Shown here: piece after piece, positions 1 to 64,000 of the stretch
How positions within the stretch are numbered: the first letter of the stretch is position 1
Layout of the letters: every line of letters starts with the position of its first letter
Origin: Naegleria gruberi
Lineage: Eukaryota
Strand: one strand, 5' to 3'
NCBI GenBank assembly: GCA_000004985.1
Contig: GG738867.1
DNA length: 64,000 nucleotides
Notes under the pieces: model-generated
Database searches by the model: none
Told to the model about the DNA's origin: nothing
The model's input: the letters and a program-made list of their open reading frames with translations, nothing else
Translations under genes and position numbers: made by a program

Positions 1-835
1 AAGAGGTGTATTCTTTTCCTCAATTGATTTCAATAAATCTGAAATTTTACCAATTTCAGTCTTTTGTCCAGTTGAAACAACTACACCTTTACCATTACCA
101 ACAGATACCAAAGTACCCATAAAGGCAATATTTTTACAATCAGAAACATGTGTAGATTTAGGGAATGGATTACTGGATGATTCTTCAGATTGATGGAAAG
201 GAAGATCAGCTCTTTCAATTGTTTTGCTTGCAGGATTAACTTCTCCTGTAAAAACACTTTCATCAACTCCCAATCTCGAAATTTCAACAAGTCTAACATC
301 TGCAGGAATTCGATCACCAGATGAAAATACCACAACATCACCAGGAACAATATCCGAAGCAGAAATAACTTGAGGATTACCATCTCTAATCACTGTAGCT
401 TTGTGTGTTGTAAGTTCTTTTAATGAATCCAAAGCTTTATCACTTCTCCATTCTTGGATAAACGCCACTGTACATACAATGAATACTGCCAAAGAAATAG
501 AAATAGCATCATCATATTGTCCTAAAAGAAGACTAATTGCAGCACTTCCCAACAAGAGTAAAATCATTGGTTCCTTGAATTTTTCAATAAATTTAGAAAA
601 TAAAGATTCTTCTTCCTCTTCTTTTAATTCGTTTGGACCGAGTATATCCAATCTTCTCCTAGCTTCCTTCTCGGTCAAACCAATGTTTATATCAGTTTCA
701 AAAACTTGTCATGTAAATATAAGCTATTTTGATAATGTACTTACTTTCTGTTATCTCTTCAGGTGCTCTTTGAACAGCCTCATCAATATCAAATTCATTG
801 GCCAGAGCCCTTTCCGATAGAGAGTGTTGCACCAT
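1..835 (-). CDS. Secretory-pathway P-type Ca2+/Mn2+ ATPase (SPCA/PMR1-like), N-terminal part. The gene continues past the window start. Exons 745..835 and 1..704; intron 705..744 (GTAAGT..CAAG, 40 nt).
   Basis: Minus-strand translation reads MVQHSLSERALANEFDIDEAVQRAPEEITE, then after the intron GLTEKEARRRLDILGPNELKEEEESLFSKFIEKFKEPMILLLLGSAAISLLLGQYDDAISISLAVFIVCTVAFIQEWRSDKALDSLKELTTHKATVIRDGNPQVISASDIVPGDVVVFSSGDRIPADVRLVE...VDESVFTGEVNPASK. This matches the SPCA1/PMR1 N-terminal and actuator-domain motifs (IRDG, DIVPGD, GDRIPAD, VDES.LTGE). An in-frame TAA lies 4 codons upstream of the ATG, and the start context is A-rich. Confidence 0.8.
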
Positions 836-1408
836 ATTATTATTTTATGAATGTTTGTATTTTTTTGTTTTCTGTTGGAAATAGATGATGGCGCCCAAGT
901 AAAGTGGCACATGAACACGTGTTTGCACACCTTGAAGAACAAACACGAAAGTCTCGGAATTGTTGTTCATTTTGACCAAAGGGAAATTGATTCGGTGGAT
1001 CCACAATGACATCCAAGTTGTATATTAAGCTTTGTGTCCATATTCAAAATTGATTTCTTCTCATCACTTTTTATGAATTCTTAAGAGAGCATTCTAAGGT
1101 ACACAAACAAGATGTACTTGGTGTTGAACATTTAAAAAACCATTCAGTATAAGAATGTCCAAGTAAGATTGAAGTGTTATATTATTTTGATTTTTACTGG
1201 TCTTCTTTGCGTTACTCTTACGTTTAAAGTATTTCATTTACAGGTCTTTTCTGTTTTTCTTAATTGAGTGTTTTCTTTCTGTAGTTTGACGTTTTCTTCT
1301 ACTGTTTGCTTGAGAAGGGAATCCAATGTTGTTAGTTTCTTTTTAGTTTTTTCAGTTTCAATGGAGCTTGTCATTGCTTTTCAGCAATTAACATTGTGAT
1401 TGCGAATA

Positions 1409-2244
1409 TTACTTACCAATAGTTTCAAAGGATTGTATCTGAGATTTGATTGTTGTCAACTCTGATTGAATATTTTCATATAATGACTGAAATTGATCTT
1501 TAGCTTGTTGAGTGGAACTCAGTGTTGAAATCACCTTTTTGTTTTGTTCCTTTAATAAGGAACAGTTGCATTCAAGCTCAATGTTTCTTCTCTGAGAGAA
1601 ATGATAAATGAATGGAATACACTGAAACAAACCTTGATTTGTTCAAACACCACTTGTTGAGCCTCGAACTTTAGTTTAGAATCCAGTGATTCTTTCATAA
1701 GTAAATCTCTTTCTGAGGACAATTCTTTGATCCTTTCCATGTAATGTCTTTCTAACCTCTCTCTTTCTTGTTCATTCTTCTTTACTATTGAGGAGATGAT
1801 ATCCATTTCAGCTAATGATGTTGTTCTTGCTGAATCTAAATCCTTTGCGCAAAGGGATTGATATTTGGCCAGTTCTTGCTCCCTCTTATTGATGATCACA
1901 AATTGAAGTTGAAATAATTGACAATTACTTACTCTCAAATCTTGAAGTTCTTGAATCATATCAAGTAGATATTCCTTTGTTTCTCCAAACATATTTTCTG
2001 CCTTTGCAATTAATTCACTATGCAGAAGAATTGAGGAAGGCTTGTGTGTGTCATCATCGACCATTGCTGATTGTAGATGTTCCTCCTCTAATGTAGATGT
2101 TTCCATTGGTTCGGTGAAAGTTGATTCATGCTCTGAAGAAGAATACAAGCCTACTACTTCCTCTTCTGTTGCTGTTGTAGATTGATCAATAGGCTTTTCT
2201 TGTTGATTATCCTTAATTGATTCATCCATTTCTTCTTGATTCAT
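1409..2244 (-). CDS. Coiled-coil protein of about 264 aa, function unknown. Exons 1633..2244 and 1409..1591; intron 1592..1632 (GTTTGT..TCTCAG, 41 nt).
   Basis: ORF 1552..2244 and ORF 1409..1630 are in different frames. They join in-frame through a canonical 41-nt intron: ...FEQIK / RRNIELECNCSLLKEQNKK.... The sequence is heptad-like and E/K/L-rich throughout. Confidence 0.5.
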
Positions 2245-2321
2245 TTTTTTTGAAATGTAAATGGAAAAATTAAGGAGGGAAAATATAAATAATTTCTAGA
2301 ATGTTTATTAGTGTACACTTT

Positions 2322-3732
2322 TTACAAAATTGTACAGACTCCCTTATCACAATCTGCGTTCTTCGTGAAATTAGGACAACTCTTCAAATAATTTGGAACG
2401 TTGAGAGGCAGATCGTTGTGAAGAGCTACTTTAGGATTAGTTTCGAATAATTTGTTAATCTTGTGGAATTTCATATTCTTCTTCATATTTGCAAACTTGT
2501 TAGCATCTGAAATGAGTTGATCGAATAAAAAGACACAACAAACAGCAACTCTCACATATTTTTCATTCTTTTCTTCCTTTTCATGTCTATTATTACATTC
2601 ATTTGCCAAATATGAAAGAACTTTTTCATATCCATCAGCATCTTCAGTGAAAGATGTTTTCAAAGCCTTATTAATATTATGTGGATTGACAAGGAAGTGA
2701 CGTAATGTTTCATCTTCACTCATATTGTAATCTTTTTTAACGTGTTGAATGGCTCTACGATACATGGCAAAATCGTTATTTAAACCTGCTTGCCAAGTTT
2801 TCAAATAATCCAAAATAATAACAACATCAAGAACATCAATCAAAGCCTTTGCTTCATCAGCACTTGGTGAAGCATTATCTTTGCAAAATCCCTTCACAAA
2901 GGCAACAACATGTTCTCTCATGACATCATTGAATTGGAACAAATCTCTCATAATTTGAATGTTTGGACCCAAAATAGTCAAGTTTTGTTTGTATAATTCC
3001 TTCTTGTTATCAGCATCACCTCTAACTTGGATAAGTTTACCTATTGCTGTCTTGTAAGTAAATATTGTTTGGATTTGTCTTTTACCTTCCTCAATGATTC
3101 TTTCCTGTGTTATTATTGTTGTTGTGTTGTGTTGTTATTTGTTCATCATTAGAATGATTTGTTATTGTTGTTGTTATTATTATTATTATTGTTATTATTA
3201 TAATTGTTATTGGTATTGTGTTCAATATTTGTTGTAAAATATGCGTATAGTATCGTATCACATTGGAATATATGTAACAATAGTGTTGAACCAATTTGTT
3301 AAAACACAAAATTAGTAGAAAAAGTGTTTTTGTTGTTCAGTATAAAATTAGTGTTGCGAGAGTTTAGTATAATATTATTAGAAAGGAAACAAGATAATCA
3401 TTGGCAACACATTCGCAAATAATTATCAATGATCACAAGTGATAGTTTCCAATAGAAATATATAATAAAATATTCGCATCATCACAAGTGATTAGTAATT
3501 TCAACCAATTAGAATTATATAAAGCAATATATCATAAAAAACAAATTGTTGTTCATCATTTGTGTAAATTTAAATTTTACAAATTGTGTAAAACCAACAG
3601 TTATCCTTTCCAATGTCATCAAATAAAATCACTTACCAGAGCACGAGTTCCTTTCAGATCTGTCATATCACTTTTAAAAGTCTTTCCCAATTGACTGGTT
3701 TCTTCAGCATCAATATCAATCATGTCAGACAT
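2322..3732 (-). CDS. DUF1394/CYRI(FAM49)-like protein with a C-terminal CAAX box (CTIL). Exon 1 is 3637..3732, exon 2 is 2322..3104, and the 532-nt intron 3105..3636 contains a microsatellite.
   Basis: The ORF 2322..2981 frame extends upstream (QERIIEEGKRQIQTIFTYKTAIGKLIQVRGDADNKKELYKQNLTILGPN) to an AG acceptor at 3105-3109, with a TAA just upstream in frame. A candidate first exon reads MSDMIDIDAEETSQLGKTFKSDMTDLKGTRAL and ends at a GTAAGT donor. Both exons are phase 0 and both lengths are divisible by 3. The segment ALIDVLDVVIILDYLKTWQAGLNNDFAMYRRAIQ...ALKTSF resembles the CYRI/CYFIP N-terminal segment ...NDFSYYRRTLS...MLKTLS. The protein ends ...DKGVCTIL, a prenylation-type CaaX. Confidence 0.4.
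3105..3235. repeat. Imperfect (TTG/TTA/TTATT)n microsatellite.
   Basis: The repeat tgttattattgttgttgtgttgtgttgttatttg...gttattgttgttgttattattattattattgttattattataattgttattggtattgtg produces spurious low-complexity ORFs (for example 3091..3309). It lies inside the proposed long intron of the 2322..3732 gene. Confidence 0.7.
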
Positions 3733-4037
3733 GTTTAATGGAGGTAGAGTGGTGAGAGTGGATTGAATATTTTTTAACGTTGTTTTTGGATGTCTTTGAT
3801 GGTATTGTTGATGGGTGGTAATTTCAGCGTCGCTTCAATTCTTCTTCAGCCGTTGCAATGAGTTTTCTCTGTGTTTGCTTTTATGACAGTTTATTATGTT
3901 GTTTGGTCGTTTCCCGTCATTGTATCACCTTTCGCTAGTGTTGCAACAGAGCACTGGGAACTGTGAAGATTGGTTCAAAATTTCAACTCGATGGTTTATT
4001 GAGGACGAAGAGTCTTTTTGAAGGAGATGATCAGCAG

Positions 4038-7000
4038 TTACTTTTTCTTTTTGCTTGCAAGAGAGGGATAGTAATTTGATCTCTTGAGTGTATTACTTGG
4101 ATTAATAGTTTGAGTGAACATAGAGCTTGGTACAGAGCTACTACTAGAAGCAATATTGGATGTTGTTTGGGGAATGCTTTGGGAAATTGGTTCTAGATCA
4201 GTAGAGGAAGGTTGTGAAATTGGAGGAGCATTATTTACAAGCAAACTATTTAGATATTGTACCCATGATTTTGTATTATTTGCTTGTTGTGCTAGTCTTA
4301 ATTGTGGATTGCTCGTTTTCTTAATAACTAAAGTATGAGGGGAACCAACTCTTACTGTGCTTAGAGATAGATATTTTGAAAGAGGATGTAAATTGGATTC
4401 AACATGATTTCTTGTTCCTAAAGCCTCCTTCACTTCACAAACTTGCTCAGTACTATTTTGAAGGAATAAATTAACTCTTAGACAATGGGGACAATTAATA
4501 GTACAATTAAATGTTGGAAGGCGCCAATTGGTTGCATTTGCTTCCTGTTGTTTTCTGAGTGTTGGGCCTAAAAATCCAATACTACAATGAATTAAAACTG
4601 AAAATGCTGGATAAGTGTTGAAAACAGATTTGCCATAAGAATTTTCAATAAATTTGATGAGTGGAAGAAGAATTTTGCAAACTCCACTTAGGTCTGTAAT
4701 TTTTGATATAATTGTTGCGGTAACATTTGATAGGTCATCTGGTATTCCATTTTTACAAATTGTAGAAATAATTTCTTTGCAATTTTCCAGATCAATGTTA
4801 CATGTATTGGTAATAAATTGCTGAACAATATTACCTCTAATATATGAAGAAATGAAATTTGCGCCAGGGTTAGTAGTCAAACTTGTGCAATAGTTCAATA
4901 AAGTTAGAGCTTGACTATAGTTAGATGAAACAATGTCTCTTAATATTGGTTCCATGCAAGTTTGAATACTTTCATTATAAAATGTATTGAGGTAGCCAAT
5001 TACAGAAGGATAATTTTTGATGAATATCTCCTTGTTACTAAACAATATTAATAAGGCAACCATCAATCCTGGGAATGGTTCTAAGTATTTCAAAATAATT
5101 GTCACCTCATTGGGATCTGCTACTTTACAACGTTCAGCCATATATGCTGTAGTGTTGGGAGTAAATGGAATTGCAAACTCACTCATGCAACTCAGTATCT
5201 TTTGAATAAAGTCTGCATGATTTACACCTTGTTTGGTCCGTAAATAACCAAATACTTGAAAGCATAGCTCCGATATTAAGCAAGGATCATTTTGAGATTG
5301 AATAGTTTGGAAAGCATTTTCAGCAATTGATTTGTTGTTAAGGTTCAGTATGGTATATTTGAAAAATTCTTTTTTAAGGTGTTGTAAACCAAAGTTTGTT
5401 ATTAAGAATTGCCAAGATGTGTAAGAAATGTTTTTAGTAGCAATCAATACAGCCAATTTGACATCTTTGACTTTTTCAATAGTGTTCATTAGCATCTTTT
5501 CTGATAGTGAATAGGTGCTTATTAGGTCAGTAATTCTTTTGATGTTCAAAATGCTAGGAGATTGCACCTGTTTGTCAACTATCATATTGAAATATCTTAT
5601 TTTGCAGGTTTCATCCAAGTTATCCAATAATGAGCCGAATGTTCGTTTTGGTATAATTACCAAACACGCAGAAGTGTAAAATTTGCTAGCACTGACACCA
5701 GCATTTCCTGTATGCTCAACCTAGAGAATATTATTTAGAATTTGATTTAAAATAGAGTACTTACAGTTGATCTTTGATGGGGTATTTCTAGTAAAGAAGT
5801 TAAGGGAATAATTGAAGATATATCAACACGATTTAAGCGTGAAGAGAAATCACCATTTCTATCTTTGAGATTTTTCACAAAATAATCAATTTCCTTTTCT
5901 TCCATGTCATCAGAATCTACATCCTCATCATTTTCCTCATCACTGTCATCATATCTATGATAACCTCTGTAAGAATAACCATGATGATAGCCTGAATAGC
6001 TATTTAAATCTCCAGACACTTCTTTCATTAGTTGACCAATACAAAGATAAAATTCATCCCGGTTTCTATTAAAATTTTCAAGCCATTTGTAAACTCTAGC
6101 ATCAGCACCTTTTAAATTACCCACACTTATTCCATCTTTGGTGTATTTATGCTCCAAAATATGAATGATATATTTTCCTTCCCAACTAGTTAGGGTATCA
6201 TTCATATAGTCAATAACATTTTGATTTGAATCTGCACTTGGTGTTAAATGTGATGGTCCCTCGAAAAATATGTTATAAACCAGTGCTAATCTGTATCCGC
6301 TTGTTACTCTGTTAACTTTGTGTTCACAATCACAATAGAATGAAACAAATGATGTTGCATAACTAGATTTAGAGGAATAGTCATACACCACTTCCTTAGA
6401 GTTGTGTTTGACAGTTAGTTCACCTCCAGTATAAATTGATGGGAGATGCACAACTAGTGTGGCAAACATATTTTCCTCCTTTTCTGAATCTCTATGAAAT
6501 TGAAAGTGTCCATCTTCTTCATAGAGCAATAATTTGTACAAGTTAAATCCAATCTCCTTATCTCCAACACCCAATCCTTTTTTAATTTGATTTCCAACCA
6601 ATTCATCTATCATATCTTCCCAGTTTGGATTGAGTATTGCAAATTGATTTGGCTCTAATTGCCAGGTTTTTCTAACTTTTTCATCCACAATTGTTTCCTC
6701 TCCTCTGCCATAAGGTGCTTTTGCTGCAAGTTGAATTATATCATCTGCTTGTTGTTTTGTGACAAGTGGGAGTGAAACATACTTTCTTTCCACACTATTA
6801 TTTTCTGAATTGGGCACAAGTAATTGCAATCCAACAGCAGGATAAGTATCAAATTCTCCTCCCACAGAAAAACTTCCACCTGCAGTAACAGTTGGTATTA
6901 ATTCCTCTATTAATTTGTGCATTCTCCTAGTTGTATATGATGGATGATAGTCTTCTTCTTCATCAGATTCGAGTATAAAATCTTCATCGGATTCTTCCTC

Positions 7001-7453
7001 ATTTTCCTCATCTTCCTCATTTTCAGTTGTTTTGTCATTTTGGTTAATTTCTTCCTCTTCTTCCTCGTCATCACTCGAATCAATAGAAACACATTCTATA
7101 TTATTATTTACATTTTCATTATTATTTAGATTAATTGAACTTTCTGATTCCTCTGTAATATCAATAACGTTATTTCCTTCTCTTGTTTCTGTGGTTTGTT
7201 CCGAAGTCGTTTTGGCATTCTTATTTTCCTTGTCATCTCGATTTTCTTCTTCGGTATCATCCAATGCAATACTATCACCTGATTCCGATATTACATCTTC
7301 AAATGTGGGAGAACTTGTTCGATCATCTTGAATAATTTGTGGTGGTGATGAATTCAAATCCACATCACAATCTTCATCTTCTTGTTCATTTGATTCAAAA
7401 TCAATCGATTCCTCATTTATTATTTCTTGTGGTTGTTGTGTTTCATTTTGCAT
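4038..7453 (-). CDS. Large protein of about 1124 aa. The N-terminal half is acidic and contains a 2OG-Fe(II) oxygenase-like (P4H-type) core; the C-terminal roughly 560 aa are uncharacterised. Exons 5765..7453 and 4038..5720; intron 5721..5764 (GTAAGT..TCTCTAG, 44 nt).
   Basis: ORF 5747..7453 and ORF 4038..5663 join in-frame through a canonical 44-nt intron (...HQRST / VEHTGNAGVSASKFYTSACLVIIPKRTFG...). The N-terminus has D/E-rich tracts, then YKLLLYEEDGHFQFHRDSEKEENMFATLVVHLPSIYTGGELTVKH...YRLALVYNIF. This parallels the HxD...H...R facial-triad arrangement and is similar to the oxygenase core of the 26360..28913 gene (RYKEGNFFKPHMDSHF). The ATG at 7451-7453 has an A-rich upstream context. Confidence 0.5.
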
Positions 7454-7644
7454 TTTTGTTTTGAATTTTCTTTAAAATATAAACAAACAATAATTGAATT
7501 TAAATTATTGAGGGAAGAAAGCTACATTACTAAGCTGTGGTCTTGCAACAAAACTCCGTATGATCAATAGCGCATTAAGCGCATTATCAATGCCTCTATT
7601 TACAAACCAATAGGAGTAGTACCCCTCCGTTGCGTGTCCCTCAG

Positions 7645-9656
7645 ATGAAACATCAGTTCAAAGTAAGATGTTGTTTGATGTTGAGCGGACAATATTATCA
7701 AACAATAAAGAAAAAAAACACAATGATTAATCAAGTTAGAAGATCAAGAGTCGTTAGCTTGTCCAACAACATTAATAAGTACCAACAATTGGTGTTTGAT
7801 CGTGAAACAGTTCATCGCATGTTCACTAATCAAATAGGAAACAAGGTTTTACATCAACAAGCACAGGATGCTTCTTCTACTAATGCTGCTGGACAAGATA
7901 TTTCCAAGTGTCCATATCATCAACAACCACAGCAACCACCACAAGTCATTAAATCATTTGATGAAATTCCTGGACCAAAGGGTTTGCCACTTGTTGGTAA
8001 TTTGTTCCACATCATGAAAGGAGTCAAGAAGAACGCCTCTCCTTACTTTGCCTCATTATGTGAAGAGTATGGAGAAATTGTTAAACTTGATGTGGTGGGA
8101 AAGAAAATGCTATTCTTAGGTAATCCAACTGATATGGAATATCTTTACAAGCATGAAGAAAGAAGAAATGTTGTTGATCCATCTAGAAAGTTTAAACTTG
8201 AAAGAGGGTTACCATTAACTCCAATTGAAATGTATTTGCATGAACCATGGAATGAAACACGTCAACTTTATAATATTGCAATGAAACCAGACTTCCAAAC
8301 TCAAGTTACTTTGCCACAATTAACTGAAATTAATGGTGAATATATTAGAAGAATTATCAAATATTTGGAAGAAACTGATAATCCAGAAAAGTTTAGATTA
8401 GTTGATGGTGTCGGTGCTGTTTCAAGATATGGATTTGATGCAGTGTTGAAAGTTTTTCTAGGTGCTAAACTCACAGACGATGTAACTAAAACTTTCCCAT
8501 TCGATGTTGCTGATTTCGTTAAAGTTTCCACTGAATTCCTCGATGATCCCCTTAGACTCATTTCAAAACCATCTCTCTACAAGTATTTCAAAACAGCCGA
8601 GTACAAGCAAATGGAACAAGCTATGGAAAAGTCTTTATCTTATGCCAATTATGTTATGGATAGATTTAAGAATAATCCAAGTGATAAGCCAAGATTTTAT
8701 GAAACTTTAATGGAACGTTCTAAGGACGAACCAAATCAAATTGCCCTCGTTCAATCTGTAATGATTACGTTCTTACAAGCAGCCATTGATATTACTATGA
8801 GGTAGTGTATAATTAATTTGTCAATTTCTCAAATATTTTACTCTATTTCTAAAATGCTTTTTCTCAATACATATAGAATGTTAGTGAGTAAGTTTCATTT
8901 AAATTTCATGTGTTTGAGTCATACTTAATAATACAGTGATCATGTACAGATTGGCTCACTCTGCAGAATATCAGGAAAAGGTTTATCAAGAATTGTTAGA
9001 AGTTTTTGGTGAACCAACTTTGGAAGAAGTCACCTCTGAAAATGGATTGCACATCACTGCCGAGCAGTATAAGAAATTGAAACTCACCAAACAATTTGTT
9101 GAGGAAGTGTTGCGTGTTAATCCATTTGCCTTCATTGGAGGTGGTAGAATTTTGAGTGATGATATGATTATTCGTGGTTACAAAATTCCAAAAGACACTC
9201 AAGTTTTATGTATTCAAAGATTTGCTAATACTCGTGACGAATTTGTTCCACGTGCAAATGAATTCATTCCAGAACGTCATGAAAAGGGATCTCCTATTGG
9301 ATTGTCCAATAATTATATTAGTACACCTTTTGGTATTGGTGTAAGTTTTAAATTTCACATTATTTAATTGTTAATCATTTTAATGCTTGAATTATGAACT
9401 ATTTCACTTTCTAACATTTAAATAGGCTCGTAAATGTCCTGGAAGTAGAATTGCTCTCCACGAACTTCACATGGCCATCATTAATACAGTAAGACATTTC
9501 AAACTCGAACATAGTAATCCAGAATCATTCCCTCCAACAAGTTACGATCAGGCTCTTCTTTATATTGACTTGGAAAAGAATCCACTCTACTTTACTCCAA
9601 GAGATCATTTAAAGGAACACTTTTATTCTCTTAAACAATCAAAAAAGAATGAATAA
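7645..9656 (+). CDS. Cytochrome P450, mitochondrial-clan-like. Proposed structure: join(7645..8801, 8877..8887, 8937..9340, 9426..9656), including an 11-nt micro-exon.
   Basis: The protein contains FDEIPGPKGLPLVGNLFHI (P450 proline hinge) and the heme loop FGIG/ARKCPGSRIA (FxxGxRxCxG) split by a GTAAGT..AAATAG intron. The I-helix reads FLQAAIDIT. An oxygen-binding-region to PERF-like spacing is restored only if an 11-nt micro-exon (aatgttagtga) sits between two canonical introns, giving AAIDITMRMLVMIMYRLAHSAEYQEKV. The N-terminus is basic and Ser-rich, which could be a mitochondrial presequence. The track start 7630 is a TTG; the first ATG is at 7645. Confidence 0.75.
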
Positions 9657-9808
9657 AAACTTATGGAGATACTTTCTAATAACTTTAGTTTTCAAAGTAA
9701 CAGCTATTAAAAGATCTTGTATCTTTGGTAGAGGCGAACAGGCCAACTTGGCTTTTCTGAAACTACTGTCAAACATCAGCAAACTGTCAAAAAAATAGCA
9801 AGCTTCCA

Positions 9809-10523
9809 ATGTCCACCACAACTGCCTCTGTTCAAAACAATACTAACGGACTAGATGAAGATAAGTCACCATCTTCTTCGACCAAGGTCAAACTCTTTGA
9901 TCGATTGCAAAACAAGATCTCCAATAGAAATTCAGTAACTGTCGATACAAGCAATAATTCCACACCAAAAACATCTTCTGTAAAGAGAGGACTCTCAATG
10001 ATGCTCTCTAAAAAGACCTCTAGTAACCTGCAATCGGAAATCAAGAAGGTGTCTCCAACTTCTGAAGGATTAGCAGAGTTGAAAGAATCAAGATTAACCA
10101 AAACTAGATCAGGTTAGTTTTAGCATAATCTAAATTTCTTCTGACAAGACATTCACAAAATTATAATCCAATCATCATTTCGGAATGTTCATATATTATT
10201 ATGTACAATACAGTTTCTATCATGGTTCCAAAATTTTCATTAGCAGATAAGCAAGGAATAAGGTAAGTTTGTTACATTATTGATTATGAAGGATTATTAA
10301 TATTGATCAAATGAATTGATATCAATATATTGATAGCAAGGAAGCATCTGAAAGAGCAAGATTATTCCACTCACAAATGCATCAAAGAAAACAGAAAGCA
10401 GGAACAAAGGCTTCATTTTCACATTTAATAGTTAAAAGATCAGCAGGAGGTTCTTCTTTGGCAACCAAACGATCCATCAACACTGCTGACATGCAACAAT
10501 TTGGGTCTTTTTTTACAATGTAA
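9809..10523 (+). CDS. Hypothetical Ser-rich basic protein of about 180 aa. Tentative structure: join(9809..10112, 10214..10262, 10337..10523).
   Basis: ORF 9809..10117 (MSTTTASVQNNTNGLDEDKSPSSS...) ends at a GTTAGT donor. Two canonical introns (GTTAGT..ACAG and GTAAGT..TGATAG) extend the frame without a stop to ...KRSAGGSSLATKRSINTADMQQFGSFFTM*. No domain was recognised. Confidence 0.35.
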
Positions 10524-10687
10524 ATATACAAATCCACTTTTTAAAAGCCACAATGTCAATCCGCTATATTATCCGTGTCTTATCTGTTGTTCACTTTGAT
10601 TGTTATTAATTGGTTAATCATCATATGTAAATAATGAATTGATAATAAAAATACAAAAACTAAATTCAATTAAAAATAATTAAAAAA

Positions 10688-13600
10688 ATGAAGAGAAGCT
10701 TCGATCAAATATCACAGGAAGTTGATGCTTATGGTGATGCTGATACTCAACCAATGGATGATATGGAGGGTATTTCTCAGGGACAACAACAACAAAATTT
10801 ATCGGATCAGGGAAGGAAAAAAGAAATTGAAGAGTTGGATACTTTTATTAAACAATTAGTAAATTCAAAGAATTCAATCGAGATTAAAGCTGTTCTCCCT
10901 GTGTTGATTACTTATTTAACTCCCACATCAAATAATTTTATACCAAATGCTCTCTCCTATATTAATTCATCAAATTATTTATTAGAACATTTAGTAACAG
11001 TGTTTACTTATGTGTTAAATGAATTGAATATTGAATTAAGTTCAATTTATGATAGGGATACAATTGTATTATTTGTAAGATTTTCTACAGTGATGGTTTG
11101 CTCGAATATTTCCAATAATGATGTTGTAAAATTCATGTCAAGAATTAATTATTGGTCAAACTTGGTAAGTGTTGGGATTGGATTTATACTAAAATTATTT
11201 AGTTATCATATGATTCTCACAAAATTAAAAAACAAATATTTAATGGACTAGTTGACATTTCAAAGAGGAGTGAGAGTTTAGCTACTTTAATCTTTGAAAA
11301 AATGTCACAACATGCCTATATGTTATCTGATTGGGATCAAGGTATCAGAAGATCCTATTTGAAGCTATTATCTGTATCATGTCCTTTCGATAATGATTAT
11401 TTGGAGGATGAAAAAATTTCCAAAGTATTGAAAATGATAAGAACAGCATTCACTGATAGAGATTCAAGAGTTAGAACTGTAAGTGGTTAAATAATATGAT
11501 AAATTAATTCTAAATTTTAATAGCAAGCTGTAGAGTCACTAGTATTGCTTAGTAAGAGAGGATTGAAACTTTCATTTGATTTATATCCTGAAGCTGTTAG
11601 TTCATTACATGATGATGTGGAGGAGGTAAGAGAGCAAGGACTAGAACTTGTAACATTAATTGCACAATTATATCCAAATAGAGTAGTTTCTCACTCCGGT
11701 ACTCAATTGTCTCTTGTGGAAGATGCTTTTGGAAAAATTTGTAATGCAGTCAGAGATCATGTTGTCTCCGTTAGAACTAAGGCGTGTAAAATGCTTGGAA
11801 AGTTGAAAGGAATGAGTGAAAAACTCTTATTGGAAGGATTTGGAAAAATAGAACTCGAATATACTCCAAAATATAATAGGAGAAGACAAAGAGAGGAAGA
11901 GGATGCAAATACTAAAAAGAAAGCTCTTCAACAAAGACAATTAATTATGGAACAAACTTTCAACAGTGAAGATTTTTCCGAAGATGTGGATGGTGATATT
12001 TCAATCAAAGGAACTGAAAAGGATGCTCTTTTGTACAGTGGAGCTGTTGGTACATTCGTTTTAGCTTTAGAAGATCAATATAGAAGTGTAAGAATGGCAA
12101 TTATTGAATCGATATGTGAACTAAACAGAGAGTCAGACTTGTTTAGCAGAAAATCAGTAGATTATTTAATAGAAATGTTTAACGATGAAATTGACTCTGT
12201 AAGAATTCATGCTATCGACTCTGTAAGCAAAATTAGTGCAGCTTCTCTGAGATTTGATGAAGAACAATTACAAATCGTTCTTGCTATTTTGGAAGATTCT
12301 AACTCAGATATAAGAGCCTCCATAAGAAATTTATTGAGCGTAATTGTTTTGTCTAATGCTAGGTGCTTAAATGCAGCCATTAGGGGCTTACTAATTAACA
12401 ATTTGAAAAAGTACAGCTCTGACTTGGATCACATTTACAGGTGCTTGAGAGATATTGCTAAAAACCATTCCAAAATTACAGAATTTTTGATTGAATATAT
12501 GTTTAAGCACTATGCCTACCTAAGATCTAAGCACCCTAATTTATTTCCAAACTTAAACATCCGTACACTGAGCATGCAATCGAGTTCATTAGCTTACACA
12601 TTTGCAAATGGAAAGACAAAACAAACCAGTACTCAAAATGATCATTTAACACTTGTATTGCCATTTATTGAAACTTTTAATGAAATTAGATTTCTTTCTA
12701 TGACTAATGAAAAGGAAGATACCTTGGATGCTATGAAGAGTTTAAGAAATGAACTTCAAAAGACTGCAAAAAGTTCTGATAGAAATTTGAACGTATTCAT
12801 TCAATTTTTGAAATTATATTGTACATGTTGCTATTACTATTTATCTATTAGAAACATTTCCCAAACTGAAAAAGTTGGTCCTAAGGTATTTCAAAATATT
12901 ATTCAAACCACGTACAAGATTGAGACACTTTTTGGAAACTTGAGTGATAATCTGCTTTTACAACTGATGTGTCTCAGATTTATTGTTTATGTAAAATATT
13001 TACTCTACTCTTCTGAGAAAGGTGCTAGTTTATCTGCTGAACATGTAAATACTAGAAAGATTCGACAATTATGCCAAATGATTCAAGATTCTTCAAATAA
13101 GTTTGGTCTTCCAATAGATGAATCTCTTTATTCAATAATATTACACTTCCTCTCTAATGACGAAATTTCAACATCAGAATTGCAAAATAGTAATGTAAGT
13201 TTAAAATTAATTTATTTGATGAGGTAACCATTTTAGCATTTCTTTCCCAAACTTGAAGAAAGTGACATTCATAGTATGACGTACAAATCTTGTCAAATAA
13301 TCTCACCAACTCCAAATCTCGAAAAACCAATTGAATTCCAACCTTTCATATCACTCCCAATATCAGTACAGGCAAAACTTAGAGATTTAGATGCCAATGA
13401 CAAATTATTTATTGATGTTTCCTTCTCAGATGGTACCAATAGTATTTTCCCTGTCAACAAAACAACAGAAGTTTCAAATATTGGTTCATCCAAATTCCTG
13501 TTATCTAAAGAAATTCAATTGAGAACAGAGTGGTGGAGTGAATCATGTCCAATTGAAATCTCACTAAGCACTTCCTATTCTACCCAAATCTCAGATGAGT

Positions 13601-13722
13601 ACTCCCTTCTTGTCAATGAACATTCAACAAGTGAGCAAACAACAATGTCAACTTGTTTGGTACCTATTGGAAAACCCATTCAACTTTTAATCCATCCTTC
13701 ACTACATACTAAAGTAAAGTGA
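10688..13722 (+). CDS. HEAT-repeat protein of about 955 aa, Integrator complex subunit 4 (INTS4)-like. Structure: join(10688..11164, 11267..11478, 11524..13194, 13237..13722).
   Basis: Four ORFs (10688..11251, 11302..11490, 11545..13227, 13276..13722) join in-frame through three short canonical introns (GTAAGT donors, 42-102 nt). The protein carries repeated HEAT-type D..VR motifs (DSRVRTQAVESL, DDVEEVREQGLEL, DHVVSVRTKACKML, DQYRSVRMAIIESI, DEIDSVRIHAIDSV, DSNSDIRASIRNLL). Its length and repeat pattern fit INTS4. The start context is aaaaaaATG. Confidence 0.55.
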
Positions 13723-13789
13723 TTTCATGTTTTTTACAACAATTTCATAACTGTTGTGGCGTTTTTTTACCCGGTCGGTATAGAACTCG

Positions 13790-16145
13790 ATGGTATCTAG
13801 TTTGATCGACCAAGAAGTAACACAGAGCAAATGGAAAATAAATTCAAAAAAACAAACACAACTGATCTGTCAAATGTTATTGTTGACTGATCTTTTACCC
13901 TTTGATTTGACAACCAGATGGAAAACACATGAAATTTTCGCAGCTGAGTTAGTTGGTGCTGATGATAACAGTTCACCACTATTTTCTTCTCAATTTCACT
14001 CACTCACCAACAATAATTCACCTTCATTCAATAATAACTCATCAATGAAACACAAATTTCATTGCCATGATGATGCAACGACAAACAGTGCAAGTACTGT
14101 ACGAAAGAATCACACCACCTGTATTATAATATCCCTCATATTTGTTATATATCTTCTCAATAATATTCAATTTGTTGTTTCTACTGCACAATCAAGAACA
14201 ACAATAATCGGAAATGAGAATCAGGACATGTTTTGGAAATTCAACATTTCTCAAACTGAGGACTATTCATTTGTTGATCTGTTAGATATTAACGTGAATA
14301 GAATGCAAACGAGGGATTTTCTAACTTCATATCTGTATCCAGTTCATCAGCCCTATATGCCACATCCAATTAGTTTTGATGCAAAGTTAGTTGATTTATG
14401 TGATGATTCACACGTTGAAACTGATAACTCTAACAAACCACTCAATGTTTCATTCTCAAATTTGGATTGTATTGAATTCTTTTGTGGAGAAAATTCATCC
14501 AATTTTTCACTTGCCACTAAATTAGAGAGATTTACCTTTTCACGAATGATTAATCATTGTTTATTTTGCATGAGTGAGAAGGCCCAACGTTTTAGAGAGT
14601 TCATTACAAATGAGAATCGAACAATTTGGAATGAAAATGATATTGTGGAGTGGAGGCAAACAATTCAATCAGAGAATTGCCCTCAATTTCCTGAATATTA
14701 TTCAATCAAATCAAGACTAGTTCGACATTGCAATTCACAATATTCAATTTCGAATAATTTTACTGATTCACTAGCAGTGGGAATAATTAATGAGTATTAT
14801 TTTGAGTATTCTTCCTATTATGGACAGAGAATTAAGGATAAAATTACAAAATTGAATAGAAAATTAACTGCATTTGAAGTTTTAAATGTTACAACACTCA
14901 AAGAACAAGAAATTCTGTACAATCCAATTATATGCTATTGCTATCATGGAAATTATTATGGATTTCAATGTGATGCCTATTCTGTTTTCTTTTCTCCATT
15001 GGTTAATAATTGGTTTCCTCTGTTTTTAGCAATAATCTATGGGATTTTAACCCCAATTATTATGATTACAACATGTATACCTCAAATTAACAACAAAATT
15101 AAGGTTATCAAGAAGAAGATTTTGACAATTGAAGGAAAATGGAAGAGAGCTAGGTCAATTTTTGCTGGAGTATTTAATATCAAGTTACAGGGTGTTTATT
15201 TTCTTGTGGCTGCTTCAATTTTCATTCTTATTGAGAATTTACATGATTTACGTAAGTTTTTAATTGATGAATTTAGAAACTCTAACACTGAAAATAGTTT
15301 CCAATTTTTCATTCTATCGACCATTTCATCAAAATTTCATTAATGGTTTATTCAGAGCCATTTCTGTTGCTTGCCTATGTTGCAGCTTTGTTTCTATGGT
15401 GGTCAATTGGTCTCACGTAGTTACAGCCACAATGGCTCACAAACCAGAAGCTAAATCTCGTCTAGGACTCAAACACAAAATAGTTCTTTCAGTTTTCTAT
15501 GGAATTTTACTTGTTTGCATTTTGGTAATGATTATTGTCTATGCAGCAACACTTGTGAACGTTTATGCTTTCATTGTGTTGGGAATTTCAGGAATTTTGT
15601 ACTCGTTTTTTGTTTTATTTGGATTTTTATTTTATGGATTGAAAATTTTTGTAAGTATTGAAATGAGAATTGTCTATTAATTTCCATAATATTTACAACA
15701 ACAATAATACTAGTATTCCCTTCGTAAAACTCAAAACATTTCCTTCTCCTCTCTAAGAATTACCAAATTCATGCTAGCCATTGATTTTTACTTTGTAATT
15801 GTCATGATTGTCTCAGCATGGGTCGTAATGGGTTATATTACTGGATGGGATAATGTGGGTTTATTCCTTGGAGAGTACAGAAATGTGGAATTGGATTTAG
15901 TATTCCTAATCTTAATATCCTTACTGAACTATATGTTATATCATTCTGAACAATTTTCTGAAATGTTTGGAGGAAAAACCTTAGGTGAGTGGATGAAAAA
16001 GTTGTGCTGTCTGATTTGTGAATTGGGGGATGATAAATGGGAAACCAATAAGAAGGGAACGACGACGAATCCTACTAAGAGTACAAGTACTGCCACTACT
16101 ACTGTTGCTGCTGCTTCTGCTGTGGATTCTCAATCAAATGTTTAA
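13790..16145 (+). CDS. Multi-pass membrane protein of about 750 aa with a large Cys-containing N-terminal ectodomain and 7-8 predicted transmembrane helices. Structure: join(13790..15251, 15298..15650, 15714..16145).
   Basis: ORFs 13790..15343, 15264..15680 and 15771..16145 join in-frame through a 46-nt intron (GTAAGT..AAAATAG) and a 63-nt intron (GTAAGT..ATACTAG). The hydrophobic segments are NNWFPLFLAIIYGILTPIIMITTCI, VYFLVAASIFILIENL, AISVACLCCSFVSMVVNW, IVLSVFYGILLVCILVMIIVYAA, VYAFIVLGISGILYSFFVLFGFLFYGL and MLAIDFYFVIVMIVSAWVVMGYI. The protein may belong to the lung-7TM (GPR107/TMEM87-like) class, but this is not certain. Confidence 0.5.
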
Positions 16146-16268
16146 ACTAGATACCAATTTAACTTGTTGTTTACAATAAAATATTTACAAAACTTGATCA
16201 TCATCATTTAATGTATTTAATTTATTATTTTGTTAAATATTTTTTAAATAATAAAATTATAAAAAAAA

Positions 16269-18065
16269 ATGAATATTCCGCCCCCAACAACAACTTCATC
16301 AACTCTCGCACCAACAATAACAACAACGGACCAACAACAACTTCCAACATCTCCGCTGATCATTAGAAGATCAACAGCAGTATTTCAAAGAAATTCTACG
16401 GGTACAAAGGTGATGGGTGGAGGAAAACGTTATGCTTGTCCTTGTTTAAATTTAAGTATTAATTTATCATCATCAAGGGATATGAAATATGAAGAGTGGT
16501 GTACATGTGATGGTGAAGGCTTGTTTTCAAAAACACAACTTGATGAATTTAAAATTAAATTCTCTCATGTTGATTGTAAAAAATTAAGTTTAACGAGAGG
16601 AACGTCTATTGCTGGTATTCAATCATCTTTGGATATATTTATGGAAAATAATGCTCTAGATGAATCGGAATCTATTGTAAAAGCATTTAAATGTTTAAAT
16701 TGTGAAACTTTCTTTGGCTTTTATTTTGAAAAGTTCCAAACATTCCTTGTAAATACTACTCAACTATTGGTAGGTGTTTTAATGGAAGATCTTTTTTTAT
16801 TTATTATTATCATTTGAAAATTATTGAAATAGGATGAAGTTGCTCAAGAAAAACTTAGACAACAAGAAGATTTCTCCAAAATATTTAATATTGTTCCTAA
16901 AACAACTAATATTAACACTAGTGATAATTTATTAAAACATCCACTTCTTGTACAATATCAAAAAGACATGCAAAAGAAATTAAATGATGAAAGAATTAGT
17001 ATGGAGATGAGAATTAAAGAATTTATGAAAAATGAAAAGATTCAATATCAAAAATTGCTTTTAAAAACACAAACGGAAAAGGATACAATCTTTAGGAAAG
17101 CAAAGACAATCTTGGCTGAATCAAGTGAAACTCAATCTTTTGATGTAACAAATACAGTAACAGCAGAGAATGATACTGAACTGAGTGAATCTTCTAGAGG
17201 AAGAATGAGTTCAGCAGTATCACAAGATGGCTTGAGTGATTTGATAGATGAGAGAGTTAGTCGCTCTCTTTCACCATCTGCAGTTGATGAAAAGATTAAA
17301 AAGGCAATGAGTACAAATACCTTTTTTAAACCAAATCCAACCTTAATGAATCCAAAGGAGAAGATTAGATTAGAGGTTAAACCAAGTGCCAACAAATTCA
17401 AGGCAACTAACCTAGATGTTGATGAAGATTTATTAACACAAAAGAGTTTCCATTACAAAAAGATGACAACTCAATTGATGAGCAGAACATACACTCCATC
17501 TGCATTCTTCTCTTTTGATGAAGAAGGTGCCGAGTCACAGGAACCTACAAAGGAAGAGGAAGAAGAGGAAGACGAAGTTGAAGAAGAAGAACAATCAATG
17601 GCTGAACAAACATCTCCTCAACCTCAAACAAGATCAAGAAGAAGACTCGAATTTTCAAAACCACCACCAGTTGTTGTTAAACCAGCTTTTTATGGTTCCT
17701 CTGTTCCAATTAGTATTACAATGAGACCACAAGCTCAGCAGCAAACTGCCAATGAGAAATTACCACTCTACTATGAAGAATCAAACGAAACCAAACCAGA
17801 AACGCCAGAACAAAGAAAGCAGAGAACCAAATCCTTCAAAACAAAACCTCGTTTGGATGATGATCCATTCACTGAAGTTCCTCAATCCTACATTGAAAGA
17901 TATATGACTTTCAGAGAGGAATACATGAAAAATATTGATACACTTCCAGAAAAAGCAAGCCCAGCCGAGGAACCAACAGAAGAGGAACTCAAAGACTCAA
18001 CGACTGAAAAACAAACAGAGGAAACTTTTGATTTTGATGATGAGGAAGAAGGCATGTCATTGTAA
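16269..18065 (+). CDS. Hypothetical protein of about 578 aa with an N-terminal Cys-containing domain, followed by a coiled coil and an acidic Ser/Glu-rich tail. Structure: join(16269..16769, 16833..18065).
   Basis: ORFs 16269..16817 and 16968..18065 join in-frame through a 63-nt intron (GTAGGT..AAATAG): ...TTQLL / DEVAQEKLRQQEDFSKIFN.... Motifs are YACPCLNLS...WCTCDGEG...FKCLNCETFFGFYFEKF and an EEEEEEDEVEEEE tract. The start context is aaaaaaaaATG. Confidence 0.5.
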
Positions 18066-18097
18066 AGTTTAATATTATTCTAGTAATAATATTAAGA

Positions 18098-19242
18098 TTA
18101 GCTGTCAATCTTTATTAAATTATTGTACAAAAATTCATTATAAGAGCTGTGCTGCTCAGAATTAATAATATGGCCATTCGATTCTGTTTCATAATATTTG
18201 GTAATAATTTCTCTGTTTGGTTTTGAAAGTAAATTAAATAAGTGTTTGGTATTGCCTGTGTGAACCATTCTATCATAGGCACTATTAATGAGAAGGATCT
18301 TTCCAATATTTTCATAGGCAGCAGTGAAATCATTCTCTGAAATGTAATGTGTCATTATTCCTAAAGTTTGTTTGATTTGCCCAACAGTTCGTACATCAGC
18401 AAACAGATGGGAATATCTTTTGTACAGGTCATCATAATTTGCATTAATAAAATCTGCACTAAACATTTGTTCCAAAACTAATCTCATTCTAATCTCCAAA
18501 GAAATCAATCCAACAGTTACTTGTTTCAATAAGAAAATAGTTGTATCAAGCATTGGTGCAGCATGTGTTGAAAATACAGTTCTAAAGGTATTCTGTAAAG
18601 TAATCGATTTGAAATTACTCTTCTTTGGATACAACTCCTTTTCCAACCTAGCAAGTTCAGTAGCTACTAAGCCACCCATCGATTGAGCAATAACATTTAA
18701 ATGGAAATTCTCATTTCCCAACCATTTCAATTCTCTTAAAATTGTCAACACATCCAATGCCATATCACTCATTGAATATCTCCAAGTAAATGGGAAATCA
18801 CTCGATTTACCAGAACCTCTATTATCAATTACAAGTACTTCAGTTGTATTTACATGATTTTCATAAAAGTATTCAACATTTCTATCCCACCAATGCCATC
18901 CAGTTCCTATTATTATTATTATTACATTTTGTAATTTAAAATTATGAATAATTTAATCAAGTAATTTAAAAACAAAATACATTCCGATATTAAACATACC
19001 CAATCCAACAATAAATATCTGATGAAGAGAATTATTGCTTCACACCATCATTAATAACTTACTAATTTATGTTTTGCATTTGGATTTCCAAATCTTTCAT
19101 AATGAATTTTAGTGTAATTCCGATAATTAGTTTCTTCTTGTTTGGTGGTAATATTGAATACATCAATAATACTCAGTGGATAAATATAAAAGAGAGTGAA
19201 TAACATTCCCAAGAGAATGGCAATGAATACAAGTAGCTTCAT
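18098..19242 (-). CDS. Alpha/beta-hydrolase-fold esterase/lipase with an N-terminal signal or anchor. Structure: complement(join(18098..18906, 19000..19018, 19063..19242)), including a 19-nt micro-exon.
   Basis: The nucleophile elbow is AQSMGGLVATELA (GxSxG). Exon 1 (MKLLVFIAILLGMLFTLFYIY...ERFGNPNAKHKL) ends at GTAAGT. A 19-nt exon (IFIVGLG) flanked by GTATGT and AATAATAG gives HKLIFIVGLGTGWHWWDRNVEYFYENHVNTTEVLVIDNRGSGKSS, which reconstitutes the oxyanion-hole HG-type motif. Exon lengths and phases are consistent (180 nt / 19 nt / 809 nt). Confidence 0.6.
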
Positions 19243-19366
19243 TTTTTTTAAATCGTTATTTTAAATCCAATTATATTAATATTCCTGATTTAGAATGTCA
19301 ACTACAAAAATGTAAATTGTTGTAATATTCTTAAAAATTGCTTCTTTATGAGATACAATTTTCAGA

Positions 19367-19863
19367 TTATCCAGCTGCGGTAGTGTATGGTTTTTGACCA
19401 ATGTAATTACCAGCAGTGGCATAATTACACAAAACAAGAATGACTGGTTTACCAGTGACTCCTTTAAAACCTTGAACACTTGAACAGGTGTGTTTAGCAC
19501 ATCCAATTTCGGTAGATTTAGCCCAAATTAATTGAGTGTAGTGTCCACAAACTTTTCCCTATTATTTTCGTCATCAATAATGAGTTTAGAATTAAAGTTA
19601 AATGTTCTATGAATCATGCATCAATGACTTACAGTACCACAAGTATTTGTCTTGAAATTGTAATCAGTATATTCATTGAACCAAGAATTAATTCCTCTAT
19701 CAATTGAGCTTCCAGTTGTGTAACCACTTTCAATGTAAATATTTTCACCAATGGTACTTCCATATTGAGTACTTCTATTGGCATTGTGAGAATAAACACA
19801 TCCCTTCAAATAGTTACCAGTAACCAAGAGGAAGATCACAATTAAAGCAAGTGGTTTGAACAT
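19367..19863 (-). CDS. Secreted CAP-superfamily (SCP/TAPS/PR-1-like) protein of about 140 aa. Exons 19633..19863 and 19367..19557; the intron is about 75 nt (GTAAGT..AATAG).
   Basis: A signal peptide (MFKPLALIVIFLLVTGNYLKG) is followed by HNANRSTQYGSTIGENIYIE...INSWFNEYTDYNFKTNTCGT / GKVCGHYTQLIWAKSTEIGCAKHTCSS...VLCNYATAGNYIGQKPY. These are the CAP1-CAP4 signatures (GHYTQ[LV]VW, GCA, CNY.P.GN). Confidence 0.7.
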
Positions 19864-19941
19864 TTTTTTTGAGATGATGGATGTCGGTATTTGTTGACAT
19901 GTAATAAATCAAATTATAATCAAATTCAAAGTGAGATTTTC

Positions 19942-20934
19942 TTAATTGTAAACATAAATTGTCTTTGTACCATTGGATGCAATGTAAAGAGTTCCACTGG
20001 TCTCATCAAGAATACATCCTTGAGCACTCTGTGTATTAATTCTTCTAATTTCTCTTCCATCAGGACTAAATAATACAATAAGGGAATGCAAAGCAGCTAT
20101 AATATTGCCATTATTTGGATCAATTGCAATACCGCTGGCATAATATGAGCCTCCCTCATCTGTTCCACAAACAAAATCTCTTTTTTTGAAATCTAAGTTT
20201 TCAAGATTAGGTCTTTTGATAATTTCCAATATACCCTTGTAGAATAATGAATATATCAAATCTCCATTTCTATTCATTCTAATTCCCCAAGCATCTGAAA
20301 TGTAAATTGTAGTGATTAATAGGCCATTATGAGCTGAATATACTATAATTTCCTCATCTTCACATACATAAAGCTTTCTATTCTCAATATTAGATGAATA
20401 ATCAATACACATTCCAAAAGCATTTCTCTCTCTTTCTGAAGTCCAAATAGGTGCTAATGAATTATTGCTATCACTTGATTTCGTTGAGTCAGAACCCAAC
20501 TTTGACAGATCTATCAGACTTTTCAAATCATATTTTACGAGACGATGGTTTTTAGAGAATAAAAGAGCTTCATTCTGATTTCCATCATAATTCATTTCCA
20601 AACACAAGCATAATATCTTGATATTATATTCTAAATAGCCTAAGAATTTTCTAGAATGTAAATCAAAGACTGCCATTGTATCATCTAAAATAGAGTCACT
20701 AGAATGGTTTTTTCCCATGCACGATACAATAATTAGAGAATATTTGTAAGAAATAACAATATCAAGTGGTTCTTCCGAAAGATCTAACTTTGCAACCTGT
20801 GAGAAATTAATGGAGAGGGATTTTTTCCGCTGTTCTCTCATCTTGAATCTAAATCCATCAAACAATGCATAAATATTTTGTTTTTCTTCTCCCATGTTAA
20901 TATGGAAATCGATCAAGATAAGAAGTGTTGACAT
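19942..20934 (-). CDS. Beta-propeller-like protein of 330 aa, possibly NHL-type. It is a paralog of the 57618..58568 gene.
   Basis: A single ORF with the ATG at 20932-20934 after an A-run. The protein shows recurring hydrophobic-Gly-Asp/Asn blade-like segments and ends ...GTLYIASNGTKTIYVYN. Shared features with the ORF at 57618..58568 include LIDF near the N-terminus, internal ...FGMCIDY/NPFGMVVFNG..., and C-termini ending in a hydrophobic strand followed by VY(N/Q). Confidence 0.45.
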   Translation of the reverse strand: MSTLLILIDFHINMGEEKQNIYALFDGFRFKMREQRKKSLSINFSQVAKLDLSEEPLDIVISYKYSLIIVSCMGKNHSSDSILDDTMAVFDLHSRKFLGYLEYNIKILCLCLEMNYDGNQNEALLFSKNHRLVKYDLKSLIDLSKLGSDSTKSSDSNNSLAPIWTSERERNAFGMCIDYSSNIENRKLYVCEDEEIIVYSAHNGLLITTIYISDAWGIRMNRNGDLIYSLFYKGILEIIKRPNLENLDFKKRDFVCGTDEGGSYYASGIAIDPNNGNIIAALHSLIVLFSPDGREIRRINTQSAQGCILDETSGTLYIASNGTKTIYVYN

Positions 20935-20967
20935 TTTTTTTGTAATGGAAAAAATTCATATGTTTAT

Positions 20968-22119
20968 CTAGCTTCTTTCTCTATTTTGTTTAGAACTAGC
21001 AATATCCTTGTAGGATCCTCTGTAATAATTAGTCCAATCTGGAGAACTTGGAGACTTAGGACTGTTTAACTCTGCCTTAGGTGATTTCTTTTTCTTTTTT
21101 TCATTTGTTGGAAGGGGAGGAGATTTTTGGTATTGATTTAGTGAAACAGATATGTGGTCGGCTGTGAATTGACGTGATGCAGAGGCACTGGATGGTCTTG
21201 GTTTTACTCGTTTATCTGGTATTGAGGAATGATTGTTTTCATTATCGTAATACTCTGAGGAACCATTAATTGACCCAATACCAGACTCAAATCTTTCTTT
21301 GTAAACTCCTGTGAAATTCTGTTTATCATTCAGTCTTTCAAATACGCTTATCTGTTTTTGGGTTTTAGATTTGTTTGAAATTGATGGTGGTTCTGCTTTT
21401 TCAATATTAGTCACAATAGGTTGATTTTGAAAAACTGGGGTTGCAGCTCGTTTTTGAGGTTTTTCAACTCGTTCATATTTTTCTTCCCTAAATATTGGCT
21501 TAACTACTTCATCTTCATTATCTTCCATATCTCGTAAATTTGTTATTAAGGAAGGACTTGGTGATCGATGCTTTATCCTATGTTGGTTGTTATTGATGTT
21601 GTTGTTGTTGTTTAAAAGAAGAGATTTTACAATTTCCCTCGAGTTGAGGGAACTACTAGGTCTTCGGATTGATTGAGAAGGAGGTGATCTGTCATTGTTC
21701 GGATGAGGAAGAGAAGAGAAAAAAGGACTTGCTGAAGGTGAACGGGAAGGTGTATAACATGACATTGGAGAAGATAGAGACATTCTCCTTCTTATTGTAT
21801 CCTCAACTTCTTTGGTTTTTAAGGGAATGGCTGAAGATGATGATGTTGATGTTCCAAATGGATTACTTCTCGTAGCTGGTGTATCATGAACAAAACCCGA
21901 GTTAGTATGTTGACCAGCATCCCATCCCTTTCCTATATGAACACATGTTGAAGAACGAACGCTGGGCCGTAATATTTCCTGAAGATGATTTACATTCCCA
22001 CTTGAGGAATTGGCATTAATGTGTCCATTCTGTGTTCTAAACCTCTCAAAGTAAACTCCAGTATAATTACTAGGATCGTTTAATCTCTCAAATACGCTGG
22101 GCCTTCTACCCTTGTTCAT
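20968..22119 (-). CDS. Ser/Pro-rich protein carrying two TPPP/p25-alpha-type C-terminal motifs.
   Basis: Two copies of the motif (RRPSVFERLNDPSNYTGVYFERFRTQNG and KQISVFERLNDKQNFTGVYKERFESGIGSING) match the conserved TPPP/p25alpha segment (...RLTDTSK(F/Y)TGSHKERFDESGKG). The rest is low-complexity S/P/N-rich. The likely ATG is at 22117-22119 (aaaaaaaaATGaacaagggt); the track start upstream is an alternative codon. Confidence 0.5.
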   Translation of the reverse strand: MNKGRRPSVFERLNDPSNYTGVYFERFRTQNGHINANSSSGNVNHLQEILRPSVRSSTCVHIGKGWDAGQHTNSGFVHDTPATRSNPFGTSTSSSSAIPLKTKEVEDTIRRRMSLSSPMSCYTPSRSPSASPFFSSLPHPNNDRSPPSQSIRRPSSSLNSREIVKSLLLNNNNNINNNQHRIKHRSPSPSLITNLRDMEDNEDEVVKPIFREEKYERVEKPQKRAATPVFQNQPIVTNIEKAEPPSISNKSKTQKQISVFERLNDKQNFTGVYKERFESGIGSINGSSEYYDNENNHSSIPDKRVKPRPSSASASRQFTADHISVSLNQYQKSPPLPTNEKKKKKSPKAELNSPKSPSSPDWTNYYRGSYKDIASSKQNRERS

Positions 22120-22516
22120 TTTTTTTTGTTCTTGTTTCCCGCCAAATGTAATTACGATTTTTAAATAAATCATAAAACAACGATTATTGCAATTTTAAGG
22201 ATCAAAGTAAATGAGGGATATTTGAATTTGTGTTTTAATGAATTTTACATATCAGGTCAGTGAAACAATTCTTTTCAATGGATTGAAAGAGAATTTGTCT
22301 TTTTTGAAAAAGTTGTTGAGATAATCTCTGAAAGTTTTTGTAATCTTGTGAGAACCAAGTCTTTTGTTCGAATGGAAGAGTTGACTTGAAACGAGAGAAT
22401 TGAGTACATAGTGATTTGACTGATAAATCCTGAGAATCTGTCACAATGAGAATAAACATTTGATGAATCATTGAATAATTTCTATTCTCTATAAATTCCA
22501 AGATGCTCATCATTTC

Positions 22517-22533
22517 TAGACTAACGCTGAAGC
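22517..22533. repeat. Left terminal inverted repeat of the transposon, preceded by the target-site-duplication copy ATCATTTC at 22509..22516.
   Basis: It is the exact reverse complement of 23357..23373. Confidence 0.8.
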
Positions 22534-23356
22534 AGTGAAAGTTGGCCCAAAAAATTTTTTGTCAAAAAAATGGCCAAGTCAAGAAAAATGGGCAAAAAAA
22601 TGCAAAGTCAGAGATTTCCCTCCTTGCAAAACAGCCCGCCAACACCGTTACGAATAAAATTTGAAATAAATAGAAATTTTTCACCTTTAAATAGTGGTTT
22701 TATTGAAGATTAAAGTAATGTTTCTACCAACAACCGTATCAGAGTACCTCGTAAGCTAGTGGACAAGGATGACAAGCAACCTAGAGTGCTCCAATTCGCA
22801 TAATTCCTCAGTTAACTGGTCAAAGAATAAGGTGTAACTTCTCCAAATTCGTTGGTGGTCAACAGCAAGGATTTGTCTACTTCCATCTATGATATTCTTG
22901 CTGAAGGAAGACAACCCTTAAAACCATTTCACATTCTTCATGTTAACAACACTATGGCTACTTGTTTTCCTGCGGCACTTGGCGATGTTCTTTACAGCAA
23001 TGGAATCCATCATACAACAATTACGAATTAATTAATGGTCCACGAGATGAGTATGAAGTTTTCGAAAAGACTTTCCTTAGAGGAGAGAGGCAGAGAAAGT
23101 ACATAACAAACTACCTCCACTGTGGTAGGAAGGCGAACGAGGTGTATAGGATTGACATCATCACAAGATATTTGTTTTTGACCAATGATATGGAAGATGA
23201 CTTGGTGCCTCTGGTGCTGACTACAGTTCCGATGATGGTGTGAGTAGTGATGATGAGTAATTAATTTTTTTTTATTAAATTTAAACATTAAGCGGGGGCG
23301 CGAGTTTTTGTAACTTTGCCATTTGTTTAAGGGTCGCGAGCGACACTTTTTACCAG

Positions 23357-23373
23357 GCTTCAGCGTTAGTCTA
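23357..23373. repeat. Right terminal inverted repeat of the transposon, followed by the target-site-duplication copy ATCATTTC at 23374..23381.
   Basis: It is the exact reverse complement of 22517..22533. Confidence 0.8.
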
Positions 23374-24269
23374 ATCATTTCTCGATAGTGATCTTCTGAT
23401 ATCTTTTTAACTGGAAATTGCATTCCATTTTCATCCAATAAATGTTTGAATAGAGCAAATCTTGAAAGATGAATTAATTCTTCACATTTCTCTTGCAAAG
23501 AATGAATTTTGGATGATTTACAAGTTTCTTTGAGAAACATTTCAATAACAGACTTGCAAACTGAAATTCTGTTCGACTGTTTTGCAACAGAGAGACAGAT
23601 TCTTTTACAATTCATATAAAACCATTTCATTTTCATCAAATACGAATACAATTCCAGGATGGTCATTTCATTACACTGTAAATCATCTAAATCCAAAGTA
23701 AATTGATTAATATTTGGTGTTTTCTCTCCTAATTCCTTCAACAGCGAAATTTCATGTTGACCTCCACTCATTTCGTTTTGTAAAGCTATTTCATTAACTT
23801 GATTCATTGCTCTTGAGAAGACTGCAGACAAGAAGTTCTGCATCTCATTGAACGGTATCTTTGACATTATATTGAATGCAGAAGCATAAAAGAAAACCAT
23901 TGAAAATGATGATGAGGAACGAGAATGAATTTGTTGAGTGTCATCTTGAAGAGAGGAAAGAAAATCTTCTTTCCATTTTACTGAATCTTTCATTTGAATT
24001 AATAGAAGAAGTAAATATCTTTGGACTGAATTAATTTCAATATCTTTGAATGAGTTAATATCTCTTCCGATAGCAGTTGGGTGGTCATTGTCTGATGTTG
24101 AAGGATGGCTGTTGACATCTAGGTCTGTTAAACATAATTCTTCAGCCATTTTTTTAATGAAAACCAAAAAGGCAACCAACTGTAAGATGTATGATAGGAA
24201 GTTTTCAAATATTTTCTCACAGTTACCTTAAGATAAAAGTACTCTTTAGAAATTACATTAAAAAATAAT

Positions 24270-26153
24270 TTAATCTTGTGGAGCAACAAGTCCATTTTCC
24301 TTTGGTTTCAACAAGTATTCCAAAATTGAAGGGGTAATTTCTTCCAACAAGTCAAAGGCCTTTTGCTTATCCATGTCATTGGTTTCAACGTACCATTTAA
24401 GCTTTGGTTCAGTACCACTGTTTCTGATGGTTGCAGAAGTACCATTTTCAAAAGTGAAAGTAATCATTTGAGAAGTTGGAGTGGCAGGAAGAAGTGGCTT
24501 GTTATCCTTTTGGGCAGAATCATAGTCTTTAGTCAAATCTCTGAGAGAAGCAATCTTGAAGTGCTTTGAACTATCTCTAATACTTGGAATGAAGGTTGGA
24601 TATCCACCATTTTCAATCTTTCTGAGTTCTTCCATAACCTTGTGCAACAAGTCAGTGGATGGTGTGAAGAAGTAACGAGTCTTCATGGCAAAGAAACCAT
24701 ACTTCTTATAGATATTTTCAATTTGTTCACTCAAACGTTTAACAACACCTCCCTTGTAGTGACTGTGGGCCATTTCAGCAAAAACTGAAGCAGCTCTAAC
24801 ACCATCCTTATCCAAACTACAGTCACCAACCAAGAATCCAATTTCAACTTCATAACCTAACAAGAAAGTGTATCCATCCTTGATATATTGATCAGCTCTG
24901 TTACCAATCCATTTGAAACCAGTGAGAGTTTCATCAAACTTGAAACCTTCATGAGCAGCCATAGCTCTCAAAATCTTTGAACTGACGGTACTGGCAATCA
25001 TGACACACTTGGCGTAGTCTTCGTTTGGATGAGAAGTCTTATATTGAGTCCAAACCCAATCAGCCAACAACATGGCAATTTCGTTACCATTGAAAATTCT
25101 CCAAGATCCATCAACTTGTCTTTCAGCAACAGCCAATCTGTCAGCATCTGGATCGTTAGCCAAAATGAGAATAGCACCTTCCTTTTCACACTTGTCCATG
25201 GCAAGTTTGAGAGCACCTTTACCTTCCTCAGGATTTGGATATTTTACAGTGGTAAATTCTGGATCAGCTTCAATTTGCTCTTCAACAGGAATGCATTTTG
25301 GTAAACCATACAAATCAATAGCTCTATATGTGAAAGGAGTACCAACACCATGCATAGCAGTATATACAATTTTCTCATCGGAAATAACTGGCTTACCATT
25401 GCTGTAATTATATTTACGAATGGCTTCAAAATATTCATCAGCTTGAGTTTTGGTTGGATCTTGCAACAAGTGAGACCATGGAGACAAATCAATAACTTGT
25501 TCTTCATCACCTCCATTTCCGTCTGTCTTTAATTGTTTTCTAACTTCTTCCCAAATTGATAAATTTTGCATGATAGCAGCAGAAATGTATTCATCTTGTG
25601 GAGGAATAATTTGACAACCATTTTCCCAATATAATTTATAACCATTATCTTGCTTTGGGTTGTGTGATGCAGTAACCATGACACCAGCAATGCATCTCTC
25701 TCCACTATTACTTCTATTAATATTACTGACAGCAAAAGGAACAAATGGTGTGCATACCATTGTTCTAAACAAATGTACAGTGTATCCCTTGGAGAGGAAA
25801 ACACCAGCAGTCAAGTTTGCATATTGTTTAGAATGATGTCTGCCATCATATCCGACAACTACAGAAACTTTGCTCCTATCACTAACATCTTTTGTACATT
25901 CTTCAATGTATTTACAAACTCCTTGAGATGTTTGCAAAATAATCAATTCATTCATGCATGAAAATCCAGCAGCCATCAAACTTCTCAAGCCAGCTGTACC
26001 AAATTCAATACGCTTACATAATCTCTTTTCCAATTCAGCTACATTTCCCTGTTGGACAAGGTTTTGAATATCCTTTCTAGTCACTTCAAAAGGATCAAGC
26101 TCCAACCATTGATCGACGAGTTGTTGAATATGTTGAGGAATTGTTTGGGACAT
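24270..26153 (-). CDS. Phosphoglucomutase-2 / phosphopentomutase (alpha-D-phosphohexomutase family, PGM2-like), 627 aa.
   Basis: A single ORF. The active-site phosphoserine loop reads VTASHNPKQDNGYKLYW, and the N-terminus contains FGTAGLR. Length and architecture are typical of eukaryotic PGM2/PGM2L1. The ATG at 26151-26153 follows an A-run. Confidence 0.85.
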   Translation of the reverse strand: MSQTIPQHIQQLVDQWLELDPFEVTRKDIQNLVQQGNVAELEKRLCKRIEFGTAGLRSLMAAGFSCMNELIILQTSQGVCKYIEECTKDVSDRSKVSVVVGYDGRHHSKQYANLTAGVFLSKGYTVHLFRTMVCTPFVPFAVSNINRSNSGERCIAGVMVTASHNPKQDNGYKLYWENGCQIIPPQDEYISAAIMQNLSIWEEVRKQLKTDGNGGDEEQVIDLSPWSHLLQDPTKTQADEYFEAIRKYNYSNGKPVISDEKIVYTAMHGVGTPFTYRAIDLYGLPKCIPVEEQIEADPEFTTVKYPNPEEGKGALKLAMDKCEKEGAILILANDPDADRLAVAERQVDGSWRIFNGNEIAMLLADWVWTQYKTSHPNEDYAKCVMIASTVSSKILRAMAAHEGFKFDETLTGFKWIGNRADQYIKDGYTFLLGYEVEIGFLVGDCSLDKDGVRAASVFAEMAHSHYKGGVVKRLSEQIENIYKKYGFFAMKTRYFFTPSTDLLHKVMEELRKIENGGYPTFIPSIRDSSKHFKIASLRDLTKDYDSAQKDNKPLLPATPTSQMITFTFENGTSATIRNSGTEPKLKWYVETNDMDKQKAFDLLEEITPSILEYLLKPKENGLVAPQD

Positions 26154-26359
26154 TTTTTTGATTTTTTTTTTAAAGATTTAATGAAGGCTATTTTTGATTC
26201 CTCCGAAAATGGCTTTATCATCATCATGGATGATAATTAAACGATTTTTATATTGACAAACGTTGATCTGAAATATTAAGCATGCTTATTGAGTGTTGGT
26301 TTTGTAAAGAGTTTTGTAAATAGATTTAATCTATTTAAATCTTTAAATTTTAAAAAAAA

Positions 26360-28913
26360 ATGGAAAGAGTTTCGCCTCATGTTCATCTCTTGGCAAATAT
26401 TTGGGAAAATGAAAATTGTAAACTTCCTATCATTATTGAAAAACATAAAGAAGAAGATTTAAAATCATCGCCATTATCTTCTAAAAGAATTGATTATTTA
26501 ATTCCGAATCAGAAACTATTGATCAATTCAAATATTTATTCAATTGATTTATTAAGTAATGATGCAAATTGTGATGATAATAATAATACATCTCCAATTG
26601 ATGATGGAATTAATCATCATGATGGGAATGAATTAGAAGAAATTACTTGTCTTGATCGATTGTTTGTGTTGGAAGAGGTTTTATCGAGGGAGGAATGTCA
26701 AGATTTGATCAATGTGACTAATGAATTAGGTTATCGTTCGATTGATAGAGAATATTCGAAAGAGTATAGAAATAGTGAGAGAGTAGTGGTAACTAGTAAG
26801 AAAGTAGCAGAAATATTGTGGAATAGGATAGTGTAGGTTTTACAGTTTGGTTCATTTACTGATAAATTCGAATAGACCATTGATGAAGAAGGAAGATATT
26901 GCTAATGTGAAACCATACGGATTTGATAATAACGGGAAATGGATTCCAATAGAATTATCAGAATGTTTGAGATTTAACAGATATAAGGAAGGAAATTTCT
27001 TTAAACCTCACATGGATTCTCACTTTGTCAGAAATGACAATGAGAGAAGCATATTTACCATTCTTATTTATTTAGATGATTCTCCTTACGGTACTACCTT
27101 TTGGAAAAAGATTCCAGACGAAACAAATGAGGAACTTGCCAGCACCAAAATGAATTTCAAGAAATTATTAACAGTTCAACCAAAAGCTGGATCCATAGCA
27201 ATATTTAATCATGATATTTATCACTCTGGAGATTTTGTAAATGAAGGGTACAAATATGTTGTCAGAACTGAAATGATTTTCAAGAGAATAGATCCAGAAA
27301 GTGTATATAGACAAGATTATAGAGAAACAGCAGAATTTCAAAAAGTGAAACAATTAGTGGACGAAAGCAATCAATTAGAGAAGGAAGGAAATTTAAAGCT
27401 TTCCACCCAAAAATATATTCAAGCCCATGAATTACAAACTACAAAAGCCAACAGTATCCAAAAGGTTAACATTTCTAACAGGATTGGGCAATTACCAGAA
27501 GAAATGTTCCTTCTCATATTTTCATTTATGAAAACAGAGGAAATTTCAAACTCTTTCATCAAACTTGATAGAAACCTGAACTCTATCACAAGACACTCAA
27601 AGGTTTGGAAGGAAAGATATTGTCAAAAGTGGTCAGACAAACCCAAAGTCCCTCTCAACAAAGCAAATGGATTTAAACGAGATTATTACTATCAAATGGA
27701 TGATGACGAAATAGTTGAAGAAGGAACAATCTACTCAATGGAAAATGCAATCACCATTCAACATGAACAAACACTGGGAGATTGGTATCATGCCTTTGCA
27801 ATGAGATCTAATCAAGAAAAATTTATGGAAGTTGTATTGCTAGATTTTGTTGGAGGCAATTATAGATATGGACTTTCAAGCCAATCATTGTTTTACGTTT
27901 CGCCTGCCTCTTGTGGAATACCGAATCATCCTCATTTCTCTCTTGTGGGTTATGATTATCAGAGTATCCTTTGTGGTGATAGGTATTTTGTATCTGCTTT
28001 CCAGTGTGATGATCTTCCACTAATGGAAAGGAATGGGCAAATATTAGACATGCGTAATTTTAAAGAAATGATTACACAGCTTTACAGAGATGATCTGAAA
28101 AAGAGTATGGCTACTCCTCTATTGATTTCCATTCCAGTTGTGTGGACAGATAAACAATTATCAGTAGTTAGTACTGAACTGGTAAGTTATTTATTAATAC
28201 TGGATTAAACAGTTTATTTAAAGATTAACATGGGATTGGATGTAATATTTATTGATGAGGCAAAACTCAGGTCATTTTACTATCAGAAACCGAATTGTTT
28301 AATCATAAAATTGACAGAAAATGGAATTTATTTCATTCCAGTTAAGGAAAATGAGATGGTTAGAAAATATTATCATTTAAAAGATATGAAAAATCAAACC
28401 AGCTACCCATACCCATCAATTCTAAAAATCGCTTTCATTCCATCTGTTGACATAATTGACGAAACAGTCTTGAATGTTGAACCAATAGATATTGGAACAC
28501 ATTATAACCCAAAGATAGTTGGGAAAGAAGAAAGAGTCAAATTAGGAACAGAAATATTATTACAGGTAACAAATGCAATAGAAGAATATAAGAATTGTAT
28601 AGAAAATTGGAAAAGCAGAAATGTGACTGATAATATAATAGTTGTTGGAGAGTTTGCTCATTTGGAAAATATGAAATCCGTAGTTATTGGCCTACTCAGC
28701 AAAAATTTTCCAAATAGTTCCATTACGTATCAAGAAAATCACTTAGACAAGACGGTCAAAATTATTAACGAAAACAGTAGAAAGATGGGATATAGAGGAG
28801 GTTCTTTTGATGTTGTGGGTGGAGCAAAGATAATTTGCAGTTTGAGTAACTTTAGGGAGGATTATTATGAAAAACGTTCTAAAAAGAAAGAAAAGCGATG
28901 CACAATTGCCTAA
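26360..28913 (+). CDS. Three-module protein of about 824 aa: an N-terminal prolyl-4-hydroxylase-like 2OG-Fe(II) oxygenase, an F-box, and a C-terminal actin-related-protein (actin-fold) domain. Structure: join(26360..26832, 26876..28181, 28224..28913).
   Basis: ORFs 26360..26836, 26847..28208 and 28230..28913 join in-frame through a 43-nt intron (GTAGGT..CGAATAG, phase 2) and a 42-nt intron (GTAAGT..TTTAAAG, phase 0). The oxygenase core reads RFNRYKEGNFFKPHMDSHF...SIAIFNHDIYHSGDFVNEGYKYVVRTEMIF (HxD...H...R). The F-box reads LPEEMFLLIFSFMKTEEISNSFIKLDRNLNSITRHSKVWKERYCQKW. The actin-fold signatures are MEVVLLDFVGGNYRYGL (phosphate-1-like DxxGxxxxxG), TELINMGLDVIFIDEAKLRSFYYQKPNCLIIKLTENGIYFIPV (compare actin [42 protein letters not shown]) and a C-terminal GGSFDVVGGAKIICSLSNF (compare actin WIGGSILASLSTF). 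Confidence 0.5.
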
Positions 28914-28916
28914 AAT

Positions 28917-29597
28917 TTAAACATGAATGACAGAGTCTACATTTTTATCATGTTTCTCGGTTGGAATGATGAATTTAGTCTCTTCACTATCGATTAATTG
29001 TTTCTCAATTAATTGGTGTTTGTAGTTATCTGAGAGTTGGAAGTTTTCGTCTATAAATTGGCATGAAAAACAAATTCCAACAAGATTAGTTTCAAATTCA
29101 GTCCTACTTTTCAATTCATCCATTTTATGGAAGAAGCTATCATAATAACCCTTTCCTCTTCCTAATCTTCTATTTGAATAATCAAATGCAAGTCCTGGAA
29201 CTACCACTAATAATTTACTATCTCCATTCAAAGAATTCAACAAATCTTTTCTATGAGATAAGCTTTCAATTGGAGGTTCCAATAATTTATATTTGGCATT
29301 GTGAATTTTAAATGTTGAAAAATCCAATTCATCCTTTAAAGAAACCATCTTCATAACATCTCCCATTACAATCGGAATAAACAATTGTTTTTCTTTTTTG
29401 AGAGCATCATGAATAATATCCATTGTATCAACTTCATTACCACTTTGCATTGGAATATAACAACAAACATGAGTACATTGTGAATAAAATTCACTATTTA
29501 AAATTCGTTGTGTTATGCTTTTGGATTCCGATTGGATTTGTTCTGGTGTTAAAAGGGAGAGTTGGCGTTTAAAGTATGAACGGAAGATATTTTTCAT
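28917..29597 (-). CDS. 5-formyltetrahydrofolate cyclo-ligase (MTHFS), 226 aa.
   Basis: A single ORF with family motifs ...VVPGLAFDYSNRRLGRGKGYYD... and an N-terminal ...SESKSITQRIL.... Its stop lies 3 bp from the stop of the convergent 26360..28913 gene. The start context is aaaaaaaATG. Confidence 0.8.
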   Translation of the reverse strand: MKNIFRSYFKRQLSLLTPEQIQSESKSITQRILNSEFYSQCTHVCCYIPMQSGNEVDTMDIIHDALKKEKQLFIPIVMGDVMKMVSLKDELDFSTFKIHNAKYKLLEPPIESLSHRKDLLNSLNGDSKLLVVVPGLAFDYSNRRLGRGKGYYDSFFHKMDELKSRTEFETNLVGICFSCQFIDENFQLSDNYKHQLIEKQLIDSEETKFIIPTEKHDKNVDSVIHV

Positions 29598-29675
29598 TTT
29601 TTTTGTAAAGTGTTAAAAAAGTTGTTTTCATTTAATCTTGATTTTTCAAACAACACAGATTAGTTTTTTTACAAG

Positions 29676-31064
29676 TTAGCATGATTCTATTGAAGGATAG
29701 CATACACAGAATGCTGCACTGTCCATTAATAACATGGACTCACCATCACTATTCCATTTAAAGTTTTGTACATTAAAGCTGGCACTTGGAATATCAACAC
29801 ATGAGCATCCTTCTCTTGACCAAATATAAATTTTTCCATTTCCTGTACAAATGGCCAATCTAACATGAACTGGATCCCATTGTGCATACCTAATTGGTTG
29901 TGTTTGTAATATAAGTGAACATAATGAAAGTTTGCTAGTTTCCCAAATCCATAATGCATTTGGCATGCTATCATTCCTAGTAAAGAAATATTTTGAATCA
30001 CAACTCCAATCCATCAATCCAACGCCTTCCTGAGGATTAGCCTTCTTATAATCGACAGCCTTAACAGTTTTCAAATTGACAGGCAGCTCAGCAATAACAT
30101 CTAATAGGTTAAATTATTTTGCCAAATTGAAAAACTTACATCTTGTTTTGCTGTGAGATGCAGACTTGTTTGTTCCAACAAATTCGACTTCTTGGAAAAC
30201 TACTGGATTATTTGGATGAGTTTCTATTGATACAGGTGTACCGTGATCGTATGTTGCTGTCAATTTCCATGTTAGATGATTGAGTATTCTAGCCTTTTGA
30301 TCGAAACTGCCAATAGACAACAACTGTCCATTTGGTGACCATTTAACGCTTTTGACACCCAATAAATCGTTATATGCAGAGTAGTGAGCAATCTCTGATC
30401 CTGCTGGCGAATATATTGTGACTGAGTATTCGATTTGATGATCCCATACTACAAGGAATCTACCATCAGGAGACCATTTCAAATCAGCAAGGTTCTTTGT
30501 CCTCACAGGAAAATGTTTAACTAATTCCCAAGTTTCTGTAACAATTATTGAAATGTAATCTTTACAATCTCTTCTTTCAGCAAGTGCCATATACTTTCCT
30601 CCATTTGGAGTAAAATCTATTCCTTTAGAAGTGAATTTAGGGTATTTGATATGTGCAACGTGTCCCGAAAATTCATCATTATCAGTTAAGGAATTATTCT
30701 TCAATATCGACCAAATTGTAATTCTTAATTGGAAATCAGCAGTAACAAGAACATGTCTTGAATCTGGAGAGAATCTTGCATAGCTTACTCCTGCTGGACC
30801 TTCCTCAATCTTACATTTCCAAGTGTTATCACTAATACTCCAAACCTCAACACAAGCTCTTTTATATTGAGCACAAAGAATAAATTCATTATCAGCACTC
30901 CATTCAATTTGAGAAATTACATCCGAACAAGTATAAATTCTCAACACTTGTAAAGACTCTACATCTTTAATCACTAGCCTATATCCTGATGAACTGGCAA
31001 TGTATTTTCCATTTGGCGAAAATTTACAAATACCAGAATATTTAAATACTTCACTAAAATCCAT
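29676..31064 (-). CDS. WD40-repeat protein, WRAP73/WDR8-like, of about 450 aa. Exons about 30140..31064 and 29676..30100; intron about 39 nt (GTAAGT..TATTAG, phase 1).
   Basis: ORFs 30114..31064 and 29676..30074 join as ...HSKTR / Y / VIAELPVNLKTVKAVDYKK.... Repeated WD-like blades are present (KFSPNGKYIASSS, WSADNEFILCAQ, FSPDSRHVLVTADFQLRITIWS, WSPDGRFLVVWD, WSPNGQLLSIGSFDQKARILN, and the C-terminal WDPVHVRLAICTGNGKIYIWS). The overall order matches WRAP73. Confidence 0.65.
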
Positions 31065-31296
31065 ATTATCCTCTCCGTCTCCGAATACCTATAATGTTAT
31101 ATTGTAGTAGTTCTTTTAAAAACAGATGAATGATTGTGCACTAGAGCAATTTAGAGGTTTTCGCTGGAACCCGAATGAAATCAATTTTTTAAACTTTAAA
31201 ATACAACAAAAAAATAAGCGCCAAAAATCAAAGGCTAAATTTCATGTGATTGTTTTAAATTGTGTTTTAATTATTAGAAATTTAAATCATTGAAGA

Positions 31297-31850
31297 ATGA
31301 ATGGAGCTGATATTGCTTCAGGTTCTTTTATGACTCCGAAATTGTTTTTAAAACCATCGAGAATTAATTTAAATTCCGTACCGGATAGGAGTGTTTATTT
31401 TGCAGAAAGAAAATCTAATGATGAATATTTCGGAAATCAATTTGTTATTGATTTAAAAACAGGAAAATTGAAAAAACAAAAGTTTTTTGTGAAGGATAAG
31501 AAGGAATTGGATGAGTTGTTTAACCAAAATTATCAACCAAAACAGGAATCGTTTTTGACTCAAAATATTCATCAAACACGAAAGAAATCACCCATGAACA
31601 ACATTTAAAGGAGAGAGCCAAGAAGGCCACAGTAGTTATTTTCAAAAAATTGAAAATGATTGCTGAAAGGAGAAAAATGTTAAAACAGGTACAATTAAAC
31701 CTTATTGAAACAAAACAAATTATCAATCATAGACAAATAATGTCCAATAATGACAATTTGCTCAACCTTCACAACACAATAACTCAGCTTAAAAAAGAAA
31801 GAAAGGACAAAATATCTAACAACATGCTTGCGCTTGCACTACTGGAGTAG
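31297..31850 (+). CDS. Hypothetical small basic protein. Two ORFs (31297..31608 and 31650..31850) are offset by one nucleotide, suggesting a single gene with a frameshift.
   Basis: The second ORF's frame is open upstream back to about 31515 and overlaps the first ORF's 3' end by about 90 nt, which contains a T5 run. No canonical intron can reconcile the two frames. No domain was recognised; the sequence is K/Q/N-rich. Confidence 0.25.
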
Positions 31851-31864
31851 TGTGGTTTAATAAA

Positions 31865-34093
31865 TTAATCACTATCACTGGAATCGTCACTACTATCCGA
31901 AGCACTATCGCTAGAGTCATCACTATCTGAATCACTACTATCAGATTGGACCTTAGTTGCCATTTCTTTAAGGTACACCTTTAAATCTTCTGCTAATTGA
32001 GGCAGATCAATAAGCAACCAAAAGTTAATAGCGAATCTAACAACTTTAGGATTATCCTTAGGGAATAATCCAGTAAAGAATGGTTTTTGAGTTTCATTGT
32101 ACAATAATCTGTTCTTGAGGGCTTCCATTCCAAATTTTTGTTGTAACTCTTGGAAAAGAATTTTGAGGAAAATTCTACTGTATGATGTGGTATCGGATTC
32201 TGTTATTTTAACAGCAGAGAAAATGGACCACGAAATGGAATCTGAAACTAATAAATGGCTGAATAGCTTTGCAATATTTCTGAGTCTACTTGTTTCGTAT
32301 CTGTGGAGAATTTGATATTGCAATTGGAAGCATTCTTCAAAATCACGTTTGAAGACATCTTGAAGTTGGCAGAATCTTTCAGCCAAAGAACCAAAGAAAT
32401 CCAAATAGCTTCTCTCCTGACTACAACATTCAATAATCATAGAACAAACTTCCATATCATGTTCCTTAGCAAGACCTGACTTTAACAGTTTGTGGGCTGC
32501 TTCTTCATATCCCAAAGAAGACATAATAGTAAGATAGATCTTTCTCTTGAGATCTGTTGACCCCTCATCAGTTTTAGTCTTTGGATCCAGAAGGGTATTC
32601 TTTTGGCCTTCTGCGTTAATTTGAATTTCTTGAACTCCTCCAAATGCCTCATCACTATGAGCTTGAGGTTCTTCCTCTCCTCCCACTTCTTCTTCTTCTT
32701 CCTCGCCTAGAATCTCTTTTTTAATTTCCTTGTATCTTTCCTCATTTTCTTCAAATTCTTCATCAAATTGGAAAATGTCCAAATTATCCTCTGTGTCAAT
32801 ATCTTTTGAAATTTCGATAGCATCATGAGTGATTCTATCATCATCCTCAACAAGATCCAACTCCTCCGTTATTGATGGATAGTCCTTGAATTCAAGTTTT
32901 CTGATATTAAACAATGATTCTATTTGGTATTGTACACGTCTATCAATTTTTCCTTCATGTAAAATATTTCTGAAAGCTTCAAAAACAGCAGAGAGAATTT
33001 TTGGTGCTACTTCCAAAAGAGTTTTACCACATTCCTTTACAAATGTCACACCTAGTTCTACAGAATCATTTGTTGAATTTTCCAATAGCAAGGAAAGTAA
33101 TTGTCCAGCCAAAATTTCACTTGCAACTTGTTGGTTTACCAAGTGAGCAATAAAGTGACAAGAAGCAATGCACTTTTGCTTGTCATTCCTGCTGAATGAT
33201 TTTACAAATTGGCTTACCAGACGCTTAATTAATAATTCGCCTATTTCTGGAATCCTGGTATTAACGACTGAGATCAGAGCAGAATAAACATTACTAAATT
33301 GGATTGATGCAAGCTGAGCCTTCATAATTGCTCTAACTAATAATCCTTTTCCTCTAATGATATTTTCAGAAAACAGTTCAGGTAACACATCAGCAATATT
33401 AGCAGAGTTGACCTTGTTTACAATACCATTGAGTGTTTTCTTAAGGGCTTCCCAGTTCAATTTTTGAAATTCCTCACTCGATTTGTCGGTATTTTGTTGC
33501 AACTTTCTCAATTTGAATGGAGGAATGTACACATTATCAGTTTTTGGTGTACTCTCCTCTCTTCTATCATTTCTTCTGTCATTGTCATATCTATTGTCAC
33601 GACGTGGTGGTCTATCATCATATCTTCTATCCCTTCTATCATAATTTCTATCGTCTCTTCTATAATCATCCCTCCTATCATCTCTTCTATCATAATTATC
33701 CCTAGAATATCTTCTATCATCTCTTCTATAATCGTCTCTCCTATCATAATTTCTATCATCCTTTCTGTAATCACTTCTATCATCACGTCTATCATATGAT
33801 TTTCTATCCGATCTCCTATCATCATTTAATCTACGTTCATTATGGGTTCTATCCTCATAATCCTTCCTCTTGAGATCATTCTCGGAAGCAGAAGCTTCAA
33901 CAGATTGTTTAATTTCAACCTTCTCCACAACATTATCATTACTATCCACTACATCCTCTTTTGTTTCTGATGATGATGGTGGTGGTGATGATGAAGGAGG
34001 TTGTGCTGTTGTATTTGTATCACCTGATTCTTGATCCAATTGTGAAGGTGATGGCGGAAGAGCATCATTATCACCTGCGGCACTGTTGCTCAT
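31865..34093 (-). CDS. Pre-mRNA splicing factor CWC22 homolog (MIF4G + MA3 domains, RD/RS-like N-terminal tract), 742 aa.
   Basis: A single ORF. The N-terminus carries an RDD/RRD/DRR dipeptide-repeat tract (DRRSDRKSYDRRDDRSDYRKDDRNYDRRDDYRRDDRRY...). A MIF4G region (NWEALKKTLNGIVNKVNSANIADVLPELFSENIIRGKGLLVRAIMKAQ...) and an MA3 region follow, in the same order as CWC22/nucampholin. The C-terminus is acidic and Ser-rich. The ATG at 34091-34093 follows an A-run. Confidence 0.8.
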   Translation of the reverse strand: MSNSAAGDNDALPPSPSQLDQESGDTNTTAQPPSSSPPPSSSETKEDVVDSNDNVVEKVEIKQSVEASASENDLKRKDYEDRTHNERRLNDDRRSDRKSYDRRDDRSDYRKDDRNYDRRDDYRRDDRRYSRDNYDRRDDRRDDYRRDDRNYDRRDRRYDDRPPRRDNRYDNDRRNDRREESTPKTDNVYIPPFKLRKLQQNTDKSSEEFQKLNWEALKKTLNGIVNKVNSANIADVLPELFSENIIRGKGLLVRAIMKAQLASIQFSNVYSALISVVNTRIPEIGELLIKRLVSQFVKSFSRNDKQKCIASCHFIAHLVNQQVASEILAGQLLSLLLENSTNDSVELGVTFVKECGKTLLEVAPKILSAVFEAFRNILHEGKIDRRVQYQIESLFNIRKLEFKDYPSITEELDLVEDDDRITHDAIEISKDIDTEDNLDIFQFDEEFEENEERYKEIKKEILGEEEEEEVGGEEEPQAHSDEAFGGVQEIQINAEGQKNTLLDPKTKTDEGSTDLKRKIYLTIMSSLGYEEAAHKLLKSGLAKEHDMEVCSMIIECCSQERSYLDFFGSLAERFCQLQDVFKRDFEECFQLQYQILHRYETSRLRNIAKLFSHLLVSDSISWSIFSAVKITESDTTSYSRIFLKILFQELQQKFGMEALKNRLLYNETQKPFFTGLFPKDNPKVVRFAINFWLLIDLPQLAEDLKVYLKEMATKVQSDSSDSDSDDSSDSASDSSDDSSDSD
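33530..33830. repeat. Coding low-complexity repeat (the RD/DR/RY dipeptide-repeat tract of CWC22), repetitive at the DNA level.
   Basis: Reiterated tct atc a(t)(c) units on the plus strand encode the Arg-Asp repeats on the minus strand. They generate spurious overlapping ORFs on both strands (33464..33799, 33508..33825, 33517..33705). Confidence 0.6.
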
Positions 34094-34549
34094 TTTTTAT
34101 TCTTAATTGTTTTTCTTATTGAATAATTGAACAAGAAGCAAAAAACAATTTTTCATTCACCATCAGAATTAATAATCATCATCACTACAATACCATTCAT
34201 GAACAATACTATTCTTCATTATCATCGGATATTAAACGGTAATTTCTGAAGATTCATTTATCAATGACCATTGAAATCACTGTCGACAATATTAAGTGAA
34301 AAAAGAATAACGGTGAAAAAAAACATTCAACTCAGTGTTCTCTTGTGTTGAGTTCTCAGAAAACTTTTAACAGCCTTTTTCTTCTTCATCTTTGTTCATC
34401 TTTGGTGGAAATTTTGACGTTTTTATAGTTGTGTGTGCGGAATTTGTGGTTTAATATTTGTTGTTGGACCTCTTTACTCGGATAGATTTAAAAGATAATA
34501 AGAGATTATTATTATTATAATATTGAATTGAATTGATATAGATTGGAAA

Positions 34550-35293
34550 ATGGAGTTTATGGGTGAATTTCATGAAAAGGAATTATACAAATATTGGGAA
34601 AGGAGAATTAAAGCACTTGGAAAACCTGAAATTGTTCTGGAAGATAAGATTAGATTTTACAATAAGGTTATTTCATATATTCATGCTTGGTTTTCAACAT
34701 CAGCAGCAATTTATGCATTAATTAATGAACCAACAACTTGGTATGATGCTGGACATGGTTGGTCAATTTCATATGAAGTTGTTCTTGCTATTAGTGTTGG
34801 ATATTTCATTAATGATTTGATTTTTGGTTTCAGATTTCCAAAAGCATTTCCAGATAATACCAGTATGGTAATTCACCATTTAGTTTGCATTATGGGTATT
34901 TTATATTGTCTCAATTTTAGAATTGGAGTTTTATATTGTGTTACTTTATTAATTACTGAAATTACTACACCATTCTTACAACACCGTTGGTTTTTCACAT
35001 TTTTACATTATGAAGGAACTGTTTGGTTCAAATTGAATGGAGTTTTGTTTTGGTTAATGTTTTTGATTTGTCGTGTTATTTGGTGTTTCATTCAAAATGT
35101 TCACATTTTCTATTTTGCTGATCAATATAACTTTTCACCATACCATCAAAGAGTTCCAATTGTCATTCCATCACTTTTATTCTTATTGAATGTTTTCTGG
35201 TTTATGATTATTACAAAGATTGTCATTAAAATGGCAATTAAATTCTTTACAAAAAAGAGTGAAAAGACCATTAATGAAGAAAAGACCAATTAA
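34550..35293 (+). CDS. TLC-domain (TRAM/LAG1/CLN8-like; TMEM56/TLCD-type) membrane protein, 247 aa.
   Basis: A single ORF with about 6 hydrophobic helices, a conserved HH pair in helix (MVIHHLVCIMGILY), a W/F-rich composition, and a C-terminal KK-rich tail (FTKKSEKTINEEKTN), all as in TLCD proteins. Confidence 0.55.
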   Translation: MEFMGEFHEKELYKYWERRIKALGKPEIVLEDKIRFYNKVISYIHAWFSTSAAIYALINEPTTWYDAGHGWSISYEVVLAISVGYFINDLIFGFRFPKAFPDNTSMVIHHLVCIMGILYCLNFRIGVLYCVTLLITEITTPFLQHRWFFTFLHYEGTVWFKLNGVLFWLMFLICRVIWCFIQNVHIFYFADQYNFSPYHQRVPIVIPSLLFLLNVFWFMIITKIVIKMAIKFFTKKSEKTINEEKTN

Positions 35294-35422
35294 AAGTAAC
35301 TTAATTATTTTCAATAAAAATTAATTTCATTCAAATGAATTCCTATTTCAAAACCTCTGTATTACAATCATTAATAAATACATTGTAATACTTTTTGGTT
35401 ATAATAATTTCTAGAAAAAAAA

Positions 35423-36574
35423 ATGAGTGCATTGCTTGATTTTGTTCGGACATTGGTTTCTGGTGACAAGGTTCGATATCAGGATCAGGTCGGAACAACA
35501 TTTTATGACTTGGATTTAACGTATATTACCAATCGTATTATTGCGATGGGAATACCAGGAGAAGGATTTAGTGCATATTATAGAAATCATGTGGAGACTG
35601 TTGCTCAATTTTTCAAGGAAAAACATGGAGGACACTTTTTGATTATCAACCTATCGGAAATACCCTATGATTATAAATTATTTGAGGAAGGAGAGGGTGC
35701 TGGAAAAGTTATTGAGAAGGGATTTCCAGATCATCACAATCCTCCGGTTGAATTTCTTATTGAAATTTGTGAAGCGATGGATAAATTTCTGAAGGAAAAT
35801 CCTAATAATGTAGTATCTATTCACTGTCTTGCTGGAAGAGGTAGAACAGTAGGTTTTATTGGAATTGTAATTTAATAATTGTATTTCAACACTATTTAGG
35901 GAACTGTTATTGCATGTTATATGACATATAGTGGAATGTTTGAATCAGGGACAGAAGCACTTGATTATTTTGCATCTCAAAGATCAAGTAGAGAACGTGG
36001 TGTTGCTCAACCAAGTCAACGTCGATATGTACAATATGTGAGTGAATTGGTCTCAATGTTTGGTCAAGACACTCTCAATCTTAAAACACTTGTTAGTTCT
36101 TATTTTAAAAGTAGAGGAAAACAACGTTTGAAATCCATGACCATGTATTCTATTCCAAATTTCTCAAAAGGAACCTGTTGTCCAGTTATTGAAATTTACA
36201 CAGCACCAACTCAATTCAATCCAAAAGAATTATTATTTTCCAGTTTAGATAAAAATCCATTGAGAACTTACAAACAAGAAGATAGTGTAATTGATGTAGA
36301 TATTGATACAATTCTGGGAGGAGATGTTTATATTAGAGGATATCATCATAGAGAAGGAAAGAAACCAAAATACATGTTTCGTATTTCATTTCATGTAGGT
36401 ATGATGCCTAATAATGGAATTTTGAGATTAACCAAGATGGAAATTGACGATGCTTTGAAATCCACAAAATTCGACAATGATTTCTTTATGGATTTAACAT
36501 GGGAACGAGTAATTACAGCTGATGATGACTCTTCAGAATTGAATAATGAAAACTTCAATATTATTGAAGAGTAG
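35423..36574 (+). CDS. PTEN-like phosphoinositide 3-phosphatase (phosphatase domain + C2 domain), about 367 aa. Structure: join(35423..35848, 35900..36574).
   Basis: The protein reads YDLDLTYITNRIIAMGIPGEGFSAYYRNHVETVAQFFKEKHGGHFLIINL...FPDHHNPPVEFLIEICEAMDKFLKENPNNVVSIHCLAGRGRT / GTVIACYMTY. The HCxxGxxRTG P-loop is split by a 51-nt phase-0 intron (GTAGGT..TATTTAG). A downstream PTEN-type C2 region (YMFRISFHVGMMPNNGILRL...) follows. The start context is aaaaaaaaATG. Confidence 0.85.
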
Positions 36575-36770
36575 GCATAAAAAATTGTAAAGTGTTAATA
36601 TTACGTAATTAATTGACCTAAATTCCATTTTGATTTGGAAGTTGCTGTTGCAAAAAGCTATTTTAAACCAAATGTTCGTCCCAACTTCTTGAAGATGAAT
36701 TAATTCTATTGAAGTTTACGAAAATCAGGTTGTGGTTTCGTTTCCAATAAAAACAACACACATCAAAAAA

Positions 36771-38548
36771 ATGTCATTTATTAATAATACCGAAACGTCT
36801 GACCATTATTCATCATCAGAGTCATCATCCTCATGTAGTAGTTGTATAATTTCTGCTACAACACCACCATCATGGGATAAATATCCAAGGAAAGTTTTCA
36901 CATCCAAGAAGAAGAAGGATTCAACAACTCTTTCAAAAATTGAAATTTTATTAGAAAAAGGTGAAGGTTTATCTATTAGAAAGTCATCAAAGGCTACCAG
37001 TTCTCCATTTGTTGTACTTTCCATGTGTCACGATGCATTCGTCTCACAAAAACGATTAGAATCGTCAAATGTAAAGAATTCACTCGATCCAATGTGGAAT
37101 GAAGTTTTTGAATTTGAAGTTTCTCCAAGTGTAAAGGAAAAGGGAAAGGTTGAAGAAATTTTATCTATTCAAGTGTGGCACAAGGGTGTTTTTAATAATG
37201 GAGTGGACACTTTCATGTAAGTTTTTTTGTTATTCGAAATATTTCGGATAATTCTAAAATGATGTTGTGAAATAATGATATTAATTTGTAGGGGTGCTGC
37301 CAATGTTCCACTTGTTCATTTGGTAGAGAATCATCTTCATACAATGGTTCTCGATTTAATTGGTGTTGAAAGAGGTAAAATTCATCTTCATATCATTCCA
37401 AGAGGATTTGGATTTAAAACAATTGATGAAAAGAATACCTATGTTTTGAATGGTACTAAACAAAGTGCAGTTTTCCAATTGACTAATTCAGATGTTTTGA
37501 GAATTAAAGAAGCTAGTGCTGGAATGATTAGTGCTGAAGTTTCTGTTGATACAAAGAAGAGATTAAGAAAGATGCAACAATATAAAATTGTTGAAAAATT
37601 ACAAAAGGGTGGTTTTGGCACAGTTTTTAAAGGTATGTTCTTGATTCTTATCAATTATTCAATAATTTGTTGACATTTAAATTTCTCATTATTTCAGTAA
37701 TTGATTTGGAGGACAAGACATCAACTCCTGAAAAACCAAATTACAAAGCCATGAAAAAGGTTAAATGTGATACAGATTATGAAGCCAATCAAGCCATTCA
37801 AGAAGTTTGGTATATCAGAAATTTAAAGAATCAAAACTTGGCCTCCTACGATGACATGTTCTTGGAATTTACAGAAGATGAAAATACTAAAGAGATTGCA
37901 TTCAATGTCTGCTTTGTCATGCCATACTATAAGGATGGAGATTTGGATAATTTGATTTTAAAGAGAAGACAACAACGTAAATTCTTCTCTGTTCATCGAT
38001 CCATTAGTTACATGCTTCAAATGGCTAAGGGTATTGAGTTTTTACATTCCAAGAGAATTATTCACAGAGATTTGAAACACAAGAATGTCTTTTTAACAGA
38101 TAATTACAATACTTGTAAAATTGGTGATTTTGGTTTTTCTAGATCAATTAATGAAAAATCACTTGCTTACACAACACTTGGTACTACGAATTATATGGCT
38201 CCTGAAATTGGTGTCAAGACTAGTGGACAACAAATTAATGGTTATACATTCTCTGCTGATATTTGGAGTTTTGGAGTAATGTGCTATGAATTATTGACAC
38301 TCAATTGTGGTGTTAAAGGTTTTTCACATTATACCAAAGCTTTGGCTAATTTTGAAAAGTATGTGGAAAAGATTAGTGAAGATATGCGTAAGATTTATGC
38401 TAAACAAGATGATGTTGTGCAGTTTGTTTTGGCAATGTTAAAGGTAAACCCAACTGAAAGATTATCAGCTGAGGAATGTGTTGAACAATTAGAAGTTCTT
38501 TTACAAAAGTACGAAGAAACAGCAACACCATCTGTATCTCAACAATAA
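36771..38548 (+). CDS. Ser/Thr protein kinase with an N-terminal C2 domain, about 520 aa. Structure: join(36771..37216, 37292..37632, 37695..38548).
   Basis: The C2-like region reads LSIRKSSKATSSPFVVLSMCHDAFVSQKRLESSNVKNSLDPMWNEVFEFEV. The kinase has a Gly loop KGGFGTVFK / V (split by a 62-nt phase-1 intron, GTATGT..TTTCAG), plus YKAMKKV, HRDLKHKNVFL, IGDFGFS and GTTNYMAPE. The first intron is 75 nt (GTAAGT..TTGTAG, phase 2). ATG 36771 (MSFINNTETS) is the first ATG in the track ORF. Confidence 0.7.
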
Positions 38549-38631
38549 AGCATGTCTAACTTTTAGGAAGATGATTTTGGATAGTTTCGTATCCATTCTA
38601 TTGGACTATTTGAGGATATTTGGTATTTGTT

Positions 38632-41347
38632 TTATTGATTCAGATACCCTTTTTGATGTCTAAGATCAAAGGCTCTCTTCAAGAATGGACGAGAATGATT
38701 ACCCAAAGGTAAGAAGGCAGGATTTGATCTTGCAAAGAAGGAGATTTTTTCCTTCACTCTTTCATGTTCATCAAAGAATTGAATGAGAGAATTGTCATCA
38801 ACATCTTTGGATGAAGTTAACTTGACAAAGCGTTGTTGAAGAATGTAAACTTCGTCCAACACATTGGTTATTGATTTACATTTAGCTGAAACTCCAAAAT
38901 ACTCGTGTTGTGACATGTATGAAAGGAACTCGTAAACGAAAAGTCTGATAGGATCAAGAGATCTAAAGGCAATTTTAGCTAATCCTTCCAAACAGCATGT
39001 TCTTACTTGTGGCGTATTGTACATGGTATTTTGAATAAGTTTCAAAATTATTGATTTCATAGCAGCATTATGAATATCAAATACATCTGGTTGTTGATAA
39101 ATAAGTTTTGGTTCAGAGAGGTTTACAGTTCCAGAATCTTCTGTACTTTCTTTTTCATTGACAGATGGTTCGTCACAAATCTTGTTGGCATATTCACCAA
39201 GGAATGTCAAGATGGCAAATGCAAGCTCTGAAGATTCCTTTGATCCTGTTAAACATTCATCTAAAATACTGAATACCATATTTAAAAATCTAGTAGTCAA
39301 CTCGATTTGTCGCTCATCCTTGGTCTTGGTTGGAATTAATTGTTTGAAAAGAGCAATTAATAAATCAACATCTACTCTTTCAGATAAATATATACAAATG
39401 TAGGAACAAAGGTTGGCAAATTCATCAAAAACAGCTGGTCTGTTCTTTGAGAATTCTAACAAGGTCATCAACAATTCATGAATATGGAAAGGCATCCAAT
39501 TTACATTACTCTTAATTTCCATTTTCAATCTTCTAACAACTTGTGAAACCTTGTCCAACCTCCAAATACATGCCTTGAATGCTTGGAACTTCACGAATGA
39601 ACAATCATGAATTAAAACAGCATCAATCTTTTTGTATAATTTTTGGAAAATAGCATTGGCTTGCTTCATCTCAGGAGTATTTTGTGAGAATGAAGAATAT
39701 GGATCAGCATCCATAATTGCTCTAAACCTTTCAAAGCATCTCATGAGATAATAGGTGGCTCTACATGCAGCATGAATTTGAATTTGAGGTTTTGCCTTGT
39801 TCAAACTAGTACAGATTCTTGTTACAACAAAGTCTAATGTGAGAGATTTTTCTTGGTGGATGTCCTTTTCTAAAAAGAATTTGAAATTCCTCATAGCAAC
39901 CTGTTTGACTGTCTCAAAGAATATCATCAGATCTTCATCATGCAGCAAGTGTTTCAAAGTATCTACGTATTTCTGTTCATAGGCAGCTTCTTCAGTTTCT
40001 GATTCTTCAGAACTAAATACCATAGGTTTGATAACGCTGGCACAAGTTCTAGCAAGGTAAAATCTTGAGAAGGAATCTTCAGCATTCATGGTTGGTAATA
40101 CTTCTGTTTTCTTGTCTTGTTTGAGTTCTTTCAATTTGGAATAAATAATATTCTTGGCAGCTGAAGCCTTCTTCTTGTCATTGTTGGCTTCAAAATGTGG
40201 AATAGATGAACTGAAGGCAAATAAAGTGGAAACTGGATTAATTGGAATTAAACCAGAAATTACTGTCAGAGCATCTCTTGCACAATCAGCTGATTTGTTT
40301 CTAGAGGACATGATGATATTCTCCAAAATACCCTTTGTTAACACAGGATCATTAATATTGTTTTTCACAATTTGAAGACATGTTCTCAGTAAGTAAATCT
40401 TTTCTTCCTTGTCAGTATCTTTGAAGAGCTTTGAAATAAAACCCTTCTTACTTGAAAAACTATTTTCCTTTCCCAAATCCTTGATAACCTTTTGAACCAT
40501 TTCAAAGAGATCTTTCACATGACCAGCAGCATCTTTTCTACTTGGATATGAACTTCTACAAATTCTATCAATTGAACGAATGCAGTAAGCTCTTGTACAA
40601 CTATTTTCAGTAGATTTAAATTCTGATTTCAAAGCAGCAAGTACTTTTTCTCTAACCTCTCTTGGTAAATTAATTTCCGAGAGCATGTAATGTACTAGAG
40701 CAATTATTCTTTTATCTTCCGATCCAATCACTAATTTCATTTACACACAGTCATCATCATCATTTTGGTGATGAAAATTATAAAAACTTACAACTAATAA
40801 GTCTGTTCAATAAAGTGGACATTGTTGATGAAATACGATCACCATCAATAGCCAATGAAACGGAGACGTGATATGGAAGTTTTTCATCAACCATATTCTC
40901 TGTAGCAAAATACAGTGACACTTCATCAAGAACTTTAGAAATCTTTGAAGCATTCAACTTTTTAATATCTTGTGATTCTGACATGTAGAGATCCAATTCC
41001 TTGAGAAAATCCAAGACTTTTCTTTGTAAGAGTTTAGTATGGATCAGGGGAGAAATAATTTTAGTATTATCATTTTCTAAAAGATGTTGTTGGTTACCAC
41101 TCGTCAATTCTACAAACTTTTTCAATTGAACAAAATTTGTATTTTCAGGAATACTAGTTGGTGTTGAAACACTAAATGATTCACCTCTTACTGATGCTAA
41201 ATGTGGTTGTTGTAATTGTGGTGTTCCCATATCCGATGATGCTGTTGGTTGGTGGAAGGCTTGTGGTTGATGATGATGAGTTGAGACTGGTGTGAGCATA
41301 TCATCATCAAAATCCAACAAATTCTCCTCCGTCTTATTGTTGGGCAT
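38632..41347 (-). CDS. Large alpha-helical (ARM/HEAT-like) protein of about 885 aa, function unknown. Exons about 40792..41347 and 38632..40730; intron about 61 nt (GTAAGT..AAATTAG, phase 1).
   Basis: ORFs 40778..41347 (MPNNKTEENLLDFDDD...HHHQPQAFHQPTASS...) and 38632..40740 join in-frame: ...LLNRLIS / L / IGSEDKRIIALVHYMLSEINLP.... The protein is helical throughout and no catalytic motif was recognised. The ATG at 41345-41347 follows an A-run. Confidence 0.45.
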
Positions 41348-41426
41348 GTTTTTTTTGATTTTAAATTTTAAATAAATTTTTAAAAATGAATTGACAATTA
41401 AAAATCACCAATCACTCCAACCTTTA

Positions 41427-42238
41427 TCAAATAATTACTTCTTCATCTTCATCTAACATCATGGAATTTTCAAGCAGTACTACTGAGTGTTGAATGCTGA
41501 TACCAATACGATCCTTTTTCATTGGTGTGAGTTTGTATCGCCCAAAGTAGGGTTGTTTCTTTCTTGTGGTGCTTCTTTCAGGACTTTTAGAATTGTTTGA
41601 ATGTAATTGTTGAGGGGCTTGTGGAATTTCTCTCGGAGGCGTTCTATTCATCATATTATATTACAAATTTGTTGATCACTAACAGTGCTGGTTGTTGGAT
41701 TGGTCTTTTTCAGATATTTGGTAATTTTCAATTGGAATGGTTTTTCAGTCTTCACAGGCTTAATAGCTAACGATGATTCACATGAAGGAGTGGGTGCAAT
41801 TTTAGTCTCTAACTGTTGTGATGATAAAACCTCTTTCATCATGAGCCTTTGTTCCGAAAGCTGACCTTCTAAACAAGCAATATTCTCTTTCAGTTTCATA
41901 TTTTCCCTCTCTACTTTTAATTTCTCAATGGATATTTCCCTTAAAGTTCTTTCCAGACTAGCATTCCGAATGGCAATACTTGAATTATGCTCAGAATAAT
42001 TGGAAAACTTCTTCTTATCTACTTTCGGATTGATAATGAGGTCTTGGTTCAAAAGTTAAAAAGACTTACAATTTTCTTGATCCAACTGAAGAAGAGTAAT
42101 TTCCTTATTCTTCTTTTCAATTATTTCTTCATATTTCCTCACCTTTTCATTCAATTTAACAAGTTGCTTTGAGTCGTTCGTTGGTTCATTTAGAGTTTCG
42201 TTTTTTGATAATTTGCTGGCAATGCTTGTTTGACTCAT
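41427..42238 (-). CDS. Coiled-coil protein locus with anomalies. ORFs 42056..42238 and 41651..42052 are in the same frame but separated by a single TAA, or by a 27-nt GTAAGT..CAAG intron containing it. A third ORF (41427..41654) overlaps by ATGA in another frame.
   Basis: Sequence: MSQTSIASKLSKNETLNEPTNDSKQLVKLNEKVRKYEEIIEKKNKEITLLQLDQEN[CKSF*]LLNQDLIINPKVDKKKF...LKVERENMKLKENIACLEGQLSEQ.... Heptad-like repeats run on both sides of the stop. The downstream 75-aa ORF (MMNRTPPREIPQAPQQ...) starts with an ATG that overlaps the TGA stop. Confidence 0.35.
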
Positions 42239-42759
42239 TTTTTTATGATGAATTTAATATTAAGGAAGCATTGAAGAATGGGGAAGGAGAATGCGTTCCT
42301 TTTCAGAGCACCTTCTTATTGGAAGAATAGTTTCGAAACAGAAGCATTGTCAATTGGAATTTCTAATTATTCTAGTTGACTTGTTCATAACCTTCCATGT
42401 TTATTAATATTCCTCATTAGGTATTACAAAATGACAAAGCAAAGTTTGCATGACTTTCCAAATTTGTAGATAGAGCCAAAGCTTCTTTTAAGTTGTACAA
42501 TTGAAGTTACAGTTGTACTATAAAATTAACAAGAACAAATAAAAAGGCACAACTAGATCAACACACCCATGAAGAATAAACAATCTAACACTCTGAGGTT
42601 TGAATCTCTGAAAACCGAAATGGAAAGAAGCCAAAAAAAGAGGTTAAAGATTGCAACAATACTGAATAGCATTGAATATTCTTCATATGATACACTCGAT
42701 TTAATACTCAAAAAATATGATCCAAAGAGAAAGTAAATTGTAAATAAACACGTATATAA

Positions 42760-44262
42760 TCAATTTTTAATATTCGTAATGTTATTTTTCATGAAAAATA
42801 TTGGAAGGAGTTTGGATTTTTTAGTAAAGTAAGAATTGAATATTTGGGAAGTGTACTTGATGGCATTTCCAATAAATGAAATGTTTCCAAATAGTTCCAA
42901 TAAAGAGATATGACTTTCCAAAAAATAACCCTGACTATAACAATAGTAAGCCTTAGCAAAATATCCAATCAATGTGGCAGAAGTTATATCACCAAGCACA
43001 AGTAAAATTGATTCAGTCCAAGATAGATTGTGCCTTGCAAAAAATTCTCTAGTAAAACGAAAGTTCAAAAAGCATTTAAAATGATCAAGTAGTAGTGCAA
43101 TAATAAACATTATAGAGAGTGGTGCAATTGTAATGAGGGGGCTCCTTGGAATTATTTTACATTCCTTCTGACGTTTGTTAACATTAATGTCAACTTCCAC
43201 ACCTAAAACACTCTCTCTACACTTGAATAGATGCTTACTTGAGTCACAGAATGTAGATATTGTTGAAGGTTCGTGTACTTGGATAAATATATCTGAAATG
43301 CAAACAATATCTCTTGTGTTTGCTCGTATAATCTTGTTAGGTTTGCACGAGCTTGGAAGAATGTATAGCTGTGAAGCAATTTCGGACATTGTGGGATCAT
43401 TGTCAAAGAAAAAATCAGTTGGTTTGCTTAAGTATTTGATAATGGCCTTACCACCTAATCCCTGAATGTTTGTAAGGGAAGATTCAAGGCATATCTCAGG
43501 TTTTTTAACCCATAAATTGGTGTAAACTATCTTGTCATCTTTCAATTTCAAAACTCCTCTCACCTTAAATGGGAGATCATAGTTTAAATGTGCCAACTTT
43601 AAAATACCAGGTATTTGACTTTCATAATGTCCATTTCTATAATTTTCATTATTACAAAAGTACCACTCAAAATTCAATTGTCCACCGACACTACTCAATG
43701 CATTTCTTATTCTTTCTTCTTCCGCTATTTCTCTAGTTTTCGAACAAAGACAGCAATATGAATTTCTCTCAATAAACTTGTACAAGAAATTCAATTCCTT
43801 CCAATCCAAATCCATCTCCTTATATATTTGAATCAAATTACTATGCATTATCTCATGTATTTTAGGATCTGTACTCCAAAAATTCCGTGGCATTTCTGGC
43901 CATAATCTTCTCAATGGATCAATCAATACCTTCAACATTAAATCATGATCAAACTCATCGGGATTCAAAAACTTCAACGTTGCAATCCAGTTATTAATAT
44001 TTCTCCTCGAGATATATGTTACAGCGCTCTTCAAAGTTGTAAACAATTTAAACATGTAATGTTCATCAAATAAATCTTGTTTTAGCCTTTTTTTCATAAA
44101 GGCTGTATAATCATTTGATGATCCACTATCATCATCAATATTTGACAATAACAATCGAGTCAATAGATGTAAAAATCGATCGGAAATTAAAAAGTTACTC
44201 GGCAGGAAATTGATAATTTCCATAATGACCTCGAATGGGAGTGATTGCAATGTTGTTGACAT
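42760..44262 (-). CDS. F-box protein with a C-terminal hydrophobic (transmembrane-like) region, about 500 aa.
   Basis: The N-terminus reads MSTTLQSLPFEVIMEIINFLPSNFLISDRFLHLLTRLL (F-box-like LPxEIxxxIxxxL). The C-terminus has IAPLSIMFIIALLLDHF and ILLVLGDITSATLIGYFAKAYY hydrophobic segments. The ATG at 44260-44262 corresponds to MSTTLQ; the track ORF start upstream is not an ATG. Confidence 0.5.
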   Translation of the reverse strand: MSTTLQSLPFEVIMEIINFLPSNFLISDRFLHLLTRLLLSNIDDDSGSSNDYTAFMKKRLKQDLFDEHYMFKLFTTLKSAVTYISRRNINNWIATLKFLNPDEFDHDLMLKVLIDPLRRLWPEMPRNFWSTDPKIHEIMHSNLIQIYKEMDLDWKELNFLYKFIERNSYCCLCSKTREIAEEERIRNALSSVGGQLNFEWYFCNNENYRNGHYESQIPGILKLAHLNYDLPFKVRGVLKLKDDKIVYTNLWVKKPEICLESSLTNIQGLGGKAIIKYLSKPTDFFFDNDPTMSEIASQLYILPSSCKPNKIIRANTRDIVCISDIFIQVHEPSTISTFCDSSKHLFKCRESVLGVEVDINVNKRQKECKIIPRSPLITIAPLSIMFIIALLLDHFKCFLNFRFTREFFARHNLSWTESILLVLGDITSATLIGYFAKAYYCYSQGYFLESHISLLELFGNISFIGNAIKYTSQIFNSYFTKKSKLLPIFFMKNNITNIKN

Positions 44263-44511
44263 TTTTTTTCTAAAGAACTTTACAATACACGAAAGAGTAA
44301 TCAATTGACACTTAGAACTTTAATAAATACATTATTGCATATGATGTGAGAACTTGGCTAATGTCATTTGGATTAAATACTTGGTTGACCAAATATTTAA
44401 CATTGGCGGCCCGAAAATGTCGCTCTATTTCCATTCTAAACGTTGAATTGGATAGCTCCCGCCATATAGAATATAACATTTCACATGTCAACTTTTGGCT
44501 CCATCAAAAAA

Positions 44512-46677
44512 ATGTCAAACAAACGAAATCTAATAGTGGTTATACTACTGACAGTAGTATTGCTATGTATTTCATCAGTGTACACCTTCACTGTGGATAA
44601 ATATTTTGATTTTAATGATGGAGTAATGTCAATTCAACAACAATCAAGTCAGGATTTGACAAGTTTATCAATTCGGAAGAAATTAATGGAAAGCACAGTA
44701 ATTGGTGTGAATGATTATTTTGCAATTTATTTGTGGAAAGACAAAATGATAAAAACTTACAATATGAGTCAATCACCTCAAAACCTAGACGAATTTGTTC
44801 AAATTATTCGAAACTCTAACGCCACCATGAGGTTAGCAGTAACTACTACTTTGAAACCATGGGTTGAATCATATGGCTACCTCTACGGATTTGATTCTAT
44901 TAGAAAACAAGTTAATTATGAAGATTTAACACCAGTTTCTGATTGTATAAAATCAGATAACATGATTGAAAATGATGGCTTTATTGGAACTGCATCGAGC
45001 ATTTCATCTGCAGTGAAAGCTCACAAAATGATTTATCCAGAGAGGAAATCTGAATTGGAATTGAGAAATTTTTATTCGCTTCGTTACATTCCTAAAAGTT
45101 TAGTTGTGGCATCGAGTGTTTCAATGGAGCAAAATGTTGAATTCCTATCGAATATTATTGACAATAATATTGGATATTTAAATGCTTCTTCTCAATGTGG
45201 AACACCTCAAGTTCTTTCTAGAGATGCTGCTTGGGCAAGATATGGATTCTCATTTGTTAATTTCACAGTTACTGATATTCGAAACGTTGAAAGAATGTAT
45301 AATATTTCAATTAATTTTGACAATAGATATGCAAATACAGTGATTGAGAAGTATAGAAACTATGTCTATTTCAATGAGAGTATGAGTTCAGTTCTGAAAC
45401 AAATGTCAGATTCATCATGTATGCAATGTCCATATGAATTGTGCTATGCTTTCGGTTCACAAGATTATGCTTCATATATTGGTGTTGGAATTGCCATATT
45501 CTATTTTATATTGCTGTTTTCACTGGGAATGTTCAGATCATATTCTCTCAAGAGAAGATTATTCGTTCCTTATTTACCTTTATTTGGAATATTGAGAAAT
45601 TTTTCAAATACTCAAATGTTGTCTGCATCCTGCCAATCTGTTTCTAGACCAATGGCTCTATTTGCTTCAATAGTGATTATTGCTGTATACTTTTTTACGA
45701 TTATGAGATATGTCTATATGAGGAACATGTATTCATTCCTTTCCAATTCGAATAAGAGTACCGCTTTCCACAAGAGAATTTTATCAATTCCATTCGCACT
45801 TTCAATGTCCCTTGCTTTCATTTTAGTACTTTCAATCATTGTAGTTTTACCTCCAACTGTTGCTTTTGAAATATTCAATGACAATAATATTATTAATGGT
45901 GTTGGAGCTGGAGTAATTTTCCTTTCTCTAATTTCAAGTGTGAGCTTTTTGATGGTTGACTTATTTTTGAATAGGAATAATATCAAAAGATATGGAATTT
46001 TAAAGTTCTTGTTCTTTGATGATCCAATTTATCTCAGAATTGACATTGCCTTCCAAGCCATGATTCTCATCTTTTTGATTCTCTACATTTCAGTCTCATT
46101 TGTTGAAACCATATTTCCAGCAATTATGGATGTTTGCATCTCAATATCAGTCATTCTCATTTGTGGAGGAAACGCAATGATTATTGAGATCTCTAAAAAG
46201 ATCATCTACAAGGACAGAACTGCTCAAACCCAACAATCAGATCTGGAAAATCTAATGGAGAAGAATAAGGAATTTTACACACTAATGAGTGAATATTCAA
46301 GGAAGGAATTTTCATATGAGAACGTTGCCTTCTACGATGCCATTTTGGATTACAAGAGCTCACGTAAATCCCTCTCATTAGATGACTTGAAAAGGATTGA
46401 AACAGAATTCATACATCCCTTCTCAAAGTATGAAGTGAATCTGCCATCACAAGTGAAGAAGGATCTCTCCTCTCTCATTCAAGACCTTTCTGTTCCTTCG
46501 AATCAATCAGATCATGAGACTAAGATCAAGACAAGAAAGCATCAACTCATAGAGACCATGTTTTTAGAGTTGTGTAAAAACCTTACAGATACCTTCCACC
46601 GATTGAAACAAACTCAACAATATTCACAATGGTTGGCTGTTTACCAACTTCAAAAGGAAAATTCTCTCAATGTCTAA
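44512..46677 (+). CDS. Seven-transmembrane receptor with a C-terminal RGS domain (7TM-RGS). A signal peptide and a large N-terminal ectodomain precede the 7TM bundle; about 721 aa.
   Basis: A signal peptide/anchor (MSNKRNLIVVILLTVVLLCISSVYT) and an ectodomain of about 300 aa are followed by seven hydrophobic helices (YIGVGIAIFYFILLFSLGMF ... AIMDVCISISVILICGGNAMII). The RGS-like signature reads EFSYENVAFYDAILDYK...IETEFIHPFSKYEVNLPSQVKK...LIETMFLELCKNLTDTFHRL (compare the RGS consensus EFSEENLxFWxACExFK...IYxEFI...APKEVNID). An upstream ATG at 44485 is also in frame. Confidence 0.65.
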   Translation: MSNKRNLIVVILLTVVLLCISSVYTFTVDKYFDFNDGVMSIQQQSSQDLTSLSIRKKLMESTVIGVNDYFAIYLWKDKMIKTYNMSQSPQNLDEFVQIIRNSNATMRLAVTTTLKPWVESYGYLYGFDSIRKQVNYEDLTPVSDCIKSDNMIENDGFIGTASSISSAVKAHKMIYPERKSELELRNFYSLRYIPKSLVVASSVSMEQNVEFLSNIIDNNIGYLNASSQCGTPQVLSRDAAWARYGFSFVNFTVTDIRNVERMYNISINFDNRYANTVIEKYRNYVYFNESMSSVLKQMSDSSCMQCPYELCYAFGSQDYASYIGVGIAIFYFILLFSLGMFRSYSLKRRLFVPYLPLFGILRNFSNTQMLSASCQSVSRPMALFASIVIIAVYFFTIMRYVYMRNMYSFLSNSNKSTAFHKRILSIPFALSMSLAFILVLSIIVVLPPTVAFEIFNDNNIINGVGAGVIFLSLISSVSFLMVDLFLNRNNIKRYGILKFLFFDDPIYLRIDIAFQAMILIFLILYISVSFVETIFPAIMDVCISISVILICGGNAMIIEISKKIIYKDRTAQTQQSDLENLMEKNKEFYTLMSEYSRKEFSYENVAFYDAILDYKSSRKSLSLDDLKRIETEFIHPFSKYEVNLPSQVKKDLSSLIQDLSVPSNQSDHETKIKTRKHQLIETMFLELCKNLTDTFHRLKQTQQYSQWLAVYQLQKENSLNV

Positions 46678-46724
46678 TAGAGGAACAACAAGTAATAATT
46701 TAATTTCAGTGAAATATGAACCAT

Positions 46725-47354
46725 TTAGCATCTGCTTGCATGGAAACCAATAGTTTCGTGCAAAACTCTCAATCTTTGACCCAAGGCCTTAATTTCCAAA
46801 GCCAACTGACCAGCCAAACAGTCATTCTTCTTGTTGAATTTAACGTTATTGAGACCAACACACAATCCGACAGTTGGAACAACATCATAACAGAGATCAG
46901 GAATGTGGAATTTAAAGCTAACCTTAGCAATGGTCTTTCCAAAAGCGTGGATACCCATCTCAACTTGTTCAGTATTAAGATTAAATTCAAGGTAAAATCC
47001 AGCAGAGATGGAAACTCTTTCAATCAAGAATTTTTGATGGAATCCAACATCGCATTCAAATCTCTTAAGACCATCATCTCTTGTGTATTTACATGAAGCA
47101 CCAACACCTTCGATAGCCTTAAGAACATTCTTCAACTCTTTTTCAACTTCATGTTCCACCTTCTTAATAACTTGGGTGACTGGCTTAACAATATTCTTAA
47201 TACCAAATCTCTTTTCCATAGCCTTTCTCTCAGTGTTTGACATTTCATATTTGGCTACAGCCTTTGATGAGAAGGCAAATGTGTTTTCACTGAGCAAGCA
47301 AACCACAATAGCCAAGAGTAAATAAACGCCGATTAAGCTGTGAGATGTTTTCAT
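46725..47354 (-). CDS. Secreted Cys-containing protein of 209 aa, function unknown.
   Basis: A single ORF with a clear signal peptide (MKTSHSLIGVYLLLAIVVCLLSENTFA), and six Cys in the mature region. The start context is aaaaATG. Confidence 0.45.
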   Translation of the reverse strand: MKTSHSLIGVYLLLAIVVCLLSENTFAFSSKAVAKYEMSNTERKAMEKRFGIKNIVKPVTQVIKKVEHEVEKELKNVLKAIEGVGASCKYTRDDGLKRFECDVGFHQKFLIERVSISAGFYLEFNLNTEQVEMGIHAFGKTIAKVSFKFHIPDLCYDVVPTVGLCVGLNNVKFNKKNDCLAGQLALEIKALGQRLRVLHETIGFHASRC

Positions 47355-47598
47355 TTTTCTTTGAGTAAAAAATTAGAGAGGAGTTATCGCTACTGTAATA
47401 GGATGGTACAATATAGAGAATAAGGAAATGCTGAGGCAAAAGAAAACGACGCGACCCTGTAATCTTCAAAATAATATGATCACAAGGTTCAACAAATATC
47501 AACCATAAAACAGTAGGCCTTATTTGACTGATATTGTTATTATTTTGCTGTAAGCATAATATAAGGTTTCAATAAGGGAACTCTTTTTTAAATGTGAA

Positions 47599-47679
47599 GC
47601 GGTCTTGACCGAGTGGTTAAGGTGATTGACTAGAAATCAATTGGGGAGACCCGCACAGGTTCGAGTCCTGTAGATCGCG
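47599..47679 (+). tRNA. tRNA-Ser (anticodon AGA), class II tRNA with a long variable arm.
   Basis: The acceptor stem is GCGGTCT/AGATCGC with one G-U pair. Other elements are the D-arm, anticodon stem ATTGA/TCAAT with loop CTAGAAA (anticodon AGA), a 13-nt variable arm (TGGGGAGACCCGC), T-arm ACAGG-TTCGAGT-CCTGT and discriminator G. A T6 run (AAAGCTTTTTT) lies 3 nt downstream, typical of a pol III terminator. Confidence 0.9.
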
Positions 47680-47817
47680 AAAGCTTTTTTGTTGTGGCCT
47701 TTTTCTTCAAGTTTGGTTTATAAGATAGGAAGTTTATTGTGTGATGATAATTACTTAGATAATGCATTCTTCTAGAAGTTACCAAGTCAAGTATCAAAAG
47801 CATTAATCAACTTTCAA

Positions 47818-50654
47818 CTACTCAGAGAATAGTGAATAATTATTCAAGTCAAGAGTTTTACAAGCAAGTGATAACTCTTGTTGCTGGTTAAGAAGAGCAA
47901 TTTCGTCATTGTCTTTCAAATCTTCAAGACTGTGAATTGCACACAAGTTCTCTTTTAACCTTATAAACTCCAAGCTTCTGTCATTAAGCTTAATTTTCAA
48001 CAATTCTATCAAATCAGAAATATTTCGAATATTGAGAGAAATCGACACAACAGCTCCTAAATCACATTCGTATAAGTAAGCAAATATTCTTCTTACACGA
48101 TTTTGAAGTTTCAAATGTGGTACAATATTAGAAAGCTCAATGACACACGAACCTTCTGTTTTCATGGCCCAAAAAACTCTCGAATTGTTTTCTTCAACAA
48201 TCAGAGAGTAGTCAATTAGAGGAAGAACATACGAGTTCACAATTGCATAACAAAAACCACCTCCAGTAACTCCAAAACCAATTCTGTCAGTTATATCAAC
48301 AGGAGGAAGGTACTGTTTTGACATTTTTGTGCCATCGGATTTGCACTCAATAGTCATTAACCCAGTTCTCAAACAAAAGGAAATAGTTTTGTTTCTAATA
48401 TCATCTTTGTCAACGTTTTCGGATGTGCAACCCATGAACAAGAATTCCAAATTTCCTTTTCTTTCCAGTATTCCTAGCTCGATATACCCAATCGTGAACT
48501 TATTCAAGGAAGCATTCAATGGAATGCCATTAGTTGAAATGGACACTTTAGAACTGGATCCAGATTGGATAAATTTCTCATTGCTTGTGCTTTCATTCCC
48601 TTTCAGGGTCTGGTCTGTTAACTGTTGTGATACATTTTCTAAATAGTGGTGAATACTTATTCCATGTTTTCTCATCTCTAAGCAGGTGAAATTGCCATTT
48701 TCAATATCTATATCATGAGATACGTGATTTTCATTACGAAAACACTGGAAACAAATCTTCTTATTGCAAGTTTTACATACATAATGCCAAAAATTACAAG
48801 AGCAAGAGCCTAAACATGTCCCATAGTATGAAGAACTAATCAGAAGAGGATATTCTTGATTGAAATCTTCTAATAATTCCTTAATTCTTATAGCTAGCTC
48901 AATCTTCTTTTTAGCATTATCGTCGTTAGAGGTACGATATCTGTATATTGTTTCTTCTGCTCTGTAATTGAAACATGTTTGGAAAGTTTTTTCTAATTGA
49001 TGAGGTTGTGCCAACTCAATTGCTGATTTAGTGAATTCTATTTCAATACTTGAAATAAATGATGAAAGAACTTGGAAAGGAAGGTAAGGTATACACAAGG
49101 CAGCAATTTCCAACCACTTATTACAAGAAGGGTGCTCCCTCCACAATAGTACACATTGTGTAAGGAAATTTCTTTGCGCAAACAATTTACGTGCCTTAAA
49201 GCTTTTACATAAAAGATTCCATAAGAATTCGCCAATGAAACTCTTGTTGTTAGCCTTGGAAATCTTTGATTCCTCACAGAAAATTCGAAGATCTGAATCT
49301 AAGATAGAGGAAATAACAAGTTGGACTGAATTGTGACTATGTAAGGCTTTTGTAAGAATTTGAAGGATTAAGGAGAATTTTTCAGTTTCTTCACTTGTCA
49401 ATCTTTCAATATTCTTATTGAAAGAAGAAAATTGAGAGGCCACCATTTGAATTCCATCATTTTCACTGACAAAGGAGTTTAAATAATCCTTTTCATTAAT
49501 CCAACTATTGATAATATTTAAACTTCTAACTGAAATTTTCATTGATTTCATGCAAGCGGCTGACAACAAAGCAATAAATGAGTCGTTACATTTCGATATA
49601 TCATTATCATTCTTGTTTTCTATCATATTATCCCAGGTTGTAACAATTGGGTGTTGTAACAATTCTCTTGCTTCCAACCTGGAATCAGCATCGCAAACCA
49701 TCAACTTCATTACCTGCAAACTAGCTTTATCTGTCAAAAGTCTTGCAAGAATTTGTTGATAAGTCTTTACAAACCATTGATTACTTTGGACATTTATCAA
49801 CGAATTAATATCTAATTTTCCGTTTACCATTATTGCTAATTTTGCAAGGTTAGTTCTGTAATCTTTTTCTGGTAAACTTGCTAATACTTGGACAAAGATA
49901 ATTCCCAAAGAATAGACGTCCACTTTGGGAGTGTAGCTTTTTGTAAAAACTTCAGGAGCTTGATAGAAAACATCTCCAGCAATAGTTTTTGCCTTTGATT
50001 GATGAGCCTGTAATTGAGTGCCAACTCCAAAATCACCAATTTTAACTTCAACCTTATCCAATCCTTCCAACAGAGAATTTGTTAAAAGACTAGCATCATA
50101 TTTAACCATAATATTGTTTGGTTTTAAATCTTGAGTAAAATAGTTTTTTAAAAAGTTGATAAAGAAAACATACCTCTATGAATGATTTTCAACTCGTTCA
50201 ATTCTTTCAAGACATGTAACATTTTAATGAACCATTGGAAAGCAACTTTGGCAGAAACTTTGATATTTTCCTTTTTTAGTCGTTCTAAAATTTGATTCAA
50301 GTTTCCTTGACAAACTTCCATTCTAATACACAAAAACACCTTACTTATATCCTCTACTTTGGTAATTGGAGAAGTTTTCAAGAGTTTATAGTCATAAATC
50401 TTTACTATATTTGGATGTTCACATTCTTGAGCCAATTTAACTTCTTTTATAATTGAACTTGAATTTGTTTCAGACTCTTCAATAACTTTGAGTGCAAATT
50501 CTTCATTCGAATTAACGTCACGAATCAAATAAACAGATCCAAAATTACCACTTCCTAACGTATCAATCAGATAATACTTTTTATCTGCATAATTAATAAC
50601 CTTATAGGTTGATTTGGTGGTACTGGTCGACTCTTTTGATTTCGATAAACCCAT
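47818..50654 (-). CDS. N-myristoylatable Ser/Thr protein kinase with a large C-terminal region containing a Cys/His zinc-finger-like cluster (divergent UBR-box-like), about 923 aa. Exons 50174..50654 and 47818..50129; 44-nt phase-1 intron (GTATGT..CTCAAG).
   Basis: The protein starts MGLSKSKE... (Gly2, Ser6 myristoylation context). Kinase motifs are LGSGNFGSVYLIRD, FALKVIE, IIHR / DLKPNNIMV (split by the intron at the same codon position as its paralog), KIGDFG and APEVF. The C-terminal cluster is ...CLGSCSCNFWHYVCKTCNKKICFQCFRNENHVSHD.... Confidence 0.7.
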
Positions 50655-50679
50655 TTTTTTAATCTTAGTTGTTTAAAAA

Positions 50680-50945
50680 TTTTTTCACGTTTTCACGTTT
50701 TGATTTTTAACAAGTTGAAAAATGGAAGATCTTTTAAATAATTTTTTGATATATTAAGGCCACAAAACTGAGCGTTGATACAATAAATTTCATTCGACAT
50801 CATGAACAAGATTGAAGTGTCCTTTTTTTAAAACGTGATTGACTTTTGACATGTTCTAAGTCATTGTTATTTTCATTAGTGATGACAGTAACCTTAAACA
50901 AAAAATACATATAGAAACGTCCCAAAGAAGACTTCACGTTTTCGT
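50680..50945. promoter_or_regulatory. Shared divergent promoter region between the two paralogous kinase genes. It contains four copies of the octamer CACGTTTT (two tandem, one inverted, one direct).
   Basis: CACGTTTT occurs at 50686..50693, 50694..50701 and 50935..50942, with the inverted copy AAAACGTG at 50830..50837. The whole intergenic region is about 346 bp, between the start codons at 50654 (-) and 51001 (+). Confidence 0.3.
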
Positions 50946-51000
50946 TTTAGAATGGTTAAATAGAATTAAATTGTCACAACAATTTTATCAATGATAAAAA

Positions 51001-54000
51001 ATGGGTATTCTCAATAGCAAGGAAAGTCTTCCCAAGACTACTACCACCATCAGTAACACAATTGCAGAGATTGAAAAGAAGAAAGCTGTACCATCAAAAA
51101 AAGAAGAAACAGTTTCGTTTAGATGTTTCAATACAAATTGGTCTCTCATACGATCATTGGGAGAAGGATATTTTGGAAAAGTATATGAAGCAAAAGATTT
51201 GACTACTGGTTCTCAATTTGCTATCAAAATTGTGAGATTTGAAATTGCAAATGAGGAGTTAGCTCGAAGAGAAGTTGAATTTTCCAAGAATATTGATAGT
51301 TCAAACGTTGTCAAAATCTTTGATAGTGAAGTGATGGACAAGGATCCAACCACTGGTCTTCCATCGAATGGTTGCAAGTTTTTGGTTATAAAGATGGAGC
51401 TTTGTCAAGGAAACTTGAATGACATTCTAATTCAATTAATAAGTAGCAATCAAACTCTTAGAATTGATGTTGTTTTTGTTTGGTTTTTCAAAATGCTTGA
51501 TGTTTTGTGCGACTTTGAACAAAATAATTTAATTCACAGGTAAGTTTGAGCAGGTAATTGAAAGAAACTTGAATTGTTTCATACAGAGATTTGAAACCAT
51601 CTAATATAATGATAAAGTATGAAGGTTCTTCCCCAACAGAGTTTGAGAAAATTCAACTCAAGATTGGAGACTTTGGATTGGCAAAGAAAATGAATGGGAA
51701 CTATTCTAATGTTGGTACTTCAATATTTAAGGCTTTGGAAATTATTGAACAAGAGGAGTATGACACAAGAGCTGATGTTTATTCTCTTGGAATGATACTG
51801 TTGCAAGTTAGTTTATTGATTTCTGAGGGTACACTTGCTGAAAAAATGTTAATTATTGTATCTAAATATGAAACAGGTCCCTATGAAACTTCTTTATGGC
51901 GTATTTTACAAGATAACAAAAGATTGAATGAATTCTTTGGAGATGTTTTTTATGATTTAACTGATCCAGGTACAAAAGAACTACTCAAACAAATGATTTG
52001 TGTTGTTGAAAAAAGATTGAAAGCTTCAGAGTTACAAAATCATCCAATTGTAAAGACTTGGAAGAAAGTATTAGCTTATGGACCAAACCATAGAGAAATT
52101 GATTTGTTTGAGTTCAATAACGCACCAAACGGTAATTTGGTAATCCTTGGGCTCGTTCCATTGATCAAGATTGTTTCCAAGCCGTCTGTAGTTTTAAGGG
52201 CCTTGTATGTTCTAGAAAGAATATTTTCTGATAGTACTAAACTGAAAGAGAGATCAGAGTATTTTATTATTAATGGTGGTATAGAGGTGGTTATTGGATA
52301 TGTCAATTCACTTATTAAAGCACTAGTACCAAACGATAAGTCATCCAATTCGAAACCAAAAAAGGAGTTGATTGAAGAGATAAAATCACACACTATTAGT
52401 AGTTTGATCACCACTAATGCATCTATTAATGACAAGGTTAAGACAGGATGGAATTTGTCAGTCAAATTAATTGCTTCAATATTGGAAAATAGTGACAATT
52501 TACCTTCTGAAAGACTTCGATTATTGAGTGCATCACTTAGAAGAAGTGGATTGTTTGATCTAATATCATCTTTGAAAAAGATTGATGATAAGGAAAAGCT
52601 GGCAGTTGAAGCAGTTGTTCCTGTTGTAAAGATTATCTCATTCATGTGTAAACACAATATAAGCGTAAGAAGCAATTATGCAAAGAAAAGTTTCATCGTT
52701 GCACTTTTGTCATTATTGGTATCAGATGGAATGGACGAGTTGAAAGGTGACATTATCGAAACAATTGCTCTTGTTGTTCCTTACATTGATGGAAGTGATG
52801 AAAAACTTGAGTTACTTGGTTTTTTTAAAAACTACTTTTTGTCACTTTCAATGCAAATGGCTGAACCTAGCTGTTTGATAGCTAATGAACAAGTATTTGA
52901 ACAATACATTGACAAACAAGATGATCCCGTTGAAGGGTTATTATTGAGAAGCAAACTTGCAATGATGGTTTCAGATTACAAACAAATTTTAAGTAGATCG
53001 TACTATGGATTATGCTCTAATGTTGATAGATCAGATGACCATATCAAGATGTGGTGGTTTAGATGTAAAACATGTTTTGCAAATGATCCATCTCTTGGTT
53101 GCTGTTTAACATGTGGCTATAAATGTCACCTTGGTCATAATTTGTCTCTTCAATATTCATCATTTTATTGTGACTGCCATGTAGGTGAAGAAACAATACA
53201 AGGACACACATGCCAATGCAAACCTAGTCAGGGATCCTTATTACCTCACTTGTCCTCCTTCAAATTGACTAGTCCAATTTCCGGTTTTGTTTCTGAAGGA
53301 TTACTTCTTTGTTTAAAGGAACAGGATCAAGACAACCATTCTGATTTTACAATCATTAATTTTGGGGAAGAATCAACAGCAATCTCCAACCAACCAATAG
53401 TTTCTCTCAATAAGGTAAACGAAGCAGAAAGAGAAGAAACCATTGGCTATTTTTCAATTAAAGTCCTTTCCACTGAGTTCGACGACTTGAAGATTGGTAT
53501 TAGCACTTCAGATTCCAAGTCCATAGAAAAAATTACTGAGATAGACACAAATAACAGTATTACATATGATTTATCAAATGGTAATTTAATCATTGGAAAA
53601 AACTCTTTCGTTTATGGACCAGAGGGATACTCAACGTGTACTGTTGGCTTTGGTATAACAAACATGGGTAGAATTTATGTCATGTTTGATAGTATGGCAC
53701 TGCCACTAATCACTCATCAAACGCTGAATGATGGAAATGTTTTTGCTGTTATCAGAGTGGCTGGAACAAGTATTCTGAAATTCTCTTGTGATACTCCGAT
53801 CATAGACGCCCCACAAACTATTTCTTTTACATTAAAACCAGTGGTAAAAAAGGAGGTTGACCTTGATACCAAAGCTAATGACGAGATTGTGAATACTGAA
53901 TCAAATGTTAGAGTTGAATACTCTGTTTCTCAGAATACCTCTGCTAAAGAACAGTTGAACAGCAACTCTTCATCAACAGGTCCGATTATTGAGAAGAAAA

Positions 54001-54227
54001 TCAAGGTAAGAAGATACGGAAAGAGCAAGGGAGGAGTTTTACTTACTTTAACTCCTGATCATAGTAAAGATACAATTCTTGATCTTGCAAGAACGAAACT
54101 GAAAGAGCCATCAATTGTTTCTCTTAGAGACGAAGAATGGATTGAATATGATTGTTTCCAAGATTTTGTTCAGAATAATGTGTATCAGGCGTTGACCAAA
54201 GAAGATGAAGATAAGGAAGAGTTGTAA
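51001..54227 (+). CDS. N-myristoylatable Ser/Thr protein kinase with a C-terminal UBR-box-like zinc finger, about 1059 aa. It is a paralog of the 47818..50654 gene. Structure: join(51001..51539, 51587..54227).
   Basis: The protein starts MGILNSKE.... Kinase motifs are LGEGYFGKVYEAKD, FAIKIV, LIHR / DLKPSNIMI (47-nt phase-1 intron, GTAAGT..ATACAG) and KIGDFGLAKK. The C-terminal cluster is YGLCSNVDRSDDHIKMWWFRCKTCFANDPSLGCCLTCGYKCHLGHNLSLQYSSFYCDCHVGEE, which fits the UBR-box pattern (C..RC.TC...C..C....H.GH....CDC). Confidence 0.7.
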
Positions 54228-54436
54228 AACAAAACACACTGTAAAATCCGTTCTTGATTCTATAACTAAATGATTTCTTTAATTATTTCATATGAAATAG
54301 TAACATTGAAAACTATTTTTGGCGTTGGTGGTGAACTTTGTCTTTGGAGATCACATAAATTTCCCTTTAAATAATATATAAATTTATAAAACAAAAAAAA
54401 CAAAGATTTAATTTCCATTCAAATATAAGAAGCAAA

Positions 54437-55448
54437 ATGACCGCCATTAATACTATCACAACTCCAGTTCAAACTCAACCTACTGGTAAATTAATCATGA
54501 GAAAGAACAAGGAAGACAAGATTGAAAAGGTATTCCAATTAATTAATTTCGGAGTCTTGAGCAAGACTGTTGGAGAATTTATTCAAGATTTGCCATCATC
54601 TGGTGAAGCATCAGCATCCACTTTCAAGATCAAGGCTATTGTTCCATCTTCTGAGAAGAGAAGAACAATTCTTGTAATTAACGATGAAAATGATTTTTCT
54701 GAAATGATGAAATTAATTCAAGAAATTCCACAAGATAAACCAATTCTTTTCAGAGAAATTGAATCATGAAAAGAAGGAAAGAAAGGAAAAGAAAGAAAGA
54801 AAGGTCAAGCCTAAATTGACTGAAGAACAATCTCAAAGTCTTTCCGAAAAGAAGGAACAAGTTGAATTATTGAAAGATGAAATTAAGATGAAGAAGGAAC
54901 AAATCAAGACTATCAAATTTGAAATGAAATCTTTGAAAAAGTCATTCCATCCAGTCAGTGTTAACAGTGACTCAAACGTTCCATCTGCTATTGAGTCATC
55001 TCCAACCAAGGAAGAAAGACTTAAACTCAAACTTCAAAACAAGGAAGAAAAACAAGCTTTGAAATTGGCCAAGAAAATGCTCAGAGATCAATGTAAGATT
55101 GAGAAGAGGGAAAGAAAGGAAAGAAAACTCTTTTTGAAGCAACAAGAAAATGCTAAAACTATTCCAACTCAACAAGAAGCAACTCAAGTTAGTGAACCAA
55201 CAGCTCCAGTTAATGTAACTGTAGAGCCAGTTATCTCTGAACCAGTTCAAGTTGTCAACAATACTGATGAAAAGCTTTCAATGAAACTCCAAAAGAAAGA
55301 GCAAAAGCTAGCCATGAAAATGGAAAAGAAACTTGAAAAACAATTAGTCAAAGCTCAAAGAAAATTGGAAAGACAAGCTCAAAAGCAAGAGAGAAAGGAA
55401 AGAAAATTGTTGGAAAAGCAACAACTTTCCACTCCTTCTCAAAATTAA
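54437..55448 (+). CDS. Protein with an N-terminal ubiquitin-like/PB1-like domain (ORF 54437..54769) followed by a long Lys/Glu-rich coiled-coil region (ORF 54759..55448). The two ORFs are offset by one nucleotide, an apparent frameshift.
   Basis: ORF1 ends REIES*. ORF2's frame is open only from about 54742, an overlap of about 27 nt that contains a T4 run, and no canonical intron fits. ORF2 is KEKKERK/KLEKQ-rich, with (AAG/AAA)n-like DNA repeats at 54770..54800 and 55090..55130. Confidence 0.35.
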
Positions 55449-55920
55449 TAGTTTAGAATAATTTGAAACAACTATTAAGAAGGAATATCTCATATTCTCC
55501 CTTCACATTTGTTGTGTAGTGTCTGAGAATGAGGAAGTTCAACTCTTATAGTTAAACGTACCAGTCAATCATGATTTAGCTGGATTTAAGGATCATGAAA
55601 CTATCTAAACAATATCGTGTAAATAACAAAATAAACACCTCTCCACAAATAATTCTCAAATATTGTTGAGCAATTACAGTGGGACGATATATCGCAACTA
55701 GACGTAAATCTCTTTTATAAAGTTGAAGGCTTGGAGGAAAATGAAATCCTGTTGCTATCTCAAAAAAGGTTGAATTTATTTTGTCTGAAAAGGAAGCATA
55801 ATAAACTGAGTTAGAAAACCAAAAAGCTTGAGACCAGATTCTCTTTCCCTACCTTACTTAATAGAACTTTATAGGTGAAATCTTGTTGCACATAATTAAA
55901 ATTACTCAATTATTAATTTA

Positions 55921-57393
55921 TTATCCAAAACCAAATGGAGTTTGTTGGGTTTGTTGAGTTTGTACTGGAGTTGAAACAAAATTGAATCCACCTGGTTGAG
56001 CTTGTGGTTGTTGGACTGGATTGCAACTGGCATACTTGTTAATGAGTTTCAATTTCCACTCTGGACTAATTGCACTAATAAAATAAAATTGTGGGGAATT
56101 ACAGCTTAGTAATTGGATCATCATTAAAACGGTTTCGATATTATTGATATGGAGATTGTCAACCAGAGTGCAGACTTCATAGGAGAGTGTCTCTCTCAAC
56201 GAAGCAAAGTTATGTAAAACCCAAACATCAATTGCACTCAAAATATTTGGTAACTCTGTTGCAGTGACCACCTTTTTGATTTGAGTTTCAAATAATTGTC
56301 TGTTCAATTCCTTGATAACCATTTGATTTTCTAAATCCTTTCCATCTACCAAGGTGTTGAATGCAATTTTAAACAAGGTAAAGTAGGAAGATGTTTCTGT
56401 AGAGTGAGGAAGTGAATAGGTTGAAAAGAAATTGTTGAAACTTCTGAGATACGCACGTGCACAATATTCTGAGAGTTTAAAGGTTGAGTAAAGTCGATTG
56501 ACTAATGTTTGGAATGTTGGAATGCCAAAGTAATCCATCACAAGCATAACTTGTAAAATATCTTCTACTTTTGCATTGGATGATTCAAAATAGGAACTAA
56601 TAGCATGTTGTAAAGCAATAGCTTTGATTCTTCCAAACTTTGATTCTGGAATGAAAGATGTTGCTAATTCTATGGTAAATACATCATTTTTCTTGGTACT
56701 GTTCTTTACCAACTGAGATAATAATCCATTATTTTGTCCAACTTTGATTCTATGAGTCTTGATTGTAGTAAAAAGTCCATTTTCATCATAAATTTCAATA
56801 TTTAAATCATGAAAATCATTGCTTTGATAACCACCAAATGACCCATGTTGTGGGATGGTAATAAATCCAGCAAGATTGGTAGTTGTTGCTGCACCAAAAG
56901 TGAAACCAAATGTTGGCTCAGTAGTGGTTGTGCCAAAAGCGAATCCAGTTTGTTGTGGTTGAGTAGCACCAAATCCAGTAACAGTAGGTGGTTGAGTTGC
57001 ACCAAAACCGAAACCTGTTTGGGGTGGTTGAGTTATAGATTGAGTAGTTGTTAGTTGACTTAATCCAAAGCCAGTAGTGGTAGGTTGAGAATTTCCTGTA
57101 GTAGTCCCAAAACCAAAACTTGGTTGAGTGGCTGGTTGGGAACCAAAGCTTCCGAATCCAGTAGTAGTGGTAGTAGTAGTTGGTGATGATCCAAAGCTGA
57201 ATCCTCCAGTTGGTTGTTGAGTAGTGGCTGGTTGGGATGTTTCTCCAAAGCTGAATCCACCAGAAGTATTGCCGGTTGTACCAAATGATGGTTGCTGTTG
57301 ATCAGTAGTAGCAGTAGCACTACTTGAACCAAAGCTGAAACCTGCTGGTTGTTGATCATTGCTTCCGAAACTATTAGTTGATGAGCTGAACAT
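55921..57393 (-). CDS. FG-repeat nucleoporin (central-channel Nup54/Nup58-like), 490 aa.
   Basis: The N-terminal roughly 170 aa carry about 15 FG / SFG / GFGFG repeats separated by T/S/Q/P-rich spacers (GFSFGSSSAT, GGFSFGETSQ, TGFGSFGSQP, SFGFGTTTGN, TGFGFGATQPP, ...). A structured alpha-helical domain follows, and the protein ends ...TPFGFG*. The ATG is preceded by aaaaaaaa. Confidence 0.6.
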   Translation of the reverse strand: MFSSSTNSFGSNDQQPAGFSFGSSSATATTDQQQPSFGTTGNTSGGFSFGETSQPATTQQPTGGFSFGSSPTTTTTTTGFGSFGSQPATQPSFGFGTTTGNSQPTTTGFGLSQLTTTQSITQPPQTGFGFGATQPPTVTGFGATQPQQTGFAFGTTTTEPTFGFTFGAATTTNLAGFITIPQHGSFGGYQSNDFHDLNIEIYDENGLFTTIKTHRIKVGQNNGLLSQLVKNSTKKNDVFTIELATSFIPESKFGRIKAIALQHAISSYFESSNAKVEDILQVMLVMDYFGIPTFQTLVNRLYSTFKLSEYCARAYLRSFNNFFSTYSLPHSTETSSYFTLFKIAFNTLVDGKDLENQMVIKELNRQLFETQIKKVVTATELPNILSAIDVWVLHNFASLRETLSYEVCTLVDNLHINNIETVLMMIQLLSCNSPQFYFISAISPEWKLKLINKYASCNPVQQPQAQPGGFNFVSTPVQTQQTQQTPFGFG

Positions 57394-57617
57394 TTTCTAT
57401 TTTTTTTGATTAGGATTGCTGCTCGAGCAATCATTCTTTAAATCTCTTCTTGGGTTACAATCCTTGCTGAAGAATTCTTTCAAGTTCCTACAAACATCTT
57501 GTGTGTTTTTTTCTTAATCGAATTCTGTGGGTGAGAACTCTTTATTTTTGGTTTTCAAAAACATGGTTTTGGCGGGAAACCTTTTGTGAATTAAATTGTG
57601 TAACTTCACAAATTGAA

Positions 57618-58568
57618 TTATTGATAAACAACGAGACCTTTTTCATAGCAAACAAACAATTCCCCTGTTTGTTTATCCAAACACATTCCTGAAATATTAT
57701 CATTACATTTCTGCTTTTGGACAAGTTGTAAATCATCTTTTCTTAGAACTATTATTGTGTTGTCTTCTGCATCCGAAACCATTATCTTTCGATTCAATTC
57801 ATCATGAACTATCGAATAAAAATCTGAGGATGAACTTTCTGTATGCATTGAAACAATGAGTTTGAGTGCTTCCTTCCCCAATCCAAATAAGTTTTCATCA
57901 ATTTCATAAATGCTGGTCAACCCAGAACATCCAATCATAATTTCACTTCTTGAAATCAATTCGAGAGCACAAGCATCTGGAGAAATAGTTAATATTGTAT
58001 TCGTTATCAGACATCCAGTTTCACAATCCGTAATTTTCAAATGGCTTGCAAAGTCATCAAGAACGATCAGAAACCTCGTATTCTTTCCATTAAATACTAC
58101 CATTCCAAATGGATTGGAATAGCCAGCTTCCGAAGAATAAACTGGTTCAGGCAGGTTTTTTCCTTTAATGAACTCTCCAAGATGATACTTGTTTAGTAAA
58201 ATAGTATCAGCATTTGATTCAGATGGCGAAATATTATAAATCTCATCATGATCATCATCCAAAGTATGAATCAATGATCCCTCAAGAGCAAAACTATTCA
58301 GTAATATTTTCATCTTACGATCAATAATATAAACTGAATTTGTCGTAATTCCAACCAAACAATCATATCGATATGAAAGTTTAAAGTCATACCTTGTCAT
58401 TTCTTCAATTTCTAAATTTCCAATTTGTCTACAATTATCAAAGCGATAGGAGAATGGAATTTTAGGGTTTCGGAACATTGTCTTCAACTTATCTATTTGA
58501 TCCGTGATCACAGGCACAAAATCGATCAATAAAAATGAAACAGGTTCATCGTCATCATGAATCGACAT
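57618..58568 (-). CDS. Beta-propeller-like protein of 316 aa, a paralog of the 19942..20934 gene.
   Basis: A single ORF: MSIHDDDEPVSFLLIDFVPVITDQ...NPFGMVVFNGKNTRFLIVLDD...LFVCYEKGLVVYQ. It has the same length class and blade-like pattern as its paralog. Confidence 0.45.
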   Translation of the reverse strand: MSIHDDDEPVSFLLIDFVPVITDQIDKLKTMFRNPKIPFSYRFDNCRQIGNLEIEEMTRYDFKLSYRYDCLVGITTNSVYIIDRKMKILLNSFALEGSLIHTLDDDHDEIYNISPSESNADTILLNKYHLGEFIKGKNLPEPVYSSEAGYSNPFGMVVFNGKNTRFLIVLDDFASHLKITDCETGCLITNTILTISPDACALELISRSEIMIGCSGLTSIYEIDENLFGLGKEALKLIVSMHTESSSSDFYSIVHDELNRKIMVSDAEDNTIIVLRKDDLQLVQKQKCNDNISGMCLDKQTGELFVCYEKGLVVYQ

Positions 58569-58581
58569 TTTTTTTTGTTAT

Positions 58582-59943
58582 TCATTTACTTTCTGTGTTG
58601 TTGAATAATGTGGACTTGATGATTCCTCTTACTTTCTTTGAAATAAAGTGAAGACTTGAGTTAGTGGCATGCTTAATCCAATAAAGCATTCTCCTAACGT
58701 TGCACTTTTCTGCAAAGGCAGCATATAGTATGATATTGTGACAGAGTTCGACTGGAGCAAGGATATTCGTCCATGATTTTAAGGTGTTTCCTTCATTGAA
58801 TCTTCCCAAATCTATTTCAGTAAAATAACAGAGAGTATTGAGAATAAATAGAATAGATCCCATGTGTTTAGGATAATAAGGGAACAGATTGACACTCAAT
58901 GAAAAAATCATTAACCCAAACACTGCTTGACATCCCAATAATCCCAATGACATTACAAACTTTAGACCAATATTCCAATCTCCCGAAAATGGAATTCTCA
59001 ACAAATTGCTTGTATGTCTGTATTGAAAAAATCCCACGGATTTCACAGCATTACAATAAACATATACTGAAAATATTATCAAATAAATTATATCATATTT
59101 GACAGCAAAGTCAAAAGAATCTGCTAGTTCTTCATAAAGCACTCGATATTGACATTTAAATGGCTCCATATTAACAGTCCAATATGATTGAGTTGACAAA
59201 ATTTTCAGTCTTCTTTTTGGAATTATAAATTCCTGACTCGCAACAATGCTGCTCTTTCCCAATAAATGATCTGGTTTCTCCAAATTTCCAATAAATTTTG
59301 AGAGGAAATCTAGAGCATTAGAATCACTACTTTTAAATTGTGTTTCAATATCCATAGGTTTCAATTTTTTGTAAACTATTATTGATTTTGGTCTCTTTGT
59401 AATATTTTCAACGTTGAATATTGTAATATTTCCATTAACATCAACATAACCATGAACCAATATTATGGATGCATTTTCCAATCTTGCCCATTCCTTCTCT
59501 ACCTTTCGAATAATTTTTTTAAAGTAAACTATTTCAATAGGCCACTCTTCCTCTTGTTTACCCAAACAATTTACAGGTAAATAAACCAAGAAATCAGAAT
59601 CCAACTCATCATATCCATACCTATACTTTAAACAAAGTGCCATACACCTTTTTAACGTACTCCTATTCTCATCAATTGATCCACAAAATAATTTACAAAT
59701 TTCCCCTTCAGATTTCAATTGATCAAGAATTAATTTTCCTCTTTTCAATCCAAAATTGTGAATTGTTTGCATTTTCATCAAGTAATTTTCCAATAATTTT
59801 AAACTCCAAGCAAAATCAGAATTTCCCTCGCAAAACATGTTTTTGTAAAGTGAGGAATTTAATTGAGAAATTCGGAATAGATCGAGTGGTGAGAGAAATT
59901 TACAAATTTCATACCAACATGATGGTGCTATGAAAATAGCCAT
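58582..59943 (-). CDS. F-box-like protein with a C-terminal multi-helix hydrophobic region, 453 aa.
   Basis: The N-terminus reads MAIFIAPSCWYEICKFLSPLDLFRISQLNSSLYKNMF (F-box-like). The C-terminus has hydrophobic segments IIYLIIFSVYVYC, FVMSLGLLGCQAVFGLMIFSLSVNLF and GSILFILNTLCYF. The architecture is the same as the 42760..44262 gene. Confidence 0.45.
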   Translation of the reverse strand: MAIFIAPSCWYEICKFLSPLDLFRISQLNSSLYKNMFCEGNSDFAWSLKLLENYLMKMQTIHNFGLKRGKLILDQLKSEGEICKLFCGSIDENRSTLKRCMALCLKYRYGYDELDSDFLVYLPVNCLGKQEEEWPIEIVYFKKIIRKVEKEWARLENASIILVHGYVDVNGNITIFNVENITKRPKSIIVYKKLKPMDIETQFKSSDSNALDFLSKFIGNLEKPDHLLGKSSIVASQEFIIPKRRLKILSTQSYWTVNMEPFKCQYRVLYEELADSFDFAVKYDIIYLIIFSVYVYCNAVKSVGFFQYRHTSNLLRIPFSGDWNIGLKFVMSLGLLGCQAVFGLMIFSLSVNLFPYYPKHMGSILFILNTLCYFTEIDLGRFNEGNTLKSWTNILAPVELCHNIILYAAFAEKCNVRRMLYWIKHATNSSLHFISKKVRGIIKSTLFNNTESK

Positions 59944-60203
59944 TTTTTTGATGAATTAAATAGGAAACTAATGTAATTTAATAAAATTGCAACAAAACGT
60001 GCATCTCTTTCAGAAATGGGATTTTTCTCTTGGATGTATTGAGACGATTAGCCAAAAAGAAATACTACTAATCAACCATTCTTCTGTATTTCTAATATCT
60101 CCATAAAAGGTCCATACTTATTCGAAAGCCCACTTTAATTTTCATTGTAATCTCAAAGATTTTCTCAAATTCTTCCGTTCTGATTTTGGAAATAGTAAAA
60201 AAA

Positions 60204-62186
60204 ATGCAACAACACAACAATAGCAGACGTCTCGATATTCTCTTGTCCCATTTATTTCCCTCCTCATCATCATCATCATTAACGGTGATGCGATCAGGAG
60301 ATGAAAATTCTCAACTCTATTCGAATACTTGTTCCGGTCAATCAAATAATAATGATCTTTCATGTGCTAAATGTACAGCATTTTCCTCAACACAATTCAA
60401 AGAGGAAATGATTAATAGATATTATACTCCTGAACAAGCAAAGATAAGACAAGATATTTATGATTTGGTTAAGGATAATCCACTCTTTGAAAGAAAATAC
60501 GGACTTTCAAAAGAACAAGAAAGACAATTGACTCATGATCGTGCTGTGTATATTATTCAGAAATTGAGACCTTTTGAACTTGAACATTTTAGAACTGATC
60601 CAAAGAGATTCTTTACTTTTTTAGATACTGTTAATAATATTGATTTTGGAGTTGCTGGAAGAAGTATGATTCATTTTGGGTTGTTTGGTGGATCTGTTCT
60701 TTATTTTGGAACTGAAAAGCATAAACAATTCCAAGATAGAATTGTTAATGATTTTGGAAAGATTTTTGGCATGTTCTGTATGAGTGAAATTGGACATGCT
60801 TCAAATGTACAACAAATTGAAACACTGGCAATTTATGATCATCAATCCAAGACAATTAATATTCGTACACCAAGTGATTCTGCTGTTAAGGTTTGGAGTG
60901 GAGGTGCTGCTCAATTTGCTCAGTGGGCTGTTGTGTTTGCTCAATTGGTTGTTGATAAGAAGTGTGGAGTTCATGCATTCTTAGTTCCAATTAGATCTGA
61001 AAAGGATCATTCAGTACTTCCTGGTATTAGAATCAGAGATTTGGGATCCAAGATTGGACTCAACTGTTTAGATAATGGAAGAGTTTGGTTTGATGTTAAA
61101 ATCTCAAAAGACTTGATGCTCGATAGATTTGGAACCATTGATGAAAATGGTCAATATAAGACATCAATTCCAGATGAAAGTGTCAGATTCTTAGCTCACG
61201 TTCAAGCATTGCTCATTGGTAGAATCATGACTGCCAGTTCAAGTTTGAATGCTCTTAAAATGGCTCTCGAAATCACTTTGAAGTATGCAGTTCACAGAAG
61301 GCAATTTGGCCCAACTAATTCAGGAGAGGAATTGCAAATTATCAATTATCTCAGTTATCAAAGAAGATTGTACCCATACCTTGCATTTTCCTTTGTCGCT
61401 CACTTCTCTGTTGAGGATTTGAAGAGAAAGTATGAAACAAATTCTGACTCCAAGATGATCCACACATTGGCTAGTTGTCTCAAAGCCAAATGTAGTGATA
61501 TCTCATTGCTAGGTTGTCAAGAATGTAGAAAATCCAGTGGTGCTCAAGGTTTCCTCAGTGCAAATAGAATTGGTGAAATGAGAGATATTGCCGATGCCTC
61601 AATTACATATGAGGGAGACAATAATGTTCTCTATCAAACAGCTTCTAGAAACTTGGTTAGAAGAAATACCAAAATACCATCTTTGGAAAAATTAACCTCT
61701 CTTCAAGATTTGGCTCAATTGCAAAAACTATTCGAATTCAGAGAGGCCACTATTGAAAAGCAGTATAGAGAAAAATTGGGTAAACTCTCTAAAACTCTTT
61801 CACCTTTCGAAGCTGCCAACAAAACTCAAGATCTTGCTCTCAAGTTAGGAAATGCTTATATTGAAAATAATATTATCAAGGTATTCCTACAAGAATCTTT
61901 GGGTAAATTATCTGAAAGAAACAAGAACTTGACTGAAATATTTACACGATTGGCTCTTTTATTAATTTACACTTGGATTCAACAAGATGGTTTCTTCCTT
62001 CTCCACGATTTGGTATCTAAGGAACAATATTCTCAACTTGACGATTCTATCAACTCAATTTGTCAATATTTAACTCCTTTCATTCCAACATTAGTTAATA
62101 GTTTTGGATTCCCTTCATTCTTGACCAACGTTGTTATGGGACCAAATCTTGTTGAAAATATGTCATACGACAAGATTTACAACTAA
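60204..62186 (+). CDS. Acyl-CoA oxidase (ACOX, peroxisomal-type), about 660 aa.
   Basis: A single ORF with ACOX signatures: CMSEIGHASNVQQIETLAIYD (compare the ACOX consensus E.GHGSNV.G.ET.A.YD), SAVKVWSGGAAQFAQWAVVFAQLV, LVPIRSEKDHSVLPGIRIRDLGSKIGLNCLDNG and KYAVHRRQFGP. The first ATG is at 60204; the track start at 60186 is TTG. The C-terminus (...DKIYN) has no obvious PTS1 tripeptide. Confidence 0.85.
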   Translation: MQQHNNSRRLDILLSHLFPSSSSSSLTVMRSGDENSQLYSNTCSGQSNNNDLSCAKCTAFSSTQFKEEMINRYYTPEQAKIRQDIYDLVKDNPLFERKYGLSKEQERQLTHDRAVYIIQKLRPFELEHFRTDPKRFFTFLDTVNNIDFGVAGRSMIHFGLFGGSVLYFGTEKHKQFQDRIVNDFGKIFGMFCMSEIGHASNVQQIETLAIYDHQSKTINIRTPSDSAVKVWSGGAAQFAQWAVVFAQLVVDKKCGVHAFLVPIRSEKDHSVLPGIRIRDLGSKIGLNCLDNGRVWFDVKISKDLMLDRFGTIDENGQYKTSIPDESVRFLAHVQALLIGRIMTASSSLNALKMALEITLKYAVHRRQFGPTNSGEELQIINYLSYQRRLYPYLAFSFVAHFSVEDLKRKYETNSDSKMIHTLASCLKAKCSDISLLGCQECRKSSGAQGFLSANRIGEMRDIADASITYEGDNNVLYQTASRNLVRRNTKIPSLEKLTSLQDLAQLQKLFEFREATIEKQYREKLGKLSKTLSPFEAANKTQDLALKLGNAYIENNIIKVFLQESLGKLSERNKNLTEIFTRLALLLIYTWIQQDGFFLLHDLVSKEQYSQLDDSINSICQYLTPFIPTLVNSFGFPSFLTNVVMGPNLVENMSYDKIYN

Positions 62187-62875
62187 ACAACGTTAACAAA
62201 TTAATTTGAGGGTTTGATGAAAGAAAAATATTTGTAACAGTTCAATTTGATCAATTAACCCACTTTCGTGCTAAATAAATTAATCTTTGATTTCTTAATC
62301 TCATCCAATAATAATTGATAACATTCTTCAAAAATTTGGAATTATTAGGAATGATGTGTTGTAAACTACCAACCCTAATTTTGATTCCTTTTTCACTGAT
62401 GATTTTCCAATTAATTTGTAAATTTTCTCAAAGAATCTTGTTAATAAAATTTCAAAGATGATGAATTTTACTCAATTTCGTAATAATCTATTTTAGAGTG
62501 TTAACATGACATGCTTAAATATCTTATAATTGAACAGTATAGAATTGATAGGTCGAAATCCTTGGACAATTTATTGATGAACACTGACTGATGTCTACCA
62601 AATAGTAGTCATGGCAAGTACCTTACAATATGTGGCTAGTCAACTAACACTTGATTGATATGCTTCAAGAGACATAAAACCTGTCATCAATCAAGTTTCA
62701 CAGCAAACAAGAAAACTCATCAAAAAAAAAACAAAATTGTTGTGGTGTTGGTTGTTGCCCATCCCAAAAACCTGTGCTGTACATTTTCCACATTAGAAAC
62801 AAAGATTGACAAGTTAACCACTCGTCATTCAACAACAACAACACATTACAACAATATATATAATAGATTTGTAAG

Positions 62876-64000
62876 ATGTCTGTCACCAAGATGGATCTCT
62901 CCATTGCGGAGAAGAAAGCCTACGACTTTCTTATTCGTCAGGAAGAAGCCAAACGTTGGATTGAAGAACTTATCCAAGAAAGTCTGCCTCCAGGCACTGC
63001 TAACTTTGGTGATAACTTGAGAGATGGTATTGCTTTGGCCAAGTTGGGTAAAATCTTTGCTCCAACAGCAATTAAGAAGATTAACACTCCAAAGTCAGGA
63101 AGTGTTTTGGAATTTATGGCTGTTGATAACATTTCCCAATTCTTTGAAGCCTGTAAGAAGGTTAATTTCCCTGATCACTATATTTTTGGTATGTGTTATA
63201 ATAGTAACAGCTTTTATTCTAATCTATTATGTTCATGTTGTTATTCAACTCGTATGATGATGATAATTTGTTGTTATTCCTTCCCTCGCTTTTTTCATCA
63301 AATCACAAAAAATAATCATCACAAAAATAATGTTCTTCCTCCTATGATGATGTTGATGGTGAATGATAATGTTATTGTTGCTTGTTCTTGATAATAGAGG
63401 TTACCGATTTGTGGGAATTGAAAAACGTTTGGAAAGTTGTTCACTGCTTACACACACTCTCCCTCCACTTGTATAGAAATGGCTTGGCCATTAGAATGCA
63501 AAACTTGCAAAAGGCTAACTTGAAGTTCTCCCGTGAAGAAATTGAAAAGACACAAAAGTTGATTGAAGACATTGCAGATAATGCTATGGCTTTCCCAGTT
63601 GATATTGAAGAAGTTGGTGAAGAAACAGATTCATCCATTGATGATGTTTTAGAAGATTTGGCTGATCCATCAATGTGTGATGCCGATGGTGAAGGTCTTA
63701 ACAAGGCAACTGCTGGTGTCGAAGCTAAATTTGTTATTACTGCAAGAGATTCTGATGGTGAAGTTCTCAAGGAAGGTAACGAATCATTCAAGGTTACCTT
63801 GTACTCTGTTAGTTTGCTGGGTCAAGATGAAAATGCTGAACGTGTTGTTATTCAAGCTAATGTTTCGAATAATGGTGATGGTACTTATGCTGTTTCTTAT
63901 ACTCCTGAAAAGGCTGGTGAATACAGAATGGAATTGGTTTTGTTCGATGAAGAAACTCAAGAAGAAGTTGATCAATTATCAAAGGTCTCTCCACAAAACG
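62876..64000 (+). CDS. Actin-crosslinker-type protein with an N-terminal IQGAP-type calponin-homology domain followed by filamin-type Ig repeats. It is partial and continues beyond the window. Structure: join(62876..63188, 63398..>64000).
   Basis: The CH domain reads AYDFLIRQEEAKRWIEELIQESLPPGTANFGDNLRDGIALAKLGKIFAP...FPDHYIFG / EVTDLWELKNVWKVVHCLHTLSLHLYRNGLA. It is split by a roughly 210-nt phase-1 intron (GTATGT..GATAATAG) and closely parallels IQGAP/Rng2 CH domains (AYDYLCRVDEAKKWIEECLG...LTDIYEGKNLPKVIYCIHALS). The downstream region GEGLNKATAGVEAKFVITARDSDGEV...GDGTYAVSYTPEKAGEYRMELV has the filamin-repeat pattern (G.G......F.I.T.DAG...V.D..DGTY.V.Y.P.E.G.H). Confidence 0.7.

Follow-up and report, generated by a model that had tools for sequence, protein, structure and literature searches.

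A P450 gene model that stops within the I-helix

Is the cytochrome P450 encoded at one locus of Naegleria gruberi truly cut short within its I-helix, as its public annotation has it, or does the coding sequence continue by way of an exon so small that it was missed? The locus lies on the forward strand of a stretch of 64,000 nucleotides (contig GG738867.1 of assembly GCA_000004985.1; hereafter the window), AT-rich with a G+C content of 30-37%. Its public record (XP_002677295.1, EFC44551.1, UniProt D2VER3, NAEGRDRAFT_67364; P0001 in our protein set) is a 'predicted protein' of 360 aa that is 100% identical to our own model over exon 1. The annotated protein has the C-terminus ...AAIDITMR, its stop being the TAG at 8803-8805, and exon 1 was therefore read through into what we take to be intron 1. 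The protein collection holds no full-length model of this gene and none of its 3' part, so that exons 3 and 4, which carry the heme-binding loop, are unrepresented there, and our literature search found no paper naming the accessions of this P450 gene.

We argue that the 360-aa model is a truncation artefact, produced because an exon of 11 nt was missed. In all likelihood, to judge from the comparisons set out below, the interval 8802-8936 is made up of a constitutive 11-nt coding exon and, on either side of it, a short spliceosomal intron (75 nt upstream, 49 nt downstream).

Predicted exon-intron structure

The predicted gene, join(7723..8801, 8877..8887, 8937..9340, 9426..9656), gives a product of 574 aa. 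Exon 1 (7723..8801; forward strand, like every feature of the gene) is in frame from the ATG at 7723 and comprises 359 codons plus AG, bases 1 and 2 of R360. Its 3' end translates through ...GCA GCC ATT GAT ATT ACT ATG AG at 8801, and both translation and tblastn of the model on the window place the boundary directly past the I-helix motif AAIDIT-M. Intron 1 (8802..8876, 75 nt, phase 2) runs from GTAGTG (8802-8807) to ATATAG (8871-8876). The GT at 8802 is the sole usable donor past codon M359, because read-through meets the TAG at 8803-8805; as a donor, GTAGTG is weak at positions +4 to +6, with an exonic AG preceding it. The probable branch site is TTCTAAA at 8847-8853, a motif that other short candidate introns of the window also carry towards their 3' end.

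The micro-exon itself, AATGTTAGTGA (8877..8887, 11 nt), provides base 3 of R360, the codons of M361, L362 and V363, and base 1 of M364. It is followed by intron 2 (8888..8936, 49 nt, phase 1), which has the consensus donor GTAAGT (8888-8893), ends in ATACAG (8931-8936) and carries a putative YTRAY-like branch site, CTTAAT, at 8924-8929, 8-13 nt before the intron end. Exon 3 (8937..9340) starts with TG ATC ATG TAC AGA TTG, that is, with the TG of M364 followed by IMYRLAHS...PFGIG, and by tblastn encodes the remaining I-helix, the ExxR motif (E420..R423) and the PERH region. Intron 3 (9341..9425, 85 nt, phase 0; GTAAGT...TTCTAAC...AAATAG) separates PFGIG from ARKCPG, as seen both in the sequence and by tblastn, and exon 4 (9426..9656), identified by translation and tblastn, begins ARKCPGSRIA..., includes the heme-ligand Cys and closes with the stop codon TAA at 9654-9656. 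The sequence-only reading on which this analysis builds had proposed these coordinates and splice-site strings for 8802-8936, and all of them are borne out. It had further proposed that an 11-nt exon between a GTAGTG..ATATAG and a GTAAGT..ATACAG intron restores the frame; translation agrees, the spliced product reading AAIDIT-MRMLVM-IMYRL within a 574-aa P450.

Both flanking introns are of viable length, with the boundaries ATATAG/AATGTTAGTGA/GTAAGT. When the window was scanned heuristically for ORF pairs bridged by GT..AG, many candidate introns emerged that have GTAAGT donors and span 38-105 nt. Introns 1 and 2, at 75 and 49 nt, are thus of ordinary size for the window, and the likely ortholog in Willaertia magna has introns of 49-50 nt; intron 1 differs from most of these candidates in having GTAGTG as its donor where they have GTAAGT. 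In the literature, N. gruberi genes are given as having 1.7 exons (about 0.7 introns) each, with introns averaging 203 bp (PMC8296547).

The mature junction under the micro-exon model is ACTATGAG-AATGTTAGTGA-TGATCATGTAC (longer junction string ACTATGAGAATGTTAGTGATGATCATGTAC). Skipping the micro-exon gives ACTATGAG-TGATCATG (longer string ACTATGAGTGATCATGTAC) and a frameshift: when 8801 is joined directly to 8937 the frame is lost and translation ends in DITMSDHVQIGSLCRISGKGLSRIVRSFW at a stop 32 codons past M359, ahead of the heme-binding Cys. Since skipping truncates the protein ahead of its Cys ligand, inclusion of the micro-exon is required for a functional enzyme; and because skipping would break the frame, the micro-exon is presumably constitutive. 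A third junction arises from an alternative AG acceptor at 8948..8949 (forward strand, GTACAG/A), which, paired with the donor at 8802, defines an in-frame intron of 148 nt with the loss of eight I-helix residues; its mature junction is ACTATGAG-ATTGGCTCAC (longer string ACTATGAGATTGGCTCAC). RNA-seq data for N. gruberi exist (ENA PRJEB23822; Grau-Bove et al. 2018, PMC6142364).

Evidence for an 11-nt exon

We regard the 11-mer as an exon rather than a chance occurrence because four independent lines of evidence agree, namely the length of the encoded helix, an enumeration of splicing models, shuffled sequences, and the nucleotides of uninterrupted homologs.

With regard to length, the spacer between D-x-T and [YHF]-R-[LI]-A-H is exactly 8 aa in all heterolobosean homologs that carry the motif (18/18), and the 11-nt model yields the same spacing. 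The alignment with P450 homologs that the sequence-only reading had recommended as a check shows no gap across the I-helix against 21 homologs, the block VMITFLQAAIDITMRMLVMIMYRLAHSAEYQEKVYQELL being gap-free throughout the resulting 22-sequence alignment, insect, cnidarian and placozoan P450s included. The I-helix of the spliced product also aligns without gaps to the solved structures of CYP24A1, CYP11A1 and CYP3A4. In CYP24A1 (3k9v; AAVETT-ANSLMWILYNL) the micro-exon residues fall on NSLM(W), and in CYP3A4 (AGYETT-SSVLSFIMYEL) they fall on SVLS(F). The earlier observation that AAIDIT-MRMLVM-IMYRL has canonical P450 spacing therefore holds both for solved P450s and for the family to which this protein belongs.

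To compare splicing models we enumerated every way of placing one GT/GC..AG intron, or two, with a minimum length of 25 nt, leaving boundaries free and retaining those models that kept the frame and were free of stops, and scored each by its mean global BLOSUM62 score against 17 homolog segments. Twenty-two frame-preserving models were obtained. The 11-nt model scored best (97.4, versus 85.6 for the runner-up) and is the only one of the 22 that is gap-free and of family length. Several nearby candidates fail in specific ways: micro-exons of 23 and 35 nt add 4 and 8 extra residues and leave an intron of 25 nt, while an exon ending at the GTGAGT donor that starts at 8884 would be 7 nt long and out of frame. 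Among single-intron models, whether GT/GC-AG or AT-AC, those with the acceptor at 8936 are never in frame, and all others delete I-helix residues. The same is true of a U12-type (AT-AC) intron: the frame-keeping AT..AC pairs delete or replace residues of the I-helix, and none has an ATATCC donor. The original statement, according to which a single canonical intron could not keep the frame, consequently needs qualification: it is correct as long as the acceptor is fixed at 8936 and incorrect once the acceptor is free, since an intron at 8802-8949 works.

How readily might such an exon appear by chance? We generated 200,000 composition-preserving shuffles of the 135-nt interval and looked in each for AG-N11-GT with both introns at least 30 nt long. 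Some stop-free AG-N11-GT exon was present in 6.9% of the 200,000 shuffles, and an 11-nt exon that fits the homolog columns as well as RMLVM does was found in 43 (43/200,000, p about 2e-4).

The fourth line comes from homologs in which the same stretch is continuous. The micro-exon residues RMLV(M) correspond to RMLC, RLLV and RMMT in the closest homologs. At the nucleotide level, the micro-exon is identical at 9 of 11 bases to ATTGTTAGTCA in a Logan contig (L002), and spliced N. gruberi sequence, ATGAG/AATGTTAGTGA/TGATCATGTACAGATTGG, lines up with the uninterrupted ATGAGATTGTTAGTCAATACCATGTACAGAATTG of the intronless gene on that contig. The W. magna ortholog has the same nucleotides unbroken (ATGAGAATGTTA.. 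/ ATGAGAATGTTATGTATT... / ATGAGAATGTTATGTATTAGTGCTTATCGTTTGG).

Other searches were negative within their scope. The exact spliced 574-aa protein is absent from a collection of 15 billion proteins; a junction-pattern scan of metagenome contigs gave no matches, and no closer relatives were found in metagenomes. In the interval itself we found neither significant RNA structure (z = -0.80) nor an Rfam match, and no ORF competes on either strand. Taking enumeration, homolog spacing, nucleotide match and downstream conservation together, we consider the micro-exon interpretation supported as a comparative prediction, and judge it very probable that the 11-nt exon is used in this P450 gene.

Alternative explanations

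One alternative is a single canonical intron, the 148-nt intron at 8802-8949 (GTAGTG..GTACAG), which would yield a P450 of 566 aa reading ...DITMRLAHS... and would relegate the 11-mer to mere intron sequence. It has simplicity on its side, in that a single splicing event without any tiny exon preserves the frame and is stop-free, and at 148 nt the intron stays under the published N. gruberi mean of 203 bp (PMC8296547). Yet the model scores 63.9 in the enumeration of 22 models, against 97.4 for the micro-exon model, and it removes eight residues, two helical turns, from a block that is without indels in 21 homologs, animal P450s included. If the 11-mer were simply intronic, its match to the homolog at 9 of 11 bases between AG and GT (p about 2e-4) would moreover be left unexplained. 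We therefore hold this reading to be improbable as an account of the main transcript; the product may occur as a minor isoform, and it is possible that the acceptor at 8949 gives rise to such an in-frame isoform or acts as a trap for gene predictors. A non-canonical event might instead yield the mature mRNA, through an intron of non-GT-AG or AT-AC type or because the interval is misassembled, and the atypical donor of intron 1 could be read in this light. However, the AT-AC pairs all fail to reproduce the spacing of the family and lack the U12 donor ATATCC, a fully canonical solution is available, and models without the 11-mer miss RMLV(M), four to five residues common to all homologs. We consider an explanation of this kind very unlikely.

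The 360-aa product might, finally, be real, with the P450 sequence downstream of it decaying, a possibility in agreement with the public annotation; pseudogenisation of the P450 had also been named in the sequence-only reading as something that would speak against a micro-exon. The sequence beyond the interval has a different appearance. Exons 3 and 4 (629 nt, 33% G+C) contain no stop in the predicted frame, as opposed to 5 and 14 (exon 3) and 2 and 7 (exon 4) in the other two frames, and they are 62% (exon 3) and 64% (exon 4) identical to the W. magna ortholog, above the 58% of exon 1. The heme loop FxxGxRxCxG is intact as FGIGARKCPG across exons 3 and 4, as is ExxR, with E420 and R423 in invariant alignment columns. 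A P450 of 360 aa that lacks the Cys ligand is unable to bind heme, which counts against truncation on biochemical grounds. As conservation does not fall off from exon 1 to exons 3 and 4, and these are open in the right frame only, a pseudogene or a truly truncated gene is unlikely, and we assign it as slight a chance as a non-canonical event. The spliced micro-exon model, by comparison, matches Pfam P450 (PF00067) over residues 83-539 with 186.8 bits (cut-off 22.8; E 8e-55) and the solved structures of CYP24A1 (E 6e-19), CYP11A1 (3.5e-17) and CYP3A4 (1.6e-16). We consider a complete P450 of 574 aa, belonging to a heterolobosean-specific family, to be the most likely product of the locus.

History of the flanking introns

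We mapped introns in seven homolog loci; the N. gruberi paralogs P0004, P0006 and P0008 were not among them. The gene for the W. magna protein P0002, which at 59% identity is the likely ortholog, has two annotated introns: one of 49 nt splits the Gly codon of QA-G-IDIT, 19 nt upstream of where N. gruberi has intron 1, and one of 50 nt falls in the Pro codon ahead of FGIG (4519-4568 of contig L001). The Logan-contig homolog P0003 and W. magna P0014 have no introns, and P0007 has none up to the end of its contig, while W. magna P0005, N. fowleri P0009 and N. lovaniensis P0011 have introns at other places. Inside D-x-T-x8-YRLAH none of the seven mapped loci has an intron (0/7), neither N. gruberi position being shared, and metagenome-derived homologs likewise run uninterrupted through this block. 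Note that the micro-exon is accordingly a separate exon in no homolog examined, so that the exon structure is without cross-species conservation.

With no intron at either position in any of the seven homolog loci, both flanking introns look specific to the N. gruberi lineage of this P450 gene, which is the simplest reading of the comparison. On this scenario, two introns would have been gained in that lineage within a once-continuous coding sequence. That the micro-exon was born of two independent lineage-specific gains, 11 nt apart in an uninterrupted I-helix coding block, is a tentative proposal that we find possible but rather doubtful. A search for an introner or repeat origin of the two introns returned only short AT-rich chance matches within the window.

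The intron in the heme loop also varies in position: it lies after PFGIG (phase 0) in N. gruberi, in the Pro codon before FGIG in W. magna P0002, and before or near FGIG in W. magna P0005 and N. fowleri P0009. This shift and the 19-nt offset between the I-helix introns suggest intron turnover in the family.

A possible order of splicing

How might an exon of 11 nt be spliced? Each of the two introns would be recognised across itself (intron definition), as in other genomes with very short introns, and with 75- and 49-nt introns paired in this way exon-definition signals would be unnecessary. Only 11 nt separate the 3' splice site of intron 1 from the 5' splice site of intron 2, which should hinder their joint occupancy, and the introns would therefore probably be removed sequentially. 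Intron 2 probably leaves first, because its donor is the consensus GTAAGT; its removal would fuse the 11 nt to exon 3, and intron 1, whose weaker GTAGTG donor is backed by the exonic AG, would be removed second. In the spliced model the micro-exon supplies R360(part)-M-L-V-M364(part) to the I-helix, 2-6 residues past the AAIDIT oxygen-groove motif; with it the frame is regained, and the helix has precisely the length seen across the family.

Comparison with known micro-exons

The closest analogue is provided by the small constitutive micro-exons of plants (Nat Commun 2022, PMC8831610; MEPDB, PMC12409088), annotation failure included: RNA-seq revealed thousands of plant exons of at most 15 nt, the majority of which reference annotations lacked. 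As described there, plant micro-exons are, like the candidate exon reported here, very short internal coding exons between canonical AG and GT that form part of a conserved domain and keep the frame, and their omission similarly results in a truncated or broken gene model, as with XP_002677295.1. The plant exons were, however, found by RNA-seq and are described in these sources as evolutionarily conserved, whereas the N. gruberi exon is predicted, concerns one gene of one heterolobosean, and is absent from the W. magna ortholog.

The neuronal micro-exons of animals (3-27 nt, regulated by SRRM3/SRRM4) are alike in size class and in forming an in-frame coding insert, and we treat them as a size analogue only. 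They are alternative cassette exons whose inclusion is regulated by tissue and depends on dedicated enhancer proteins, and the introns around them are typically long; those in N. gruberi, a unicellular excavate, are 75 and 49 nt. Vertebrate mini-exons, such as the 6-nt exon of troponin T, are spliced stepwise as an exon-intron-exon unit. They offer an analogy, and no more than that, for the sequential removal of introns around exons too short to bind factors at both sites.

The direct consequence of our analysis is the correction of a public gene model: NAEGRDRAFT_67364, annotated without a heme ligand, becomes what is likely a full P450. The missed exon is an ordinary gene-model error and not a new biological phenomenon, and the understanding of splicing is unchanged by it. 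Heterolobosea probably have ultra-short exons too, as plants and animals are known to, and such exons would break gene prediction there as they do in those groups. Our literature search found no paper linking Naegleria nuclear genes or Heterolobosea to micro-exons, and this one is possibly the first noted in Heterolobosea. Should the flanking introns be recent gains, the locus would be a compact one for the study of intron gain and minimum exon size. If the double gain is true, it would test, in a deep-branching eukaryote, how close to one another introns can insert and what is the smallest exon that intron definition tolerates, and it would hint at more such exons behind truncated N. gruberi 'predicted proteins'.

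Further features of the protein and its neighbourhood

Several observations on the protein stand apart from the question of the exon. Compared with the motif (A/G)Gx(D/E)T(T/S), AAIDIT has the acid and the second Thr, the first Thr being Ile. The residues concerned are D356-I357-T358 (8788-8796), and across the heterolobosean family the first Thr is replaced by Ile, Val, Leu or Ala (D-[IVLA]-T), in contrast to CYP24A1 and CYP3A4 and to the D-T-[TAS] of the animal sequences. The absence of this Thr from the heterolobosean I-helix may point to an atypical oxygen-activation chemistry. Considering best matches only, the nearest non-heterolobosean relatives are of mitochondrial type (CYP24A1, CYP11A1, an insect CYP12A2-like protein and CYP24/CYP11-like proteins of Nematostella and Trichoplax), at about 20-26% identity and barely above CYP3A4. 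The N-terminus is Arg/Ser-rich and presequence-like. About 15-60 residues upstream of the PGP that starts the P450 domain lies a Cys-Pro motif, C63-P-Y-H66 (7909-7920), of the form CP[YFHR] and mostly CPYH, which is kept in all heterolobosean homologs that cover the region (18/18) and is absent from the aligned animal P450s; it recalls heme-regulatory CP motifs.

Two of the homologous loci have features of their own. The N. lovaniensis protein P0010 (928 aa) is annotated with both Nudix hydrolase and P450 domains, and is probably a case of two neighbouring genes merged into one model, not a real fusion. The Logan contig L002 (SRR25266747) carries two P450 paralogs head to head, at 3-473 on the minus strand and 752-2422 on the plus strand, with about 280 nt between them; the ORF on the minus strand shares 53% identity with the N-terminus of P0003.

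In the window itself, intron 3 contains a weak Rfam match to mir-753 (9376-9424; 22.6 bits, the gathering score being 62; E 0.22), which in AT-rich sequence is almost certainly due to chance. Upstream of the P450 gene, a divergent ORF that is acidic and Ser-rich (7000-7455, minus strand) begins at a distance of about 270 nt, and downstream another gene, which has short introns, begins about 155 nt past the P450 stop codon (9811 onward, plus strand).

Follow-up and report, generated by a model that had tools for sequence, protein, structure and literature searches.

A probable non-autonomous cut-and-paste transposon of an unclassified family with a DUF6589-related protein interrupts an orphan open reading frame in Naegleria gruberi

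Introduction

Among the superfamilies of DNA transposons that generate 8-bp target-site duplications (TSDs), hAT is the commonest. Duplications of this length are also left by P, Novosib and some MULE and Merlin elements, the TSDs being 8–10 bp for MULE and 8–9 bp for Merlin. The transposases differ in their motifs. In Hermes and Ac the two D motifs are ~70 aa apart, KDZ enzymes carry DANF ... DIxCQ ... PxFH, and P-element enzymes carry FDEM ... SDxGxxNQ ... DTPH (also SD..NQ / DxxH / D.VE.FF), and in the latter a helical insertion separates the second D from the E. hAT elements end in the motif 5′-YARNG, and hAT families typically have 8-bp TSDs (PMC3014272; PMC12730594); Zisupton, of the KDZ group, also yields TSDs of 8 bp (PMC12730594). 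The Ds-del class of Ac/Ds elements is described in PMC3260210 as arising when the transposase gene loses internal sequence while both ends are kept.

Naegleria genomes are unusually poor in transposons, which by published figures make up 0.1–3% of the sequence with few repeats classified (PMC6125883; bioRxiv 10.64898/2026.06.24.734286; PMC12344493), and we found no named transposon families in the Naegleria literature. Here we analyse an insertion within a 64-kb stretch of N. gruberi DNA (the window), which a first-pass annotation had read as a very recent hAT-like transposon in a coding exon of a transposon-active accessory region.

Results

Perfect terminal repeats and a perfect target-site duplication

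The element, from N. gruberi NEG-M, is 857 bp long and carries perfect 17-bp terminal inverted repeats (TIRs; Table 1). Its plus strand is the sense strand of a transposase-gene remnant, and the host open reading frame (ORF) lies on the minus strand. On re-checking, the TIRs are reverse-complementary at 17 of 17 positions and the flanking 8-mers are identical at 8 of 8, as had been reported. The inverted repeats are thus directly bordered by the TSD, as in class II TIR transposons, far beyond what chance would give: Markov-simulated windows held 0.15 perfect 17-nt inverted-repeat pairs each, and the probability of an exactly abutting 8-bp duplication is ~3.7e-5. The TIR pair is the sole perfect inverted repeat of ≥17 nt within 5 kb, bar one that lies within two paralogous kinase genes arranged head to head. 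The search for further copies of the 17-mer, proposed in the first-pass annotation, gave none in the window at ≤3 mismatches (0.06 expected by chance), and a scan of metagenome and viral contigs returned only chance matches to one arm, beyond which the similarity did not extend.

Inside the TIRs lie subterminal motifs resembling AAATGG(C)CAAGTCA, which recur in inverted orientation at the other end, in agreement with the earlier description; these repeats are putative transposase-binding sites. The G+C content of the element is 38.5%, that of the window 32.8%.

The element would be spurious if the inverted repeat had arisen by chance or the assembly were at fault. Apart from the fact that one copy was examined, nothing speaks for this. 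Against it stand the product of the two frequencies given above, the exact restoration of the host frame over 93 further codons and the homology of the interior to a gene found between similar ends elsewhere (both described below). We consider a chance repeat effectively refuted by these three observations.

Table 1. Features of the element and of the interrupted ORF (positions in the window).
Feature	Position	Strand	Basis
Whole non-autonomous element, 857 bp	22517..23373	+	Perfect TIRs and TSD at the borders
Left TIR, TAGACTAACGCTGAAGC	22517..22533	+	17/17 complementary to 23357–23373
Right TIR, exact reverse complement of TAGACTAACGCTGAAGC	23357..23373	-	17/17 match
Left 8-bp TSD copy, ATCATTTC	22509..22516	.	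Identical to 23374–23381
Right 8-bp TSD copy, ATCATTTC	23374..23381	.	Identical to 22509–22516
Left subterminal repeats, AAAAATGGCCAAGTCAAG, AAAAATGGGCA, AAATGCAAAGTCAGAG	22564..22613	+	Direct and inverted repeat families D10, I2, I11
Right subterminal repeat, AAACAAATGGCAAAGTTACAAAAA	23305..23328	-	Inverted pairs I2, I11 with the left subterminal repeats
47-codon ORF, MAKSRK...NSGFIED*; probable remnant start of the transposase gene	22570..22713	+	ORF list; continues into the region of transposase homology
Remnant of a P0121-like coding sequence (N-terminal ~200 aa), frameshifted and with internal deletion	22696..23004	+	Polyprotein search, tblastn
C-terminal tail remnant of the transposase gene	23131..23260	+	Two weak collinear matches to the L024 acidic tail
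Host ORF, upstream part, 256 codons, ATG at 24149	23382..24149	-	ORF restoration
Host ORF, downstream part, 93 codons + stop	22235..22516	-	In frame only after exact excision
ORF as it stands, 256 native + 117 read-through codons (…HYREMIRLTLKPGKK…), then stop	23028..24149	-	ORF list

The interrupted ORF and its surroundings

Deleting 22517–23381 (865 nt, the element and one TSD copy) joins 256 and 93 codons in frame, followed by a stop, into a protein of 349 aa (...EDHYREMMSILEFIENR...), which confirms that removal of the insertion restores an ORF. The upstream part has a codon-usage log-odds of +0.18 (0.15–0.42 in confirmed genes of the window), the five other frames being negative, and the downstream part is the best of its six frames by codon usage. 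No homologue of the restored protein was found in a collection of 5.8 billion proteins that includes the annotated proteins of N. gruberi, and it has no match in Pfam. The ORF, situated between phosphoglucomutase (PGM) and p25-alpha genes, is an unannotated orphan that appears to be coding as judged by its length and codon usage alone. Of the proposed insertion into a coding exon, we thus retain the interruption of an otherwise intact ORF, and regard the exon itself as a candidate.

The PGM ORF of the window is identical to N. gruberi XP_002677395.1. The gene order around the insertion is the same as in N. lovaniensis, the window contains housekeeping genes, and no transposon protein was found in it; the description of the region as transposon-active and accessory is therefore not supported. 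At the position of the interrupted ORF, N. lovaniensis, Willaertia and a metagenomic Naegleria carry an unrelated coiled-coil gene, and for this reason the comparison contains no “empty site” orthologue.

The 865 bp could instead act as an introner-like intron, in which case most of the element would be spliced out of the mRNA and the gene would escape knockout. In the host orientation, a donor (CCTG/GTAAAAAG) lies 20 nt inside the upstream end, and an acceptor AG spans the other junction, its A closing the TIR and its G opening the TSD (…GTCTAG/AAATG); if both sites were used, an in-frame, stop-free insertion of 27 nt encoding IRLTLKPEM would remain. However, the two real introns in the window are ~45 nt long with donors GTAAGT or GTATGT, whereas the candidate would be 837 nt long with a weaker donor, and TIRs, TSD and transposase remnant together account for the sequence without splicing. 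We therefore regard this reading as very improbable. A canonical intron was rejected, as no offset lets GT..AG remove exactly 865 nt.

The interior is the remnant of a transposase-like gene

The element contains no intact long ORF and none exceeding 93 aa, and a Pfam search of its six-frame translations gave no match. A polyprotein search matched P0121 (N. gruberi XP_002668159) at E 6.5e-6. When P0121 was run against the window with tblastn, it aligned in three collinear segments spread over two frames, with a combined E of 1e-17 and 45–75% identity. The GFIED that ends the 47-codon ORF opens the match to P0121 residues 17–44, and the segments of the N-terminal remnant read STNNRIRVPRKL, NFSKFVG, SKDLSTSI.DILAEGRQ and MATCFP..LG.VLYSNG.

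The tail remnant reads GRRTRCIGL ... SGADYSSDDGVSSDDE and ends at a TAA stop (23258–23260), after which an A+T-rich 3′ region follows. It resembles the acidic tail encoded on the metagenomic contig L024 (KRTDFIGLPDS ... SSSDYCSDGESTDTD), each match being non-significant on its own, and the C-terminal end of P0122 is similar (GRTDFNGV ... SSDSDY). With no intact transposase gene of its own and kinship to a gene-bearing element between similar ends, the element is of the non-autonomous kind that the first-pass annotation had proposed, and is probably a deletion derivative of a transposase-like gene within the class II TIR transposons.

Intact relatives and a related element

The intact relatives encode proteins of 700–880 aa: P0121 and the metagenomic P0122 and P0123. 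Strong relatives are rare, about three among 1.84 billion (1.84e9) representative proteins. Another N. gruberi protein, XP_002668292, was counted among the relatives of the element too. No relatives were found in GTDB genomes or IMG/VR, and a PHROGs search returned nothing.

On L024, the P0123 gene (473–2587; acidic-tail ORF to 2897) is the only gene between two inverted repeats of 16 nt (CTAGATCGCGGGARGT; 264–279 and 2996–3011), which begin with TAGA like those of the window element. The subterminal repeats of both elements are CAAGTCRAG, and the 5′ end of the L024 element can be aligned to that of the window element with the same arrangement of this motif. L024 thus contains an autonomous-looking element. 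Its TSD is imperfect (5/8), so the 8-bp duplication of the family is taken from the window insertion alone. No TIRs were found at the P0122 locus (L022).

A distant link to DUF6589 and candidate DDE motifs

Using phmmer, we matched the relatives to P0134, which is itself a DUF6589 protein (PF20231, 3.8e-49), and to ten DUF6589-like N-terminal regions at E 1e-3 to 1e-4. The A1 profile aligned to P0134 with hhalign at 92.7% probability (E 4.2e-7) over 467 columns, with all four conserved motifs aligned. Both methods thus point to remote homology across the whole domain, and we regard the family proteins as distantly related to DUF6589, with moderate strength of the profile link. The two groups have in common the aligned motifs DN.E, GDQ, G..H and DE..E and a helical N-terminal region (LG..L...G......ID.L...G...SY.T). 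They differ in that the Naegleria-type proteins score below the Pfam threshold for PF20231: P0121–P0124 do not match the model, whereas P0134 and the L028 protein do.

The motifs of the family are [YS]DN.E, GDQ, G.[WF]H and [NV]DE..E, the acidic ones standing in DDE order, and DN.E is kept in 10 of the 11 sequences that cover the position. The two D motifs are separated by ~130 aa. The set may represent a DDE catalytic triad in which a helical insertion separates the second D from the E. AlphaFold2 models were of low confidence (pLDDT 40 and 49), and fold searches with them gave only generic helical matches; in the second of these low-confidence models, the first D falls on a predicted beta-strand (220–229) with a second strand next to it.

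In the literature we found no description of DUF6589 as a transposase, nor any other characterisation of it. At L028, the one DUF6589 locus with both flanks, there are no clear TIRs, only ambiguous candidates. The P0134 gene sits at a contig end.

Comparison with hAT and other superfamilies

A non-autonomous hAT element would have been moved by a hAT transposase via a hairpin on the flanking DNA, leaving an 8-bp duplication. The 8-bp TSD ATCATTTC, a trait not exclusive to hAT, the short 17-bp TIRs, the terminus starting with TAG and the subterminal repeats all fit this. Helical sequence from the second D to the E, with G..H where hAT enzymes have CxxH, would also fit a very divergent hAT-like enzyme. 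The TIR end TAGAC, however, agrees with the hAT terminal motif at four of five positions, with C instead of G at the fifth (the end of the L024 element is TAGAT), and the D-to-D spacing of ~130 aa exceeds the ~70 aa of Hermes and Ac. The N-termini lack a BED-type Cys/His pattern. No hAT Pfam model, whether BED finger, RNase-H or dimerisation domain, is matched by P0121 (hmmscan, E ≤ 10) or by P0122 and P0123 (E ≤ 0.1). At the same thresholds, no other known transposase model was matched by P0121, and no transposase domain by P0122, P0123 or P0124. The whole set of PDB sequences, in which hAT transposases such as Hermes are present, was searched by sequence and by profile and gave no transposase and nothing else of relevance. 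At the sensitivity of sequence profiles, the earlier hAT label is thus not supported, and we consider a hAT origin unlikely.

The Ac/Ds system is a close parallel to the element: Ds-del copies likewise have short TIRs, subterminal repeat clusters and an 8-bp TSD, and disrupt a host ORF. The differences lie in the terminus, TAGAC in place of YARNG, and in the parental protein family, which is without a hAT domain or BED finger.

A divergent member of another 8-bp superfamily (Zisupton/KDZ, P, Novosib, or a MULE or Merlin variant) also deserves consideration. Like the family described here, Zisupton has TIRs, TSDs of the same length and a large single transposase, and P elements share the 8-bp TSD and subterminal repeats. 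The series D-N-x-E ... GDQ ... P/G-x-[FW]-H bears a loose resemblance to the KDZ and P-element motifs, and we treat it as a lead only. On the other hand, the family proteins match neither the KDZ domain PF18758 nor Tnp_P_element or any other P-element model, and P0121–P0124 have no match to the MULE (PF10551) or IS1595/Merlin-type DDE domains. THAP domains and CxC cysteine clusters gave no match and are not visible in them either. Kyakuja, a lineage of KDZ, has CA..TG termini and no TIRs (PMC12730594), in contrast to TAGA..TCTA here. Membership in one of these superfamilies is therefore rather unlikely.

Discussion

Taken together, we conclude with a probability of about 0.7 that the locus carries a recent, non-autonomous cut-and-paste insertion from an unclassified, non-hAT family with a DUF6589-related protein. 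It would have arisen from a full element by internal deletion, as Ds from Ac, keeping the 17-bp ends, the subterminal clusters, a degenerate 5′ part of ~200 aa and the last ~40 codons of the transposase gene. As the catalytic core is lost, the element would need to be mobilised in trans, presumably by a full-length relative at another genomic site. Integration through an 8-bp staggered cut would have produced the ATCATTTC duplication and split the 349-codon orphan ORF, the product of which would now end after 256 native residues followed by read-through. The insertion had been called very recent. The perfect ends, the perfect TSD and the intact host ORF do make it look recent, and we infer its age from these features.

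The superfamily is possibly new, with an 8-bp duplication. More specifically, we tentatively suggest, as a possibility well short of even odds, that the element together with XP_002668159, XP_002668292, P0122 and P0123 forms an unclassified superfamily that is defined by TAGA...TCTA termini, CAAGTCRAG subterminal repeats, an 8-bp TSD and a DDE-like transposase with distant kinship to DUF6589, and that is still active. Novelty was judged against Pfam and protein collections; a repeat catalogue may already contain the family, perhaps filed under hAT by its ends, and deeper profile or structure methods might link the protein to a known superfamily.

For annotation practice, the locus cautions that an 8-bp duplication and short TIRs are insufficient for a hAT call. 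The enzyme family is missing from the Pfam transposase models and almost missing from public protein space, and the only kin that could be detected for it is DUF6589, a domain without known function. If the DDE reading is true, it would be a new lineage among eukaryotic cut-and-paste transposases, and if the proposed superfamily holds, the fungal-type DUF6589 would for the first time be given a function, that of a transposase.

For N. gruberi, a fresh insertion would imply present or very recent mobility of one or more DNA-transposon families in the reference strain, and 22509–23381 offers a concrete site for tests of polymorphism between strains or haplotypes. Should the proposed superfamily be real, the perfect ends and undecayed host ORF would mean that the family is still active in this transposon-poor genome.

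Ends of the element and the interrupted ORF

The 857-bp element (22517-23373) interrupts a minus-strand ORF located between the genes encoding phosphoglucomutase (PGM) and p25-alpha. Its 17-bp terminal inverted repeats (TIRs) are exact reverse complements, the flanking 8-mers are identical and inverted subterminal repeats are seen at both ends, all as described in the first-pass annotation. Except for a repeat inside a head-to-head pair of paralogous kinase genes, the TIR pair is the sole perfect inverted repeat of at least 17 nt within 5 kb in the whole window, for which chance predicts 0.15 per window (first-order Markov simulations). A second copy of the 17-mer was not found in the window, allowing up to three mismatches. 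The probability of an 8-bp duplication abutting exactly by chance is ∼3.7e-5.

Coordinates of features in the window and in comparison contigs, with the relatives of P0121
Feature	Location	Position (strand)	Remark
TIRs	window	22517-22533; 23357-23373	TAGACTAACGCTGAAGC and reverse complement
Target-site duplication	window	22509-22516; 23374-23381	ATCATTTC
Subterminal motifs	window	22564-22613; 23305-23328 (inverted)	AAATGG(C)CAAGTCA-like
CCGTTAC / GTAACGG	window; L024; L022	22645-22651; about 412; 361-430	
Match to P0121 N-terminal part	window	22696-23004 (+)	P0121-like residues 17-197
Match to acidic C-terminal tail	window	23131-23260	
Host ORF, upstream part	window	24149-23382 (-)	256 codons
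Host ORF, downstream part	window	22516-22235 (-)	93 codons + stop
Host ORF / coiled-coil gene position	window; L001; L027; L026	22174-24269; 11953-14006; 7959-10053; 3179-3313	
Donor-like site; AG	window	23350-23373 (-); 22516-22517	
PGM ORF	window	24273-26153 (-)	
Kinase genes	window	47818-50654 (-); 51001-54227 (+)	
Perfect repeat of kinase pair	window	50295-50314; 51401-51420	20 nt
2OG-Fe(II) oxygenase ORFs	window	5747-7453 (-); 26847-28208 (+)	PF13640
P0122 gene	L022; L023	284-3118 (L022)	881 aa; two metagenomes
P0123 gene	L024	473-2587; acidic tail to 2897	704 aa; one metagenome
P0124			N. gruberi XP_002668292.1; C-terminal fragment
Inverted repeats	L024	264-279; 2996-3011	CTAGATCGCGGGARGT, 16 nt
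DUF6589 gene	L028	1280-3917	369 aa + 490 aa
Inverted repeats	L028	1103-1149; 3929-4169	13-16 nt, ambiguous

Deletion of 22517-23381 joins the two parts of the host ORF into 349 codons reading ...EDHYREMMSILEFIENR..., which confirms the restoration claimed earlier; at present 117 codons read into the element before a stop at 23028. The downstream segment is open in this frame (P ∼7e-4 by chance) and, together with the perfect TIRs and the perfect duplication, points to a recent event, as had been argued from the sequence. From the degenerate interior described below, great age follows only for the non-autonomous lineage and not for this insertion.

The host ORF looks like coding sequence. The chance of 375 open codons at 33% G+C is ∼1e-12 (a rough estimate from base composition), the codon-usage score of the upstream part (+0.18) is inside the range of confirmed genes, and the host frame scores highest of all six in both parts. 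No Pfam domain was found in it and no relatives in a collection of 5.8 billion proteins. As this collection includes the annotated N. gruberi proteins, the ORF is probably unannotated. It is an orphan. At the equivalent position Naegleria lovaniensis, Willaertia magna and one metagenomic Naegleria have a conserved, unrelated coiled-coil gene of ∼670 aa, no trace of which was found in any part of the window. This gene lies between PGM and p25-alpha in N. lovaniensis and follows PGM in the other two.

Most of the element could instead be spliced out of the host mRNA, as in introners. On the host strand the element has a donor-like CCTG|GTAAAAAG 20 nt inside its end, an AG is formed by the last A of the TIR and the first G of the duplication, and splicing between them would leave a stop-free, in-frame insertion of 27 nt. 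However, both introns recognised as real in the window measure ∼45 nt and have GTAAGT or GTATGT donors, and splicing of this kind is therefore very unlikely.

Interior of the element and its protein family

No single frame of the inserted transposon gave a recognisable product. When the open stretches of all six frames were joined and run against the protein collection, one match was obtained, P0121 (XP_002668159.1, N. gruberi “predicted protein, partial,” 681 aa, from a 2.5-kb scaffold). By tblastn the match is broken into three collinear pieces; these lie in two frames, and the stretch contains internal deletions and an in-frame stop (combined E 1e-17; 45-75% identity). At the opposite end of the element, the family's acidic C-terminal tail is matched weakly but collinearly, and beyond it come a stop and A+T-rich sequence. 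The element is thus an internal-deletion derivative without the central 400-500 codons, and it would work in the manner of the Ac/Ds-type derivatives. Because of the divergence between the two, P0121 is a cousin of the element and not its parent.

When 1.84 billion representative proteins were scanned in full with HMMER, only three strong relatives of P0121 emerged (P0122-P0124), and P0121-type proteins were found neither in GTDB genomes nor in IMG/VR. A Naegleria-like PGM contig co-occurs with P0122 in one sample. On contig L024 the P0123 gene is the only gene between the inverted repeats; inside these lie three CAAGTCRAG repeats on the left and a palindromic AAAGTCGA pair on the right. The first 200 nt on the 5′ side of the L024 element can be aligned to the corresponding end of the window element; the TAGA terminus, CAAGTC repeats and the CCGTTAC motif preceding the ORF all fall within this alignment. 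By this architecture and alignment the protein family is linked to the element ends, which makes P0123 the presumptive transposase. As the 8-mers flanking the L024 element agree at just five of eight positions, only the window copy documents the 8-bp duplication.

At the P0122 locus no TIRs were detected and the flanks are alike in two metagenomes; the gene may be an immobile, immobilised or domesticated copy. It is intact, and its neighbours in both of these independent metagenomes are a fragment of a carboxyl-transferase gene on one side and a BTB/pentapeptide gene on the other. The CCGTTAC / GTAACGG motif, found just upstream of all three transposase-like ORFs and three times in L022, could be a promoter element or binding site.

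Superfamily assignment

Duplications of 8 bp are also generated by P, Novosib and some MULE and Merlin elements, and hAT and P enzymes are generally built around a DDE core into which a helical domain is inserted. P0121-P0124 gave no Pfam match to hAT, P, MULE, KDZ, Merlin, piggyBac, Harbinger or other transposase models, and searches of the full set of PDB sequences, by sequence and by profile, returned nothing relevant. Ten weak phmmer matches (E 1e-4 to 1e-3) have an N-terminal region in common with them, and only P0134, a strong DUF6589 (PF20231) protein, spans the whole domain. The four motifs [YS]DN.E, GDQ, G.[WF]H and [NV]DE..E were all aligned when a profile of the four Naegleria-type proteins was compared with P0134 (92.7% probability, E 4e-7, 467 columns). 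A DDE transposase carrying a helical insertion domain would fit the order of these motifs, the strand predicted at the first D and the helical segment from the second D to the E (a low-confidence model). The DUF6589 gene of L028 was called as two ORFs, suggesting an intron or frameshift, and is flanked only by ambiguous inverted repeats.

Typical hAT families have 8-bp duplications and YARNG termini (PMC3014272), and the duplication is 8 bp in Zisupton and 7 bp in Kyakuja (PMC12730594). Repbase places non-autonomous elements by duplication length and alignment of terminal positions 1-11 (PMC4455052). The TAGAC terminus of the element agrees with YARNG at four of five positions, and its relatives P0121-P0124 do not qualify as hAT enzymes. 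Its assignment to hAT, or to any named superfamily, is thus not established, and at profile sensitivity such an assignment is contradicted.

Genomic neighbourhood

The window has a G+C content of 32.8% and densely packed long ORFs. A Pfam scan of the 40 largest of its 42 ORFs of at least 150 aa recovered ordinary cellular genes, including phosphoglucomutase, p25-alpha, MIF4G/MA3, 5-formyl-THF cyclo-ligase, WD40, TLC-domain, PTEN-C2, kinase, RGS, acyl-CoA oxidase, P450 and HEAT-repeat genes, and no transposon protein. The PGM ORF is identical to N. gruberi XP_002677395.1 and shares 85% identity with its N. lovaniensis counterpart, and the order MIF4G - 5-FTHF ligase - WD40 - PGM - X - p25-alpha - hydrolase is common to both species. 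As no further TIR-like structure was found in the window either, the proposed “transposon-active accessory region” is unsupported, and the insertion lies in core, syntenic sequence of N. gruberi.

Two ORFs 20 kb apart contain oxygenase domains; the plus-strand one occupies the place of an annotated WD40 gene in N. lovaniensis, so some local differences in gene content exist within the common overall order. The kinase genes are each interrupted by a ∼45-nt intron (GTAAGT...CAG; GTATGT...AAG) and share a 65-nt imperfect inverted repeat in addition to the perfect one; the plus-strand copy also has a UBR-box match.

The initial observation thus holds and its interpretation does so in part, while the hAT label and the accessory-region claim should be dropped. 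The features point to an orphan ORF freshly hit by a non-autonomous element of the cut-and-paste type, and this element comes from a rare family with a DDE-like protein that has DUF6589 as its only relative.

Follow-up and report, generated by a model that had tools for sequence, protein, structure and literature searches.

F-box proteins that carry an oxygen-dependent enzyme of their own are rare, the known ones being KDM2A/B and JcdI. KDM2A and KDM2B (FBXL11 and FBXL10) are chromatin proteins in which a JmjC demethylase is found together with CxxC and PHD fingers and LRRs. In the F-box protein FBXL5 an N-terminal domain senses iron and oxygen. JcdI (Fbxo13) of Dictyostelium binds Skp1 via its F-box, shows a physiological O2 dependence, with a Km of about 22% for O2, and is conserved across protists; its F-box appeared to be regulatory (PMC9485057). 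In these known oxygenase-F-box proteins the F-box does not clearly serve as a handle for substrate degradation.

Here we analyse a gene in a window of 64,000 nucleotides from Naegleria gruberi (contig GG738867.1) whose product joins a prolyl 4-hydroxylase (P4H)-like 2-oxoglutarate (2OG)/Fe(II) oxygenase, an F-box and an actin-related protein (Arp)-like domain. Like JcdI, it is a protist protein with an F-box and an Fe/2OG dioxygenase in one chain, but in JcdI the oxygenase is of the JmjC (JmjD6-like) rather than the P4H type, the F-box lies N-terminal to the enzyme and there is no actin fold. KDM2A/B are likewise single chains in which a C-terminal interaction domain accompanies the 2OG oxygenase and the F-box, but are JmjC-type and chromatin-associated, whereas in FBXL5 the sensor is hemerythrin-like and not an enzyme, and the C-terminal receptor consists of LRRs. 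The collagen-type P4Hs (PBCV-1 vCPH, 5c5t; Chlamydomonas P4H-1, 2jig/2jij; Bacillus anthracis P4H, 3itq/5hv0; human P4H-TM, 6tp5) share only 20-26% identity with the oxygenase and are stand-alone or ER/secretory proteins without an F-box or actin fold; the family studied here is further set apart from them by a helical linker and by a YRxxxR motif of its own, which is invariant. PhyA, the Skp1 prolyl 4-hydroxylase of Dictyostelium and Toxoplasma, is a single-domain enzyme of the PHD type that binds 2OG through an Arg (where the family has K284) and modifies Skp1 in trans. Finally, divergent or orphan actin-related proteins, for example yeast Arp7 and Arp9, share with the family a degenerate nucleotide site and, if the role proposed below is right, the use of the actin fold for interaction rather than polymerisation, but they belong to chromatin remodellers as stand-alone subunits, whereas the family's domain is fused to other modules.

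A single three-exon gene

The locus is a single N. gruberi gene of three exons encoding a protein of 822 aa. The three open reading frames from which the initial annotation had assembled it (26360..26836, 26847..28208 and 28230..28913, all on the + strand) lie where they had been placed, and two canonical introns join them into one reading frame with a coding sequence of 2469 nt and no internal stops; the length of 824 aa given earlier is wrong. The strings quoted as diagnostic are all found in the translation (LPEEMF at aa 364-369, VWKERYCQKW at 401-410, DFVGGNYRYG at 481-490 and GGSFDVVGGAKIICSLSNF at 785-803). The features of the gene are as follows:

26360..26832, +, exon 1: aa 1-157 and two bases of codon 158, from the open reading frame and spliced translation
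26360..26641, +, N-terminal region: aa 1-94, with the strand motif of the next line and a low-complexity acidic/Asn spacer
26480..26554, +, strand motif SKRIDYLIPNQKLLINSNIYSIDLL: aa 41-65, conserved among Naegleria members
26642..27296, +, P4H-like 2OG/Fe(II) oxygenase domain: aa 95-298, split by intron 1
26833..26875, +, intron 1: 43 nt, GTAGGT...AATAG, phase 2
26876..28181, +, exon 2: aa 158-593
27009..27017, +, H203-M-D205: proposed Fe(II) ligands, invariant in 136 relatives; in B. anthracis P4H the aligned residues are HYD
27222..27254, +, H274 (proposed distal Fe ligand) to K284 (proposed binder of the 2OG C5-carboxylate), from conservation and alignment
27297..27482, +, helical linker: aa 299-360, matched by our own LINK HMM
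27483..27635, +, F-box LPEEMFLLIFSFM...VWKERYCQKW: aa 361-411, from Pfam and the family profile
27765..28859, +, actin-fold (Arp-like) domain with degenerate nucleotide site: aa 455-805, split by intron 2
28182..28223, +, intron 2: 42 nt, GTAAGT...TAAAG, phase 0
28224..28913, +, exon 3: aa 594-822 and the stop codon (28911-28913)
28860..28910, +, C-terminal tail DYYEKRSKKKEKRCTIA: aa 806-822, short and basic, not conserved in paralogues

Both junctions were compared with six full-length Naegleria relatives (832-881 aa, 35-38% identical to the window protein). Across junction 1 they align without gaps (WNRIV|PLMKKED in the window protein versus WQRIQPFLTAED and WSRIVPFLKKSD), and at junction 2 the difference is a single residue. 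Junction 1 is also spanned by a 237-aa stand-alone fungal homologue (P0010). In the read-through open reading frames of the window gene and of two related genes an Arg directly precedes the conserved Pro; this is the outcome expected when an intron ends in ...AG and the next base is A, and the position of intron 1 therefore appears to be conserved. Junction 2 is already used by the public N. gruberi model (P0001, 662 aa), which is identical to the exon 2 translation from MKKEDIANV on, but lacks exon 1 and is therefore 160 residues short; the public annotation needs correcting. A homologue of exon 1 is present in every full-length paralogue, and the protein start, MER..H...W, is common to the relatives P0005 and P0002. 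The segment of another relative, P0029, that matches the N-terminal strand motif is modelled as beta strands with a pLDDT of about 94.

A neighbouring gene has a comparable intron of 39 nt (GTAAGT..TAG). Matches to DUF1831 and SUB1_ProdP9 in the helical linker and the spacer were rejected as sub-threshold noise. We also rejected a recent horizontal transfer, since base composition is uniform with that of neighbouring genes and a crude tree follows taxonomy.

Three modules and their conservation

The assignment of the N-terminal module to the P4H-like 2OG oxygenases is borne out by a Pfam profile above threshold in the window protein itself (PF13640, 2OG-FeII_Oxy_3, aa 190-287, E 4.7e-8, 34.3 bits versus a cut-off of 27), which is matched by all seven family members scanned, and by prolyl 4-hydroxylases as the nearest solved folds. 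Profiles were required for the PDB matches: with the window oxygenase region as a single sequence, the PDB search gave no match even at E 10. The HxD...H...R signature proposed earlier holds for its first part only. In the profile alignment the proposed facial triad of H203, D205 and H274 falls on HYD...H in the B. anthracis enzyme, but the basic residue aligned with the 2OG-binding position is K284 (H274+10) and not an Arg, and a PHD-type Arg motif was accordingly rejected. H274 and K284 align with the H...K of the B. anthracis enzyme (LHGGAPVTKGEK), the Lys lying within TLHGGAPVTKGEK; in collagen-type P4Hs this Lys binds 2OG. Among 136 relatives the H-x-D is invariant and the distal His, the Lys and an Arg are nearly so; R288, too, is nearly invariant. 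In 19 oxygenase-only sequences H203, D205 and K284 are invariant and H274 nearly invariant. Exon 1 contributes the initial third of the oxygenase fold, in which R137 and R141 are invariant. Structure prediction with AF2 of P0029, which is 43% identical, gave a confident model (pLDDT 92.1) with a double-stranded beta-helix closest to P4H/PHD enzymes, its best matches being PBCV-1 vCPH, Chlamydomonas P4H-1, Pseudomonas PPHD, OGFOD1, P4H-TM and Dictyostelium PhyA. The linker that follows is helical in a low-confidence AF2 model of P0001 (pLDDT 46.9) and is kept in stand-alone oxygenase homologues of about 295 aa.

Taken alone, the window F-box scores E 0.12 against Pfam F-box-like (12.6 bits versus a cut-off of 24.3) and matches profile positions 2-23 only. 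The F-box claim is nevertheless upheld by the family: five of the seven Naegleria-clade members pass Pfam F-box-like in the same alignment columns (best 1.2e-6), distant members reach E 5e-12, and the window copy keeps the core LPxE..IF.F. A family profile of 25 sequences, with the window segment as row one, was searched against the PDB and matched bona fide F-boxes only, namely those of FBXL5 (the best, E 7.6e-14), KDM2A/B (E 3e-11 to 9e-11), Skp2, Cdc4 and Fbxw7, with E-values from 7.6e-14 to 1e-8 overall.

Similarly, the window copy does not match Pfam Actin on its own, whereas six of the seven family members do (best 2.2e-17), and the proposed Arp domain was recovered with family profiles, which match actin residues 3-330 (E 1e-10 to 1e-12) and 2-362 (E 4e-20). 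The best PDB matches of the Arp-like profiles are conventional actins, followed by Arp1 and Arp9; Arp9 and Arp7 are found among the profile and Foldseek matches, and in these matches the domain shows no specific affinity for any one of the named Arp classes. For P0001 the AF2 model, built on an alignment of eight sequences, is poor, so that evidence on the fold of the window protein's own F-box and Arp parts is indirect; Foldseek on this model ranks Arp9, actin and Arp2/3 at the top with E of about 1e-8, at a TM score of only about 0.3. Residues were numbered after a reference actin sequence, in agreement with the HMMER alignment. On this numbering the family keeps the structural residues D11, G13, G55, P102, G156, G301, G302 and G342, but the nucleotide and hydrolysis motifs of actin (P1 DxGSG..K, P2 DxGDG, Q137, H161 and the adenosine GG) are not intact, since S14/G15, D154, D157, Q137 and H161 are missing. 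This loss of catalytic residues is most complete in the window copy, in which G13, G156 and G302 are replaced as well (DFVGGNYR, KLTENG, VVGEFAH), so that most residues of its nucleotide site are gone and its Arp domain may be structurally altered; Physarum P0044 is among the less degenerate members. The C-terminal motif GGAKI..LSNF is retained.

The architecture had been described as unusual. We found no paper describing it in the literature searched, and neither the Dictyostelium actinome paper (PMC2441452) nor the Skp1-interactome paper with its supplement (PMC9485057) mentions a P4H-F-box-Arp protein, but it is not peculiar to the Naegleria gene. All three modules were found by our own HMM scan in 73 of 163 retrieved relatives, the carriers being Heterolobosea, Amoebozoa, chytrids and choanoflagellates, and oxygenase-F-box-Arp is the dominant architecture of a family spanning at least four eukaryotic lineages. 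Pfam confirms the three modules in members from Naegleria, Tieghemostelium, Cavenderia, Acytostelium, Physarum, Rhizophlyctis and Nowakowskiella; the choanoflagellate members have a weaker Pfam actin match. The breadth of the family came from an exhaustive representative search, word-indexed searches, whether started from the oxygenase domain or from an alignment of 20 sequences, having returned almost only Naegleria proteins. Stand-alone oxygenase homologues without an F-box occur in fungi and giant viruses; searches of viral contigs that followed up a stand-alone homologue found nothing. In a crude NJ tree sequences group by major taxon, and the window copy, the most divergent of the Naegleria paralogues, branches early within Heterolobosea, the tree being without support values. 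Since the architecture is widespread and databases already give its members the automatic labels 'F-box domain-containing' or 'Fe2OG dioxygenase domain-containing', the word 'undescribed' applies only to the literature searched. The gene belongs to an old, widespread and uncharacterised eukaryotic family.

Proposed function and alternatives

We suggest, from sequence comparison and with a probability of roughly 0.6, that the likeliest role of the protein is that of a Skp1-docked protein hydroxylase whose target is chosen by the Arp-like domain. The 822-aa protein would be cytosolic. Its N-terminal domain is predicted to be an active protein hydroxylase that uses Fe(II) and 2-oxoglutarate and falls into the structural class of the collagen-type P4Hs (motif H203-x-D205...H274-x9-K284). 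The central F-box would dock the protein on Skp1 and, through it, on a cullin ligase of the SCF type or some other complex containing Skp1. The C-terminal actin fold, with its catalytic residues lost, may serve protein recognition at the position usual for the substrate receptor of F-box proteins. A client bound there, which we guess to be actin or one of the regulators that are its normal binding partners, would be placed beside both an O2- and 2OG-dependent hydroxylase and the ubiquitylation machinery, and its modification or turnover would thereby be coupled to oxygen and metabolic state. By analogy to JcdI, KDM2A/B and FBXL5, a role in oxygen sensing or as a ligase adaptor, as raised in the initial annotation, is plausible.

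The F-box may instead be a regulatory handle, the protein being a Skp1-tethered enzyme or an SCF auto-ubiquitylation substrate in which hydroxylation is independent of client ubiquitylation. This is possible, if on balance unlikely. The F-box/LRR region of KDM2B assembles a non-degradative complex, which speaks for such a handle. Also in its favour, in JcdI the O2 phenotype required dioxygenase activity and not the F-box, while Skp1 association tracked lower JcdI levels (PMC9485057). However, the Arp-like domain sits exactly at the substrate-receptor position of F-box proteins, and in the family variant P0022 ankyrin repeats, a classical receptor domain, stand in its place. That the hydroxylase modifies Skp1 in cis after F-box docking, in a PhyA-like manner that would make the protein a self-contained Skp1 regulator, we regard as highly doubtful: the domain is nearer to the collagen-type P4Hs (Lys at H+10; best matches vCPH, CrP4H and BaP4H) than to PHD/PhyA-type enzymes, the fungal and giant-virus homologues stand alone without an F-box, and a conserved Arp domain of 350 aa would be left without a role.

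Two further explanations concern the window copy rather than the family. It may be a decaying or neofunctionalised paralogue of a real family, with F-box and Arp domain dead and only the oxygenase functional. Its F-box and actin scores are the weakest in the family, G13, G156 and G302 are lost, and it branches early within Heterolobosea in the crude NJ tree; but an ORF of 822 codons with two precisely conserved junctions and no frameshift points to continued selection, LPxE..IF.F and GGAKI..LSNF are both kept, and we judge such decay improbable. The other, that three separate genes or merely adjacent ORFs have been joined artefactually, draws on the stops at 26836 and 28208 that interrupt the frame when the sequence is left unspliced and on the absence of exon 1 from the public model. 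It is effectively refuted by colinear full-length homologues in more than 15 species, including ORFs derived from transcriptome assemblies (Physarum, Choanoeca, Salpingoeca and Stenamoeba), and by the need for exon 1, with R137 and R141, to complete the oxygenase fold.

Returning to the Skp1-docked hydroxylase, a bolder and rather improbable extension is that P4H-F-box-Arp is an ancient module, possibly from the last eukaryotic common ancestor, in which an actin mimic would capture actin or proline-rich actin-binding regulators (formins or WASP/SCAR-type proteins) for the collagen-type prolyl hydroxylase and the SCF ligase to act upon. In amoeboid and flagellate cells the turnover of the cytoskeleton would then be wired directly to oxygen and 2-oxoglutarate levels; animals, Dikarya and plants would have lost the module.

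KDM2A/B and JcdI have been informative about the routes that lead from oxygen and metabolism to chromatin and development. The family described here is a third, structurally different solution, with a collagen-type prolyl hydroxylase instead of JmjC, and an actin-fold domain at the substrate-receptor position is, to our knowledge, without precedent in the literature searched. Conserved in Discoba, Amoebozoa, chytrid fungi and choanoflagellates, the architecture offers a concrete target for oxygen sensing beyond HIF and PhyA-Skp1, made tractable by members in dictyostelids, Physarum, chytrids and choanoflagellates, and it bears on the role of divergent 'orphan' actin-related domains.

Gene structure and genomic setting

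The three open reading frames recognised in the initial annotation are present in the window and, as it had claimed, are joined by two introns, the first splitting codon 158 and the second falling between codons. The gene and its surroundings are as follows.

Features of the locus
23028-24179, minus strand: ORF with no Pfam match
24270-26153, minus strand: four-domain phosphoglucomutase/phosphomannomutase, of ordinary housekeeping type
26360-28913, plus strand: oxygenase/F-box/Arp gene
26833-26875, plus strand: intron 1, GTAGGT...AATAG, 43 nt
28182-28223, plus strand: intron 2, GTAAGT...TAAAG, 42 nt
28917-29597, minus strand: 5-formyltetrahydrofolate cyclo-ligase, convergent with the oxygenase/F-box/Arp gene
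30114-31064 and 29676-30074, minus strand: ORFs of a WD40-repeat gene, joined by an intron at 30101-30139
31865-34093, minus strand: MIF4G/MA3 protein, of ordinary housekeeping type

Removal of both introns leaves a coding sequence of 2469 nt and a protein of 822 aa, rather than the 824 aa first given. Through both junctions the protein can be aligned with six full-length relatives (832-881 aa) from three species, N. gruberi, N. lovaniensis and N. fowleri, gap-free at junction 1 and with a difference of one residue at junction 2. Junction 1 is also spanned by a 237-aa stand-alone fungal homologue, and junction 2 is already used in P0001, the public N. gruberi model of the same gene ('predicted protein', 662 aa), which matches most of the window gene product at 100% identity. 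In three read-through ORFs, namely ORF2 of the window (26847-26882; NSN-R-PLMKK) and the N-termini of the related Naegleria-lineage genes P0008 and P0009 (NVY-R-PYLKK and ILI-R-PYLTD), an Arg stands just ahead of a conserved Pro. Such an Arg is what an intron end ...AG plus an exon base A would give, and it indicates that the position of intron 1 (phase 2) is conserved. The neighbouring WD40 gene offers a comparator within the window, its 39-nt GTAAGT...TTAG intron resembling the short introns of our gene. We consider the predicted three-exon, single-gene model to be settled by homology. P0001 starts at MKKEDIANV, at about position 26883, and therefore lacks exon 1 (26360-26832) and with it the first third of the oxygenase domain; in P0001 this domain is 160 residues short and is without the invariant R137 and R141.

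The window is gene-dense, with long ORFs in the standard code and a G+C content of about 32% throughout. No functional clue was found in the neighbouring genes. At 28911-28919 the cyclo-ligase gene ends 3 nt from the stop codon of the oxygenase/F-box/Arp gene, and with this spacing the transcript 3' ends of the two convergent genes must overlap or abut.

The three modules

The domain interpretation originally proposed was upheld with small corrections: the oxygenase is recognised in the window protein by itself, and the F-box and actin assignments hold at the level of the family. The window protein alone passes the Pfam threshold for 2OG-FeII_Oxy_3 (E 4.7e-8). A PDB search with the single sequence gave no match; a profile built from 19 oxygenase-only relatives matched the B. 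anthracis prolyl 4-hydroxylase (E 3e-13), Chlamydomonas P4H-1 (E 6e-8), human P4H-TM (E 4e-7) and PBCV-1 vCPH (E 1.5e-5). The HxD...H...R spacing noted initially stands for H203-x-D205...H274, with K284 taking the place of the Arg; these residues (the family's H-x-D, distal His and Lys at +10) align on the HYD...H...K of the B. anthracis enzyme. In collagen-type P4Hs the 2OG-binding residue is a Lys at H+10. H203 and D205 are invariant among 136 relatives; in the 19-sequence set K284, R137 and R141 are invariant and H270 and R288 almost so. The fold predicted by AF2 for P0029, a 43%-identical relative (pLDDT 92.1), gave structural matches to PBCV-1 vCPH (17.6), Chlamydomonas P4H-1 (17.2), Pseudomonas PPHD (16.7), OGFOD1 and PiuC (both 16.2), P4H-TM (16.1), Trichoplax PHD (16.0), Dictyostelium PhyA (15.8) and Mimivirus lysyl hydroxylase (15.2), and Foldseek agreed. 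A conserved N-terminal motif (aa 41-65 of the window protein) is modelled as high-confidence strands in P0029, so that exon 1 belongs to the oxygenase fold. The label 'P4H-like' is justified.

The F-box segment of the window protein is by itself below the Pfam threshold (E 0.12), but it matches passing relatives column for column (five of seven pass; distant members reach 5e-12). A profile of 25 sequences, headed by the segment of the window protein, was searched against solved structures and retrieved only genuine F-boxes of SCF subunits: FBXL5 (E 7.6e-14), KDM2A (E 3e-11), FBXL2 (E 4.5e-11), Skp2 (E 6e-11), Cdc4 (E 2.6e-10) and Fbxw7 (E 1e-9). F-box homology is secure, and we infer that the segment would bind Skp1.

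The actin-fold C-terminus is likewise supported through relatives. Pfam Actin was not matched by the window copy alone, but was matched by six of seven close relatives (best 2e-17); a Naegleria profile covers actin residues 3-330 (E 1e-10 to 1e-12) and a 136-sequence profile residues 2-362 (E 4e-20). The one model of the window protein itself was poor (pLDDT 46.9), and the actin and Arp structural matches that it gave lend weak support. We aligned 25 family members with beta-actin, in a register consistent with the HMMER alignment. D11 and the structural Gly and Pro residues of the fold are kept (G13, G55, G74, P102, G156, G301, G302, G342); S14/G15, D154, D157, Q137 and H161 are not, and the equivalent of subdomain 4 has only about 45% occupancy. 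At the position of the D-loop lies a family-specific P-x-H-P-H-F motif without actin counterpart (NHPHF in the window protein, aa 508-512, 27924-27938; His in 92% of the 25 members). Degeneration has gone furthest in the window copy, which is at about 13% identity to actin and has DFVGGNYR for DNGSGMCK, KLTENG for DSGDGV and VVGEFAH for LSGGTTM. We conclude that the domain would serve as an interaction module and not as an ATPase or polymerising actin, and that the window copy is probably unable to bind nucleotide.

Distribution of the family

An exhaustive profile search over 1.84 billion representative sequences returned 259 proteins at E <= 1e-30. When 163 retrieved sequences were scanned with HMMs built from the family, 73 had oxygenase, F-box and actin fold, 41 oxygenase and F-box only, and 35 oxygenase only (fragments or stand-alone proteins), the other 14 being fragments without oxygenase or without F-box. 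Pfam recovered the triple architecture in most of 38 distant members, the remainder having no actin match. Several relatives come from transcriptome assemblies, which places the modules in one ORF at the mRNA level. Members occur in Heterolobosea (three Naegleria species, Willaertia), Amoebozoa (Tieghemostelium, Dictyostelium purpureum, Acytostelium, Cavenderia, Physarum, Stenamoeba, Pyxidicula), chytrid fungi (Rhizophlyctis, Nowakowskiella) and choanoflagellates (Salpingoeca infusionum, Choanoeca flexa), the actin signal of the last being weak but colinear.

Some variants have modules exchanged or added: in P0022, P0024 and P0039 the oxygenase-linker-F-box cassette stands beside further domains (C-terminal ankyrin repeats, N-terminal NADAR in Pyxidicula, N-terminal rhodanese), and about 30 long members carry a C-terminal region of 400-700 aa, in which a Pfam scan of ten found no match. 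Stand-alone oxygenase-plus-linker proteins occur in one basidiomycete and one giant virus. P0058 of D. purpureum (2127 aa) has the three modules followed by lipase, STAND NTPase and TPR domains, and may be a merged gene model instead of a real architecture. In a crude neighbour-joining tree, drawn without support values, sequences cluster by major taxon, a pattern that fits vertical descent from early on, with genes duplicated and lost in individual lineages; an ancient transfer is a possible alternative source of this distribution.

Proposed function

On the best-supported reading, the protein would be a Skp1-docked, O2/2OG-dependent protein hydroxylase, with its Arp-like domain placed where F-box proteins have their substrate receptor. 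In KDM2A/B a JmjC domain is found together with an F-box and LRRs, and in FBXL5 an iron/O2-sensing hemerythrin with an F-box and LRRs; their F-boxes are among the top matches of the family's F-box profile. Together with Dictyostelium JcdI, an F-box and JmjC dioxygenase that binds Skp1 and whose Km for O2 is near 22% (PMC9485057), they make such a reading plausible. The F-box of JcdI seemed, however, to be regulatory and not substrate-directed (PMC9485057), and we therefore hold as the main rival that the same applies in this family. A tie of the window protein to actin is a guess made from the actin fold. PHD3 has been reported to hydroxylate actin (PMC4161513), which belongs with the reported non-HIF PHD substrates; for substrates of this kind, recombinant PHDs were inactive in a later study (PMC6739866).

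No description of the family was found in the literature searched, including directly relevant papers. Its distribution is the main addition to the initial finding: the Naegleria gene belongs to a conserved eukaryotic family of broad occurrence that has apparently not been described before, and we rate its product as an F-box protein with a predicted oxygen-dependent enzyme of its own.

Follow-up and report, generated by a model that had tools for sequence, protein, structure and literature searches.

A head-to-head pair of old kinase paralogs in Naegleria gruberi with a UBR-SPRY region, the UBR box intact in one copy and degenerate in the other

Two divergently oriented genes in a 64,000-nucleotide stretch of the Naegleria gruberi genome (hereafter, the window) encode kinases followed by a UBR box or its relic and by a SPRY domain. 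With moderate confidence, we read gene A (47818-50654, minus strand, 930 amino acids) and gene B (51001-54227, plus strand, 1059 amino acids) as two old paralogs of an uncharacterised family of eukaryotic kinases, in which a kinase anchored at the membrane would recruit its partners or substrates through the UBR-SPRY region. The parts follow each other in the order Gly2 motif of the myristoylation type, Ser/Thr kinase domain, helical linker of approximately 300 amino acids, UBR4-type box, RanBP9/10-type SPRY domain and small conserved C-terminal domain. The myristoyl group and the nearby lysines would hold the kinase at the membrane, and the UBR-SPRY pair, as two peptide- or protein-binding domains, would bring substrates or partners to it. 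B would do so with a complete three-zinc UBR box, and A with a box that has lost a zinc site as well as the conserved CDC motif. To our knowledge, UBR boxes are known almost solely as the substrate-recognition fingers of ubiquitin ligases. The conservation of a UBR4-type box with a kinase and a SPRY domain across distant amoebae suggests that the finger has found a second use, as a module that targets phosphorylation at membranes.

The Ser/Thr kinase domain that had been proposed for both proteins is borne out by the profile search. It spans 49642-50576 on the minus strand in A (amino acids 27-323) and 51139-52052 on the plus strand in B (amino acids 47-335), with an intron inside it in both genes, and it matches Pfam PF00069 with 152 bits in A (E = 2.4e-44) and 128 bits in B (E = 4.3e-37), for a cut-off of 31.7 bits. 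The G-loop (GSGNFGSV in A, GEGYFGKV in B), the VAIK lysine (FALK and FAIK), the HRD motif (HRDLKPNN and HRDLKPSN), DFG and APE are all present, with B reading ALE for APE. These motifs are consistent with catalytic activity, which is predicted for both proteins. When compared to the PDB, the kinase domain of B showed no specific family, as CDPK, PKR/PERK, ULK, DCLK and NEK kinases all matched at around 1e-17. Since the domain could be assigned to no known kinase family, its substrates cannot be guessed.

Both proteins start with an N-myristoylation-type motif (MGxxxSK), as the first-pass annotation had recognized. Read from the sequence, A begins with MGLSKSKE (MGLSKSK at 50634-50654, minus strand, with Gly2, Ser6 and Lys7) and B with MGILNSKE (MGILNSK at 51001-51021, plus strand). 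We predicted acylation from a Met-Gly start followed, at position 3, by a residue that is small or uncharged, with Ser or Thr favoured at position 6, a pattern with which both N-termini agree. Gly2, together with Ser, Thr or Gly at position 6, is kept in five homologs from Willaertia, Luapelamoeba, Balamuthia and metagenomes, and each of the 13 kinase-less UBR-SPRY homologs that we examined has a CaaX-like C-x-I-[FIL] motif at its C-terminus. A predicted lipid anchor recurs in the family, in the form of Gly2 in the kinases starting with MG and of putative CaaX prenylation in the kinase-less proteins. Two family members have a ZZ finger at the N-terminus in place of Gly2, and membrane anchoring is therefore not universal in the family. 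The Src family and some apicomplexan and plant CDPKs also combine a Gly2 lipid anchor, a kinase and partner-selecting domains, and CDPKs are among the top, although weak, matches of the B kinase domain. However, their accessory domains are SH3/SH2 or EF-hands, whereas A and B carry the helical linker, UBR and SPRY C-terminal to the kinase, and we found no specific relationship for the kinase domain.

The region following the kinase domain had been estimated at 700-850 amino acids but measures approximately 607 in A and 724 in B. In B it opens with the helical linker (52053-53000, plus strand, amino acids 336-651), which can be aligned to the homologs from Willaertia and metagenomic data and has no Pfam family at E <= 1; the counterpart in A lies at 48829-49641 on the minus strand. 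The SPRY domain, similar to those of RanBP9, RanBP10 and Gid1, occupies 53436-53798 in B (plus strand, amino acids 797-917) and aligns with 48118-48498 in A (minus strand, amino acids 705-831), with GFG.T..G..Y....S..LPLI conserved between the two. Its identity follows from both the profile match (Pfam PF00622) and the beta-sandwich fold, the latter confirmed by fold searches of the second of two AF2 models. Downstream, a conserved C-terminal domain (53988-54197, plus strand, amino acids 981-1050 of B; counterpart at 47884-48093, minus strand, in A) can be matched to the C-terminal ends of the homologs from Willaertia, Luapelamoeba, Balamuthia and metagenomic data; in B it has no Pfam match, and its profile finds nothing significant in the PDB. 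Both the SPRY and the C-terminal domain, each present in A and in B, had been overlooked in the first reading of the sequence.

Pfam at E <= 1 returned only kinase, zf-UBR and SPRY matches, plus a B-box at E = 0.73 in A, and therefore no RING, HECT, F-box or other E3 domain in either protein. By predicted domain content, A and B are not ubiquitin ligases. The closest SPRY relatives, namely those of RanBP9/10, Gid1 and SPRYD3, are domains that bind proteins. RanBP9/RanBP10 of the CTLH complex and yeast Gid1/Vid30 resemble A and B in their SPRY domain, but LisH, CTLH and CRA domains have no Pfam match in A or B, so that there is no evidence for membership in a CTLH/GID ligase complex.

UBR-box-like fingers had been suggested for the Cys/His clusters of both proteins, and this stands for B (63 bits, all ligands present) but not for A (approximately 0 bits, three ligands lost). 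The UBR profile that gives the B cluster (53001-53225, plus strand, amino acids 652-726) its 63 bits (E = 1e-21) was made from sequences outside the kinase-UBR-SPRY family. The Pfam zf-UBR profile (PF02207) alone leaves it below threshold (20.5 versus 25.2 bits), and several homologs clear the curated Pfam thresholds for both zf-UBR and SPRY. In a phmmer comparison with the PDB, B matched UBR-box chains only, namely BIG (6e-8), UBR4 (1.2e-5) and FBXO11 (1.7e-4), and with the family profile the similarity reached 1.6e-13. An alternative identity as a ZZ or B-box finger was rejected for this cluster, which has no such match in Pfam at E <= 1 and, as just seen, only UBR boxes in the PDB. 'Subfamily 2' UBR boxes comprise UBR4, UBR5, FBXO11/UBR6 and UBR7.

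We mapped the residues of B according to the structural study of UBR4 (PMC10687169). The ligands are C656, C673, C676, C686, C689, C693, H694, H697, C708, C710 and C722, and Asp709 is the counterpart of UBR4 Asp1715. Against an alignment of 35 UBR sequences, none of the 10 invariant ligand columns is missing from B, and the last Cys, which is nearly invariant, is present as well. An AF2 run with A and B as the sole alignment gave a pLDDT of 32.6 and a second model was used instead; over the UBR core of B, the AF2 pLDDT is 88-93. Both fold searches of the AF2 model listed SPRY-type matches only, the larger SPRY domain being dominant. By its ligand pattern and profile matches, the B cluster is a true UBR box and belongs to the UBR4/BIG/FBXO11 subtype.

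The cluster of A (48673-48828, minus strand, amino acids 595-646) is related to that of B by positional homology. It keeps C599, C612, C615, C620, C623, H629, H632 and C643 and has no equivalents of C693, D709, C710 and C722 of B, three of which (C693, C710 and C722) are zinc ligands. It scores approximately 0 bits with the UBR profile, and its best Pfam values are E = 0.12 for zf-UBR and the already mentioned E = 0.73 for B-box. The A cluster is a degenerate UBR-like relic, with one zinc site and the CDC motif lost. Because of this loss, the two paralogs would have diverged in what their UBR module can bind.

The UBR4/BIG box shares with B the ligand pattern C...CxxC...CxxC...CHxxH...CDC...C, in which the last ligand is Cys and not His, as well as the Asp that anchors the alpha-amino group and the adjacent aromatic residue; A differs from it by the three missing ligands. 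The context is also different, since the UBR4/BIG box is found in a giant E3/E4 ligase or in an F-box protein, whereas that of B is found in a kinase of around 1000 amino acids without an E3 domain.

It is possible, albeit unlikely in our judgment, that the UBR box of B is a working, N-degron-like reader of free N-termini that directs the kinase to proteins bearing certain N-terminal or neo-N-terminal residues, leading to phosphorylation rather than ubiquitylation. B keeps every UBR4-type zinc ligand and, within FYCDC, the Asp that binds the alpha-amino group of the ligand in UBR4 (Asp1715) and UBR2 (Asp150); its aromatic Tyr707 stands at the position of Phe1713, which has a described role in UBR4 together with Phe1671 and Lys1708 (PMC10687169). 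Its nearest relatives among solved structures are BIG and UBR4, both part of the N-degron system, and the closest homologs (Willaertia, Luapelamoeba and the metagenome ortholog) retain the Asp. N-degron reading by B is therefore conceivable because of this residue. However, the UBR4 specificity residues Phe1671 and Lys1708 correspond to His665 and Gln702 in B. Furthermore, many members of the family have V, A, N, R, Q or E in place of the Asp: it is replaced in Balamuthia, which has Asn, and in both ZZ-kinase forms, and it is lost in paralog A. With the Asp replaced this often, the module's conserved function is not the reading of N-termini. The UBR boxes of UBR3, UBR6/FBXO11 and UBR7 do not bind N-degrons (PMC5606531), and the FFCDCG motif is found also in homologs named F-box protein 11 at their source. 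Since FBXO11 keeps FFCDCG and yet is reported as non-binding, N-degron reading by B stays putative.

The fuller version of this reading is more doubtful still. It holds that B recognizes native or protease-made N-termini and steers a membrane kinase in a pathway parallel to the ubiquitin-ligase N-recognins and independent of them, conserved in heteroloboseans and some amoebozoans, and that A has lost the ability to read. The ZZ domain of p62/SQSTM1 is an N-degron reader outside an E3 ligase. It offers a precedent for a zinc finger that binds N-terminal residues on a non-ligase effector, and it has been compared with the UBR box (PMC10687169). In p62/SQSTM1 a ZZ fold sits on an autophagy receptor and binding is demonstrated, whereas in B a UBR box sits on a kinase and binding is putative.

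The first-pass annotation had presented the fusion of kinase and UBR finger as a novel architecture. An exhaustive HMMER search instead found the same Pkinase, zf-UBR and SPRY fusion already in public sequences of Willaertia magna, Balamuthia mandrillaris, Luapelamoeba hula, metagenomes and others. The architecture is thus not unique, and in those public sequence sets it is unannotated and unstudied; a literature search on the kinase-UBR-SPRY architecture, the Naegleria kinome and prenylated SPRY proteins returned nothing relevant. The Willaertia protein (KAL9650163.1, 1105 amino acids) starts with MGNSKTK and shares 27-30% identity with B over 700-1000 amino acids. The two Balamuthia proteins (KAL6045647.1 and KAL6060927.1, automatically labelled 'kinase that interacts with cdc31p') start with MGGKPS, the Luapelamoeba transcripts (homolog EP01087_P009393) with MGGLMG, and the metagenome ortholog (38-40% identity) with MGSSTSK. 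The Willaertia, Balamuthia and Luapelamoeba homologs have Gly2, kinase, helical linker, UBR, SPRY and C-terminal domain as in A and B. At the loci examined, however, these uncharacterised homologs are single genes rather than a head-to-head pair, with no head-to-head paralog at the Willaertia locus and no intron at the HRD motif. Approximately 140 bp upstream of the metagenome ortholog, a second, divergent ORF starts with MG and ends in a kinase G-loop. This candidate for a conserved head-to-head pair is a fragment of 58 amino acids, and its only significant BLAST segment is the 18-amino-acid G-loop stretch (E = 0.023). A metagenome scan with a three-sequence alignment, which used generic kinase patterns, returned only unrelated kinases.

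A homolog search with the family profile returned only kinase-less SPRY proteins, and kinase-less UBR-SPRY proteins occur in other lineages. The latter bear on the alternative that the UBR-SPRY region has no external ligand and acts within the molecule as a regulatory or structural module of the kinase, either autoinhibitory or for dimerisation. Paralog A tolerates the loss of the zinc site and of the CDC motif with its ORF intact, the UBR box of FBXO11 dimerises in isolation (PMC5606531), and family members differ widely in the residues that putatively contact a ligand, all of which would fit such a module. We nevertheless give this alternative little credence. The kinase-less proteins possess their own predicted lipid anchor, which indicates that the module works where there is no kinase to regulate, and the nearest SPRY relatives are, as noted above, binders of other proteins.

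Recruitment of partners or substrates by the UBR-SPRY region remains our preferred reading. Should the box of B read N-termini, recognition of the N-degron type would reach past protein degradation; otherwise, the family would be a natural test case for the role of UBR boxes that are not N-recognins, such as those of UBR3, UBR6 and UBR7. The pair also offers a built-in comparison between a decayed and an intact box under a probably shared regulatory region. Carriers of the family or their near kin include opportunistic pathogens or relatives of these (Balamuthia and Naegleria-like amoebae), and the kinase has no obvious animal orthologs.

The arrangement as head-to-head paralogs on opposite strands agrees with the initial description. 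The two proteins align end to end, with 25% identity over 918 amino acids (E = 3e-58). A and B resemble one another less than either resembles the homologs from Willaertia and metagenomic data; the duplication is therefore old, and not recent. Gene A is composed of exon 1 (50654-50174), an intron (50173-50130) and exon 2 (50129-47818, including the stop codon), and splicing restores ...IIHR/DLKPNN... on the minus strand. Gene B is composed of exon 1 (51001-51539), an intron (51540-51586) and exon 2 (51587-54227, including the stop codon) on the plus strand. Of the claims made about these introns, the lengths (44 and 47 nt) and the location in the HRD catalytic loop hold, whereas the identical position and phase do not. 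Direct reading of the splice sites (GT..AG in both) shows that the A intron is in phase 1 and splits the Asp codon after AGA G, while the B intron is in phase 2 and splits the Arg codon after CAC AG. The two are thus offset by 2 nt, which rules out an identical position, and we found no canonical alternative splice site that would cancel the offset.

Each gene model consists of ORFs joined across a single inferred intron. In principle, the kinase could belong to another gene or transcript than the C-terminal region, or one copy could be a pseudogene, but this very improbable reading is already largely refuted by the uninterrupted ORFs of 763 and 878 codons that hold the kinase C-lobe and everything downstream, by the single intronless ORFs of the Willaertia and ZZ-kinase homologs, by one assembled Luapelamoeba transcript carrying kinase, UBR and SPRY, and by the complete catalytic motifs of both A and B. 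The earlier placement of kinase and UBR finger in one reading frame agrees with these data.

The spacer between A and B (50655-51000) is 346 bp long. A and B probably share it as a bidirectional regulatory region, from which they may be co-regulated, and we infer a promoter function for it. The 9-mer TCACGTTTT, which had escaped the first-pass annotation, has four exact copies in the whole window (0.6 expected), and all four lie in the spacer, at 50685-50693, 50693-50701 and 50934-50942 on the plus strand and at 50830-50838 on the minus strand. It was not found in the homologous loci that we fetched. The start-codon context, AAAAAATGGGT, is the same at the ATGs of A and B.

Two large genes diverge from each other between positions 47500 and 54600 of the window (G+C content 32.8%), as resolved by sequence reading and ORF listing. 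Gene A, on the minus strand, is composed of exon 1 (50654..50174) and exon 2 (50129..47818) with a spliced product of 930 aa. Gene B, on the plus strand, is composed of exon 1 (51001..51539) and exon 2 (51587..54227) with a spliced product of 1059 aa, and 346 bp separate the ATG of A from that of B. An alignment of the proteins covers nearly all of both (918 columns, 25% identity, E=3e-58), which confirms that A and B are paralogs, as proposed by the first-pass annotation. Both score far over threshold with Pfam Pkinase (152 bits for A, 128 bits for B). Since the glycine loop, the VAIK lysine, HRDLKPxN, DFG and APE are all kept (with ALE for APE in B), both look catalytically competent. When we searched PDB chains, no particular kinase family was matched by the kinase domain, and CDPK, PKR/PERK/GCN2, ULK, DCLK and NEK chains returned similar scores (approximately 1e-17 to 1e-14). 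Both proteins start with M-G-x-x-x-S-K, the usual context for N-myristoylation, followed by lysine-rich stretches; the N-myristoylation-type start claimed for the pair is thus present as a motif.

In both genes the catalytic-loop motif HRDLKP is split by a GT..AG intron, of 44 nt in A (50173..50130, minus strand) and of 47 nt in B (51540..51586, plus strand). These introns had been considered identical in position and phase, but the two sites are 2 nt apart. The A exon ends in ...CAT AGA G, which places the intron in phase 1 within the Asp codon, and the B exon ends in ...CAC AG, which places it in phase 2 within the Arg codon. Reading the splice sites of both genes, we found no canonical alternative donor or acceptor that would cancel this offset. 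The 'shared intron' is therefore a near-coincidence of position with differing phases. It is also specific to this genome, because the homologous Willaertia gene (locus L001, 10001-13318) and a family member with an N-terminal ZZ finger (locus L004) are each one intronless ORF, and an intron at HRD is absent from the metagenome ortholog of B and from the multi-exon Balamuthia gene. Possible origins are the sliding of one ancestral intron by 2 nt, a separate insertion in each gene, or the loss of the intron from the other lineages.

The kinase domain is followed by a linker of about 300 aa, to which Pfam assigns no family, and by a Cys/His segment, which in B is, by sequence, an intact UBR box. 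The Pfam zf-UBR model alone leaves B below threshold (20.5 bits, E 5e-4; curated cut-off 25.2). Nevertheless, when aa 640-1059 of B were compared to all PDB sequences with phmmer, the Cys/His segment matched UBR boxes only, the best being plant BIG (6e-8), human UBR4 (1.2e-5) and FBXO11 (1.7e-4). B also scored 63 bits against an independent profile of 32 unrelated UBR4-type boxes, from which B and its two closest relatives had been left out. In an alignment of 35 sequences, B has every invariant ligand column (C656, C673, C676, C686, C689, C693, H694, H697, C708 and C710), as well as the nearly invariant last Cys (C722). This is the pattern of the 'subfamily 2' boxes of UBR4, UBR5, FBXO11 and UBR7, which have Cys instead of the last His of UBR1/2 (PMC10687169). 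A ZZ or B-box identity was also considered for the cluster of B, and no such match was seen.

A UBR-box-like finger had been attributed to both paralogs, and B alone has a recognisable UBR box. The homologous segment of A (aa 595-646) keeps eight ligands, but N628 stands where a Cys should precede the first His, the CDC motif is gone (FTCLEM), the terminal Cys is absent and the score against the UBR profile is about 0 bits. It is a decayed UBR box, recognisable by position only, and according to the ligand maps of UBR2 and UBR4 its remaining ligands would suffice for no more than two of the three zinc ions. Elsewhere, two proteins from ENA contigs, P0003 (1423 aa) and P0004 (993 aa), consist of 13-20 tandem UBR4-type UBR boxes, and such a repeat array is unusual for a UBR box.

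When the post-kinase region of B was used in an exhaustive HMMER search, a family of homologs was returned. A profile of the UBR-to-SPRY region, built on 12 sequences and run against PDB, matched UBR boxes (UBR4, 1.6e-13; BIG; FBXO11; UBR5) and the SPRY domains of RanBP10 (9e-24), RanBP9 (8e-22), SPRYD3 and yeast Vid30/Gid1. These matches indicate a SPRY domain that the first-pass annotation had not seen. In an AlphaFold2 model of aa 645-935 of B, based on an alignment of 51 sequences, the mean pLDDT is 68, with 88-93 in the UBR core and 66-89 in the SPRY domain. Both fold-search lists for this model were filled by SPRY, the larger domain, so that the UBR fold has no score of its own. The family also shares a conserved C-terminal segment of about 70 aa (B 981-1050, A 840-909), which has no match in Pfam or PDB.

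The kinase-UBR combination had been put forward as novel, but the full kinase-UBR-SPRY architecture already occurs in several other sources. These are Willaertia magna (KAL9650163.1, 1105 aa, start MGNSKTK, annotated 'hypothetical protein'), Balamuthia mandrillaris (KAL6045647.1 and KAL6060927.1, 1123 and 1156 aa, start MGGKPS, automatically named 'kinase that interacts with cdc31p'), Luapelamoeba hula (EukProt transcripts EP01087_P009393, 1099 aa, start MGGLMG, one assembled transcript) and a metagenome contig, L002 (P0151, 754 aa, partial, start MGSSTSK, 38-40% identity to B). The best full-length relative is a heterolobosean protein, which along with the base composition and the shortness of the introns would point to a heterolobosean, perhaps Naegleria-like, origin of the window. 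In several homologs both zf-UBR and SPRY exceed the Pfam curated thresholds. In two further members the Gly2 start is swapped for an N-terminal ZZ finger, and one of the two has HRNLKP as its kinase motif. We found no paper describing this architecture, which by these comparisons represents a conserved but unstudied family rather than a unique fusion.

There are also kinase-less proteins with a UBR-like finger and SPRY, on which we found no literature (P0029, P0030, P0032, P0041, P0042, P0066 and P0154-P0162, all outside the window). In all of those that we looked at (13 out of 13), the last residues form a CaaX-like motif, C-x-I-[F/I/L], which suggests that they are C-terminally prenylated. 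Extra cysteines precede this motif (for example, CKCGKGKCIII), and several of the proteins have a very AT-rich, apicomplexan-looking composition. A lipid anchor would thus recur, as a predicted N-myristoyl group in the kinase forms and a predicted C-terminal prenyl group in the kinase-less ones. The independent existence of the latter argues for a ligand-binding role of the UBR-SPRY module at membranes in its own right.

A and B are kinases and not ubiquitin ligases: at E<=1, Pfam detects neither RING, HECT or F-box nor any related domain in them. The best-supported model is a membrane-anchored Ser/Thr kinase whose C-terminal UBR-SPRY pair would bind peptides or proteins, and would deliver partners or substrates to the catalytic domain. 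The hypothesised N-degron link, in which the UBR box of B would read N-termini, seems unlikely. B does keep an Asp (Asp709) at the position of UBR4 Asp1715 and UBR2 Asp150, which bind the alpha-amino group of the ligand, and aligns an aromatic residue, Tyr707, with UBR4 Phe1713 (PMC10687169). However, B has His and Gln in place of Phe1671 and Lys1708, the specificity residues of UBR4, and many family members have another residue instead of the Asp, among them Balamuthia, both ZZ-finger kinases and most of the predicted-prenylated forms. Moreover, the FFCDCG motif also occurs in homologs that their sources name F-box protein 11, and N-degron binding is reported to be absent from FBXO11, as it is from UBR3 and UBR7 (PMC5606531).

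To the Willaertia and metagenome proteins, each paralog is more similar by domain than to the other. Kinase domain identity is 35% between A and B, compared to 44% (A) and 38% (B) with Willaertia and 39% between B and its metagenome ortholog; in the post-kinase region, A and B share 23% and B and the ortholog 37%. Given these lower A-B identities, the duplication is old. No family paralog adjoins the Willaertia or the L004 gene. On L002 (ENA contig k141_1999614, 5.5 kb), the B ortholog lies at 318-2582, and a divergent ORF within 1-320 starts with MGGNNTKPG about 140 bp upstream of the ortholog ATG. This ORF leaves the contig edge at a kinase glycine loop (...YDIVRKLGSGA), and its fragment of only 58 aa has a weak family match (E 0.023). 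The head-to-head MG-kinase pair may thus be conserved in another organism. At 2580-2592 a stop codon and a +1 frame change adjoining a G6 run divide the ortholog into the called genes P0151 and P0009, and compared to B it lacks about 60-80 aa of the stretch that links the UBR box to SPRY. An error of assembly, a short intron or a genuine deletion could account for this break.

The 346-bp spacer between the two genes (50655..51000) contains all four copies of the 9-mer TCACGTTTT present in the 64-kb window, where 0.6 are expected by chance. Two overlapping copies lie 30-47 bp from the A ATG, one lies mid-spacer on the opposite strand and one is about 60 bp from the B ATG; the 9-mer is absent from the homologous loci that we fetched. 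Both ATGs share the identical 11-nt context AAAAAATGGGT (50649-50659 and 50996-51006), which forms a perfect inverted repeat. This arrangement fits a shared regulatory region. Thr-rich codons equally far downstream of each ATG (50615-50628 and 51036-51049) form a second inverted repeat, 86% complementary.

Many other long ORFs of the window have no Pfam match. Recognisable genes encode an acyl-CoA oxidase (60186-62186, +), a phosphoglucomutase (24270-26153, -), a MIF4G/MA3 protein (31865-34093, -), a cytochrome P450 fragment (7630-8805, +) and a further, unrelated protein kinase (37667-38548, +; about 27% identity to the A kinase domain). A 2OG-Fe(II) oxygenase domain (PF13640) occurs in two ORFs about 20 kb apart (5747-7453, -, and 26847-28208, +). 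Closer to the pair, a 730-aa ORF (44485-46677, +) combines several hydrophobic, membrane-span-like stretches with a C-terminal RGS domain (Pfam RGS 5.7e-8), and a tRNA-Ser(AGA) gene (47599-47679, +) lies about 140 bp past the stop codon of gene A, on its 3' side.
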